DNA of 63,964 bases, counting the filler, from Basidiobolus ranarum (taxonomy: Eukaryota), in assembly GCA_040143965.1 (NCBI GenBank). It is 3 parts of 3 records of this genome, joined end to end, with 100 filler letters (N's around TTAATTAATTAA, not from the genome) between each part and the next. Parts side by side here need not be neighbours in the genome. Positions count along the whole stretch, not along the records: positions 47,568 to 63,964 come from JASJQH010000343.1; 2 more parts are not named here. One strand, 5' to 3'. The translations under genes were made by a program, and so were the position numbers. Within the stretch, counting starts at the first letter, position 1. The number at the start of each line of letters is the position of its first letter. Of the stretch, positions 1-63,964 are shown piece by piece. Under the pieces are notes generated by a model. That model saw only the letters and a list, made by a program, of their open reading frames with translations. It did not search any database and was not told the DNA's origin.

Positions 1-1287
1 TTCTGGTAATGGATGGCAATTTTGGTTTATTATAAGCTGTTTCTAAGCAATTTCATTACACCAAGTTTACCATCTGAAAATTTCAATGCCATTCAAAAAG
101 CATTCAAAATCTAAGTCAAAATTGGCTTCCAAGCCAAAGCCTGCTGGCACAAAAGGAAAAAAACCAGCAAGAACAGAGGACTTAATTGATGAGCAGTCTA
201 GCAATCCACTATCCACTTTGGAAGGCATTAACATGCTGGAAACTAACTCAAGTAATGATGAAGCATTAATCAATTTACCAGATGTGTTCCTTTCCAGCAA
301 TAGTGCAAGTGAAGAGATTGTAATCCCCCAATTATATAGCAAATCAATAATTGAGCAAAGTTCAACCAAATACCATCAAGACCATCAACTTCTAAAATAC
401 CTACTTTGCCAACTATTGAGCATCCTTCCATAGAAAATTTTGACTTAATCAGTTCTACTAGTGAATCTTGGATATGAAGAACTCTATAAAAATATTCCAG
501 TGAATATATCAAAGACATTAGAGATTCTGAAGATAACAAATTAGCATGCAAGTGGTAAATGTGTATAATTTGAGTTATATTTTTCACAAATGTGTTGATC
601 CATAGTTTTGTGAGATTGCAGCCAATCATGCAAATTTCTGTTAGGGTTAGTGAATACAAATGTAAGTTGAATAAAGATACCAAAAGTTAAGTATCTTGGT
701 ATGTGATGCACAACAATGCTTGCTTGAAGCATTTAATACTGGCAATTTACAATTCAGTATTCAATTCCAAATGAATTAATAAGTATGTAGTTGCAAGATC
801 ACCAGCCTTCTACATAATGTGTCTCATTTGTTTTACACCAGAATACCACTTGTTTCCAATCTGCTCATGATTAATTAACAATTACTTCTTACACACACCT
901 ATAGCAAAAAAACAATTTTGCCCATGATAAATGCATAGGCTATCTGAAGCAAAGTATGATAATCTGATATCTCCTCTACATTTTCAACAAATTTTTCAGA
1001 GAAAAAGGGAAATTGCCTGATAAGTATTTCCTTATAGAGTTTGTTGGTTTTATGAACAAATTAATAAATGAAAAAGTTGCAACAAAGTGAATGTTGACTG
1101 ACAGTTGGTAGGCTACACCACAATAAATGATTAGAGGTGCATTTTTTTATTCATTTCTTCCAAAAAGTGTTTCTGATAGCAGTATTTGCACATGAGATCA
1201 AGGTTACATGCACATCTACTTGATATCCAAGGAGCAGGTTCTAAGCCTAGTTGTTGACAGGCTCTACAGACTACTCTATTTGTTCTG
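1..1287 (+). mobile_element. Degenerate transposon remnant, possibly KDZ (Kyakuja-Dileera-Zisupton)-type
   Basis: No CpG dinucleotide in 1-1287 and many stops. Frame 3 begins LVMDGNFGLL, resembling the DGNF catalytic motif of KDZ transposases. The family call is tentative. Confidence 0.45.
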
Positions 1288-2514
1288 CGTATTGAGTAAG
1301 AACTACGTAGAGCTTTGACTTTTTGTGCAGAGTGGTTTGGCTTCAGTACCCTCACATTGACACACAAAATCCTTTACTTTTAAAAGTAAAGAGTGAGCCA
1401 GCCTACATTTGAAATCGGAATAGCTACGTACCTTGATCTTATTGAACTAAAAGCATTGGCTTCTGCAATACCAAACACAAACAACAATAAGTACCCATGA
1501 CAGCATGAAAGATAAAAAACTGTTTGGTATCATTCTGAAAGGTTTGCTGAATCCCACACATTAGCATTTAGCCACAAGAAATGCCACAGTTCATGATTCA
1601 TTGAGTGTAACAAAGCCTATAGGGCTGGTTCGAAAAGTACCTGTTAACTATTACGATGCTTCTTCGTTTATTGACACCTTCATCAGTATTAGATCATCCA
1701 TGATTAGAAGACATCAGCACAAAGGAGGTGACAAGAAGCGTGTTGAAAGGAAGTGGAACTCTACTTTAGGTTAAATATCAAATGTGGTTTCTGCTGTCAG
1801 GATGGGATTTTTTGTATGACTAAATATACGTTCAAGAAAAGCAGAGATATGGGTGCGCTGTATGACTAATGATCGAAGTCCAATGATGGTTCCGATGGTT
1901 GACTCTAGTTCAGGAGTTGTCATGTTTAGCAAGTTCACCATAATCGGCATGTCTGAATAAATCAGATGACTAGAGTTCGCAAGTTTGAGCTGCAGTCGCC
2001 ATGATCGCAAGTTTGGCCAGATTTTTCGCCAACTGGCATCATTACCCCTGTTATGTTGGGTAAGACCCATTATAAGAAATGGTCTGTCTAAGCCAGAGTA
2101 TAAGATAAACATCATTTTCCGATTAAATATAGCGGCAAGCATCACAACGCAGTCAACTAGAAATATTGTATCGTCCATTTCCAATTACAATTGGATAGAA
2201 ATTCAATAGCTTGTTTTGGTTCATTGAATATATAATTTCCAATGCCCTGACAGTTCTCAATACACATTACTGCTCTTTACCAATTAGCCTTATTTGTACT
2301 TCATCTCACGTTTATAATGATCAGTGTAACTTATAAACAACAATATTGTTGCTTTCATCCGTAATTCATCATGCTACTTCTTAAGTTCAGAGCAAAAGAC
2401 AAATATTATTTTTTGACTGTTAGAAATAAGTAGTGATAATTATCACTCACGCCATAGGAAACATATTGCTTAGATCAAATTTAGAAAGCCTGCTTTTGTT
2501 GACTGAATTTATAA

Positions 2515-5000
2515 TTCGTGTTACCTTAGTGATTGATCCTATCACATACTTGAATATTTAGATCTTTCAAACACTATTCTACATGTTGGATAGCGTCACA
2601 TACACTATGCACATAACGCGATAAACACTGAGCAATGTTCGTTACGGTAAGCGATGATTGTCGATTCGACATATGAATCCTATTATCATATCAACAATAA
2701 TCAAGCCAAAAGAGGTCACACGTCAATATTTGTCGATTAAAGCAGTACTTCTAGATGTATCACTCTCTCAATGGTCAAACTCTATTCCTTAAACTAGGAT
2801 CTCATCTACACATTGGAGTGCCGAAAAGATATATAAGTGTGACTAATTTCCCAGCGGTATATCAAGTTAGTAGTTCCCAATACACCTTCCCAATTGAACT
2901 GAATCATGAAGCTTTTCGCAAGTGCTCTAGTATTATTGCCAGCTGTGCTTGCAATGACCGAAGAGCCAACCTTCTTGGATACCTCATCAATTGTTGTCAA
3001 GCACGCGAATTCCGTCTGCGACGGTGTTGTCGCGAGACTCGAGGTCTTCGGTATCCATGCAGATACTAAGGCCTGCTTTGATACTGATCTCACCAAATTA
3101 ACTGTACATACAAAAACTCCGTCTGTGATGACATGCCCTGAGGCTGTCGCCACAGCCAATATTCTTGGAATCAAGGCCGACGCAAAAGCGTGCATTGCTA
3201 TTAAGAGTCGTCACCAGGCTCATTTGAAGAGAGGTGGTGACTATGCAGGCATAAAGACCTACGGACCTCCTGGTGGTGGTAATCCCCCTGGTGGCTATAG
3301 ACCTCCTGGTGGTGGTAGTCCCCCTGGTGGCTATAGACCTCCTGGCGGTGGTGGTCCTCCAGGTCACAACAGACCTCCAGGTGGTGGTAGGCCTCCCGGT
3401 TACAATAAACCTCCTGGTGGTGATAACCCTCCCGATGGCGACAATCCTCCCGATGGTGAAAATCCTCCCGATGGTGACAATCCTCCTGGTGGCGACCAAT
3501 CACCAGGTTACCCATCAACTGGCTATAACGGACGCAATCATTATGGGTCAAATGGTGGATAAGGTAGCAGTCACGGTCGTAGAAGTATCGAAAGACTTAG
3601 TATTGTGATCAATATCTGACCATTCCCCACACACTTATGGCACTTTCCTTACTAGTTTACGTAATTCTCTCTAGTCCATCTGTCTTTCAGTTTAAGCTTA
3701 CAACGAATAAAGAAATTTTCAACGAAGCACTTTGATGTGCTTTACAACTGACGCGAACCGATTTTTTGCTTTTCACTCCGTTCTTATCTAACTTTCTTGT
3801 ATGCGTTTCCCTGAAACTTATTGATCTGTATAAGCTTGTAAGAACCTGGTGAGTATGGTATATATTGCATTATGGTGCCAAGTAACTAAATAGTTGACTA
3901 TTTTACAGAAGGGATACGTAGTTATGCTGCCGAATAGTGGCACATTAATATATCGAAACAATACATTAGGACATTAAGAAACATGATTTAATGTCTCATT
4001 CTTTTAGTTTGAATGTAGGCCAATAATCGTTAATTTTATCCTTACCGATTTGCGCTTTAATAGATACCCATTTCTTCTAGACCTGCAACCTGACTATAGT
4101 GCCAAAGTCGAATTTAGCATCGAAAAAGGTGGAGGCGTATTATGTTTTGATGAAGATAAACACTTACACGGAATAGGTTCTACTACAGAATATGGGGAAT
4201 CCCAAATTGAACAGCAAGTATAGCACTACAGCCAACGAGAAAAACTTTGAAATTACTGGGCTATCTATTCTATTATAATTAGTTAAAAATTGTTGACGGA
4301 ACTTATAGTTTGTGTTACTCTAGTGATTGTCACAAATCCTATCACATACTTATATGTTTGGATCTCTCGAGCAATATTTTACATGTTGGATGTATATACA
4401 TAACATGCAAAACTCTGAGGATTCGTGTTCTTCTCCGTAAGCAATGGTTGTTGATTCCACATATGCATCCTATCATAAAATTAACAACAACAAAACCAGA
4501 TGAACGGGAAGAGGTTACACTATAGCATTAGAGAACGGAACTAGTACTTACAAGCATACCACTATCTCAATGCTCAAACTTTACTCGTTAAACTGAAATC
4601 CCATCTACACACTGAAGTGCCGAAAAGATATATAAATGAGACTAATTTCCCAATAGTATATCAAGTTAGCAGTTCCCAATACACCTTCCCAATTGAACTG
4701 AATCATGAAGCTTTTCGCAAGTGCCCTAGTATTATTGCCAGCTGTGCTTGTAATGGCCGAAGAGCCAACCTTCTTGGATACCTCATTAATTGTTGCCAAG
4801 CACGCAAATTCCGTCTGCGACGGTGTTGTTGCGAGACTCGCAGTCTTTGGTATCTATGCAGAAACTAAGGCCTGCCTTGATACTGGTCTCACCAAGCTAT
4901 CTGCAAATGTAAAAAATCCCTCCGCAATGACTTGCATCGATGCCATCGCCATAGCTAAGACTATGGGAATCAAGGCCAATGCAAACGCATGCATCGCTAC
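2515..5000 (+). repeat. Tandem segmental duplication: promoter plus 5' CDS at ~2515-3200 repeated at ~4315-5000
   Basis: Shared upstream blocks such as atcctatcacatactt, tacatgttggat and gtgccgaaaagatatataa, and a near-identical 5' UTR. Confidence 0.9.
2906..3562 (+). CDS. Secreted protein: signal peptide, 4-Cys domain, KR site, Pro/Gly-rich repeats (paralog A)
   Basis: 218-aa ORF with N-terminus MKLFASALVLLPAVLA and PPGGGxPPGGYR / PPDGDN repeats. TATA-like element at about 2830. Confidence 0.85.
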   Translation: MKLFASALVLLPAVLAMTEEPTFLDTSSIVVKHANSVCDGVVARLEVFGIHADTKACFDTDLTKLTVHTKTPSVMTCPEAVATANILGIKADAKACIAIKSRHQAHLKRGGDYAGIKTYGPPGGGNPPGGYRPPGGGSPPGGYRPPGGGGPPGHNRPPGGGRPPGYNKPPGGDNPPDGDNPPDGENPPDGDNPPGGDQSPGYPSTGYNGRNHYGSNGG

Positions 5001-5757
5001 TGGTAATCGTAGCCAAGCATACGAAAAGAGAGATGATAATTATGTGAACATTATGCACAATAAGCCTCCCGGTTACCCATCAACACCGGAGAAGCCTCCA
5101 GTTTATCCTCCAAAGCCTGAAGAACCTCCTTGTAGGACATGCAAACCTCCAAAGCCCCCAGTTGAACCCCCAACGCCCGAGGAACCATCAGTTAACCCTC
5201 CAACACCCGAAGAACCACCAGTCAATCCACCAAAGCCGGAGAAACCTCCTTGTAAGACATGCAAGCCTCCTAAGCCACCAGTTATCCCTCCCTCACCTGA
5301 AGAACCACCGGTTAGCCCTCCAACGCCCGAAGAACCACCAGTTAACCCTCCAACACCTGAAAAACCTCCTTGTAAGACATGCAAACCTCCCAGGCCACCA
5401 GTGTACCCACCAACCCCCGGAAAACCTTGCAGCCCCAAATCTTGTGAAGCTATCATTGCCAAAATGCATACATTGTGTGGTATCAAGATTGATATGAAAT
5501 TTTGTCTCAATTTGAGAATCAACATCGATTTTCTTCGTCTTGAGAGCCTTAAATGTCGAGTTATCCTTGGTGCTGCACAGATTGCTGGGGTAAATGCTGA
5601 CCTTGGATTGTGTAATCGATTAAATGGTAAAACTCGAGTTGATTATGATGGCCACAATGGTTACGAGCGCAAGAGTAAGTATGGTAATGGTTATAGTCGT
5701 AGAAGTATTGAGGATATTCAGTATGAAGAACAGACCTTGACTTCTAAACTTGGCTGA
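4705..5757 (+). CDS. Secreted protein: signal peptide, 4-Cys domain, KR site, Pro-rich PPTPEEPP/PCKTCKPP repeats, second Cys domain (paralog B)
   Basis: 350-aa ORF whose first ~105 aa are clearly homologous to 2906..3562. Confidence 0.88.
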   Translation: MKLFASALVLLPAVLVMAEEPTFLDTSLIVAKHANSVCDGVVARLAVFGIYAETKACLDTGLTKLSANVKNPSAMTCIDAIAIAKTMGIKANANACIATGNRSQAYEKRDDNYVNIMHNKPPGYPSTPEKPPVYPPKPEEPPCRTCKPPKPPVEPPTPEEPSVNPPTPEEPPVNPPKPEKPPCKTCKPPKPPVIPPSPEEPPVSPPTPEEPPVNPPTPEKPPCKTCKPPRPPVYPPTPGKPCSPKSCEAIIAKMHTLCGIKIDMKFCLNLRINIDFLRLESLKCRVILGAAQIAGVNADLGLCNRLNGKTRVDYDGHNGYERKSKYGNGYSRRSIEDIQYEEQTLTSKLG

Positions 5758-6249
5758 TATATCTATGATACCTTTGATATCTTGCATTTTATATGTAGAT
5801 ATGCTAAGGCAGTCCGTCATATAGTTTGACAACCAATAAATCGCTTTTTACATACTACTTACTTGAATTAAGGTGAACTAATTTGTCTTTGATTCTATCT
5901 TTATGCTGCACGATTCGTAGTATACATTTATCTGTAAGGTGGTATACCGATTCTAACGAGAAGCTACTGATACTAGCAATATTTCTAGTTCCAAAGAATG
6001 CGATATTGATGAAAAATAAGAAAGTAGTAGCGAATCAAATATCTGCATAAATGATAATTACCAAATACAAGCCAGTTTAGCAATTGGCTAAGAATTGGGC
6101 ATCTGTACTTTGCCTGTAGATGACCAGCAGTATTGTGAACATGTATTATGCTTAATGCCAGTATGAACATCTTTTTACATGCTAGTTAGCGATGTTGGCA
6201 TCCACATTCCAAGTTCTTTAAAATTTAAAAATAATATCTGAAATCCAAT

Positions 6250-6620
6250 GATGTTATGTCCTAATTTATAGTTGCTTGGCCTCATAAAGGTAGGTATCTT
6301 GCCTACTGACTCTATTGGTTCTACTTCACCTCACCTCTTTGGTGAAAGTCCTGAACATCAAGTTACAATGGTGTTACCACAATCCTATGACCCCAACTTG
6401 CCACAAGAAATACTGGCACTTAGGAGGTGGCAAGTTTAGAAGATTTTGAGGAACCCTATCTTGTGTTGATGTTTACAACATAGGGATGAGGATATCAAAT
6501 GTGATATAAACAATGTGTTTCAATAATAAAAGCTCCATATCATCAGCCACTCTCCCATAACTATCCCATGGTGAGTATGCACAAAATTTTCAGAGGTTAT
6601 AGAGTAATGTTATGTAAATG
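6250..6620 (-). mobile_element. Possible degenerate non-LTR retrotransposon C-terminal fragment
   Basis: CpG-poor. The minus strand reads CQYFLWQVGVIGLW*HHCNLMF, similar to the W..RN..IF motif downstream of LINE zinc knuckles. Confidence 0.3.
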
Positions 6621-6741
6621 GAAAATTTGGTTATTATTTTTCTTATGAATAAAGCAACAATAACATTATTTGTGAGAAATGTGTGTTAATCAAGTAAAAG
6701 ATGTCAAAGCCAACTATAAGATAAAGAGTTATGGTATATCT

Positions 6742-7068
6742 TGTTGAAATTAGCATTTTCTAAGCATCTATACCGTCATATATAGTTTAGTACTTAGTTA
6801 TCTTATATTTCACTCAGATATTACCCATTATTCTCATAAGAAATTTACTTAGAAGTTCTCATATAGATAGATTTTCAAACTTGTGCCAGAAGCCCCAAAC
6901 TCTGCTCACATATTCCTGAAACATTCCTTAGCATATTCCACACGTTAGTTTGCTTACACCTTGACAAAAGTTTAAATATCAACTTTCTACTCAATAAATC
7001 AATTAGCGAAAGCCACCATTTCTCCAATTCTCCAAACCACTTCCAACAGGCTCTCAAATATTTTAACA
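6742..7068 (-). repeat. Dispersed repeat, copy 1 (inverted relative to 57100-57428)
   Basis: The reverse complement aligns by eye with 57100-57428, e.g. gagcctgttggaagtggtttggagaatt, ttgatttattgagtagaaagttga, tttggggcttct, gagaacttctaagtaaatt. Confidence 0.9.
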
Positions 7069-7212
7069 TATATCAGGGAAGAAAATTTTCAAACCAAAGG
7101 ATTCTATTTAGAATAATTGTATGATGAAAAAGGCTGACAAAAAGGAAGCTCTAATGGCAGGATATTCCAAAGGTAAGAGGCTGAAAGCTTGGACACTACA
7201 TATATGTCTAAG

Positions 7213-7231
7213 TATATATATATATATATAT
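7213..7231. repeat. (TA)n microsatellite
   Basis: tatatatatatatatatat. Confidence 0.9.
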
Positions 7232-8720
7232 CGCTTTTGAGTTATTGGAAATTTCACCGATTTATATGAACTAACTTGCGTGTGATATAGGAGAGAGCAG
7301 TATAAATGTAAGCATCAAAAATGTGGGATCCATTACTAGGCTCAGCAACTGACTTTTCACCAAGCTATAATATATGTGAGTGTCACATAATGCTTAAATG
7401 GATTACAGTTAGCTTGAACTAATAACGGAAACTTCCATTCTTAACTGACTGATTTAGTTGGCAGCAAACAAATAAATTATTTCATAACGGAAGGAATTAG
7501 GAGATTGGATGTGTTGGCAGTTGGGGTGGAAGTTGATTAAATAGATATAGTAAAAGGAGGAAAATGGACCATAGTGGAACTGCTGTAATATTCTAAAAGA
7601 TAGATCTGAAGTTAACATGACGGTAAGATGTGTTCAAGATGAGCAGCAGCCAGTGGTAAGATGCATCAATGAAATCGACAATTCCTAGTGATTTCAGCAT
7701 TACATATATCTGGTTTCTCACTGACACGCTGATATATCCCTCTTTGGGGAAAAAATCAACATGTCAATGATTGGCTGTATATACTAACAAATGGAGCAGC
7801 TAGACTAGGTTTCTATTTCCAATACGTTCTCCAATACATTCGTGAAACAACGAATATTACTGCTTGGATTATGTGTATCTCATTGGTAAGGTGGTGTAGT
7901 GAAGATAATCGTACATAATACATCCAAGAACCGGGGTATAAAGCTTACGATAAGCCTGCTTGCATCGATGATCAACATGGAGAGTACTGCTATCATCTGC
8001 ATCGGAGGTGTCTAGACCCAAAAGCAAAAGAAAAACCAAAACCCAAAATTAGCCATGACACTAAAATGGATTATTTATATTGGATGTTATCTTATCTACT
8101 ACTTATAACCCTAATCTTCCCCCTACACATGGCTCACACAACTCGGAATCCCCCGATTTTTACTACGATTCAAGGATTTACATTTCGAAGCTTAAGTTTA
8201 TGAAAACTGCAATTCCAACTCCAGTGGATGCATCTTGATATGTCATCAAGCAAAAGTAGGAATGTCTAGTAGCTCCCTGTTTCATTCAAGAAGGTTCGAA
8301 ACAGACAGATCATACTTATTTGGAATATCAATCCAGAAAATATTGCCATCAATTTGGAAGCCCTCCGAAGAAATTGTTACTGAATGCTAAGTGCGTGTAA
8401 AGACCATCCGATATCGAGAGTAAGAAAGTGGTCAGATTTCATACTAGTCGCTAAATCTGGTGTGTCCAATCTCATGAAAGATCTTTGAATTTCATTCGGA
8501 AATGACTTCGTCGAGAGCACAGTAATTTTCAATCATATACGAAACCAACTTCCTCGTAATTTAGGATATACTGCTACCAAACAACTCTAACAATACCTGT
8601 ACATAGCGTTTATTTCGTAGAATATACTCGCCACCTTTGTATTACGCTCAGTAGCATCTGCTCTACTTTCTGTTGCACAATAAATCTACTATGAATTTCT
8701 CCTAGGAGCACTTCGGTCTT

Positions 8721-9712
8721 CTAACATTTAACTTGGACCAGCGTGTGTTCCGGAAATGTCATTGCACTGAGTTTCCTCCCTCTAGCACAGCCTGTATCTA
8801 AACCGATAGTGTATTCTTGGATGTTCAGTCCACTGCTGGCTTCGTGGCCATATACCACAGTTTTGGGATGTTGAAGCGTAACTTGCTGTGCATTCCATAC
8901 ATCCCACCATGGTTTACCTACTTGCTTCTTTTTTGTGGGTTTATGGCTTACAATACTACGCATATTCATGACTTCTTTGGACTTTTGTTGCTCGATACTG
9001 AGAAAAGGGTTGATTCCCGCATGAACGACGTACATAGAAAACCGAGGAATGGACAAAATGATGGAACATCCCTCTAAATATTGAAAGAGATCCTCTGGAA
9101 GTGTACTTTAAATGAGGAATGTTTAGAGAGCTAAACTTTAGCAGAGAACGAATTTAGTACTCACGAGGCCAGCTTATAATGTTCGGTCTTCCAATCTAGC
9201 CCAGGTGGTAGTTTGATTTTTTGGATGTCTTGTTCACCATATTTGGCCAATAGTTTTCTCCATTGAATGACTTTGTTGTCATGATTACCACGAATACACA
9301 GCGCGCCGACCTCTTTTGCTCTTTTTAAAACTCCTATCGAATCGGGGCCTTTAGTAACCAAATCCCCGGCTAAAACCAGCGTATCATCATCCCTCATATC
9401 CAATACTCTGAGCAATCGATCGAAAGGCTCTAAATTTCCATGAACATCACCAATCACAATGATCCGGGAGTGATTCAGTAACATCTTGGGTTTGATAGCA
9501 GGCATCCCTGGATTGGGAAGAAGCATATAGATTACAAATGCACAAGTAAGTAGCATACTCACAGTCAATAGAACCACCTTCCAAATACCCACTTTAACGT
9601 TGGCAACATTTCGAAAGAATTTATCATTTGCATCATCTACTCCGAGATTTTCTATAGCAACATATGATGAACGGGTCATTCGTGGATTTATCAAGGAATC
9701 TCCTTCATTCAT
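8721..9712 (-). CDS. Membrane-anchored calcineurin-like metallophosphatase (ApaH/Ppn2 endopolyphosphatase-like), 2 exons
   Basis: Motifs IGDVHG, GDLVTKG, RGNHD, VHAG, YGH and LDTGC, plus an N-terminal TM helix. GT-AG intron at about 9107-9164. Confidence 0.85.
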
Positions 9713-11597
9713 TACGATCCAAGGTTAGAGACAAAAGGGTAGAAAGGGAAATGAGCTTATATTCAGAATGTGGTGGAATTTATATGAAATTTGAAGAAAA
9801 CGTATGCGCTTGTCATCCAAAAAAGCATCAAGAGCTTAATAGAGTAAATCTCAATCCTCCGGTGGGTATGTTTTTCGAATGCCCCCATTCCTTCTAGAGA
9901 ATTGATTTCCCATTGTTGAACAAGTGAACATAAAAGAGACCACTTAGGGCACATGATCATTATTTATATCAATTTTCAAAAAGGAAAGAACCGTTTTATA
10001 CGGCTTTTAAGCTCATCCATCACTCTCAGAACTTCTCGTGGAAGGGTAAAGCTTTCTCCGTTCAAGAGTTTGGATGAATTCTGTGCCATTATGACGATTT
10101 GAACAATTGGAACTCTTGCTCTCAGATATTCAACGTTTCGTAACTACATTTCAATGGCTGATTTCAATAGTAATTGTCAAAGATGCTACTTGTTTCGAAC
10201 ACATATGATTCCGCACTGTTTGGGTGAAATTTAACTTGTGACTCTCTTATTAAGTGAGGTAGTTCGTGTTGTTATCACTCGAGATTAGTGAGAAGACTCT
10301 CCGATGACGATTCAGCTAAAGTTGGGTGAGGTGGTTCATGAATCAAGCCTTAGAGAGGGTTTATTAGAGAACTTACTGGATATAACAGATGCTTGAAATC
10401 CTCCCAATAACTAAATAGAAGTTGAAAGGAATTTTGTTGAAGTTTCAATCGATGATAAGAGACGATTGACCAAGAATCTCGATAGAAGTTGATGAAGAGG
10501 ACCTAGAGCTTTACATTCACATTGCATCTTGTAGAGAATTTGTGGATATCTCACTCAAGGATAGGGGGAGGACTCCTAAGATTGACTCCAGATCGAAGAG
10601 GAGGAAAACTCCTTTGAACCTTGCTTGCTATTCAAGAGAATAATTGCGAAAAGGCCCTATCATTGCTTTTCCATTCGAATCCTGTGATGTGAATCTCTTT
10701 AAGGGTCAGCTTCGTTTGGACCTTGTCAAAGGAATTCTATGGAAGGTACCAACTCGGCTATCGTCCCGCTAAAATGAAGTTGAATGTGATTCATTCATTG
10801 TCAAGGGGAATCTATAGAGATGATCGATTTACTTTGACTTGCTCTCAATATATGTGCTCTGGTCCGCTTGAGTTAATATCCAATCAATTTTGTGACTATT
10901 TTGGCTGTATGCACTGCCATCGCCACACGCTTCCTCCCTCCATTTGAACCTCACCCCACAACCTAGAGAACCTTCTGCGCCATAGCGAAATAAGCATGTT
11001 GGCGGTCCAGACTGCGAGCTGCAATAGCATCAATGGCTTGAGGAGGAATATGGCAGTTATGAAAATCTCTAAACTATGTATAACCTATAGCTTTCCTTCA
11101 AAGTGTTGACTTAGGTACGAAAGCCAAGCTCCTGAAGTACAGCAAGAGAATGCATTAAGATATACATAATCACTAACCTCACATACATTTCCTGGGGTGG
11201 AAAGGCTTGAGCTCCGGTGATTATACCAGTTATTTCAGTACTAGTGCTGGTATAAATGGGTTTCAAAACTGGAAGAATATATGAATCCATATGTACATTA
11301 ATCTTGTAAGGTTCAGGTTTTCCTGCACATTTAGATAATTTCTACCAAGTGGGATAAATTCACTCGGTAAGATAGGAAATACTTTCTTCTGCAGGAAGTG
11401 GAACCGTTGTGTGAATACGACATACTGAATTGGTTATATATTCGACGTGGTGAGCAGTTCTGATAACATAATAGAAAGGATCATTGATAGTTGTTTCAAT
11501 GAGATGAGACATGCAGAACCACCACGTTACCTAGCCAAAGTAGTGTTGGCTGGCTATCTAGGGTTTGACGATATCTAGATACTATCGGCATTTACAT

Positions 11598-11656
11598 GGT
11601 GTTTGTATTTGCTATATGCTGTTGGTGTTTGTATTTGCTATATGTTGTTGGTGTTT
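11598..11656. repeat. 26-bp tandem repeat (about 2.3 copies)
   Basis: ggtgtttgtatttgctatatg(c/t)tgtt twice, then ggtgttt. Confidence 0.85.
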
Positions 11657-12606
11657 ACTATATTTATTGTGAGAGGCAATGTGATAATATCTAAAATGGC
11701 CATCTTGAATAGCATCCAGGATGAATCATAGAATTCGCAACAAGACATTAAGAAACCAGCTCGTGAACTGAGGAACTAGTTTCAAATGAGAGAAGCGCGC
11801 TATACTGTACAATAATAATGACCATAAGCAACTTGACTATTACCATACTTGGCTATATATTCAATAGCGTATTCAATAGCGTATTCAACAAATAATGCAA
11901 GAATCCAATCAGTATTATTAGATCACATTGATAGGGAGTGATTATTTCGCTTTATAATAGTTCTATTATCTATTTCACTCTATAATACTATCTGCGCATC
12001 ATTATTGAGTGGCAATGAAACGTACAGCATTGATCATGGCGAGAGAAGAAAATACCCAGTCACGAAATCCACCTAATGTCGCGATGGCCAAGTCAGGCCT
12101 AAATCAATGATCGATTGGAATCTGAAATTAGGATCCAGGTAAGAAGGCAAGAGTTTGTTATAAGCAACGTATAGTAAGTGTGGGAATATCTATACAAGGA
12201 TACATAGTACAGACATATATAGTACATACAAGGATAGTGAGGTGATCATACCAAATTTGGAACCAGTAGCAGGTCGGTTTTAACCGACAAAATAAGCTAG
12301 GGTTGGTAAGGAACAGTTTAAGAAATAATCTCCTTTTCTAGGAACTAGCGCATTTAACCTACTTTTGCATCATTTCCTGTGCTCAAGGAAATCCCCTTAT
12401 TAGGTCTCTCTATTAGAATAAATTGTCCTTCTTTCCTACTTGCGGTGCAGCCTATTCTCTCTTTCTATCGTTTCTATAACTTCTTTAGTCATTGCAGACA
12501 GAACCAACATCCGCTACTATAACAGTTTTATTTTGAATCCACAGCTGGGCTTGATTGTTGGCCTTCCAATATATTGTACTTTTACCTGTATCTATATTTC
12601 TAAGCG

Positions 12607-14173
12607 ATGTCAAATTTCACCACAGTGCCAACGAGAGATTCTTCCATATCTCTAACTCCAGATAGGCTACACAGAGTACCTCAAATCCTGTTCAATTTTA
12701 TCTAAACCGAGTGTGCTAACTTTTGTGCCTTCTTTAGGTTTCCATGGAAACCCTAGAATCGGAAAAACTAAAGGAGCAGGTAATCACGTACAATTGTTAT
12801 CTAATTTCCCCAACACTCTTAACTCCTTTCTTCAACTTAAGCTGGAACGGATGCTTGAGTATAGTAACCACCTTGAGAGCTTAATGTCAAATCAAAAAGA
12901 AACATTTCAAACTCAGGTATGCGCCCTTTGAAGTTGATTAAGAGAATTATAGTGAAGTAACATTAGAATATTAGTTATCAAGAGCGAAAATGGAAACGGA
13001 TTTTCTTCGCAGAGAATTGGAATCAACCAAAGAATACTATCAAACTACAAATCAGGATATTCGTCTAAAAACTCACGTAGAGGAAAGCCTGAGATCACAA
13101 GAGATACAATTACTTAGTCAAAAGTTGGAAGAGTCGTATGATACTGTGGATCGATTAAAGAAACGGGTTCTTAAAGTACGTATATTGTATTTGAAGCACC
13201 ACTCTCTAGAATGCAAGTTTTTGACATACTTGCTTTGCTTCATAGTATAAGAGTCTTGATAGGAAACAAAAAGAAAGAAAACTTACGAAAAAGGTGATTC
13301 TTGGTAGCATTCAATTTCTTGCAACCATCCTAATAGATATTTTAAGAGCGTTGAAGAACCTAAGCCTATACCACAACCACGACCCTATTCCTTTATTCAC
13401 TTTGAACATGAGAATCCTGGTCTTCCCAAACAAAACAGAGTGGAGTGCAGTCCTTCACAGGTATGATTTTGAACCTTTGATTGAAATTTATCGGAATTTA
13501 TGCTGATATGGCCCACTGTTTACAGCCTTCCGATGCCATCAACGAGCAAACCCCCTATTCCTCTTCATCCAATCAAAGCGTTTCTGTGAAAGTCCACACA
13601 AATAAGCCATTCACCTCTGTGAGGATCTCAGGTGGTTCTAACTTTAGAACTCCGTTACAACCGATAACAGTTGAACATCAGACCAAGCCTAATAAGGTGG
13701 CGCCTTATCTGATGTCTACATTCAGCTGCCCTGACATTCAAGCCAAAGGTCGCTCACCTTATGTCAAGTGGACACCAGAGGAGGATACGTTATTGCGCAA
13801 GGCTGTAAGCCATTTGGGATGCACTAACTGGCAGCAAATTTCCAAGGAAGTACCTGGTCGTAGCTATCACCAGTGCCGCCAGCGCTGGTTGAAAGTACTC
13901 AAGAACTCGGTTAATCAGAACAACTACAAGATAGATCCATCTCAAATTCAAATGACTTTAAACCAGCCTCCACTCATTCGTAACTCAGTCATCCACGATT
14001 CTAATAATAGAATATTGAGCGTTTCTTCAGGAAGCGACCTAGAATCCCATGATTTTTCGATCAGAAATGCCAACATCTCAGGAATGAATCATTTAGCACC
14101 CATTATACCCTCAACAACAGTATTGAAATCTCGCAAGGACTCCTGTCCTCTATGGCAGATTTTAGACAATTGA
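12607..14173 (+). CDS. Coiled-coil plus single Myb/SANT-domain transcription factor, multi-exon
   Basis: Myb repeat KWTPEEDTLLRKAV...NWQQISKEVPGRSYHQCRQRW. Upstream coiled-coil exons join through GT-AG introns; the start codon is inferred. Confidence 0.8.
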
Positions 14174-14725
14174 ATCCGAACAATGTTAGTATCATAGGCC
14201 TTTCTCCATTGTATTGGTCATTTGTATGCACACTATTTCCATTGATTCCCTGTTAAATATGTAGATACTTTTTGTGCCTCTTTTCATACACAACATCTCC
14301 CCACTGTCACCCCCCTACCATTATATTTAATCCCAAGTGCTTTGGTAAATAATTATATGATTTCCATTAATGACATCATGGCTGCATATATGATATTCGT
14401 ACTATAGGCTGATAGAAAATCGCCCCTCAAACCAACCGATTACGCGAAAAGAAGCGTACACATATTGCGGTGAGGTAGCACATTTGAGCACAAGACTAGC
14501 AGGTAGCACAGCTGAGCTCAACACTCGAATAATCCTCAGCATTGCCTAAATCATCTGCCAACAAGTATGATTAATGCTCCCAAAACTCGATAGACTCCCC
14601 AACCGGAAATTCAACGCATTTACCATATAAAGAATACGAAAAGGGGATGAGATGGTTCAATCGTGCATGTATACCAGACTAGTAAGTATTTATCAGAGCT
14701 CGTTCAGTGGAGATTCCTGATCGCT

Positions 14726-15434
14726 ATGTCATCTGTCCCACCACATCCGTACTTTCCAAAAAGCTTAGTCTTGCCCAATTATGTACCTCCGACGTATCGT
14801 TTAAGTTTCACTCTGGGGGTTATTTTAGTCGCCGTCAGTGTAGTGGCTATAGCTACTTACCTTCTGGCCCATTTCAAGAGACTGCCAGTTGTGGAAGGGA
14901 TGATATTCACGTGGTTCGTTTTATCTGGTTTGATTCATTGTACATTACAGGCGTATTTTGTATTGTTCCATAAAACTCTAGCCTCGGACAATTTCATTAT
15001 TGCTCAAATGTGGAAAGAATATGGGAAATGCGATTCGAGATATCTTACCAGTAACCAACTGTTGTGGTGCTCGGAAGTCATCATGCTGGTTAGTGTATAA
15101 AGATATTCCTTCGTTCCACTTTGATCTGATGAATATATAGGTGTTTGTAGGGCCAATGTGTTTCTACACCGGTTACTTGATCTATGTTGGCTCGTTGTTG
15201 AGTCATCTATACATCTTGATCTGCTCACTGTTTCATGGATTGGTAACTAGTATATACATGTTGACTAGTATACTAGATGGTAGCCAAGAGTGTACGCCTA
15301 ATCGAATCTATTTCTGGCTTTACTTTGTCTCATTCAATTCACCTTGGATCATATTACCAATTCTGTTGACAGTAAGGAGTATCTTATTTCTCCACCAAGA
15401 ATTATCCACTCCCCTCAAATACAAACCATATTAA
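14726..15434 (+). CDS. EBP: Emopamil-binding protein family / sterol delta8-delta7 isomerase-like, 2 exons
   Basis: Motifs PHPYFP, WFVLSGLIH, WKEYGKCDSRY, YFWLYFVSFNSPWIILP. Confidence 0.85.
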
Positions 15435-15702
15435 ATTTCAAGATGATTGTATATATTGAATGTTTCATGGTCCACGGCTCACAGTTCACGGTTCACGGTT
15501 CGTAGAGTACATGTTTGGCTTGATTTGAATCCAATGAAACTCGATTGATCAACAAGTTCAAAACCGGATAGTGAAGACAGAGGTGGTGTGGAGTAGGAAA
15601 TAGGGGTTGGGGTAGGGGTAGGAGTAGGGGTAAAGATAAAGGGAATCCATTATAATCCATCGAAAGAAAATAGACTCTTGGTCTAGTCAATAATGCAACT
15701 AG

Positions 15703-16199
15703 TTAATTATGTCTAAAGAATTTCATGCCCAACCAGTTCCAAAATACTGCATATACCGAGACAAATAATGTTATGGGAATTAAAAGACAGTAATAAGTAT
15801 CCTCCTTGATCCAATCTAAATACTGTAAAAGTGGAGGTCATTCTCTCAAGATGAAGAAGATAAAGTGAAGGGAAAATCGACTCCACTTACCTTATTACCG
15901 GTGTAAGGTATATACTTACTAACTACAATAGCATACATAGAAAGTACGAATAAAAGATAGGTAACAAATAATGATACGTATCCCCAAAACTGGGTGGAAT
16001 CTGGCTCCATATTGGAGAGTTGAATGGTATTACGACGTGTATGGTGAGGTGGTTCAGTGTTTAGCTGAAATGAATGACTACGTTGAGATAGAGAAGTCGT
16101 TTTACCAACACCATGATTATTCACTGGAAGATCGGGAACCGATAAAGAACGTGAAGGAAAAGAGGGGAAATTCCTCGTTGTGAAAACTTCTTCCGACAT
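15703..16199 (-). CDS. PIG-Y family protein (GPI-GlcNAc transferase subunit Y-like), 2 exons
   Basis: FWGY...YTGNK spliced to YLDWIKEDTYYCLLIP...FWNWLGMKFFRHN*. Confidence 0.8.
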
Positions 16200-16364
16200 G
16201 AAGAAAGTTATGAAGGTTGTAAACCATCTCTTACTTACTTCCGTTAAAATACTACTGGAATTTAGGGTTGGTTGATTTGGATTGTTGTTTATCCTTTGTT
16301 TATTGAAAACCTTTTTAATATGTCTATAGAATAATACATGAATTTAAATGACATCGTGATGATA

Positions 16365-19221
16365 TTAAAACTTATCAGAGGAGTATTTCATTAGATCCTC
16401 CGACATGGCCCGGATCTTAGGATTATAATGATTCTAAAATCAAAATCAACATTAGTGGATGCTTGGTATATAAATTATGCCATGGTGTTGATTACTAACC
16501 CGAAGTAAAGCCAATTCCCAAAGACTGGTAGCAAATGGATTGCAGAGCTCTGGATCGTTGAGTTCTTTCATGTAGATACCATTACCTGCTCGATCTTCAG
16601 AAGATAGAAGACCATCGAGTTTGGGATACTTCACCATGAGTCTTTGAAGCATATTTAGGCACTGAATGACCACCTTCTCTGGGAAATCGAGCGAAATCAG
16701 CGCAAGTCTCTTGAGGAAGGCTGCTGCTCTCTCAGGTGCAACCTATGAAAAGAAAAGCCAATGTCAGGGAAGGACTTTACCAATGACTCTAATATTGAAA
16801 AGCATACGTGACGACGTTGAATCAAGAGCATATCGAGATTCTTAAGTAAGAGCTCTGCTTCACTCAATAAGGTGAACTTCTTGTCAACTTGGGGCTTCTC
16901 AACCTCTTGAGACTTTCCATCTACATTGATGTTTAATGCGAGTGGCATCATAATGGAGTAAAGATGTTCAAAGTAGTCCTTCAAATCGATGTTCAATGCT
17001 TCACCCTGACCAGATAGAATCTGGAATGCAGTGAGAATACACAACAACGAGGATCTGGTAGAAAGTACGGCTTGGTCAGGATTCTCCTCATCTACGGTCA
17101 TGATCTTCTTCAAAACCTGCAACAGATCTTGGAAAAAGTCAACGTTGATCAAGTGACCAAATCTAAGTATTTGGTTAGTGTCAGAATATAACGCAAGTAG
17201 GGGACTGACAAACTTACACAGCCAATCCTTCGAGAACTGAAGGAAGAAGTGGTGAGGTTTGAGCATGCTTGAGAATACGGAAGTAGGTGGTAAAGACATG
17301 CTTCAGAGTTTCGGTTTGAACTTTGCGTTTCTGGTCGTAATCTATTTCGGCCTCAGCCTCTTTCATCTCCTTCTCGATCTCCTTGTTTTCTTTGGCGATC
17401 TTACGGGTCTTGCGGGATCTGTGCTGTCTGTCCTTCTTTCTCTTTTTAATGCTCTTGGCATCATCACTCTGAATAACCAACTCATCCCTCAATCTCAGGT
17501 GAAGGAAAGTATTCAACGCCTAAAAAGCGATTAGATACACCGTGGATTGTAACCAATGAGACCATAACAGCGTACCTCATCATTCACCAGATAAGCCTTA
17601 GATTTGATCATCTTGGCAATCAGCTTGACAGCATCTTCACTGGCTTCACCAGACTCATCGTCTTGGAAGAGCTGAATAATAGCTTCGCAACACATCTCCG
17701 ACATCTGAGAATTTAGATTGTTCAGAGGATGAAAGTCAACAACAGAAAACCTCTTCAATAACTACGAACCTGATTTGGGTTTTTGGTTCCCATGCGTGAA
17801 ATGACAGCGGTCATTATGTTAAGACGGAAGTTGAAATGGGTCACGTTGGTTAAAAGGTCACACATACAACGAATGGCAACCATTGCTAAATCATCTGGCT
17901 CGGCGTTTGGATCGTTATGGACTATTTCAAAGAATTTAGATAAATGACGTGCAAAGAGGTTTAGGGTTTGGATAAAATCTCCTACTTCTGTGAGTATTTT
18001 CCAAGGATTGGAGATAGGCTTGGTAGTTGGAGAGAAGGGTTTCTTCATAATTACGAAGCTTCTTGACTTCTCTAGAGAGCTTAGCACTCAGTTCCTGTTC
18101 AGTCAATTTACGAATACGATAGCTGAAAGAATTGGTTATTAAGAGGACGATGAATGGATCTACATGAATGTTCGTTACCCAGGAATGATATCCTTGTAAA
18201 CAGCCAGTTGAGTGAGGAAGGCAAGCTTCTTAATAGTCAAATTGTCTTCTTTGGCAATCTCTCGGAGACCCTTCAATTTCTCAATCTGTCATACATTATA
18301 GAAGATACTGGTTAGTTTTGACTGAACTTTTGGTAACCTTTCAACCATACACCGCATACATTCTTTTCAGGGTCTTCAATGATCTCTTGTGCAAGTTCTG
18401 CAAGTTCCTCTTTCTTTTTAAGGACATATTGCTTTTTGGTGAGTTTAGGTTCAGCCTCGGGTGCTTGTGGCTCAGAGTCTGCCTCATCACTGTCATCACC
18501 GTCGGCAGACTCCATATCATCCTCCGAACTGTCAACTTGATTATCTAATTCCTCTTCACTAGCAGCCACCTCCGCAACGGGCTCCTCTGAATAAAACCAT
18601 TAATTCGCGTTTCTAATGAAAAGAACCATTTTTTAGCCCAGAAAATACCTGATTTTTGAACAACTCGACCGTCGGCTGTCTTGATAGGAAGTTTCTTGAA
18701 AGACTTATCCTCCCATTCGGACTTCATCTTACGAGGTTTCTCTTCGTATTCCTCTAAATTAGATTCAGCCTTAACCTTACGTGGTTTCTTTTCATACTCT
18801 TCTATATCTGAATCAGTATCAAACTCAAGATCATCTTTGGTAATCTGAGCTCCCTTGGCGAATGCGGTGGTAGCCTTTTTCCCGGTGACAATTTCATTCC
18901 TGAAAGGGGAATAGGTAAGAAAAAAGAGATTTGATAAAGTTTCAAGAGTTCTTGATATATATAGGTCGAATAACTATTTCAATGAACTAAGTAAACTCCT
19001 ACTAACTTTGATAAAGCATCAGGGTTAAGACTTGAGAGGAAAGAAGAGTATCCAGAGTGTTCAGCAAAGAAACCAATATCATCGTCAGAAAGTTCAACAT
19101 CCGAATCAACATTTCCTTGTTTCTTGGGTACCTTCACTTTGGTGGGTACTTTAACTCTATTTGTATTGGGTTCAGAGGGTCTACCCTTCTTACTGACATT
19201 CTTGGATTTTCTAGGTGCCAT
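16365..19221 (-). CDS. NOC3: Nucleolar complex-associated protein 3, multi-exon
   Basis: Motifs KLPIKTADG, HFNFRLNIM, FGHLINVDFFQDL, NIDLKD, DPELCNPFATSLWEL. Confidence 0.93.
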
Positions 19222-19706
19222 GTTCTGTTATAAAAAACCAAAAGAAAGGAAGTATGCTTGCTTTATTATAACTACACACGTTCATTCATTCTAATTCAAA
19301 CGAATTATCTCTCGCTTTCAAATTCGGACTTTGTTTTTTTTTCTTTTCAATATGGTACATGGATCTAATCTTACATAGGATCCTCCTTAGGTGGCGATTT
19401 TTTTTCCGTCTTGGTTGAAAAACTTGAACATCCCCGATGGAAATTTTTTTCCCCTCGATAATTTATTGTTGTCGATAATTGAATTGGCTTATGTTGAAAA
19501 TAAATGGACCAAATGTTGGATTGGAAATCGGATAATTGAAATGCTGATGGCACTTCAAAAAACGAACTGTATGTAGGTTGATGAATGTAGAGTGATATGA
19601 GTGGAGATTTGCATTAAAAATATACAAAGGACCGCATGTTATAATGTTAAGAAAGAATGGCAACAAAGGCTTTCGAGGGCAATGTGAGTACAGAACCGTA
19701 TCTAGC

Positions 19707-21354
19707 TCATGGCTTAATAATCTCCAAACCCCCTAAGAAAGGTCTTAAGGCTTTAGGGACTATTACATGTCCCTCTTCAGTCTGGTAGTGTTCCAAAATC
19801 GAGATGATCATACGAGGAATAGCGCACGCGGTACCATTCAATGTGTGGACAAATTCGAGAGAAGACGCCTTTTTGGCCTTGCTGTTGTTAGAAGCCGTGG
19901 AGGATTCGTTACGATAGCGAATGTTCAAGCGACGTGATTGATAGTCGGTACAGTTAGAGGTGCTAGAGATCTACGTGTTCAAAGGAAATCAGAAACGGAA
20001 TATGTATTTGCATGAAAAGTGGATATTTTAATACCTCTCCCCACCCATTGCGTCCCGGCATCCACGCCTCCATGTCATACTTACGGTAGGCACTGGCACC
20101 AAGCTCTTGAGTAGGCATATCAAGGATTCTATGAAGGTTTCATCGTTAATCACTAGTGCATAGGTTTAGTACAATTATCAATTTTCTGTACCTGAAGCAT
20201 AGTCCCAAATCGTTGAAAATCTCCTCTTCCAAAGCCTTTATCTCCTCCAACATCTTGTCGCTATCTTCTGGCTTGGTGAAAGTGAACAATTCAACTTTGC
20301 TAAACTGATGCACACGATACAGTCCTTTTGTGTCAGCCCCTCTAGCCCCAGCCTCAGCTCTAAATGCTCTTCCGAAACCAACCAATTTGAGTGGTAGCTT
20401 CTCCTCGGGAATGATTTTGTTACTCATCATCCCAGCGAGGGGAATCTCTGCTGTTCCTGTTAAGCATAATTGATGCGGAGTATTGTGAGAATCGTCAGAA
20501 TTCAAACTATAGATTTGAGTAGACTCGTTGTCTCGTGGCTGATATCCGCAGCTATGGGCGACATCTAACTTTACGACATCAGGGGTGATCACTGGTGTAA
20601 AGCCCTTGGCCATTGCCTTTGACATGGCGAATTGAATCAAACCAATCTCGAGAAGCGCTCCAGCATTCTTCAAATAATACCAACTAGAGCCGGTCACTTC
20701 AGCAGCAGCTTCCAAATCGATTAAATCTAACGAACGAGCTAATTCTACGTGATCTTTTAGTTTCCAAGATTCTTTCCTTGGTTCACCAACGACTTTAACA
20801 ATTTTCGCATTTTTCTCCTCACCAATAGGGGCCTCTGGGTGAGTATCGTTTGGAATACTTAACGCGAGTTTATACAAGTCTTTCTCGAGTTCTTCAAACT
20901 TGCTTTCTTTCTCTTTTAACGACTCTTTGAGTTCTTTAGCATTTTCTAATAAAACTTGACCGGCTTCAGATTTCACTTCTTTTCCTAGTTTGCCAATCTC
21001 TTTTACAGTTTCGTTACGTTGATTACGTAATTGGTTGATGTCCTGGGTTAATTCGCAAAATGTATCGTACAGGCTAACCACTTCACGTACTTTAACTGAG
21101 TGCATGTTACGTGAGACAACATTCTGCTCAATAGTCTCTAGGTTGTCTCTGAAGTGCTTGAAGTTTAAGTTTGGCTTTGGTAGTGCACGAGCGGGAGAAG
21201 TGAGACCTTTGATAAACAAGTTGAAAAAAAAGAGAGAAGGGGTCAATTTGAAAGAACATCGAAGAATATTTTGTTAGGAGAAAAATTCACTACCAAACCA
21301 TCTTCTAGTGATAACTGAAGGTATGGACGTTTTCCTCACTTGAAATCGAAACAT
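19707..21354 (-). CDS. DIA4: Seryl-tRNA synthetase, probably mitochondrial, 4 exons
   Basis: Motifs [49 protein letters not shown]. Basic N-terminal exon MFRFQVRK resembles a presequence. Confidence 0.9.
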
Positions 21355-21756
21355 ATTCCTTGGGTATTCGTACCGAGTGAATGGGTTAATTGGTCAGATA
21401 TTTTGGTTAAAGAGAAGTAAATTTTTCCAACTTCTTTTCATAGTCTAACTTTACTCAACAGTGGCTCCATTCAGTCAGTGTTTCCATATAAGGCTTGATC
21501 TAGTTCGAGTCTAAATGCTAGTTTCTTACCCAACTTGGGTGGTTTAATGTGACTGGGGATTCGAGGAACTATTGATTGATGATTAGAATGACTCACTAGG
21601 AATAAGCAAAATATTTATCAAATAATCCCATCATTCCCCACAACAAATAATCAATTGTTGGTTAATGATGAGAAGATTAAGTTAGCTTCAATTTGATTGT
21701 TTATATTCCTTTGTTCTGGGTTTCCACAGGCTTTGGTAGTTCTTTTCGTTATACAC

Positions 21757-23520
21757 ATGGCAAGCCGAACTCCACAACGAAACAAACGTACTGAAAGTAT
21801 GGATATATCGGTGGAACAAACACCAGAACGTCTGGTACTTCCGGAACAAATTGAAGACCCAGAAGAAAGCGCAAGTGAAGAAGTTGCTTCCAATACTAGA
21901 GATCTACAGAGAGAGATATCTCAACGAGAAATGCATCGTTTCCTTCAATCTTTTCCTACTCTTTCCGAAAAATATACTTTGATTGAAAAGACTGGTGAAG
22001 GTATAATAATATTCAAGACTTTTTTTCGTTCTTTAATATTAATGGTTATTACCTACGTATTTTTAATCTAGGAACTTTTAGTACGGTATATAAGGCGATT
22101 GATTTGGATCACCAAATGTATGATAATAATTTATGGCAACATTATTGTCCACCCGAAACAACCGTCGATGAAATCTCTTTAAAGGAAGTTAGAAAACGTA
22201 AACTTCAAGAAGAACCGGTTTATGTGGCTATCAAAAGAATTTATGTTACTAGTTCACCAGCCAGAATCGCTAATGAGATCAGTATTCTCAGAGACTTAAG
22301 GTGAGTTCCATTCTTTACTAGTTTGGTGTAGAATGAAATTGAAGTTGACTTTATGGATAATGATAGTGGACATGATTGTATATTACCTTTGATTACAGCA
22401 TGCAGACATCAAGACCAAGTTGTGGTTATACTTCCCTATTTTGAACATGATGATTTCAGGGTTCGTAGCATCTTGACTAGATTTCTCTTAGAACTGTTGA
22501 AAGTTAATTCGTTGTCAAAATAGGACTTTTACCGAAAACTCCCGATTCAAGACATGAGACCATACTTTAGAGCTTTATTTCGTGCTTTGGAAATTATTCA
22601 TAAGGAAAAGATCATTCACCGTGATATCAAACCTAGCAATTTTCTGTACAACGTAGCTAAAAAACAAGGTGCTTTGGTGGACTTCGGTTTGGCACAAGTA
22701 AAATCACTCCTATTTATTGGTGCATTCAACTCTGCTTTAACACTTTATTGTATAGAGGGAAGATGGTACACCAAAGGAATACCCAAAACCTAAAAGCTCG
22801 AATGCTGAATCTACCGGATCAAGTGAAAACAAACCAAATGGATTACTCACGTCACCCCCACCTTGCATTGTTGACCAAGAAGGGCGTCCGGGGTATCTCA
22901 AGAACGATCCAAGGTATGCAGTAAATAGAGTGACATTCAGGAAGTAAAACTCACATGATTGTAAACAATACAGACCTGCCGTTCGAGCTAATCGTGCTGG
23001 TACAAGGGGATTTCGAGCACCTGAAGTCTTGTTCAAGCATGTTCATCAAACCGGGGCCATCGATATCTGGTCCACTGGAGTAATACTCTTGTGTGTCATG
23101 TCCCAACGCTTTCCATTCTTCAACTCGAACAGTGATCAGGAAGCGTTGCTGGAGATTGCATGTTTATTCGGGAAAAAAGCTATGCAACATGCGGCAGCCC
23201 TGTTAAGTAAGATTGCATACACTAGCCTCATTTACATACCAAATTCAACTTAATTTTTGCGAATTCTAGATCGCTCCTTCATCACTAACGTCCCTACCGT
23301 CCACGATAATCCGATTGGCTGGGAACGTCTAATCAAATATTTGAATCCAAATGGATTCAAGGAAATCCCCGTTGAGGCTTTCGATCTATTGAAAAGATGT
23401 CTATCATTGGATCCCAACGAAAGAATCACCGCCTCTGAAGCGCTAAACCACCCATTCCTTAGCGTTCCAGAAGAAAATGAATATGAAAGTGAGGAGTGTT
23501 CTATTGATGTTGATCCTTGA
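21757..23520 (+). CDS. CDC7: Cdc7/Hsk1 (DDK) protein kinase, 7 exons
   Basis: Motifs GEGTFSTVYKA, IKRIYVTSSPARIANE, HRDIKPSNFL, DFGLAQ, RANRAGTRGFRAPEVL. Confidence 0.95.
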
Positions 23521-23749
23521 TATGGAAATCTCTTCATGGTCACGCGCTTACTGAGCAAGCCACTCTATCGATGATCTGTCACATATCTGTAGATAACCCA
23601 TAATAAACTGAAATAATGAAGACAATGTTTAAACCAATCCCACAGGCGTGTGTTTATGAACAAAATGGATGCTTCATTAGGAATCTTTACACAGAGCAGC
23701 ACAGAATTAATTATTAGGAAGTGAGGAGAGTGAAGGGGAGGGGGAGGGG

Positions 23750-23849
23750 NNNNNNNNNNNNNNNNNNNNNNNNNNNNNNNNNNNNNNNNNNNNTTAATTA
23801 ATTAANNNNNNNNNNNNNNNNNNNNNNNNNNNNNNNNNNNNNNNNNNNN
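23750..23849. other. Assembly gap (100 nt) with TTAATTAATTAA spacer
   Basis: N-run with a PacI-like six-frame stop linker at 23794-23805. Confidence 0.97.
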
Positions 23850-25131
23850 CTTTACTCCTCGGTGAAGCCAAGGCAACTGAGATCGCAAAGAAGAACTTGA
23901 GAAAAATCTATAAAGTATCGGGTTTGTTGTAATTATCGATCCTTGCATACCACCTCAATACCTGTTCTATTTCATTTTCTCTGATCATGTGCCTTAAACA
24001 TATTTCATTTGCATTAATATATTTGTTGCACGAAAAAGCTCCCTTCGTCAGTTTATAATCATGTTGTTGTAGTAGGGGAAATCTGACATACCAACGATTT
24101 AACAAAATGGAGCCATTGGTCTCCGGAATTTATTTAAAGACATACAATAATACCTCAGACTATGTAAATCGGTGCAGTACATGATGGCACTAGAGTCTAA
24201 AGAATCAATCTCCAGTGTGTGTAATTTGAGCCTGTTAAAGATGATTGATAATTAACATGTGATGAATTTGAAAGGTTAAGGAGATGGTCTTTGATTAGAT
24301 TGCTCGGTAGGATGTCTCGTGCAAAATAATTACATGACAAAAGTGAGCAATTTCATTTTCTCGCGGAGCTCTTGTGAATTCAACCGCGTTACTCATGAGG
24401 AGGTGTCGTACTCTCCTTCGGTGGTATCAAACTTTATAATTTTTCAAAGATGTATAATCTCGGGGATAACGTATGATATTAGGCGAAATCGAAAATTTGT
24501 GAAAAAGTACTAAGAATATTCGGATTTACCAAAGTTCTGTGCTACTTTAGTAGTTGCAGTTGCCATGTTTTTTGGTGCTAATTTGAAGTAGTCAACAACA
24601 AGAACGCTCAAGATCATTCGCCGTGGCGGCATACGGTTTACAGCACGAGCCAAAGTCATCCCTGAAGCAATTAAATTCTAAAGAATAGATTATCTAATTC
24701 AAGATATCAGAGACTATTACCATGTTTCTTGGTGCTCTTCCCTCTGGCTTGGATCGGGAGATGTCCCTTTTTAAAAACCCATAACTAATGACGATGAAAT
24801 TTGCAGGATACTTCTTGAAATGTTAACTATACAATAGAATATTCATTATAACAAATGAAATGGTTTAGTTTATCATCTTAAATAAATCAAAATCAACAAC
24901 ATAAAAAGTTGGACAAATATGTTACAAACAAATAGAAACCGGATCTAAATCTAGGAAATTGATGATTATGTCAAAATGGCGTAAAAGATACATGAGGATT
25001 AATGCTTGTGGATGAAGTGAAATTTGAATGGTTTCGTAGGAAACAAGGGGAAAAATAATAACAATTCTAATATTCAAGAATGTAAAGCACATACCTACAA
25101 GAAGGAAAGAAAAAGTATACAGGAACGTGCT

Positions 25132-28100
25132 CTACTTTCGAGATCGTGTGGTTCGTCGAATCGGTCCTTCAGTGGCGGCTTCTATTCCTCCATTCTCTTC
25201 AACTTGTCTCCAGAATTCGTAAAGTGGCTGGCGGTCGACAGTGTGAATGAAATATTCGCCTCCATTGTTCGTCCAGCTAACTGATTCACTCCAGTATGGA
25301 TACCGTTGAACAGTTAAAATACTCTCAACGCTAGCAGCATTTCGAAGTGTGATTTTGTGATCGAGAGGAACATAACTTCTAAGCGTTATAATCTTAGTCC
25401 CTTCCTTTAAATCCAGAAAGAGTTGGAGAAGACGCTGATTAAGATCACTGTCGAAAGCATAGTTGTTGACCAGAACAACATCAACTCGTCGTAAAATGTC
25501 AACAATTTCGGGGGATTCTAGGAAGTCGCCATGAAGTATGTCAACATGTCCATGTGAAATATGGTAATAGCTAATAATTGTCTAAAAGTAAGCAAATAGC
25601 ACATGAAAACACACTTGTATAATTGGTAAGAACTTACTTCATTCGAGCCTTAAACTCCTTTAGTTGGAGTTTGGCAAGGCGAGCAGGAATATCCATGATT
25701 TCAATCCCATGCGACTCGCATCCAGTCTGGGCGGCGACTTGCAATACTACATTCCCTATACCACAACCCATGTCGAGGAAAACATGGTTGGATTGAATTC
25801 CAGTCCTCTCAATGAATTCTGATATTAAAATCGGGTTGATTTCACCATATACTTGGTTAGAGAAAGCTATAAAACGCAATTCGTCAATACTTTACCTGAC
25901 AAAATTGATTGATTTAATCTTAGCGTACCTTCATATTCTTTAAGACTGTCAGCTTGTGGAGCAACAGTTCGACTATATACTTGATATAAAATATGGTTGC
26001 TAAGCTCGATTGAAGGAACTTTAATTCGCTTAGCACATGCTTGTATTTGACCAGACTCTTTGAACTTTCGCATCAATACGTTAAAATCGCGAACAGCCGA
26101 CACAAATTCTAAACCCTCTTTTCTATTCCTAGCCTTCTTAAGATTACGAATTATACCTTCCTTTTCGTCACCAAAGTGAGAAGCCAGATTCTCAGAAAGC
26201 ATCTGTTCCACAATCACCTCAACTGTAGAAATGAGATCAGTAATGGGGTTATATTCCTCTTTATCCTCTTCGTCACGAGTTCCTGGTTTAATAGGAATCA
26301 TCAATGGATAACTACAGAACGAGAAATAAGAAATGCTGAGCAATCGTGGATAAATATAATATGGTATACTTACACTTCTTTTACACCTTCAGCAGGAAGT
26401 TCTAAAATAATTCTAGGGAATGAATTCTTCATTTTTGCTAAACTGTCAAAGCTCTTGTCTTTAAAGTCTAATGAAAGAAAAATTGTGTTAAAAACATGAT
26501 CAGAAGATATACACATGTAGATCTTAGCATACATTTTCTGTACGTTTCAATTGCATCTCGGACGGCCTTTTCAGCTCCACGTAACACTGGCAAGGACCTG
26601 GAGGTATCTTGGCTAGAAGGTTTTCGATTTGCTTTATATTGCTCGCTAGTAGATATGAGTTCTGAAGGTACTTGCAACTCATCTTTGCGTTCAGACTTAG
26701 GGATACTCTGTTTAGGCTTCAAAGTATCTCTTTTATACGATGTTACAGCTTTTTCTTCATGTAAGTCGGAATTGGGGGAAATCAAATGTCTTCTTTCTTT
26801 TTTTTCCACAATTGGTACGTTGGAATCGTTTTTAAAAGCTTGATCTTGCTTTATCTCCTGATCTTCACTAGGAGTCTCTAATAAAGGACTGCCAGCAGAG
26901 CTGAGTGATGCTGAGTGACGTCTTACACCGTTGAGATGTAATTGAGTGTCGGAATCCTGTCTTTTAGTGTCATCATACTCGGTCGAAACTATAGAAGGTG
27001 ACTTATTTCCTTTCCAATCAACAGTTTCTCTCTGCTTGTCGCCTTCAACATTTGCTACAATGTTTCCGTAGGTAGAACTTTCAACAATGGAGATGTGCGA
27101 GTTGGATGAAGTTGTTTTATCATGCTCAGATGAAGATTCATGGGGTGAAGGTATCGTATCACCTATTGATGCATTGAGTGTTGTGGCTTCAGTTTTCGAG
27201 GAATCTTCGTCTGGTATCGAGCTTACAAGCGCTCCTTTAGCTTCACATGACGAAATGGCTAGTTTTGATTCAATAGGACCGAATGAAGCATCATTCTCCC
27301 CTATCTGACTCGCTAACTCATCGAAGTTTTGTTGTGAAACTTCCGATTGAGTAATAGAAGACTCCTCTAGCAAAGGAGTTATTAGGTCTTGTTCCGTTGA
27401 ACTGACCTCCAATGTAGAAATCGGTTTCTCCACAAAGCTAATTGGGGGCTGTGTTTGGTTTGTTAAGGCTCCAGGATTTGACTTGGTTAAGTCTGTGCTA
27501 GATGTTCTTTCTTGAGAGTGACATACTTTAGGAAGAGACTCTGCGCCACTCGAGGAGGTTTCTCCTATATCATTAACATGCTCACAATTTGTTTCGGTGG
27601 TTTTACTGTTTTCTCGCGTATTTTGAACTTTACTCTCGTCAGGCGTTGATACATTATCGCTCCCTCTTTCATAAATTTTCCCTTCATCTGATTCGCGAAT
27701 GACTCTCCTTAGCTTGTCTTTAGACGAGATATTATCTTCGATATTACGCTTGGATTTGTTAGGGGGTTTGGGAATATTTTCATCGCGAACAGTATCCACA
27801 GGATCGGGAAGTCGTGATGTAGAGTAATCACTATCTCTTGTAGATGTACTGTATCTCTTAACTCGTGATTGCGGCGTCTTCTCTTTGCTTTCATTCTTCA
27901 GAGGCTGCAGAACCTCCACAAGTTTTTTCTTGACTACGACTTTGTATTGATCTTTTCGATTAAAATAGGCAGCAAGTGGATCTTCACGAGATATGTTAAC
28001 TGGGGAAACTACTTGCGTAAAAGTTTTGATCTCAGTAACAACTTTTTGTTTGGGTGACTCAAGTTTTTGCTTCAATATGGTAGGACTTTCAGACCTTTCT

Positions 28101-28825
28101 GGTCGATTCGTTGGCTGTACCGTATTTCTCCTGGAAGGGGTGGGCGATTTAGTAACTCTAGTATTGAGAGTTCGATCATCTACATTTGCTCTCTGCTTCG
28201 AAATTGTGTTCCTTCCTGGTATGTCTTCCTGTTTATTGGAAATACTTTTGGAAGTGACGCCTAGGCGAAAACTACGTTCGTGACGCGACCGCTTGGCGTC
28301 AATTAAGTCCTTGGTTTCAGCTACAGAGGGGGATCTTTCGGCGCGCTTCAATTTGGGTGATTTCTCAAGTGGCACCAGAAACTTTTGCTTTTTGTCAAGA
28401 CTTGAGGTATTCCGATGAGGTATAGAGCTAGCTGGCTTACTCTTGAAATATACTCCACTTTTTGAAGAGTCGTGTAAAGAAATGGGGAGCTCAGTGGAGT
28501 GGTTCTTTTTAATGTGGTGCTTAGGAGAACTTCTCTTAGACTCGAAGCTTAAACTTGATCTCTCAATCTCAGGCTTAGGTCGTCTCTCAGGTGTGAAAGT
28601 TTCAGAGGAATTAGAAGGTGATGCTTCTATAGATTGGATTGCATAAGCTTCTTTAGAGTTTGCATTCGGGTTCTTTGAAGAGAGCTTGTTTGATGGGTTT
28701 AACCCAAGAGAATTCATAAATTTATTATATGCAGAGTCTACATTCTTGGAAGCGTTAGTAAAGGAAGTATTCCCTTTTTTATTAAAATCGTTCGGTTTCA
28801 TATAGGCTTCTTTCACGGCGTTCAT
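25132..28825 (-). CDS. DOT1: Histone H3K79 methyltransferase Dot1 with very long low-complexity N-terminus, 5 exons
   Basis: Motifs QVYSRTV, AFSNQVYGEI, FLDMGCGIGNVVLQVAA, GIEI, VNNYAF, SVSWT. Confidence 0.93.
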
Positions 28826-30937
28826 ATCACAGTAAATACATGAAGGGTGTGTTGAGGTTCAGAGAAGTGGACAAGGTGAAAGAAGTATAAGTACAGAATT
28901 TACAATTAAGAGATCTCTAATCACTAATAAACTGATTAAATTACTCCAAGGATAGCCTATCAAATGAATGATGAAATTTTGACTAGAGAACATTATCGAA
29001 ATCACAGAATTCCTTAATTAGACGATCTGAGCATTGAACCATGTTTTATCGAAGGCCTCCTTATTTACTCTGCTGTGTACTGCCGCAATCCCCTTTAATT
29101 TCAAACGTGCCACAATCGTTCGAATATGGATAATTCTAACCATCAATCGTTGGTCAAACGGCTCTTGCACTTTATAGTGAAGAGCCTGTGTTGGTCAAAG
29201 AAGTAAGCGATAGATTCTCAAGAAGTATCAATTGTTTAGCAGCCGTCCATCAAATATTTGCATATTAAATCAATAGTCACAGAGCATCAATGCCAGTCCT
29301 ATCTTCGTCATGTATAGTGGGTTATCGTCCCTGTAAAATTTTGGGTGTCAACAGATTACTTTGTCCAGTTACGTCTCAAACAGTGTTCACTTCTGATCTA
29401 CGAATATTTAGTCATAGTAGGGCGATCTTGTGTTAAATATTTCTATAGTGTACACTGGTATATTAGAAATGTAACTGACCAACTGGATTTGGTAGTTTGC
29501 CCCGGGTCACTTTTAGAATGAGGTGAGATCATGCAAATTTACATGAGTCATTATTGTAAAAAGCCATTGTAGCTATATATTCATGGTTATTTCAACTCCA
29601 ATCGATAAGACCAAACGCGTCCTTGGTTGGCTTGTACTTTTATACACAGCACTGGTTCTAAGCTCCTAGAGACGCCAGTATTTACTTATTTACTACATAA
29701 TTCCAAGCTATGTTGAACGGTTATTATAAGTAGATCACTGCGTGTCGGTTTTATTAAAACCCTAAACGGACTAGGATAAGAATAACTAAGATAAGAGATG
29801 ATCTGACTGTTCTTTAAGTCATCAAACCTTATGCCAATTGTAGCTAACTTCAAAGATATCGCAAATGGAACATCCTTCCCCACTGTAGACTCTACTGTAT
29901 ATATGTGAGTTGCCGTAGTTCAATATAAGTAATAGTTTCATTAAGGTGGAAGAGCTAAGGTGATTCAGAATCTTAGAAGACTAGATGAGGTGCATGCCTT
30001 AACTTGGTGCGAGAAACAAGGCATACGAACGTTAGCGAGCATATTTCATATTGTTAAGGATTCTCTTGAATGTACAAAATAGGTATGGATGGTGAATGGT
30101 CCAGAAGACGGGGAGATTTACTGAAGAAGCTATAAGCAAGACTTCAAAGCACATAGAATGACACCAATCACACTAGTGTGTTTACCAACAAAATTGCAGT
30201 GGATATTTGATGAAGCAATATCAAAATAGCATCACTAATTCGTAAAATTGACGATTATTTGAGTGCCAATGATTTTGACTGATCATTATTAAAAATGGCT
30301 CAGAGTTCACGAGAAGTCCATTATTGGTCTAATGATAAGGGAGTTTGATTGGCCAGATTATTAATAATCCAATGGACAAGTGCGCGGTTGACCGAAGTTG
30401 CTCCACCGGTAACATTCAGCTTGGATTGTATCGATAGGCTTGGATATAGCCAAAGTGATTCTGGTCTTAGCCACACCATATATCTGCCCATCCTTTGCAC
30501 GTGACATTATGGAGTTTAGTAGGGTGGCATTTGTTTGTAATACAAATTCAAACAAATAGTTTCCGACACTCTGGTTATCACAACATATGTCTGCTAGACC
30601 CCTCAATGTAACTGCTCTCGTTACGTTGTTTTCTTTCACGGGATTTAGTGCACCAACAGTTCATAAGATTTGACCGTTTATTAGAAAGGTGTTAAGAGAG
30701 ATATATCTTTACCAACAAATACCTTCTTCAGCAGCTATAATGGTTCCAGAATTGGGAATAAACCCATCAATGATCTCATAAATTAAGATATTGAGTGCTA
30801 ATCAGTTACTTAATTGGAGCTGTGTTCATCTTATTGTTGCAGCCATTATAAACCAGGGAAGGTTCCCACGGCAAAATCATATAAATTCCAACATCTCTTG
30901 GAAAATCTGTTTGTTACATTTACTATTCTCTGCTTCA

Positions 30938-31524
30938 ATGGAGAAAGTTCGGAACTATCAAACCCAGCTCGATAAAGAGCTTTCCAAGAACTCTATCTTT
31001 CAACAAGCGGAGAGAAAGACTGGAATCCATAAAATCTAAATTGCTGTTGGCTTTGGCGGCCTCTTCCTACTTTCCGTTTTCTTTAACGTCGGTGGCTCAC
31101 TTCTTACCAATCTAGTAGGTTGGGTTTACCCTGGTGCGTTCTTACTAAATCGATACAAGAGTTTCGATTCTAAATTTAATATTGACATTTATTTAATTTA
31201 TTAGCCTATGCATCTTTCAAAGCCATCGAGTCTCAATCTAAACAAGATGATACACAGTGGCTTACCTACTGGACTGTTTATGGATTCGTTAGTATAGTTG
31301 AGTATTTCAGCCATGCTTTATTGTATTGGTTCCCTTTCTATTATCTCTTCAAGTTGAGTATCTTACTCTGGCTACTGCTCCCTCAATTCCAAGGAGCCGA
31401 GTACGTTTACAAATCTTTCCTTCGTCCGGTACTTTTGCAGCATGAGAGACGCCTTGACGGATTGTTCGGAAATGGTACGGCTAAGGCCAATGCCACTATC
31501 AGTAATATAAACAAGGCCAAATGA
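30938..31524 (+). pseudogene. YOP1: Yop1/REEP (TB2/DP1/HVA22) ER-shaping protein with in-frame TAA at 31037-31039
   Basis: QLDKELSK...EKTG-like region, LLTNLVGWVYPAYASFKAIES...DDTQWLTYW, WFPFYY. One intron at 31134-31204. Confidence 0.8.
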
Positions 31525-32270
31525 ATCTGCTCTGCCAGTGTTGTTTTGATCTTGACCACGCTAATACTGAAGTATGGATCACGAATTTGTCGCTAGATTA
31601 ACAATAACATACTGACTTGGAATAATCGATTACTACCATTTCGTGTAGGATAATTTCTGAACTTTCAGGCTACATTCTAAAATCATTCGTTCTAATACGA
31701 ATTATTTCTACTATGTAGCGCTACAGTAAAATAAATTCGAAACAGCTCCCATCCTCATGGACATTCATATCATCTTAGTACTAGTTGGGTAGAATCCAAG
31801 TCAAAACCTGCTTTCTTATACTTGCCAACCCAGTGGTGGCAATTGCCCAGAAAAGGCAATTGAAACGATTGGTGTTTTCCTGGGGAAACTTGATGATATC
31901 AAGAAAATCCGTTACAATAGATCTTCACTTGATAAGAAATATCGTTAGGTACTAGAAAGTGAAGGAATCTATATGCACTACTAATCAAGAGAGGCCATGT
32001 TACTCCTGTCGTTTTCAATGAATCTTCAGACCTCCAATGGTCAATTTATACTATATACTATAATAATGAAGAGTAGTACACGCTTGTCGTAGTTCGTAAA
32101 GTAACTTTCTTAAAATCAATTTGGTGAAAATCGATGAATCATTAGCTATACATAAACATTTTTTTTTCGTCAAAGAAAAAAAAGTGGTCCCACTTATTCT
32201 AAACATGGACTGCATTTTTTGATATTGAATTAGAGGAATATACTACACTATTTGGGCCTACTAGACGAAT

Positions 32271-33420
32271 ATGACTTCACGTCCACTTCAATGGTACTTC
32301 AAGAAAGAAGAGCTTTGTAAAACTCCCTCTTCATTTGATGGTATATCGTATGAGAAGGAGCTTACCGATCGTGCCAAAGGGTGTAACTTTATTTTGAGTG
32401 TTGGGATGTCACTGAAATTGTATGTTTATTCCTGTTATAGTAGAGTTTTTCCCTACTTTTTTTCGATAGCATCCATGAACTTACAAATGTTATTTTTTTC
32501 ATCAAAGACCTCAAGCGACTCTAGCTACAGCAACAGTCTACTTTCATCGATTTTATGTTCGTCATTCTTTAAAGGAGTTCCACTATTATGTACGTTTTGT
32601 CTCATTTGCTTCTCTATCGAGGTCATCACACTATATACATGCTAATTTGTTTTTTTAAATAGGATATCGGTGCTACCTGTATTTTATTGGCATCTAAAAT
32701 TGAAGAAACTGGGCGCAAACTTCGAGATATTATTAATGTTTGTGCTCAAAAAGCTCAGAAAAATGACAAGCTTATCCTAGAAGAGGACTCAAAGGTAAAT
32801 TTACAAACTATAGCATTATTGAGTGATTAGTTTCTGATCTTCCTGGTAGGAATTTTGGAGGTGGAGAGATACGATCTTGTTTAATGAAGAAATACTTTTG
32901 GAAGCTTTGTGCTTTGAGTTAGCTATTGAGCATCCGTACAGGATACTTCTAAGTCTAGTCAAAGAACTTCATGGTAGGTCAAGTTCAAATCTCTACAATA
33001 TGCATACACAAACTTAAGTATATGTACTTATATAGGTTCTAAAAAACTCGCGCAAACTGCTTGGGCCTTTATCAATGACAGGTATAATATTATAGGATGC
33101 ATATCGTTACTAGAATTTTAACTAAAGAAGCTCAATTATACCCTGTTAGCTTGCGGACCGTATTGTGTATTACCTATCCACCAAATATCATAGCTGCATC
33201 TGCTCTTTATGTAGCATCAAAGTTTTTGGAGGAAAATATGACTGCACTTGCTGGACGCAGCTGGTGGAAGCTGGTAGATGCAGATTTCAATGACATAGAA
33301 GGTATGTGAATGCTAACTACAGCGTATGGCAAAGCGACTAACATAAATAATCAATCTACAGATGCATCTACACAACTACTAGATCAATACTCACAGTTAC
33401 CCAGCCTTTGTCAAAAGTAA
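32271..33420 (+). CDS. Transcription cyclin (cyclin K/T, Pch1-like), multi-exon
   Basis: QWYF..EEL..TPS, RAKGCNFI, LPQATLATATVYFHRF, ATCILLASKIEE, LLEALCFELAIEHPY, AWAFINDS. Confidence 0.88.
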
Positions 33421-34337
33421 ATTCAGCGATACATGTTGAGTATTTGACTCCTTTGAATTGTAATATATCACCGTCTCGCCCGCAATCTCTTATTCTATTT
33501 ACCTTATACATTCCTTTCATGTTTCGTGGGATAATCATGTAATTTATCTAAGATTAAAATCAATAGATGTTTTGACATATTTGAATTCTATTTCTATTTA
33601 TTGGTTGCTTGTAAGGACTCAGCAGATATGTAGAACGTTAGAATAACAACACCCATCACTGAGGGAAAGAAATGAATTGAGCCAGTGAGATATTTTTTAT
33701 GAGACAAATCTCACTACCCCTAAATTTCACCATCTAGATGTCTTTCTAGAGATCTATCAACTCCTCACCTAATTGGTCTCATCTTGGCATCCTCATATTG
33801 TATACATTTAGCAGCTACGTCTAACCGATTTGTCGATACTCTAGATTATTAATATGCTACATGATCCAAAATGGTTTCAAAGTGACGCTTGGATGAATCA
33901 TCAGATCGCTACATCCGAAACATTAATCATTAGTGATGAAACTCATATACATTAGTAGATCACTTTGCTGGGTAGGATTGGGCTGGAGTAACAAACTCAC
34001 TTTATTGACTGGAATTTCTGTTGAAAAATGAAACCCGCCTTTACTTCAATATACTAAGCAAATACCCTTAACCATGAGATGATAGCGCACTGTGACTAGT
34101 GGGGAATTCCGGAGATAAATATTGAAACAAAGATAAGATCACTGTATTTGTACAAAGGGAACCACAAAAAGATTGAAACTAGATAGTCCTGGTGACAGGG
34201 TTTGAGGGAGGTGAGGGAAGTAAAATTTCATTTTCAAGTTTATGTACATCAAGAACCATAATTGTAATGAGAAATAAAGAGAATGTATATGAAGTATTTT
34301 TCGATGGGAGAGAACAAATGTGTTGAATAGGGACAAA

Positions 34338-36860
34338 TTAGAATGTAAAGCATTTTTGAAGGTCGTATCCTAGTTTTTCTAGATTAGGGATGCAAGTAAA
34401 CTTTAACATCGGTGGTGGTCCACTCATTAGTACTACTGTGTCCTCTGCTGGTTTAGGTAAATGGTTTCGAATCATCTCATAGGTAATGAATCCAGTACTG
34501 TAAGGCCACTCTGACAAATATGTTTCGTCAATCGTATACCATACTTTAAGTTGCTCGGGATGCTTATCTGATAATCTTTCAAGTTCATCTCTAAGCAGTA
34601 TATCTTCTTCACTTTTATTAGCAAACAAAAGAGATATCTTGGTTTTGTCAGAAGGATCATTTAAAATCGCTCGAATCAATTGTAGCATAGGCGTAAGTCC
34701 AGTTCCACCGGCAATCATAGCAAAGTTTTTTGCTTTCCCTTTTATGTGCTTACGCTCAACGCGATAGCATCCATGGCCATCATAGTTGAACTCCCCCATG
34801 GGTCCTTTGACTTCCACTGTATCTCCGATCTTGAGTGAGTCCAAGTACTGTGAAAACTTACCTCCATTTGGATATTTTGGATGGGTCCCTTTAAAGTATA
34901 TTTTAACAGCCAGGTCAAGGTGTCCAAGATCCGCTTCAGTGGAAACTGGCGTATACGCACGAACAGTAGTTCTTCCATTTATTTTAGCACGGAGTAAAAT
35001 ATGCTTTCCAAGCGGAAGACCCATGCGATGCTTAGGTGACGGTAAACCAAGGCGAAAAAGACGTGTGTCCTTATTAAGTATAATCTTCTCAATGAGTGGG
35101 AAAGCATTATATTTCAATGGAGAAAGTGCAACTAATTCATGTGGTTCGGATATCTCCAAAATTGGCTCATAGGGATTAGCATCTGCAAGATGGCCAACAC
35201 AGTAAGGTTCTAACATCTCAATAGCTCCAGGTGAGTGAATGTCTCCAAATTCTCGGGTACAGTCTGTCCCTGCTTTGGCAGCTATGGTCTCCACGCCGCC
35301 AGGATGAATCTTCATAAACTCGGTACAGTCGTATACATACCCATATATAGACACCCAAGCGTCGTCTATCTTATAGTGACGGGCAACATCTTCAGCTGTG
35401 AATATTCTTGGTTTAGGTATAATACATTTCTTTTTGATCGTAGCTTCACTCTCGAAACCATCAACTAGATCGATGCTGCGTTTTCTTTTCTGATTTATCG
35501 TCTGCTCTAACCAACCCGAATTATCCACTTGTGAAATAGGATGTAGAAACCTGATCATTTGATCTTGATGTCGATCTATTTCAATGGCAAGTTTGTATGT
35601 TTGGCGTGGCCTTCTAATGGATGGTGGTGTGGACCCCAAAGAATAAGCACGAATACATATTTCTTCTACATTTGCAAGGTCTGATGTTAGGACAGTGAAA
35701 GACCAGAAGGCCCAGGCCCAGCACTTATTGGTATTGGGGGAGCACTGCTGGGGAAAAATGCTGCAAGCATGCCAGCTTTGACCTTGATCAAAAGATACTT
35801 CCACCACGGTAACTTGATTTCCGCCCCCAGCAAATGCATACCCTCGAAGAGTACAAGCTCCTTGAGTCATGTGTACAACCTCTTTGTGTTCAGGAATGCA
35901 TAAGGTTGCAGTTACTGAGAGTTCATTGATAACGGAATCTTCATCTTTAGAAATCTCTCCAGACATCAATGTTGAGCTTCGACCTTCATATTTGTGATAC
36001 CAATTCTCGCTTTCCTTATTTGAAATGAAAATACGTTTGAGCCATTTCACCATGCGTCCACCACTATATCCTGGAGTGATGACACGTAAAGGGAATCCAT
36101 GATCTGGAGTCAATCGTTCTCCATTCATCTCATATGCTAGAAGGATTTCTTGGTTAGGATCCAGACAGTGCACAAGAGATATACTAGTGCCATAGGAGCC
36201 ATTTGGTAGTTGGTCACACCCTTCAAAATGAACATACCAAGATTCCTTATGCGATAGTACATTGATTTCACAAGACTCTAGTATATCCTTTAAGTATACT
36301 CCACCCCACATCGCCGTACTAGCTGCCACTGTTTTCCAAATGCCATTTTGTGAACTATGTGTCCGCATTTCATCAGTTCGGTTACTAGAGCAGGCAAGGG
36401 TGACAGGGATTTCTGTTTTTTGAAAGGAGGCTATTTCGTCCATAGTAAAAGTTTTCGATACACCAACTAGCCTAGAGAAATAAACGATATTTTAGCGCGT
36501 TGTTTCACCTCAATCAAGTATTCAATAGAAATGAGCTTTCTACGTTTAAAAGAATACATGACAATTAAGGCCATAAGTAAACCATTTATACCCAAAGACC
36601 TCCAAAGTGTGTGTATCCCAATCAAGTCTTGGTACATAACCATGATTTCTAACATAATGTAAAGCAGTTGAAGTTATATAGCCCTCTTGGTAAAGGCGTT
36701 TTAACGGGGGCTCTGCGTTGAACGGGTAATTTCCAGTGGCCCGTATTAACGACGGGTGGCGAGGAATCCAGTTGTCGGCAGTATCTTTATCTCGCTCGTC
36801 ATAAACTAATTCTTTATCTGCTTCAAATTGGGGTACTGCTTTTGAAGAAGTCAAACCCAT
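34338..36860 (-). CDS. Nitrate reductase-like enzyme (Moco, dimerisation, cytochrome b5, FAD and NAD(P)H domains), 2 exons
   Basis: Motifs PFNAEPP, HYVRNHG, DHGFPLR, GGRMVKWL, GYAFAGGG, HPGG, RAYTP, IAGGTGLTP. Intron at about 36472-36592. Confidence 0.9.
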
Positions 36861-38556
36861 CGTTTGAACTTTTGGACTTCCAAATAAAAGAGAACAAAGG
36901 TTGGAGAAAATAAAATAGTGACCGTAGTCTATAGGTTCATTTAATATATTCAAGATAATGTTGAGCAGTCAGACTCACGGCGATAAAGAGTAGATAAATC
37001 TGCTTAAAAAAGCGTTCTCGAGGCAAGAAAGAAGGAGGAAGCCCAATCAAATGATAATAAAGTCTTTATTTATGTGTAAGCGCATTGTCTGATCGTTGCT
37101 CCTATTGCAAAAGGTTGAGGTTCTGATGACTGTTTTCGGCCTGGTCTGGACGGTCAATCAGTCATCTATACGCAAGGGCGCTTTCACCCGATCACGCAGT
37201 TTACTGGTCAGTTCATTGATAAATTAAGCAGAGCAGAGGATTTTCTTTGGAGGTCATATGCTCTAGGTTTTGAGATTAAAACGTCAACGTTGATCACATC
37301 CGGTATATTACGATCGAAGCGGGAGTTTGTCATTGAGGCACTCTCGAGTGGGAGAGCCACACAAAACAAAGAGCAAATTACGTTCAAGTCAGTTGGAACA
37401 TATGAAACCGATGTAGTTTGAGAGGAATTCCTTATTTGGCGGATTAGTGCTGTGAGTGACACTCTGGACTTTTAGCGATTATTCCAGGCCCTTGACTGAG
37501 GATCGTTTATCGAAATAGCTGCGAAGGGTTAAGTATATCAGATGTGACGTATTCCGAGATTAACGTAGTTTTGGTTATCTCAGTTTCATATAGGAGAGTA
37601 GATTTGCGGCATAGACATATATAGCGCAGATTGACTACAGATATATATAGCACAGATTCAAAGTCTATTTGCCATCCAGCCTAACATGGTGGTATTTTTA
37701 CTTGGTTTCATCCTTGGATTTCCAAGATTCCGAAAGGACCTTAAACATGATTTGATATACAAGCCTATATCGCTTCAATCCGGCATTGGTTGTTCAGCAC
37801 AGATGTTGCCTTTTATAGTGGGTCTAGACTGTTCAAAGCTTGTTTACACAGAACATGGGCTATTTTCAAGGAGTACCATTTAGTATAATGCTAGGCAATA
37901 GAGTGGATGCGACGACGGTCAAACAACATCAATAGCATGGATCGACTGATCGCATGTTGTGATTGTGCAAGCGTTTCCATTTGGAGACGATACTTGCCTT
38001 ATGCATAGTCTTCAAAGCCATCGCGCTTGTATGGCTCCGATGCTTCAGATTGTTCCTTAACTATCGTACGTGGGGTTTCAGATGAATATGCATTGACATA
38101 TATCTATTGCCGTTAGCTTATACTTAAGAATCGGCGCATAGATAGGAGAGGCAAGGCTGTGTATGGAAATCAGCATACTATGGTCATGGTACAAGGTGTA
38201 GTGTAGCCAAGAAGTCTGTATAGTGAGCAGCAGGGTGTTTGCAGTGTTGTGTAAGAATTCTCCTCAAGTTTTCGATTGCGCCGATGCGATATCGAATCGA
38301 TTAGAATATGCATCCCTGAGATGTCAAATTTCCTGATGCTGGTAGATATCGATGAGGTCAGTGTTGCGCAAGAGCAGTTCAAACATGACAATAAGGTACC
38401 CCTTTGTGTTGGATGAAACATCTTATGTTAGGGGATATCTAGGAAGTTTGATGGTTACGTAAAGATCCTTTACAATCTCTATCGCTGAATATAAGACATC
38501 CATGAGCGAATTCCGAACTCTTGTCCCTTGATTTCTGTCTGATTTCTTTCTTCACT

Positions 38557-38910
38557 ATGGTCCGTGTCATTACTCTCCTCTTGGTGCTCAGCTCGGTTAT
38601 TGTTGTTACTCAGGCATTACCAAAGCTCGAGTACGAGACAACCTCTAGTTATAGTAGGTCAGATCTGAATAGCGAGTACAATGACCTCAAGGATGCGTCA
38701 GCAAACTCTAGAGAGGTTACTCACACCGAAGGAAAGTCCGGACCTGGTGGTTCCACCACTATCTCAAAAGTAAGCAATTACGACGATGGGAAGGCAACTT
38801 GTGTTGTCAAAGTAAAGAAGTCAGAAGGTGATGGACCACAAAGAAAGCATGAAGAAGGATGTAATCCTGAAGAAGTCAAGGAACCATTCAAAGATTCCGA
38901 GAAAAATTAA
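38557..38910 (+). CDS. Small secreted protein (117 aa, 2 Cys), unknown function
   Basis: Signal peptide MVRVITLLLVLSSVIVVTQA followed by a hydrophilic mature region. Confidence 0.7.
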   Translation: MVRVITLLLVLSSVIVVTQALPKLEYETTSSYSRSDLNSEYNDLKDASANSREVTHTEGKSGPGGSTTISKVSNYDDGKATCVVKVKKSEGDGPQRKHEEGCNPEEVKEPFKDSEKN

Positions 38911-39729
38911 AAAATTTATAGCCGACGAGTGATATTCTTAACAAGTTGTCTATGGATTCTTAAATAAAATTACGGATGCCTACTTTCGAAGAAACTTTAA
39001 CTGTCCTCTGCATCTTACATTATAATATGACTAACGATATATAATCTAACATCACATTAATATAAGCCTTCAAAGGTAGAGCAGATCAAGTTATTCATCG
39101 ATATTCGACTTGTGATGGTTCACTTGATTACACTTGTGCATTATCTTCGTATTTTCTGCTTCGAGACTTGATTGAAATGAGTAGCAAATGTAAATACGTC
39201 TGAAATGTGACAACAGTTAGTATTAGAACTTGGGTAAATGCCAATATCTAGAATAGTTCCATTGCAAACACGCTTCATCAAACTTTCAACACTTGCTTCC
39301 TCTAAACTTCACATTGGTCAGTACTAAAGACTATGGATTAATTGTAGAAAGGACTCTAGAAATGGAGAATAGAGCGCATGTTCCTATTTATCAGCTATGC
39401 AAGCAAGTGTATGGCAAGGGCATGCTACCCTCGTGAGAATACTCTAGAGGTGGTTGACGTTCGGAATATTTGCTGAATGATTGAGAAATTGGCTCCACGT
39501 CAATCATGGTTGGACAACATGACTCTTCACAGATTAGGAATTTTAAACAACTAATTCATACATCCACCTATCCGACCCAATTCAGTTCAATTTTCCACCT
39601 CCTTAGCTCCCTTTCCTTTATAATTTGTCATTTTCTTAATATATAACCTATACAATCAATTCTTTAGGAAGTTTGGGTACTTTATTCTTCTGTTACCCTC
39701 AATTCTTGAATACTATTATTATTTTTTAC

Positions 39730-40523
39730 ATGTCTTTACGACGTAATCGAAGCTCGAATCAACTGAATACGCTTTCAGACGAGCATTTTCAACCAAAAAA
39801 GGCAACTACTAGCAGCTCTCAACAAAGCCAGTCTACAGACTCTGACCATGCAAGGTTTCGAGACCTAATGATCTTCGAAGAGAGGCTTAAATTCCACATG
39901 CATAGGTTGAGAAAAGATAGACAGAAAATGGAGGGTTAGAATCGATTTTCATCTATTTACGAAACTTCTCTTTTAAACGGCCAGCGTTGCATATAGAAGC
40001 TTCATAAGGATTACTAACCTATTATGTAAACTCTAGCTTTGTTGGGTTTCTTGGTTGTAGTGGCTCTTTCCCTGTTTGGGTTGATATTCTTCTATCCTTC
40101 TGATGTTAGTAGTTTATTCTTTTATAACGTTTGGTACCTCACAGTAACCTAACATGAACCCTCTATTTCCACTCATCTAATAGAATGCAACCTTGCAGCT
40201 GCTTTACAAAGGCTTGCTAATTATCACTGGGGGATTGATGCTTTACATAGCCAACTGCGATAAAATGAGAGAAGCATCAAGGTAGTCGCTTTACTTCTGA
40301 TATAGAGATTGAACAGGACTAATGCTTTTCCAATGGCCGATTTAGATACTTGCCTTATTGTAACCAGACCTTGCGCATGTATGGAATGTCTTTTGACCGG
40401 AATAACCAAGGAGAATTATCGTTTCATCGACATATATCACGTCGGATTCAAGATGGCTACGCAGCATATAGAGATCTGATCAAACGGAAAAAAGCTAGCC
40501 AACGAAACCAACATCGAACTTAG
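39730..40523 (+). CDS. SPO7: Spo7-like regulatory subunit of the Nem1-Spo7 phosphatase, 4 exons
   Basis: FRDLMIFEERLK, two TM helices, RYLPYCNQTLRMYGM. Confidence 0.75.
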
Positions 40524-42153
40524 AAATACTTTAATCTATTTCGTTTTCCGTACATCACACTCGTTGTTTTGCGTTCTACAACACCATGGTTTTCTTTTTA
40601 GTTTTGCTTGATAGAAGCCCTGTCACTCGTGATTTCCTCCCTTGATCTAAGTTAACTTTGAGCTTTTACTTTGTTGAATGGGATTTCATCATTTAGTCTA
40701 ATTAAAGCTATAAATTTATTCAACCGAGTTTTGATATCTTACTATTTATCAAGGATTTAAATTGAGTTACACCTTGTGGTTGAGAAAGGAGAGCATTAGC
40801 CTGGCACAAGAATAGGGTGTAAAAGTAGAGCGGGTTGAGAAATGGCAGACGAACCGCTAGTATTTACCGTAGAATTTCCTAGAGAACCCCCTGCACCGCC
40901 AGGATCCACGAGGCACTGCGTTCCCGTCCACTTGGATACTAGATGACATCTAATCCACAGCAAATGGATCCCAACCAGAACATAAATCTTCAGGTGAAAT
41001 AATCGATATATTATTTGCGAATGAAATGTCACTTATCTTGTCAATAAAGGCTTCAGATGAACATCGCTTATGTTCATCTCGTCATCTTGACAATTCCTTA
41101 TTTGAAGATCCATCGGATATCAAGAATATATGAATACCGTGGGACTATATCGGTCATGCCACGGTTGTCCATCAAAGAAGCGAATGTTGTCTTAATATAT
41201 ATATAATATAGCGATGGATCAGCATACTCATACTTGATTACTTTCATAATCATCCACCTTTTGTTCCTTCTAAATCAAGTGAAATCATTGTGGATCGAGT
41301 ATGCTATACATTGCCGCATGACCAAAAATGTTAATTAGGTCAGACAGATTTAGACTAAGATTCGATCAATTAGTGAATCGTAATAAGACTCTTGACCAAG
41401 TTTGAAAGTCACCGGTTACCAAATGGTGATAGGGAACTAGGTTTAATCCAATGACTAGCAATAGTGGACAGCCCACTGATGCAAGGCTCTACCACGAAGA
41501 AGACTAACATAGGCGGTGATAAATAATGACTTCGATCGTCCCTCTAATTCTGATGTTTGTGCAAAGCGAGAGCTCTGCAGCATATTCCCCTCTCTGGCGA
41601 ATGATTTCAGGCACTAACAAGATGATTTTGCAGTCGTGTAACAATGCTCCTGTGAACTATAGTGCTCAAGGTTGATGCTTCCATGTCCATGAGCTTCCCC
41701 AGCCTTCAAGCATATTCTTTTGCGTGCCAATCCCATAGATATGAGTAATACATGCACTCCACTATATTGAGATATGAATTGCAATCATACTACGAACTAT
41801 TACCATGACGCTTAAGAGCTTGATGAGTACTGTATGTGTGAACCACTAAGTAGTTGATTTGGAGGGCTATTTTGGAATGCACCTTGATAGTGCATTTTTT
41901 GACCAACCCCAGTTAACCTTGTTTCCAATTCAAGTCTATGTGACTTGATTTGTTATGTTGAAGGATGCATGCCTCCAAAACCCACTTTTACAGTAGCATA
42001 TATCTAACAAAAAAATGATAAAAAGCTAACCACAAAGAAGAGTATTTACTTTCTCAGGTTCATATTACCTTCTAGCTGATGCTCGCTACAGCTTTTTAAC
42101 CTTTATTTTATTCGATTAGTCTTAATGTTCAAAAAGTGGTACCTCATTCTTCA

Positions 42154-45100
42154 ATGCGGCTCAGCAATCACTTTTTATCGCTTTATATATATGTACTTGG
42201 TTTGGTTTCTAACTTTTTCCTCTATGTTCAACGGTTCTTTGGAGCTAGTTGTAGACTAGTTAACTATAGAGATTCCGCGCACTTTTCGGAACATAAAACG
42301 CCCCTTGACCTGAGTTTCAATGTTAATCGAACACTGTTCCCGATACTTTTCATTTTGAGCGTCTTGGTCTGTTCCGGATCAGCACTTCAGGATAAAAATA
42401 TTCAGTTTGGAGATTTTGGCGGTTCATGTGGTATGTGGCGAGACGGAAGCTATGTAGTAGGTTTATACACCCAAGAAAATCGCCACAATCACTATATCAG
42501 AGTTCACAATAATGAAGGAAAACTTCAGTATGGTATTCAGCTCCCTGAGGATGTCCATACACTTCTCACCTTAAATAGCGGAAACCTGGGTATTCTTAAA
42601 GAAAATAACCGAAAGAAGTTGACGATGGAGATTATTGATAAGAATGGTACCACAGTAAAAACCGAGTTTGAAATCTACGGTAAAGAGTATAATGGTTTTA
42701 GTGCCACTTCTAGTGAGCGCTACGGTGGTGGCTTCGCTATAATGTGGGCTATTGATAATCATCGAGCCCTTATGACAGCTAGATTTACGGATGATGGAGA
42801 GTTGATCGATTCTTCGGTTAAAAAGTTTGACAATGCTATATTGGACTTCACCATTGCATCTGCTATAGATGGTAGGTTTCTACTCAGTTGGCTTGAATAT
42901 CAGCGAATAGAAAATTCCCAATATACAACCATACTGTGGAGCTCAATATCAGGCAAACGCGACGTCCAACTGGGTGCCCATACTTTTGTTGTTCACCAGG
43001 CTACCTTTGATGACTCTTCACCTCATTACTTTCCTACCATTGGATGTAAAGCCAAGCGAAATGGCTATGGAAATGTTTGTATCTACAACTACCTCCGTAA
43101 ATATAGCTCCAAGATACAGAGAATCACTGTCTTCCAAGAGTTTTACTCCAACGGACTTCTCCCAAAATCCGCGATAACTGCCAAAAAACTCATCAACTTC
43201 CCTCGAAACATAGATCCCGAGAAATACCTTGAGCAATTGGTAATACCTATAATACATCCTTTTCCATACGGAGGTTGGGCAATCCAGTACAATGGGTTTT
43301 ATAAACATAAGCTCCTATATTACTCCGAAAGAAACTCGGATAACGCAAATTCAACAGAGATTCAATTGCCAAGTAGAATATCTTGTGTGAGTCCCAATAA
43401 CACTCTGTTGGCAGTCAAATTTGGTCCTCACAATAAAGGCTGGGAGTTGAGGAGCCAACCGATTCAGCCTCTTGCTGCTGAAGAAAGATTAGGTAAATAA
43501 GATTGTTTCTTCACCGACAATAACCCCTATTTAATCCATCCATTGATACAGAATTCGAGTACTACAACCCCTATATTATTTCGGCAACCAAAGAAGTAGA
43601 CATCTCTAGCCACGACACCATCCTTGACATCTCCTTTAATATCCCAGATTTACGTCCTGGCCTTGGACTGTTGGCGATCTACTCAGCTAACAACAACATG
43701 TTTCCAAGGGAAATATTGGCAGCCGACGACTTTGATGTCAGTTTTAGTAATAACACCATCCACATCAAACTTTTGGCATCCACCTTGAATTTCTATGACT
43801 CCGAATACTATGCAATCCTTGAAAATGGTTTCGCAAATAGCTTCTATGGTGAACCGCTACAAGGAATCCAAGAGCCTCCTGCATTATGGAAGATTAAGAC
43901 AAGTAAGTACAAGTTTAATTGTATCAATGCATCACCCAACCCAGATACTAACCTCCTAACCCTCCTCAGAGCCAAGACTACAGAAGCCAACTCCCTCAGG
44001 TAACGCTTTGAATTTTAGTTATCAACCAGAATAAATTACTAAACCCAGTTTCTTTCAAGATATGGAGAGAATACTTGTTGAAGTCCAGCTCAAGGATACC
44101 AAGAATAAACGGGCTACTGTAGATCTTTCAGAAGAGACGAGTTTACTGCTAGAAGAAGTGGCGAAATACTTGCCGATTGATATTAGCCGCTTGGAAAAAG
44201 CATTCAATTGGCATGATGAAGCGAGTAACAAGACCACAATCCAATTTTTCATAAAGGACGGTGATGAGAAGTCCAAGTATCCCACAGAGTGACTGAGAGA
44301 TCTAAACTCCATGATCCGAGGAATTGAGGTCACGCCGTTGGCGAACGGTATCATATCGTATCGCTTAGATTCTATGTTTGGTGCACAAAGGAAAGGTATG
44401 TTCTAGAGAGGATTAGTGAGGTGATCATCATGTATCATTGCTAACAACATCGACTGTTATGTCACTAGATACCTTTATCAACGAGAATGCGTACAAACTT
44501 ATCTCAATTGGTGTCAGCATCGTCTTGCTGGCAATTATCTACTTGTTCTGTAGGCTCCGATTCCCTGATGGGAACAATATCATAGTAATAGTTGTGGCAT
44601 TCTCGATAGCTGATTTTGTTACCGACATCCTGTTTCTGGTGCAGGATTCCAAGAAAGTTCCAGAACTCTATGTGCCGTCAATATTTTTCTTTGCCTTTCC
44701 ATTTACTGTGAATTTATGTTGCACTATGGCGCTAATGTATCGTGAAGTCCTACTTAACCCAGCGTTTCATCAATGGTTTACAAATAACGCAACGATCGCC
44801 AGTGCGACAACTCTACTTGCGGCAACTCAGATCAAAACCCTAAGATTATTAGACTCTAGAGTGGCTGGATTGACGACATTCTCAGCACCATTTTCGGAGA
44901 AGGCGAATCGTTGGATGCTGATTTTCGCAACAATTGGGTTAGCATTGGAAGATATACCACAATTCATTATACAGGTTAGAAGCCCAGTTCCACTCCCACC
45001 CTACCTATAACTTGACTAACATGATATCGATACATAGGTTATCTTTGTGTCACGATATGGTCGATTCGAATTAATCCCCTTTCTAGCATTGGTTTGGGCC

Positions 45101-45490
45101 TCCATAAATATCACCTTTACATGCTTAAGTATTCTGTATATGTGCTTCGGAAGTTACATAAGGCAAACATTCACCCCTCGTATCATTCGTCCTGACACGC
45201 CTAATATCACTGATTCTTCTCATTTGTCGAAAGAAAATTACGATTACCAGTTCAAAAAGAAGAGTAGCATCACTCCACAAGGCATCCACCATGACCGTGA
45301 CACTAAAGAGTTCAATTCAAGTAGTGGAGAAAGTAGCAGTGGCCACGGTCGGTTAACTCCTAGAGAGAGTCCCAAAATAGTACCAACGTTCAACACATGT
45401 CAATGTGATTTTGCATTTATACATAATGACGAACATATGGAGTATCACTTACCATACGAACCAAAAGAGAGTCATATGAGGAAATGGTGA
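42154..45490 (+). pseudogene. Large cell-surface protein (ectodomain plus multi-TM C-terminus) with in-frame TGA at 44290; start uncertain
   Basis: Spliceable exons; TM region DFVTDILF...LEDIPQFIIQV. Exon 4 reads KYPTE*LRDLNSMIRG. Confidence 0.6.
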
Positions 45491-46012
45491 AATCCGAGGG
45501 AATTCTAACCAGGATTTTAATGGGTGAACCTTCAACGCATATCAGCTTTATATTATACTTTCTTATAATCATTCTTACTATTGGGTAAATTTCACTCATC
45601 TTCCGCATTCATTCAATAAAGGACATTCAATCATCTGGAAACTGTAACAACCTCCAATGGTTTTGTAGATCGAAAGCTGAGAATGACATTAGCCTCAACA
45701 TCGCCAATTTATTTTTGGGATATTTTGTGAGCGATTGAAGTGATATGGGGAGAAAAAGGGGGTTCAAAATAATTAGTGAATATTTACAGTGAGGGGATTC
45801 ATCCTCATGATGTTAATACTTAAAATTACCCTTGGTTGAAATTATGGGTGGTGTTATACGATTAGTAAGTCATAAGAAGGGAGAAAACCATTGCACCGTA
45901 AATATCGTTCGCTTCAAGAGAGAAAAGTATATTGCAACTTCAATGTAAAGGCGCACGACAATCGAGCCCAACGCTCCATCAGAGTGAATATAAAGAATAA
46001 TGGGGTTCATGC

Positions 46013-47026
46013 TCATATCAGTTTCAATGTTTCATCCTCTTTCTGGCTACTCTTCCACGCCAAGCTGTCTTCTCGACTAGAAAATCTTGTACTGTCCTCT
46101 TCATTCTTGTCAGAAATCAAAAATACTCTGGTGAACCATCTCCTGAAGTTGAACTTTTCGTGGGCCACATATTGCTCTTCAACCCGATATCGAGTGACTA
46201 AATCCTTCCGTATTTGAGAGTAACAATGATACAATACTGGGTCATAAATAAAGGCGACCCCGTTGAGGACGCCAAGTAAGGCAATACTGTATTCGCAAGT
46301 GTAGTAGGAGCCATCGTAGTAAGTTGTCTTTGTGGATTGCTGAATGATCATAATAAATACGAAAGGGATTCCTACTATGCACAATATAAGTGGGTACAAG
46401 GATATACGTAGCACAGCGCGAGATAAAACTTTCGGATTCTTCACTCCAGAACTAGGCGTGCTATCCGTAGTTAGTGAGGATCTTGTAGCCGAACGAAGAC
46501 GGTGAATTATGGTGGAGCAAACCACTACCGAATATATCATCACCACAACAAATACAATAGTCAGACCTAGGGTTACCACGTCCACCTGAGTCGTACCAAA
46601 TGCCAATGCAGTCCAGGGTAGGAAATAACATGTTATGGCCAAGGCAAGCGCAGGAATCGGTGGAAGTAGGTAGTAGGCTAGTTGATAGCGATCCGCACGT
46701 CTCCAATGGTGGATCAATACCAATTGAAGATTTAGGGTAATCAAGGCGGTGTATAAAATACTAGTGGTCAAAAATGCGTAACTTAGGCATCGAAACACTT
46801 TCCACACGTCTCGGTTCTCCAAAACACCTACTAAGATCAAGCATATATGAAAGAAGAGATCGCTCGTAGTTACCAAAGCCGTCAGACGCAAAGAGATTCG
46901 ATCGGCCATATCTTTACGATATATGCGTATTCCAATGATGCAAGATAAGACTATTGTAGACACTAGAAGAGAGATCACATTGGTAACGAAACGAATGCCA
47001 TTCAGCAAATCCCACTCTAGAATCAT
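46013..47026 (-). CDS. Seven-transmembrane GPCR-like receptor (cAMP-receptor/Git3-like)
   Basis: Seven hydrophobic segments; DRISLRL, LNLQLV, RISLYP and GVLN..F..DP motifs. Confidence 0.78.
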   Translation of the reverse strand: MILEWDLLNGIRFVTNVISLLVSTIVLSCIIGIRIYRKDMADRISLRLTALVTTSDLFFHICLILVGVLENRDVWKVFRCLSYAFLTTSILYTALITLNLQLVLIHHWRRADRYQLAYYLLPPIPALALAITCYFLPWTALAFGTTQVDVVTLGLTIVFVVVMIYSVVVCSTIIHRLRSATRSSLTTDSTPSSGVKNPKVLSRAVLRISLYPLILCIVGIPFVFIMIIQQSTKTTYYDGSYYTCEYSIALLGVLNGVAFIYDPVLYHCYSQIRKDLVTRYRVEEQYVAHEKFNFRRWFTRVFLISDKNEEDSTRFSSREDSLAWKSSQKEDETLKLI

Positions 47027-47467
47027 AATTCGAGCTAAGTGAGCACTGGGTCGTTTTAAGGAAAGGGAAGCCGATTGGGACTAATATCCACTTGTTATTA
47101 GAAGGGAATGTGAATGGATTAGGAAATGTACGGTTTATCTAAATGCTTGCTAGGTTATTTATACTGAGTCTTCCCAGCTGAATTCCTTTGCCGGATCAAG
47201 CATTTGTATTGTAGCCCCTAATCATGTTCTTAAACTCAGCTTTCTGATTCACCATAAACAACTTAAAGTAACAATCAATATTCCTTCGTTTTAATGGAGA
47301 CCTTTTTGCACAATCGTTAGCCCATAACAAATAGTAGAACACCCCGCATATGGGCCAAACTGATCCGAGTGTTACCGATGATGCTTAGGGTGGGAATTCT
47401 ACCTATAGCTGAGTAATCACTTAGAAGAATGATTAAATTTTCAACTTTGTCTTTACCGCAGTTGAAG

Positions 47468-47567
47468 NNNNNNNNNNNNNNNNNNNNNNNNNNNNNNNNN
47501 NNNNNNNNNNNTTAATTAATTAANNNNNNNNNNNNNNNNNNNNNNNNNNNNNNNNNNNNNNNNNNNN
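47468..47567. other. Assembly gap (100 nt) with TTAATTAATTAA spacer
   Basis: N-run with linker at 47512-47523. Confidence 0.97.
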
Positions 47568-48792
47568 GGAGCTTTAGGATCACAATTACGAATACCTTCA
47601 GCGCAAAGGTCATCCTGAGGACCCTCATACAAGAACTCTACTCTGTACTTTTGGGCAGTGACAGGGGAGGGAAGATGAATGACTATCATCTCCAATAAGG
47701 CATCGGCAGCGGGTAAGAACTTACGCATAACAACTTTAAGAAGAGCCTTGCCTTCCAAATCCTTCTCGTCAGACTTCAATGGTACTTCTAACTTCTCCAA
47801 CATAGAAGTGGTTTGTTCTTTCTTGAAGTTCATGATGGAATCAAAAAGCTTGAAGATAGGATCCAAAATGAACATACAGAAAGCACGCTCAAGTGGCTTG
47901 CCATCGGCATCAGTTCCCTTGCTGGTCCATTTACGAGTGGCAGGATTAAAGTAGTTCTCTCCCCAAAGCTTGGTCATCATCTTGTCCTTATCAACACCGA
48001 ATTTCTTAGCATAACGCTGAGCAAATTGTCTCAAGGTGAAACCCCAACCGTGAAGGCCAGAACCGAAAGCAACGGTACCACGCTCTGGGTAAACCTGGAC
48101 ATCACCGAGAACAGGGTCAAAGTAGGTAGAGATAATAACATTGACGGATTCGATAGTACGAAGGAAAGAAGTGTACAAATCTTCCTTGGTGGATTGCAAT
48201 TCAAGCAAAGCACGATCAACCTTGTTGATAATAATAACAGGCTTGATACGTTCAGTAAGAGCTTGACGTAAGACAGTCTCTGTTTGAACAGAAACACCAG
48301 AAACACAATCAACCACGACCAAAGCACCATCGGTAACACGAAGGGCGGCAGTGACTTCGGAGGAGAAATCGACGTGACCAGGAGAATCGATAAGATTGAT
48401 TAAGAACTCATTACCATCAGTCTTCTGCTTAACATCGCCAAGGTCATCCTTGGGAAGCTCAAAGAACATGGAAATTGCAGTAGACTTGATAGTAATGCAA
48501 CGATCTTGTTCATCTTGACGAGTATCAGTGAAGCGAGTCTCACCAGCTCTGGCAGAAGAAATAATACCAGCCTTGGAGACAAGGGAATCAGTAAGAGTAG
48601 ATTTACCATGATCGACGTGAGCAATAACAGACATATTACGAATATTCGTAATTTTGTCCATGAGGCCACGAATTTGATCTAAAGAAATTCACATATTGGT
48701 TAGCGAAACACTCCAGCATGTCTTTTCATCAACCTAAACATCTCTAATGAAGGCATGGAGAGAATATACGTACCAATAGTGAAGTTAACCAT
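47568..48792 (-). CDS. EFT2: Translation elongation factor 2, 5' part (truncated by gap)
   Basis: MVNFTI exon, [30 protein letters not shown]. Confidence 0.97.
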
Positions 48793-51700
48793 TTTTACTG
48801 GACACTAGAGGGAGATGTAAGTTGAAGTAGAGACTTTGTAAGTCAATATATGTCCAGGTGAGAGAGCAGTGGCGTTCCTCTCTCAGTACTTATACTCCTT
48901 CGTCATTGCCATTCACCCTGAATTCCTTTGCCATATAGGAATGTAAATCGAACCTCAGAAAGTCAGAATCGTAATGGGAAAAAAGACCAATGAAGCCAAT
49001 GAACGAACTACACAGCTGTAGTACACAAAATAGGAATAGGGATCAATATAAGGGGGTTCACTCGATTTCATATAACTCAATGTATGGCATTACTGTAATG
49101 CTGAATATTTGAATGTCTTCAGAACTGCTGCGAGATGGCGTTTAACAAGTCACATGTCAAATGAATTGAAATCCTTAATTAAACTAAGTGCTGATGCTCT
49201 TTATCACCACTGCAAGTAATGTTGGCAAGCGTATCATGCTGATACTTCAATAAGTTCAGGATTATGACCTCGAGGGAGCCCAGGTTCCATTAAATTTTGG
49301 GGAAGGGCCGTTGGGGATAGGGGCAACCCGAAAAGTCGATGATAAGTGGGGCCTAGGGTAGCCCACTTTCCCACTGGCAAAACTATATTGTTACGTGCAG
49401 ATCTTGCTTCTTGAAGTAGCATCATACTTGGGTAGATATGAGTCAATCATTAGTGCACAAGAAACCTGTCACTTGGAGCTAGGATTCATGGAAACCAATT
49501 GCGACTGCTATCATTGGTTTCCACCAGAAGGAATGGGAATATTACGTTTGGAACGTTATAATGTGGAACACGGGGAGGGCATAATTTATCATTGTATTAC
49601 TGCAACCCGTTGTGGGACAAGTGCAAGTCTCAAAATACATTTATTGTGAGTAGAATTCATTTGAAATCAGCTGCAGTAAAAGCAATTTAACAGGTAAAAC
49701 TTGACTCACCCATAGAGAGGCTTGGGATGCTTACGAATTGTCTGGAAAATATCCACTTTTGAAATTGATGGCAATCTATATGGAGTACGTCATGAGGCAG
49801 GGTAGAAAGCCAAGGCGACATTCCACCTCTGCTTGGAAATACAGAAATGACCATGGCGATGCAGGAAGCCGCTATCCAATGTCCCCAAAATGCTGCCCTA
49901 CTTCTTCAGTGAACTTGGAAGGCTTATCAACCTCAAGGCATTCTCGAAGAATCACATCAGTAGATTGTTGACCATGTATCGATAATATCCACATAGCTAT
50001 TCCGTCAATACCCTTCTTTGATGAAGTATGAAACAAATTATACCTAATACGTTATACAGCCACTTTGATCACTGAATATCCTCTCGTTTTGTGACTGGAT
50101 TACCCAATAGTTCGTTGCATCTCGTTTGCATCAGCTTGATTTAGGATTCAGTGTACAGCCTTTAATAAGCCATATTGGGCCGAATTGGATCCATCATTGC
50201 GGTGATGATCCTCACCCTCATTGGATGAATCCGATATCTGCATTACGTTTATTGCTATAAAGCGTAAATGTGGCAGCTAAAAGCCCACATCCACGCAGTA
50301 GTCCAATTTGCCAGTCACCAATAAATCTTTGACTCTTTGGTTGGCAGTTGTTCGGACTTGCGCCACATTTTTGGCATTCTTTCATAGAAACCATGTCACT
50401 AAACATGAGAGCCTCTACACAGCCTTAATGTTCTTCATAACACTACTGAGCCATCTTCCAATTAGGAGAGCGGAGCTGTTATCACAAAGTCATACTAGCG
50501 CTTGAAGCAGTGTACTCAATCTCGCACTACCGGTTGGTGTTCATCAAAGATATAACACTTCCATTTGAGCTTGAATTGAAAGCAGAGTATCACTGAGTTG
50601 ACTTATCTGTAACAGACTAGTTGGCCTTTCATTGGCAAGACACATGGAAGTTAGATAATGAAAATTATGCGTGAAATCAACATCTATCGGTGCTGTTAAT
50701 ATTATTAATGAACATACTGTGTGATCAAAATAACTTGGCTGTAGCTTGTCTACTTGGGTTATTACATCCCGGAGACGAATAAATTTGAAACACAAGCGGC
50801 TCAACATTACTATATGTCGCCAATCAGCTACTTTATCCTGGGCCAATATGTACATTCCAGTACAGAGCTTCTAGATTCTAGATCGAGAAAACCCAAGAAT
50901 CGTGTATATTCTAATTCACGTGCTACTGTCACTGCTAATTCTATCAAGCCATTATATTATTGTACGCCGTGGCTTAGTTGGTAATACCTACGGGTTTACG
51001 TACTCACCAACCCACGAAGCTGCCTTTTGATACTACTAGGTAAGCAGTAACAGGTTTAGTGGTTTGCAAGCTCTCAGAAGTCAAGCTTGAATGATACAAC
51101 TAATTGACCCAGGCCTCAAAAGGATAAGTAGCATATTGTTATCTTTCAATAGTGCGAAAAATTGACTATCTGAGAGTAACACTTGTGCGTTGGTAAAAGA
51201 ACCTTGACAACCGATTTCATCAGCTCTGGTATCACAGTTATAACGAGGAGACCTTGTTCTGATTAACTTCTGCGGTGTAAGGGCTTTCCTTTCACACCAA
51301 GATACAACCATTAGTTGAAGTATCTCATTAAATTTACTTCACCGTCTAAGCAATCCGCAGTTCGGAACCATCTTTTTTTATCGGTACCTCTTTCTGACAG
51401 AAACTCTTGATTGCAGCAACAATTTTCAAACATTCATTGAATTTGCATGGATACAATCCCTCACACGAGACACTATTTGCGTTCATGTTTGACAATCAAT
51501 CAAGACATGTAAAGGCATCCTGAGTTGCTAATTTAGTGACAATCCTCGCCAAGATTTTATTTCCTCAATATATTTATTTAATTGTTTACATTTACGAAAT
51601 CATTAGCCATCTACTAATCAAATTTGAGTAACGATAATTATGTGCTTGAAATGGAATCTACGATTGCGAATATAGCGGGATCCTCTCCGTGAGATCTAGG

Positions 51701-53137
51701 CACTCCTAGGTAGAGTGTGAAATCTAACGAGCAAGCTAATTCCTACAAGGCTTATTTTTGAATTACGAATCAGGGCCGGCAATGACAATGATGTTGCTTA
51801 AGAATAGAAACTTCCTTTGTACAATGCTCTGACCCGCAATTGATTCATCTCAGCCTTGGTGGTTCTTGGTATCACTGATTAAATGAGATATCTAACATAC
51901 TTATGCCAGATCAGATCTGCGGCTATCCGACGGTGGCTCATCTTTGGATCAATTGAATGGCACTTTGGGCCTTGAATTATTGGGATACTTTTAATCAATA
52001 TAAATTATACACCATTGTCCAGAGCTGTCTAGATCCATATAAAAATCCATAAAAACAACCGCTACTATAAGCAGGTTCTTCAGTATGATACACCCCCAAG
52101 AACAGTACTAGTGATACTCAGAAACGATCAGATCATCCTGCTCCAGGATCTTATGAGGATATCTGTGATTCATTGTCTGTGTATACAATCATATCAAATT
52201 CGTTAATAGACCAGTGAAGATAGCTAATCATCACCAAAACGCAGTACAATAATGGCCTATACTTGTAGAAAACACCGTGACCAGCATTCTCGGCTGTCTT
52301 CTTTGGTTTCTAGAAAGTGGGAATAGTACCACGACGACAAGAGTGGCTTAAATAGTAAGATAGATTAGTGAACAAAGTTATGTATAACAGCATAGAAGTG
52401 ATGGAGCCTTTCGATGATCCCTAAAAGGAGAACTAATTAAACCCTCCAGGTAGTTTCTCAGATTCCGATGCCTCTCAGTCTCTTTTTGTAATTAACTGAC
52501 ATGAACTAACATGACAACTGGGGCAGGTGGTGGTATTAATAATGGTTGCGAGATGGTGATTCTTTATGCTGTATAGGCTTAGAGGTTAAATACTTTTTGG
52601 TAAGCAAAATGGCTTTTCCAGAGGGAACAGTAACACCTACAACATGGTTGTCAGCCAAGCCTGAATACCTCAAAGAGCTCTAATAATCAAACTGTTAGAT
52701 TCAGTGGTAATATAAACTCCGTTACCTCTATTAAGAGGGCTAGATCTGTCAGTAGGATCAGCTGACATAATGAATACCTACTACTTGGTTGAAGATTAAT
52801 ATGGTTACTTCGTCCGAATTATCCAAAATAATACAATCCTACAAGTTAGTTCTGAAAAGGCAGTTAACTGGGTGGCTCGATATAGTCATTCAACTCCTTA
52901 TTTTGAATCCAAGTAAAGAATATGGATATGAATATCTGATGCTTGTATAGGATTAAACAGCAATATTTAGTATCAGAAATAGCATTGGAATCAATGTGAA
53001 TGAAGATCCATCAACAGTTAGTCTATTTATTTTCACAGCACATGTATGTAACAGACGAATGATCAAAGGTGGATGAATGAGTAATTAAAACAGATGTAGG
53101 CCATCGCCTTGAAATACATTAGGCTTCACAGCTCGTT

Positions 53138-54735
53138 TCAAGCCTCTAACAATGTATCCTCTGCATCATAATTCTCATTAAGGAGACGGTACAAGTATGA
53201 AGGCGGATGACCACCGCTAAATTCGAGAAAAATGTCAGTTCGTGTTTAGACTTAAAGATTATGAAACAAAAACCTACACATTGGTAATGAACAAACTAAC
53301 AAGCTCCGGAGCAACATAATCAAAGTAAGGGTTAACCAAGTCAATCTTGTCAATTAAATCACCTAAATACTGGCATAAGTCTCGCGAAAAGTAATAAATA
53401 TCCGTTCATAATGAGTCCAACCTTCTTCATATTGCAAAACCGGGTTTGGCGAGACACACATATTGAGTGTATCAGGATCGTATGGATACTGTGGAGACAG
53501 TTTATACAAGCCAGTGCAAACTACAACTGGGGTACAATGGTGCTTAGCTGCAGTGGTGATCGTTTGACTACCAGCAACGGCGATTAAGCCACCGTTGGCA
53601 AGCACTTATATTGACGGTTAGCTTTGATAATCACCGATTACATTTTATACAAAATAGAAATTACCAGCATGTGTGCCCAAGATAACCTTGTTCACTCTCG
53701 AGAGAACGGCGAAGATAGCCGAATCTGGTATAACTGTTGTTTCGATCCCAGCTAACGCAAGAGAACGAGCCATCTCATGTCCGTGGTACCTAAGAGCCTA
53801 ATCGTAAGTATCAACACAAAAATTGAGGTAATTCCATATGAACTAGCAACGTACAAAGGTGCAGTTTCGGCCACAATAACCTGGAATTTGCGTTTCTTGG
53901 CTGCGGTCTTAAGGAATGTCTCAACAGTCTTGGATTTGCCGCAAGTCATAATGATTTCACTGTAACCAAATTAATAATTATCTATTTGAGTAGAATTAGG
54001 ATGCATGTTTTTACTTCGAGTGAATGTGCTCTAGTGCCTGTCCAGAGATATTAACGTAAATGTTCTCCAGTTCTTCAACGATTTCTTGAATACCTTGAAT
54101 AATTTCTGGCTTAAGAGGTATTTGGAATTAAGGGAAATTCTTGCTGGTCACGAAATTTCATAAAAACCACATTCAAAAAAGGATATTAAAATTATTTGCG
54201 GAGCTAGTAGGTTCTTTCTGGAAATTCCCCAAGAGGTTGTACATTGAAGAGGAAGAGGTAAACTGAGGAGCTGGTCTAGGTCCTGGTGTGTTTTGAGAAT
54301 CATAATTCCCATTCTCTTCTTGTCCAGAAAAAGTGCTGTTTTCTTCACGAATAAGACGCAACACTCTACGGACAATATTACCAATAGCAAGTTCTATATC
54401 AAACTAATTAATTAGAAATTTGTACTAAGGGATTCCAAACATTGCAGTACCTTGAGGTTGAGCTGCTACTAAACGCTTTCCAACAGATTTAACAGTCTCA
54501 AGTAGTACATCTACATTGTTCCAGCGACTGATAGAAACTACTTGTCTTAGCAATATAGCAGTTTCGACAGAGACCTGCCAAGAACCTATGACTTGTCTAA
54601 TATTTTATTCACTCTATTAGCAAAGGGGAGTTCAATTCAACTTGTATGTTCTGCTCATATATACCTTCTCTTAAGTCTAGCGATAAAATGATCTATCTGA
54701 GCGTTGAGGTCTTTGGGTGCGATCATTGTAGCCAT
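53138..54735 (-). CDS. GCD7: Translation initiation factor eIF2B beta subunit, 9 exons
   Basis: [63 protein letters not shown]. Confidence 0.93.
54118..54186 (-). other. U12-type AT-AC intron (69 nt) in eIF2B-beta
   Basis: 5' site ATATCCTTT, branch TTTCCCTTAAT, 3' end AC. Removal restores the frame ...[14 protein letters not shown]. Confidence 0.88.
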
Positions 54736-54810
54736 TGTATAGTCGAACTACTGATTAGGCAACTATAACCACTTCGACTCGGTTCGATTGCTGAGCTTGG
54801 AGAAGAAAAA

Positions 54811-54873
54811 TTAGGGTCAGGGGGTAGTATCCAAGATAATTTCGGAGCTAGGGCATTCGATCCCTAACCCTAA
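54811..54873. promoter_or_regulatory. Inverted telomere-like (TTAGGG) boxes upstream of eIF2B-beta
   Basis: TTAGGGTCAGGG ... CTAGGG ... CCCTAACCCTAA, 76-138 bp upstream of the ATG. Confidence 0.4.
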
Positions 54874-55831
54874 AATCGATTGACGCTCAGGTAATGACTC
54901 TACATGGAATGAATTAAGGTCTCAAAGGCTTTTTAAAAAAAATTGGGTGCTCTTCATATGAGCGGGAGATTTTAAGCGGGATAATGTATACTCATAAGAT
55001 CTGGTCCACTCATTTTCATATTAACGGTCTCTACTTAGACTTTAAGCATATATCAAGATCTGAGATTAATAATAGCTGGATTATATTTTTGGAAAATACA
55101 GTCTAAATAATTTTAAAGGCAACCACCATCACTCAAGAAATCAGTAAACTTTTAGAGGCTTCTCTTTGAGCATTGGGGTCGACACTGAACTGATAATGAA
55201 CAAAACTTCTAATGGTTTAATTATGTTGACGACTTCTACGACTCAGAATTTGGATTATTTATCTCGGATTGATGTTTTGTAGAACGCGTGCAGTAGAAGT
55301 GTCTTCAAGGTGTATACATTTAACTTCAACTTATTGAACACACATCTGTCTTCGGTAGATTGTTATGGTGGTCGGTTTCGCATTATCTGCTACGTCAAAT
55401 ATTTGATACATAGTCTACGAAATATTACACTGTTAAATTGCAGGCATTTTCATACATAATCGTCGACAATCGTGTTGCCGAAATTCGCGAATTGAACTCA
55501 ATATCTATAGCACGAACAAATCATCAGCACACAATTTTTCTATCTAGAGAGCTTTACAATCGGCAAGGATATATTACAATACTACACTGTGTGCAGGTGA
55601 AATTCATTACGTAGTGAATGATTCACCACTGTTAGCGAATTAGATCATCTACTAAGAATCCACTTGATTTGACCAAGTTCCATTATTAGCCTAATTGGAA
55701 TGTTGGATTGAATCAGAGCCAGTGGCAGGCCATTCTGGGGTTCCCTGATAAAAAATTCTCATCTGTGATAGCATTATATATTCACACTAACCAATGTCAA
55801 GTGAACATTTATCACTTTAAACCTTCTTAAA

Positions 55832-56080
55832 ATGTCTCAAGAATTCAGTGAACAAGACCAACGTGAATTAGCTCAATTCCTCGAAGGAGAGAACGCAAAG
55901 GCTAAACTTCAACAAAGTATTCATACTTTTGCTGACCTCTGCTGGGACAAATGCATTACCAAAGTCGGTAACAAGCTCGACCGCTCTGAGGAAGCCTGTC
56001 TCACCAACTGTGTCGACCGTTTCCTTGATACCTCCCTTTTGATTGTTAGGAATCTTGAGGAGAAGAGAAGTGCTTTTTAA
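55832..56080 (+). CDS. TIM8: Mitochondrial small Tim chaperone Tim8
   Basis: Twin CX3C: LCWDKC ... CLTNCVDRFLDT. Confidence 0.93.
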   Translation: MSQEFSEQDQRELAQFLEGENAKAKLQQSIHTFADLCWDKCITKVGNKLDRSEEACLTNCVDRFLDTSLLIVRNLEEKRSAF

Positions 56081-57099
56081 TTGTTTTCCGAACGATCAAT
56101 ATTATGTATGTTCTTGGCACATCATTTATCACTATCTTTAGGGCTTCTCCTTTAGAGCCTAAAGCCACAATTAGCATTTCCAATAGACATAAATGAAAAG
56201 CATGTTACTCTTGATATTGAATCTTCCAAAATTATTTACTACGTATATATTATAAGTTGACTATTTCTGAATTCCGGTATATGTTTTACTATGAGTATCC
56301 AAATGCCGTGTTGTTAAGATCGTAGATAGGCATGGTTCTTCAAACCTGGTCAAATACTCACAGGTCAATTCGAAAGGATTCTTTGACTGTACTTGAGTGT
56401 GAATGTGACTCGCTTCTATTAAAAGTAGCAAAGAGAAAATTTTCACTTTACTCTTTGTTACCTAATAATCATTTTTACACCCAGATTGAACTTTAGTAGT
56501 ACCCACCAGTTATGAAAGCCAGAGGTGTCGGATCTATTCAAATCATTACCTAAGTCTGTCTTCCTTGTATTACAACCTTATGTCAATTTCGACTCTCTAT
56601 TCTTCGCCCCAATGCACGCTATATATTCACACTAATTGTAGCGTACTTATTGTCAAGCATCCACTTTCCATTATAACTATATCCTATCGACGACAATATG
56701 CATGACCAATATGTATATTACATTTAATTATCAACCAGAATGCTATGTAATCATAATATATTCCAGATACCTCGAGTTTCAATAACGATATATCGAGTCT
56801 GGGTCAAAAACATTAGATACACGATGTTGATGTTTTTTCATTGGCAATACAAAGAAGTTAACAATATATTGCGAATATAAGAGTTAATTTACTAGCGAAG
56901 AAAACCATCTATTAGTGTACATGTTAAGAATAATAGAACCAAGTAACTAATAGATATGTTGAGGTAGCCATTTAGAAGGTACATTTTGCTAAGTATTGGT
57001 CTAGTAAGTTTTTTGAAGGCTCTTCCTCCTGATCATCAACTTGTACTTAACATACTACCAAGATGAAGTATGAAACCCTAGCTTATTAATGTTCCATTT

Positions 57100-57428
57100 G
57101 TTAAAGTATGTGGGAGCCTGTTGGAAGTGGTTTGGAGAATTAGAGAAATTGGTGGTTTTCACTTATTGATTTATTGAGTAGAAAGTTGACATTTATAGTT
57201 TTATCAAGAATTAAACAAATTAACGTGTAGAATGTGTTAAGGAAGGTCCCACAAACATGTGTGCAAAGTTTGGGGCTTCTAGCACAAGTTACCAAAATCT
57301 ATATATCTGAGAACTTCTAAGTAAATTCCTCATGAGAATAATGGATAATATCTTAGTTCAATATAAGATAACTAAGTACTAAGCTATATATGACTATATA
57401 GGTGTTTAGGCAATGCTAATTTCAACAC
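57100..57428 (+). repeat. Dispersed repeat, copy 2 (inverted copy of 6742-7068)
   Basis: See copy 1. Confidence 0.9.
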
Positions 57429-57459
57429 CATTACCATTGATAAAGTGGAAGTAGTGAAT

Positions 57460-57702
57460 TCAAGAAATTAGTGTCAGTAAAATGAAATCATATCCAAGGA
57501 CTATGGGCATAGAACAAGGGAATAGGGAAAGTTGAATTTGTAATTGTAATATATGTTTCCAGGGTTTTTCCACATCTCCCTCTTTATATGGATGGGACAT
57601 ACTGGAGCCTGTACTTGCTCTATCTACTATATACCGTCCTTTTATTGGGTTAACTTGGAACTCAATGGGTTTTAGAGTACCGGCTTTGTCCTCATATCGC
57701 AT
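57460..57702 (-). mobile_element. Possible Ty3/Gypsy aspartic protease remnant
   Basis: ...LQIQLSLFPCSMPIVLGYDFIL resembles the retropepsin C-terminal ILGxDFL motif, and it adjoins a dispersed repeat. Confidence 0.3.
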
Positions 57703-59879
57703 GATAACTCTACCACAACTGAAGCCTCAGTTGTAGCAAACCTGACAAAAACACTAAGAGGTAAGCCTCATGTATAAACCAACAAAACAAGGTCCATTGC
57801 GCAACCTGTTCAGTACCTGTTTTCGCCTTGAATCGAACTACAATTGTTTGAGTGATGTTGCTGAGTTTAACTAACTCCAACCCATCAAAGCTTGCTGTTA
57901 ATTTTTCTATCGTTCAAGTGAGAATATTCCTTACCTAAAAGTGGAGCGATTATTCGATTTGAAGGAGCAACTGACCCCTCCTCTGAAAACTTAAGATAAT
58001 GTTTTTCTTTTAAAGAATTGCTTCGTAAGTAACTTTTGTTCAATTTATTTCTGTATCAATTACTTCTACTACTTTTGTATCTAAAGTACCATTTCTAGAT
58101 GCCCTTAACGCTATCTAGCCTTCCCAGCCAACTCCACCAACTAGGGTGGGATATCCGTTTGAAACTGGCTCTGTGTAACATTGTGGTGACATTTTCATTT
58201 GTCCCTATAAACTTGACCAAATATGTTGTCAAAAATAGGTTCTGGAGAATGGTATGCTTTGTAGGGGTCAGAGTTAGTACCAAACTCCCTTATGGTCATG
58301 ATACAGAGATATACATTCTTCACGCCGCCAAATCTCTTGAATAAGCTTTTACTTGGTTTATAGTACCATATTCATGATGAATATTCTTAACCACTAGTAA
58401 CGTCTTGGTAGTTTTATATCTATCGCTCAGACCACAGCCTCTACCTCCCTGCCCATATCTACGGCCTTTATTACTCAACTATGGACTTTCTAGCTTGGGT
58501 GCTTCACCACCTCAATTTTTGATTATGTCATTGATGGCCTGTAACTCTGTATGTCTATAAGCATATGCTTCAGAGCTACAAAAGTCACATCTGGAGTAAC
58601 GTCATAAGAGTTTTCAGACAATAGATGAGGTAAGTCAAGCTCTGGAATATTTCTTGATATTTTTAGTATGTGCCGGACCTCGCCTGAGATCGCATCGTTT
58701 CCTCTAGTTCTCTTGAGATTGATGACACTCTCTTCATTTAGAAACGGAGAAGTGAACTAGTTAAACTCCGCAGAAAATAATATATAATAAGTGAAAATCA
58801 GAACCACTAAGTCACCATAGAAACTGTTAAATCAAATTGGGTAAGTTGATGTTTTGAAACGAAATAAAAAGGATATTTGCGAAAGTTTCGCCTTCTTTTC
58901 CTTTATTTAGAATTGGATAAAAAAAAGTAATTGGATAAAAAAGAAAGAAATTTCTTTAAGCACTTTCTTCACCTTCAGTTAGGAAACCACACACTTGCTC
59001 TAATTAAACCAACTCCTCTCTAGTTCAATGACTGAGTAATTCTTTAAACTCTTCAAATGAACTTAATAGAGATAGTTGTACATGTATGAACGCCACTGAG
59101 CCTATGGGGAGGATTTCACTTAGTGCATCATTTGCCACAATTCTCAAGTACGTAACTAACTTTGATCAGAAATGGACTTCTGACAGTTAAATTAGGAGAC
59201 TTCCAGCAAGAATGACATTTCCAAAAACAAGGAACAGTTTCTCAAAACAGGGTGTAAACTATTGAGATCTCTCAATCTATTTTGGATATATTTCTACACA
59301 ATATCACTAATAGAAAGATTTGCTTTCGGGATATAATGATAAGAGATTACAATCATGCGTATCCAACTTACCATTTGAAACTGGACGCAATAAGTTCTGA
59401 TCATCATATTCGAAACTTTTGAAGACGAAAGTTCTGGAATATGGGACTAGACTCTACCTTCAACATTATTTTCTCAGATTATCCAAAGCCGGCCAAACCG
59501 GAAACGCTTAGCTTCGTGGCTAATTGTAAGTACTATGAAGTGGCCTCACATTCAGCATTGCTATATTGTCAAAAAGAAAACTACAAGTTGCTTCCTTGAT
59601 TTATCATCATGCTATCTTCAGTAAGATCTTCTGACGATTGGCCATGTTTGTCATGTCTCCTATCCTTGGTAACACACAACGGACAATATTATATCATGTG
59701 TCTTGAACGATATATTACATGGCCTGCATATTATTGACAATCACGTACCAAATGTTTAGCAAAAGAAGAGACAGGGAGTTTTATATTTGTTAGTATTTAT
59801 CGTATTTATTAGTATTTTATGTATAGATAAATGCGGAGCCTAACATATGTTGGGATGGAATGACAATCATTCGAGTCTA

Positions 59880-60359
59880 TTAGTTCTTGGGAGCTTCCTT
59901 GTAACTGACAACAGCTTCTTCACCCATGGCGGCGATGACAGTAACGAGCAATTCCTTGCCTTCGTTGAATTCTTCTTCCATCTTGTTACCCAAGTCACCT
60001 TCAGGTTGCTTGACATCATCCTTCATGGAACCGTCAGCCATCATCAAACTGAGGAAACCACCATCAATATCGATGAGGGAGAATTCGTTACGGGAAACGT
60101 TGGGGACATCCATGTTATGGGTGGAAGGAGAAAGATCTTCAAGCTTGTTACCAGTGAAGATATCAATGGCAACCAACTTAACCTTGGCGTGACCGTGCTT
60201 ACCAGGCTTGGAGTTAGACATATCAACGATGTTGCAAGGACGTCCCTTGATGAGAACGTGTCCGTTCTTACGAAGAGCGGAACATTGCATGGGGTAGGTA
60301 AGAGAAGCACCGGAGGAGGCGGACTCGAAGGTGTGGTTATGTTGTTCGTCGTCAGACAT
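59880..60359 (-). CDS. Translation factor eIF5A with divergent hypusine loop; 5'-UTR intron at about 60367-60446
   Basis: [43 protein letters not shown]. Confidence 0.95.
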
Positions 60360-61738
60360 GTTAAGCTAGAAATAGAGTAAAGTAAGTAACAATGAAGTTG
60401 CAACCTTTACAAAGCAAAGCACTGATGTGATTGCTTCAACACGTACCTTAGTAGAGGAAGATATGAAAGTAGAATATCCAACGAAGTAGAAAGGGATCAG
60501 GGTTGGGTTTTTATTATGTGGCTACAGGGGAGAATCCATTATTTTGCGCAAACTTTTTTTCGCCTTGATACTAAGGCCAGGGTATGGACCATTGCTCATA
60601 GTAAATTTTCCACTTTTTTGCACCTCATCGCTTTCCTTTTGTTGTTCGACGTATTGGAACTGGCAAATCAGATTCTTTCCTGAAAAAAAAGGATCCCTAA
60701 CTTTCATCTATCTAAACCAATTAAGAAGTGCAGAAATTCTATTGGCCAAAATGTAGTCACATCAGAGACAGTAATTGGTGCAGACATGATTGTAATCTTC
60801 AATTCTGAAGGATTCTCCGTGAGTATGCGTGTTACTCCATAGGAGCCCAAAAAGGTATCCTCCGATTCATTCATACATTGTGAACCGTAGGAGCTCAGAC
60901 TACGTTGCTTCCTAAACAGATAGCGTGGAGGTTCAGCGATTGATAGATCATATACGAAATCCATCCATTTCCAGCGAGCCATAGAAATGCCATCACGAAT
61001 CGTTCTGACTCAACAAATCTGTTGTCCTAGTGTCCCTTTTTTCTTGAAATCCGATTAGGAAATGAAAGCTTTGAGCAGAAAAAAAATGGGTTTTTCTTTT
61101 TGGCTCCATCGGATTTGTTGATTTCTTATTAAGTTCCACCCCATCAGCATCACCATCTACATCTGCATTTCACTATCTATGCCAAGCCTCGCTAGATGCC
61201 AGTCTGTCTCATTTAATCACCAGGAGCTAGTGAAATAGAAGACGAACCACACGGTCAGGTACTATTCCGAGGCTTGCTAATCAAGGTATTGCAGGGAACT
61301 TCGCCTTCTGAACTTCCTCTTGTCTCGTTCTTGCGAGAACTGCCAAAATGTTGAATACGTTTTATGATTCGATCAAATTTCAATTTCATTCATGTGAATT
61401 GCAAAATATCCCCAAAAGCCTAGAGCAGCTTCAATTTTATTATGTACAACATAATCTGTTGGCTGGAGGAATTCGAAAGCATTTGTTTTCCTAAGATAGG
61501 TAAACCCAAGAGACCGTATGATTCAGTAATCTACAGGCCTTTGAAAATGGATTGTTCAGAGCTAGTTCAAAAGAAAAATACAAACAAAATCACAAGAAAA
61601 GGGAAAATGTCTAAATATGAAATTTGGTAAATGATTGTGAATTACAACTGTATGAGCTTGAATGTCAGAAGGGAATGAGTATGATTGAACCACTCCTTGA
61701 AATATGGTATAGAATCATATATGCTTTCGGAAATAAAT

Positions 61739-63964
61739 CTATACAGACGGTGTGGGCGTTTCAGGGTTGTTTAACTCTTCTTCAATCTCTCTGCTGAAAT
61801 CATCCAAGAAGTCTTCATCTTCATCCAAATCCCCATTAATCTCACTATGAGCCACTTGCTCATCTTTGCTTTCGCCAGTATCATCTGTTCCAACGTCTGA
61901 AATATGTCGTTCCTCAGCAGATTCTGAATGAATCTCGAGGTTGTCATCTTCCGTTAAACTGACAGTGTTTTGGAGGGGGGAGGCATGAGCACGAAGTGCA
62001 CGCATGCGTTTGATCCCGTTTCTCTCTGACTCTTCATTGTTCTCAAATTCTGCAGAGCTAGGGTCAAGTAAATCGGCGGATTTACGTTTTCGAAGTACAA
62101 AGTTGTCATCACCATCATCGTCTCTCTCAGAATCCACTTCCGACGTGGCAGTATTCAAATCTGAATCATCGAGAAATTCCTCCACTTCACGGGCCGCATC
62201 TCCCCAGTCCATACGCAACATATGTTCCTTCATTTCATTGTCATCAATCAGCGATTGATCGTCATCAATACCCTCACCGGTCCCATTAACTGACGTTTGA
62301 CCGCCCGATTCGAAAACTTCTTCATCAGATTGGAACATAGGGTTCTGGGTACTCCCTGAGGGTGTATCTTCAATCAAATAAAATTTCTCATCCTGGCGCT
62401 CCCAGCGAGAAATCGAGTCGAACAGCCTGATAAAAGGAATTATTATTCAATTGCAGCAATGTTTAAAATAACGTTGGAAGTACCATTCAGGTCTAACAAT
62501 AAATACATTGGCCATATTACGGCCATGATTTACTTTAGCTGTTCCAGGCTAGTGCGACCAATTAGTAGATTATCATGATACGTTAAAGCGAAGGCAAAAC
62601 TCACCTTGCCAGCAACTATGTGGGTAACCTGATTATTCAAGTTTGCCGAGCATTGAGCCCCAAAGCTACGGGCTAAGCACCAAATGTCTGATCTATGAAG
62701 ATAATACTAGTGAATCATAGACCTTGAGAAGGATCTGTAATAGAGTTGACATACCTTGTGGGATCATAACCTAGCGGAATCACGCTGCTAAACACGATGT
62801 TTGTGTTTTTGAAGACACGGGCTTTCATCGATGGAATGATGTTCTAATAAATTCGGATGCAATAGTTCAATGATCTGCTTGTAAAGTAAATGTGATTATA
62901 TCGAGTTTACTTTAACATCTGGAGACTCCTGTCGATCTGCATCGCTTTCATTGTGTTCAATTAACTCATAGTCCTTGTAGAATTTACTGTGAATATCTTG
63001 TAAGACCTATATAATTGAAAGTCAGTATGGTCATCTATGACGATTAAAAGAGCGTTAGATTGCCTTGAGTAGCATAGAAAGCTCCTTATCATTATCGATT
63101 AAAATTGGTTTTTCTTCTGCAAGCTCCTGTTGCTGCTGAAGTTGTTGTAGTGGCTTGTTCGCTTTTTGACTCTCCATGATTTCATTTTGCTCTAGTTCCT
63201 GTTGGGCTAAAACCGCTCCATCGGCGTTTTCTATAGATTCACCATTAGGTTATACGTCACGATACTATCATGAGATTTAGGTATGTTACCATCCCCACCT
63301 TTATTCGATATCTTCTGTCCAACAGCTGCTGGAGACGGATTATTAGTGGGTTTTACTGACAGGGTCTTCTACGATGGTTTATGATGTTAGACTAACACAG
63401 GTAAGGTTCATGATTGTGAAACCAACATCTACCTCTTGTTTCGGAAGAAATGAGCCATTGATATCTCCAATGCCAACAAAGAAATCGTCTGGAGTGATAC
63501 ATTAGGTAAGTGATGTTCCATTAGCATTCTTGGTACCGTTACAAGGACTTACATGGGTTTACTTTTATTAGGTTAGGAGACCACTCCCAGACGTCTCCAC
63601 GATCATCAATTATCACCACCATTGAAGTATCGCATGGGAAAAGACGCTGTATAGTTTTCTGGGTCATACCTAGATTATACTGGTCAGTCATAAATGCAAG
63701 AGTTATCAAGAGAAGATAGGATGTCCTACTTCCACTCTCATCGCGAGATAGAATTCTTTCTTTGAAAAACTCCTGGTCAGGATCAATAACAGTGGCAACT
63801 GCTGATGCATAGTTGCGTGTACCCATTGTGTAGATATGGAGTTCGTATATTTTGGTGATTTCCTTCAGAAACTCTCTTAAGCCTGGGCTGATGAGATGTT
63901 AGTTGTTATTGATCCGTTAGTAAACATTGAGCATTAGTAAGTACCGTAGCTTGATGTAGTATAC
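61739..63964 (-). CDS. FCP1: RNA polymerase II CTD phosphatase Fcp1, 3' part (runs off window)
   Basis: YYIKLRPG, ELHIYTMGTRNYA, ILSRDESG, VVIIDDRGDVW, BRCT (VFSSVIP, THIVA, VRPEWLFDS), acidic tail. Confidence 0.93.
63007..63063 (-). other. GC-AG intron in FCP1
   Basis: CTC AAG|GCAATC...ATAG|GTC TTA. An in-frame TAA follows immediately and there is no GT before it. Confidence 0.75.

Follow-up and report, generated by a model that had tools for sequence, protein, structure and literature searches.

A probable U12-type AT-AC intron in one of two eIF2B-beta genes of the early-diverging fungus Basidiobolus ranarum

The closest described counterparts of the intron studied here are the minor introns of Basidiobolus meristosporus, of which the text of one study counts 249, corresponding to 0.554% of the introns of this species and to the highest density in fungi (PMC10639083), and the text of another 237 (PMC11347168). 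The latter source also describes the U11, U12 and U6atac snRNAs of B. meristosporus, together with a divergent U4atac that was recovered only at a lowered threshold (PMC11347168). Rhizophagus, with 205 such introns, is the other minor-intron-rich fungus; the same text gives zero minor introns found in Ascomycota and Basidiomycota, and describes AT-AC as the less common U12 subtype in most species (PMC10639083). Basidiobolus ranarum has 0 occurrences in the main text of that study. Outside the fungi, human EIF2B4, the gene for the delta subunit of eIF2B, is listed in the text of PMC6239176 as a U12-intron gene, and no link between EIF2B2 and a minor intron was found in the paper texts searched. 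As to the class itself, the text of PMC3584512 takes a highly conserved 5' splice site as its defining feature and adds a conserved branch site, the lack of a pyrimidine tract and an optimum of 11-13 nt between the branch point and the 3' end; according to the same text, AT-AC termini also occur outside the U12 type, and membership is decided by the 5' splice site together with the branch site.

Here, we describe an interval of 69 nt on the minus strand of a B. ranarum sequence of 63,964 nucleotides (the window, meaning the whole stretch of DNA that was analysed), which lies inside a gene for the beta subunit of the translation initiation factor eIF2B (GCD7/EIF2B2). The coding region (53138..54735, minus strand) can be assembled from nine exons, at 54735-54665, 54596-54451, 54393-54187, 54117-54015, 53959-53855, 53789-53665, 53604-53422, 53362-53278 and 53216-53138, and encodes 367 amino acids. 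Exon 3 is 207 nt long and closes with ...SSANNF and one further base, the first of a Thr codon, while the 103 nt of exon 4 begin with the last two bases of this codon and continue with LKPEIIQG... The interval between them, 54186..54118, is intron 3 of the gene. The remaining seven introns are AT-rich, 55-68 nt long and bounded by GT-AG, and their 5' ends are alike only in GT.

The identity of the gene rests on several searches. Exon 7 alone matched the Pfam family PF01008 (IF-2B family) with an E-value of 1.7e-10 and 41.1 bits for a cut-off of 22.4, the same family being precomputed for the Basidiobolus proteins P0011, P0003 and P0002, and a search with this exon retrieved Basidiobolus eIF2B-beta proteins at 90-92% identity. 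The full product is collinear with P0003 of B. ranarum (366 aa), with 332 of 366 residues identical (90.7%), and with P0002 of B. meristosporus (367 aa), with 333 identical residues out of 367. The subunit was assigned on P0003, the paralogue that shares 90.7% identity with the product of the window; it matched the beta chains of Schizosaccharomyces pombe (5b04 chain C, 4e-109), human (6caj chain C, 9e-98) and yeast (6i3m chain E, 1e-65), and the other eIF2B subunits at 4.5e-23 or weaker for delta and 4e-21 or weaker for alpha. The label "beta" therefore holds, the matches to beta chains being far better than those to delta and alpha chains and the protein also standing nearer to beta than to sugar-phosphate isomerases. 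Two eIF2B-beta proteins, about 90% identical, occur in each Basidiobolus species (P0011 and P0003 in B. ranarum, P0001 and P0002 in B. meristosporus), and these pairs are either paralogues or homeologues. B. ranarum is placed by the NCBI taxonomy in Basidiobolomycota, outside Dikarya.

We propose that 54186..54118 (minus strand) is very probably a true U12-type AT-AC intron, inserted in phase 1 in one of the two eIF2B-beta paralogues of B. ranarum. Its 5' end reads ATATCCTTT (54178..54186) and its 3' end AC (54118..54119), so that the termini are matched, AT with AC, and not mixed. The U12 consensus is RTATCCTT for the 5' splice site and TCCTTAAC/Y for the branch site. The 5' site of intron 3 agrees with the U12 consensus at 9 of 9 positions, and the branch-site motif CCCTTAAT (54127..54134) contains the core CCTTAAY exactly and departs from the consensus by a single mismatch, a C for T at position 1. 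The last base of TTTCCCTTAAT falls 9 nt short of the 3' end of the intron, and the two adenosines of TTAA, which are the candidate branch adenosines, are at -12 and -11 from its last base. The last 10 nt, TTCCAAATAC, include six pyrimidines, the longest run being of at most four, so there is no pyrimidine tract. All the features of the U12 type that could be tested are found in intron 3: the 5' site, the branch motif, the branch-to-3' distance, the absence of a tract and the termini.

The junction is equally well defined at the level of the protein. The last bases of exon 3, up to 54187, are ...TTT A, and exon 4 opens CT CTT AAG at 54117; the removal of the 69 nt creates the Thr codon of F-T-L-K and keeps the frame in phase 1. 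If the intron is retained, a stop is reached after four codons (...NNF NILF stop). A first-pass annotation of this DNA had given the same interval, letters and coordinates, all correct to the base when the minus strand was read again; the frame break that it placed between exons 3 and 4 corresponds to this stop, four codons into the interval, and the in-frame F-T-L-K that it expected after excision was reproduced, with the phase being 1. Its assignment of the gene to eIF2B-beta in an early-diverging, non-Dikarya host is borne out by the subunit matches (obtained on P0003) and by the taxonomy, and its U12-type AT-AC reading is supported by the anatomy described above, the phase, the collinearity with orthologues and the lack of a GT-AG alternative (see below).

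A search with exon 3 retrieved P0011, a protein of 258 aa named "GCD complex subunit gcd7 [Basidiobolus ranarum]" that is 100% identical over the exon. This protein is the public gene model of the locus and carries exactly the F-T-L-K junction. The junction has the same length in P0002 and P0003 as in the spliced product, and P0002, which reads S-T-L-K-P at this place, shares the one-residue junction of the product of the window. We aligned the product with 120 homologues, all the proteins retrieved except five shorter than 250 aa, and found the flanks of the junction conserved as [Y/F]-x-L-K-P-x-I-I-Q. Of the 120 sequences, 91 have the L, 84 the K, 76 the P and 109 the second I. Six of the homologues (P0008, P0042, P0067, P0085, P0103 and P0118) come from contigs that exceed the coding sequence by only 3-268 nt and are therefore intron-free; all six carry the motif and align to the product of the window with no gap. 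The gene models P0011, P0002 and P0003, which all carry the junction, and the ungapped alignment of the intron-free homologues lend indirect support to a predicted excision that joins 54187 to 54117.

The junction is also where gene models of other fungi are disturbed. We counted the models with at least two gaps in the nine junction columns of the 120-homologue alignment, using taxon groups drawn from source names, with two lineages checked in the taxonomy. Such gaps were found in 12 of 20 models of Glomeromycota (P0013, P0016, P0018, P0041, P0114, P0006, P0021, P0022, P0027, P0072, P0074 and P0075), in one of four of Basidiobolus (P0001, which is without 10 residues), in one of 81 of other named fungi (P0102 of Jimgerdemannia, Endogonales) and in none of the 15 remaining sequences. 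Within Glomeromycota, gaps at residues 139-144 affect 12 of the 20 models, versus 0 to 1 of 20 over residues 185-310, and among other sequences at most 1 of 96 has a gap at the junction; the junction is a specific deletion hot spot in the gene models of this group. Five of the 12 gapped models restart at Pro, which is what would be produced by a GT-AG predictor taking as its acceptor the AG in the Lys codon. We read the deletions as the trace left in these protein models by an intron of Glomeromycota that would be non-canonical, probably U12-type, and would lie at the homologous position; their occurrence exactly at the junction suggests that this U12 position may be old and conserved. The first-pass annotation had predicted that GT-AG gene predictors would mis-annotate the exon; this was not the case at the locus itself, where the junction of P0011 is correct, but it applies to the relatives, where one of the four models from Basidiobolus and 12 of the 20 from Glomeromycota are affected.

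Given how the minor spliceosome is established to work, the removal of intron 3 would proceed as follows. The U11/U12 di-snRNP would bind ATATCCTTT, the rigid 5' splice site, jointly with the branch motif CCCTTAAT, and one adenosine, at -11 or -12, would be bulged as the branch point. The U4atac/U6atac.U5 particle would then join and U6atac would displace U11 from the 5' splice site. The branch adenosine would attack this site, and two transesterifications would link 54187 to 54117, creating the Thr codon and restoring the conserved F-T-L-K-P stretch. Because the unspliced frame ends four codons into the intron, this copy of the gene would depend on minor splicing. In proposing this scheme, we infer that the intron is excised from the RNA, that its excision depends on U11, U12 and U6atac, and that these snRNAs are present in B. 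ranarum.

A different question is whether the intron does anything for the cell. Slow or conditional minor splicing of intron 3 might limit the supply of eIF2B-beta, and in this way tune translation initiation or the stress response, and the intron might be retained for this reason. The stop that follows four codons into a retained intron would make the output of this copy require minor splicing, in a trivial sense only; the junction errors in 12 of 20 Glomeromycota models hint at a U12 position kept for a long time, and human EIF2B4, whose product is a paralogue belonging to the protein family of eIF2B-beta, is among the genes listed with U12 introns (PMC6239176, as given in its text). Against such a role, a second eIF2B-beta paralogue, P0003, is present in the same species, and in the text of PMC10639083 the fungal data are said to favour neutral processes for most minor-intron retention and no cell-cycle-linked regulation is reported to have been found in Rhizophagus. 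We consider regulatory gating of this kind, the stronger reading of the first-pass annotation, unlikely. Bolder still would be the proposal that the U12 intron has been held at this position since before the split of Basidiobolus and Glomeromycota, the junction deletions in 12 of 20 Glomeromycota models and in P0102 of Endogonales being its footprint, and has survived the massive loss of minor introns in other fungi because the efficiency of minor splicing sets the supply of eIF2B-beta. If true, this would tie the activity of the minor spliceosome to translation initiation and to the stress response, but we regard it as decidedly unlikely. Most probably, intron 3 has simply been inherited as a relic that is neutral in function, and does not serve regulation.

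The strength of the splicing motifs had to be weighed against the length of the window. RTATCCTT, of which the 5' site of intron 3 is one match, occurs eight times, for 6.43 +/- 2.72 expected, a count attained in 30 of 100 shuffles, so no enrichment of this 5' octamer was found across the window. The composite motif, defined as the octamer followed within 300 nt by CCTTAAY placed 8-16 nt before AC or AG, occurs once, at intron 3. First-order Markov simulations of the window hold at least one such composite in 102 of 500 cases (mean 0.22). The pair of motifs alone is not beyond chance for 64 kb and is weak evidence; as the motifs are prone to arise by chance, splice sites fixed by homology were used in place of stand-alone motif statistics. 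When the motif frequencies are taken from the window itself, the chance of finding both motifs at the two sites fixed by homology is about 8e-8. The placement of the motifs at a homology-fixed donor and acceptor is beyond chance, and this is the decisive result.

The homology also bears on which pair of sites is used. We enumerated the candidate introns between exons 3 and 4 with GT-AG, GC-AG or AT-AC ends, a minimum length of 31 nt and an open frame kept, with donors from 54300 to 54121 and acceptors down to 54041. Among the 22 in-frame, stop-free candidates, 14 are AT-AC and eight GC-AG, and none is a GT-AG alternative that would keep the frame between the two exons. The proposed AT-AC pair ranks top, with scores of 423 for P0003, 423 for P0002 and 173 for the more distant P0008 (404, 412 and 170 for the runner-up), and it is the only one of the 22 to give a gapless alignment to the orthologues.

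One rival has the major spliceosome remove another interval, for example the GC-AG intron 54199..54110 (90 nt) that the first-pass annotation had named, the U12-like motifs being coincidental. This interval is in frame and stop-free, chance motif pairs turn up in about one-fifth of the simulated windows, and the five Glomeromycota models that restart at the equivalent Pro use the Lys-codon AG as acceptor. Yet its removal deletes seven residues, ANNFTLK, that include the conserved L (91/120) and K (84/120) and that intron-free homologues retain, and its product scores 380 and 389 against the orthologues, below the 423 and 423 of the AT-AC pair. GC donors normally need a strong consensus, and TCC|GCAAAT is a weak match to it. 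Removal of such an interval is thus very unlikely.

One might also suppose that this copy is a decaying paralogue, a pseudogene from which the interval is never removed, given that each species has two paralogues and that the public model of this copy has only 258 aa. The short model has another origin. P0011 ends where the GT-AG intron 6 (53605-53664, minus strand) was read through, ...GTHA being followed by GNFYFV and a stop, while the window contains exons 7-9 (53138-53604, minus strand) intact, and the conserved C-terminal 115 aa that they encode complete the product of 367 aa; since the model reads into intron 6, its shortening is a fault of the model and the DNA is sound. Against decay, moreover, all nine exons are open, all eight introns have intact ends, and the 367-aa product is 90.7% identical to P0003 and collinear with P0003 and P0002 over the full length, which leaves a pseudogene highly improbable. 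Finally, removal of the AT-AC intron by the major, U2-type spliceosome, which could be entertained insofar as the text of PMC3584512 has AT-AC termini occurring beyond U12-type introns, is hardly credible for a 5' site that equals the U12 consensus at 9/9 positions and differs from the 5' sites of the gene's own seven GT-AG introns, with a branch motif at 11-12 nt and neither a pyrimidine tract nor the U2-like 5' site and branch/pyrimidine region that would mark a U2-type AT-AC intron.

The window was also searched for a second U12-type intron. A relaxed scan gave 32 motif combinations, and among the eight short or best candidates that were checked for open frames, only 54186-54118 joins long frames in compatible phase. 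A candidate of 224 nt at 44099-43876 is in phase 0 and open on both sides, but its product is of low complexity. Rfam, run over the window with gathering scores and with E<=1, gave no match, hence no minor snRNA gene within the window, and ARAGORN found no tRNA in it.

As for its general content, the window consists of three joined segments (1-23749, 23850-47467 and 47568-63964), separated by two linkers of 100 nt (23750-23849 and 47468-47567) of the form N44-TTAATTAATTAA-N44, with stops in all six frames. An uninterrupted open frame of 717 aa at 34341-36491 (minus strand) has the full domain order of an assimilatory nitrate reductase, namely molybdopterin oxidoreductase, Mo-co dimerisation, cytochrome b5, FAD-binding and NAD-binding domains, and is intron-free, which is unusual for this genome. 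At 47573-48688 (minus strand), an EF-Tu-type GTP-binding domain (E = 6e-53) lies in an open frame that reaches the join at 47567, the end of the contig thus truncating the gene. On the same strand, an open frame at 20149-21273 has seryl-tRNA synthetase domains and one of 796 aa at 26471-28858 is rich in Ser, Lys and Glu; no Pfam family was found in the latter, whose product is probably a disordered protein. The frame at 13481-14170 (plus strand) has a Myb DNA-binding domain.

Taken alone, intron 3 is of little weight, being one more among the few hundred minor introns of Basidiobolus in a gene whose public model splices the junction correctly. Its class is known, the class has been described in Basidiobolus, and the public model already records the junction. 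It is nevertheless an AT-AC intron of textbook quality in a conserved single-domain gene, and would make a clean RT-PCR target for minor splicing in B. ranarum, which occasionally causes disease in people and animals. It also carries a warning for annotation, in that the models of Glomeromycota and of one Basidiobolus paralogue drop junction residues, as GT-AG-only prediction would. If Glomeromycota share the U12 position, the intron may serve as a lineage marker of minor-intron retention across early-diverging fungi.

Set against the known systems, intron 3 is like the minor introns of B. meristosporus in genus, class and short fungal size, and differs in the species, B. ranarum, the two being compared at the level of the protein junction. 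As Basidiobolus has already been published as the most minor-intron-rich fungus, the intron is sound but ordinary, and the surprise expressed in the first-pass annotation was overstated. With the AT-AC U12 introns of animals and plants it shares the rigid 5' site, the TCCTTAAC-like branch motif, the absence of a tract and the pairing of AT with AC, and its branch-to-3' distance falls in the 11-13 nt optimum or just beside it; it differs from them in being very short (69 nt) and in the C for T at position 1 of the branch motif. Human EIF2B4, as listed in the text of PMC6239176, and the eIF2B-beta gene have in common the PF01008 family, the complex and a minor intron, whereas the subunit differs. 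The solved eIF2B beta chains, for their part, are the best matches of P0003, the paralogue of the window's product, and Basidiobolus differs in having two paralogues per species.
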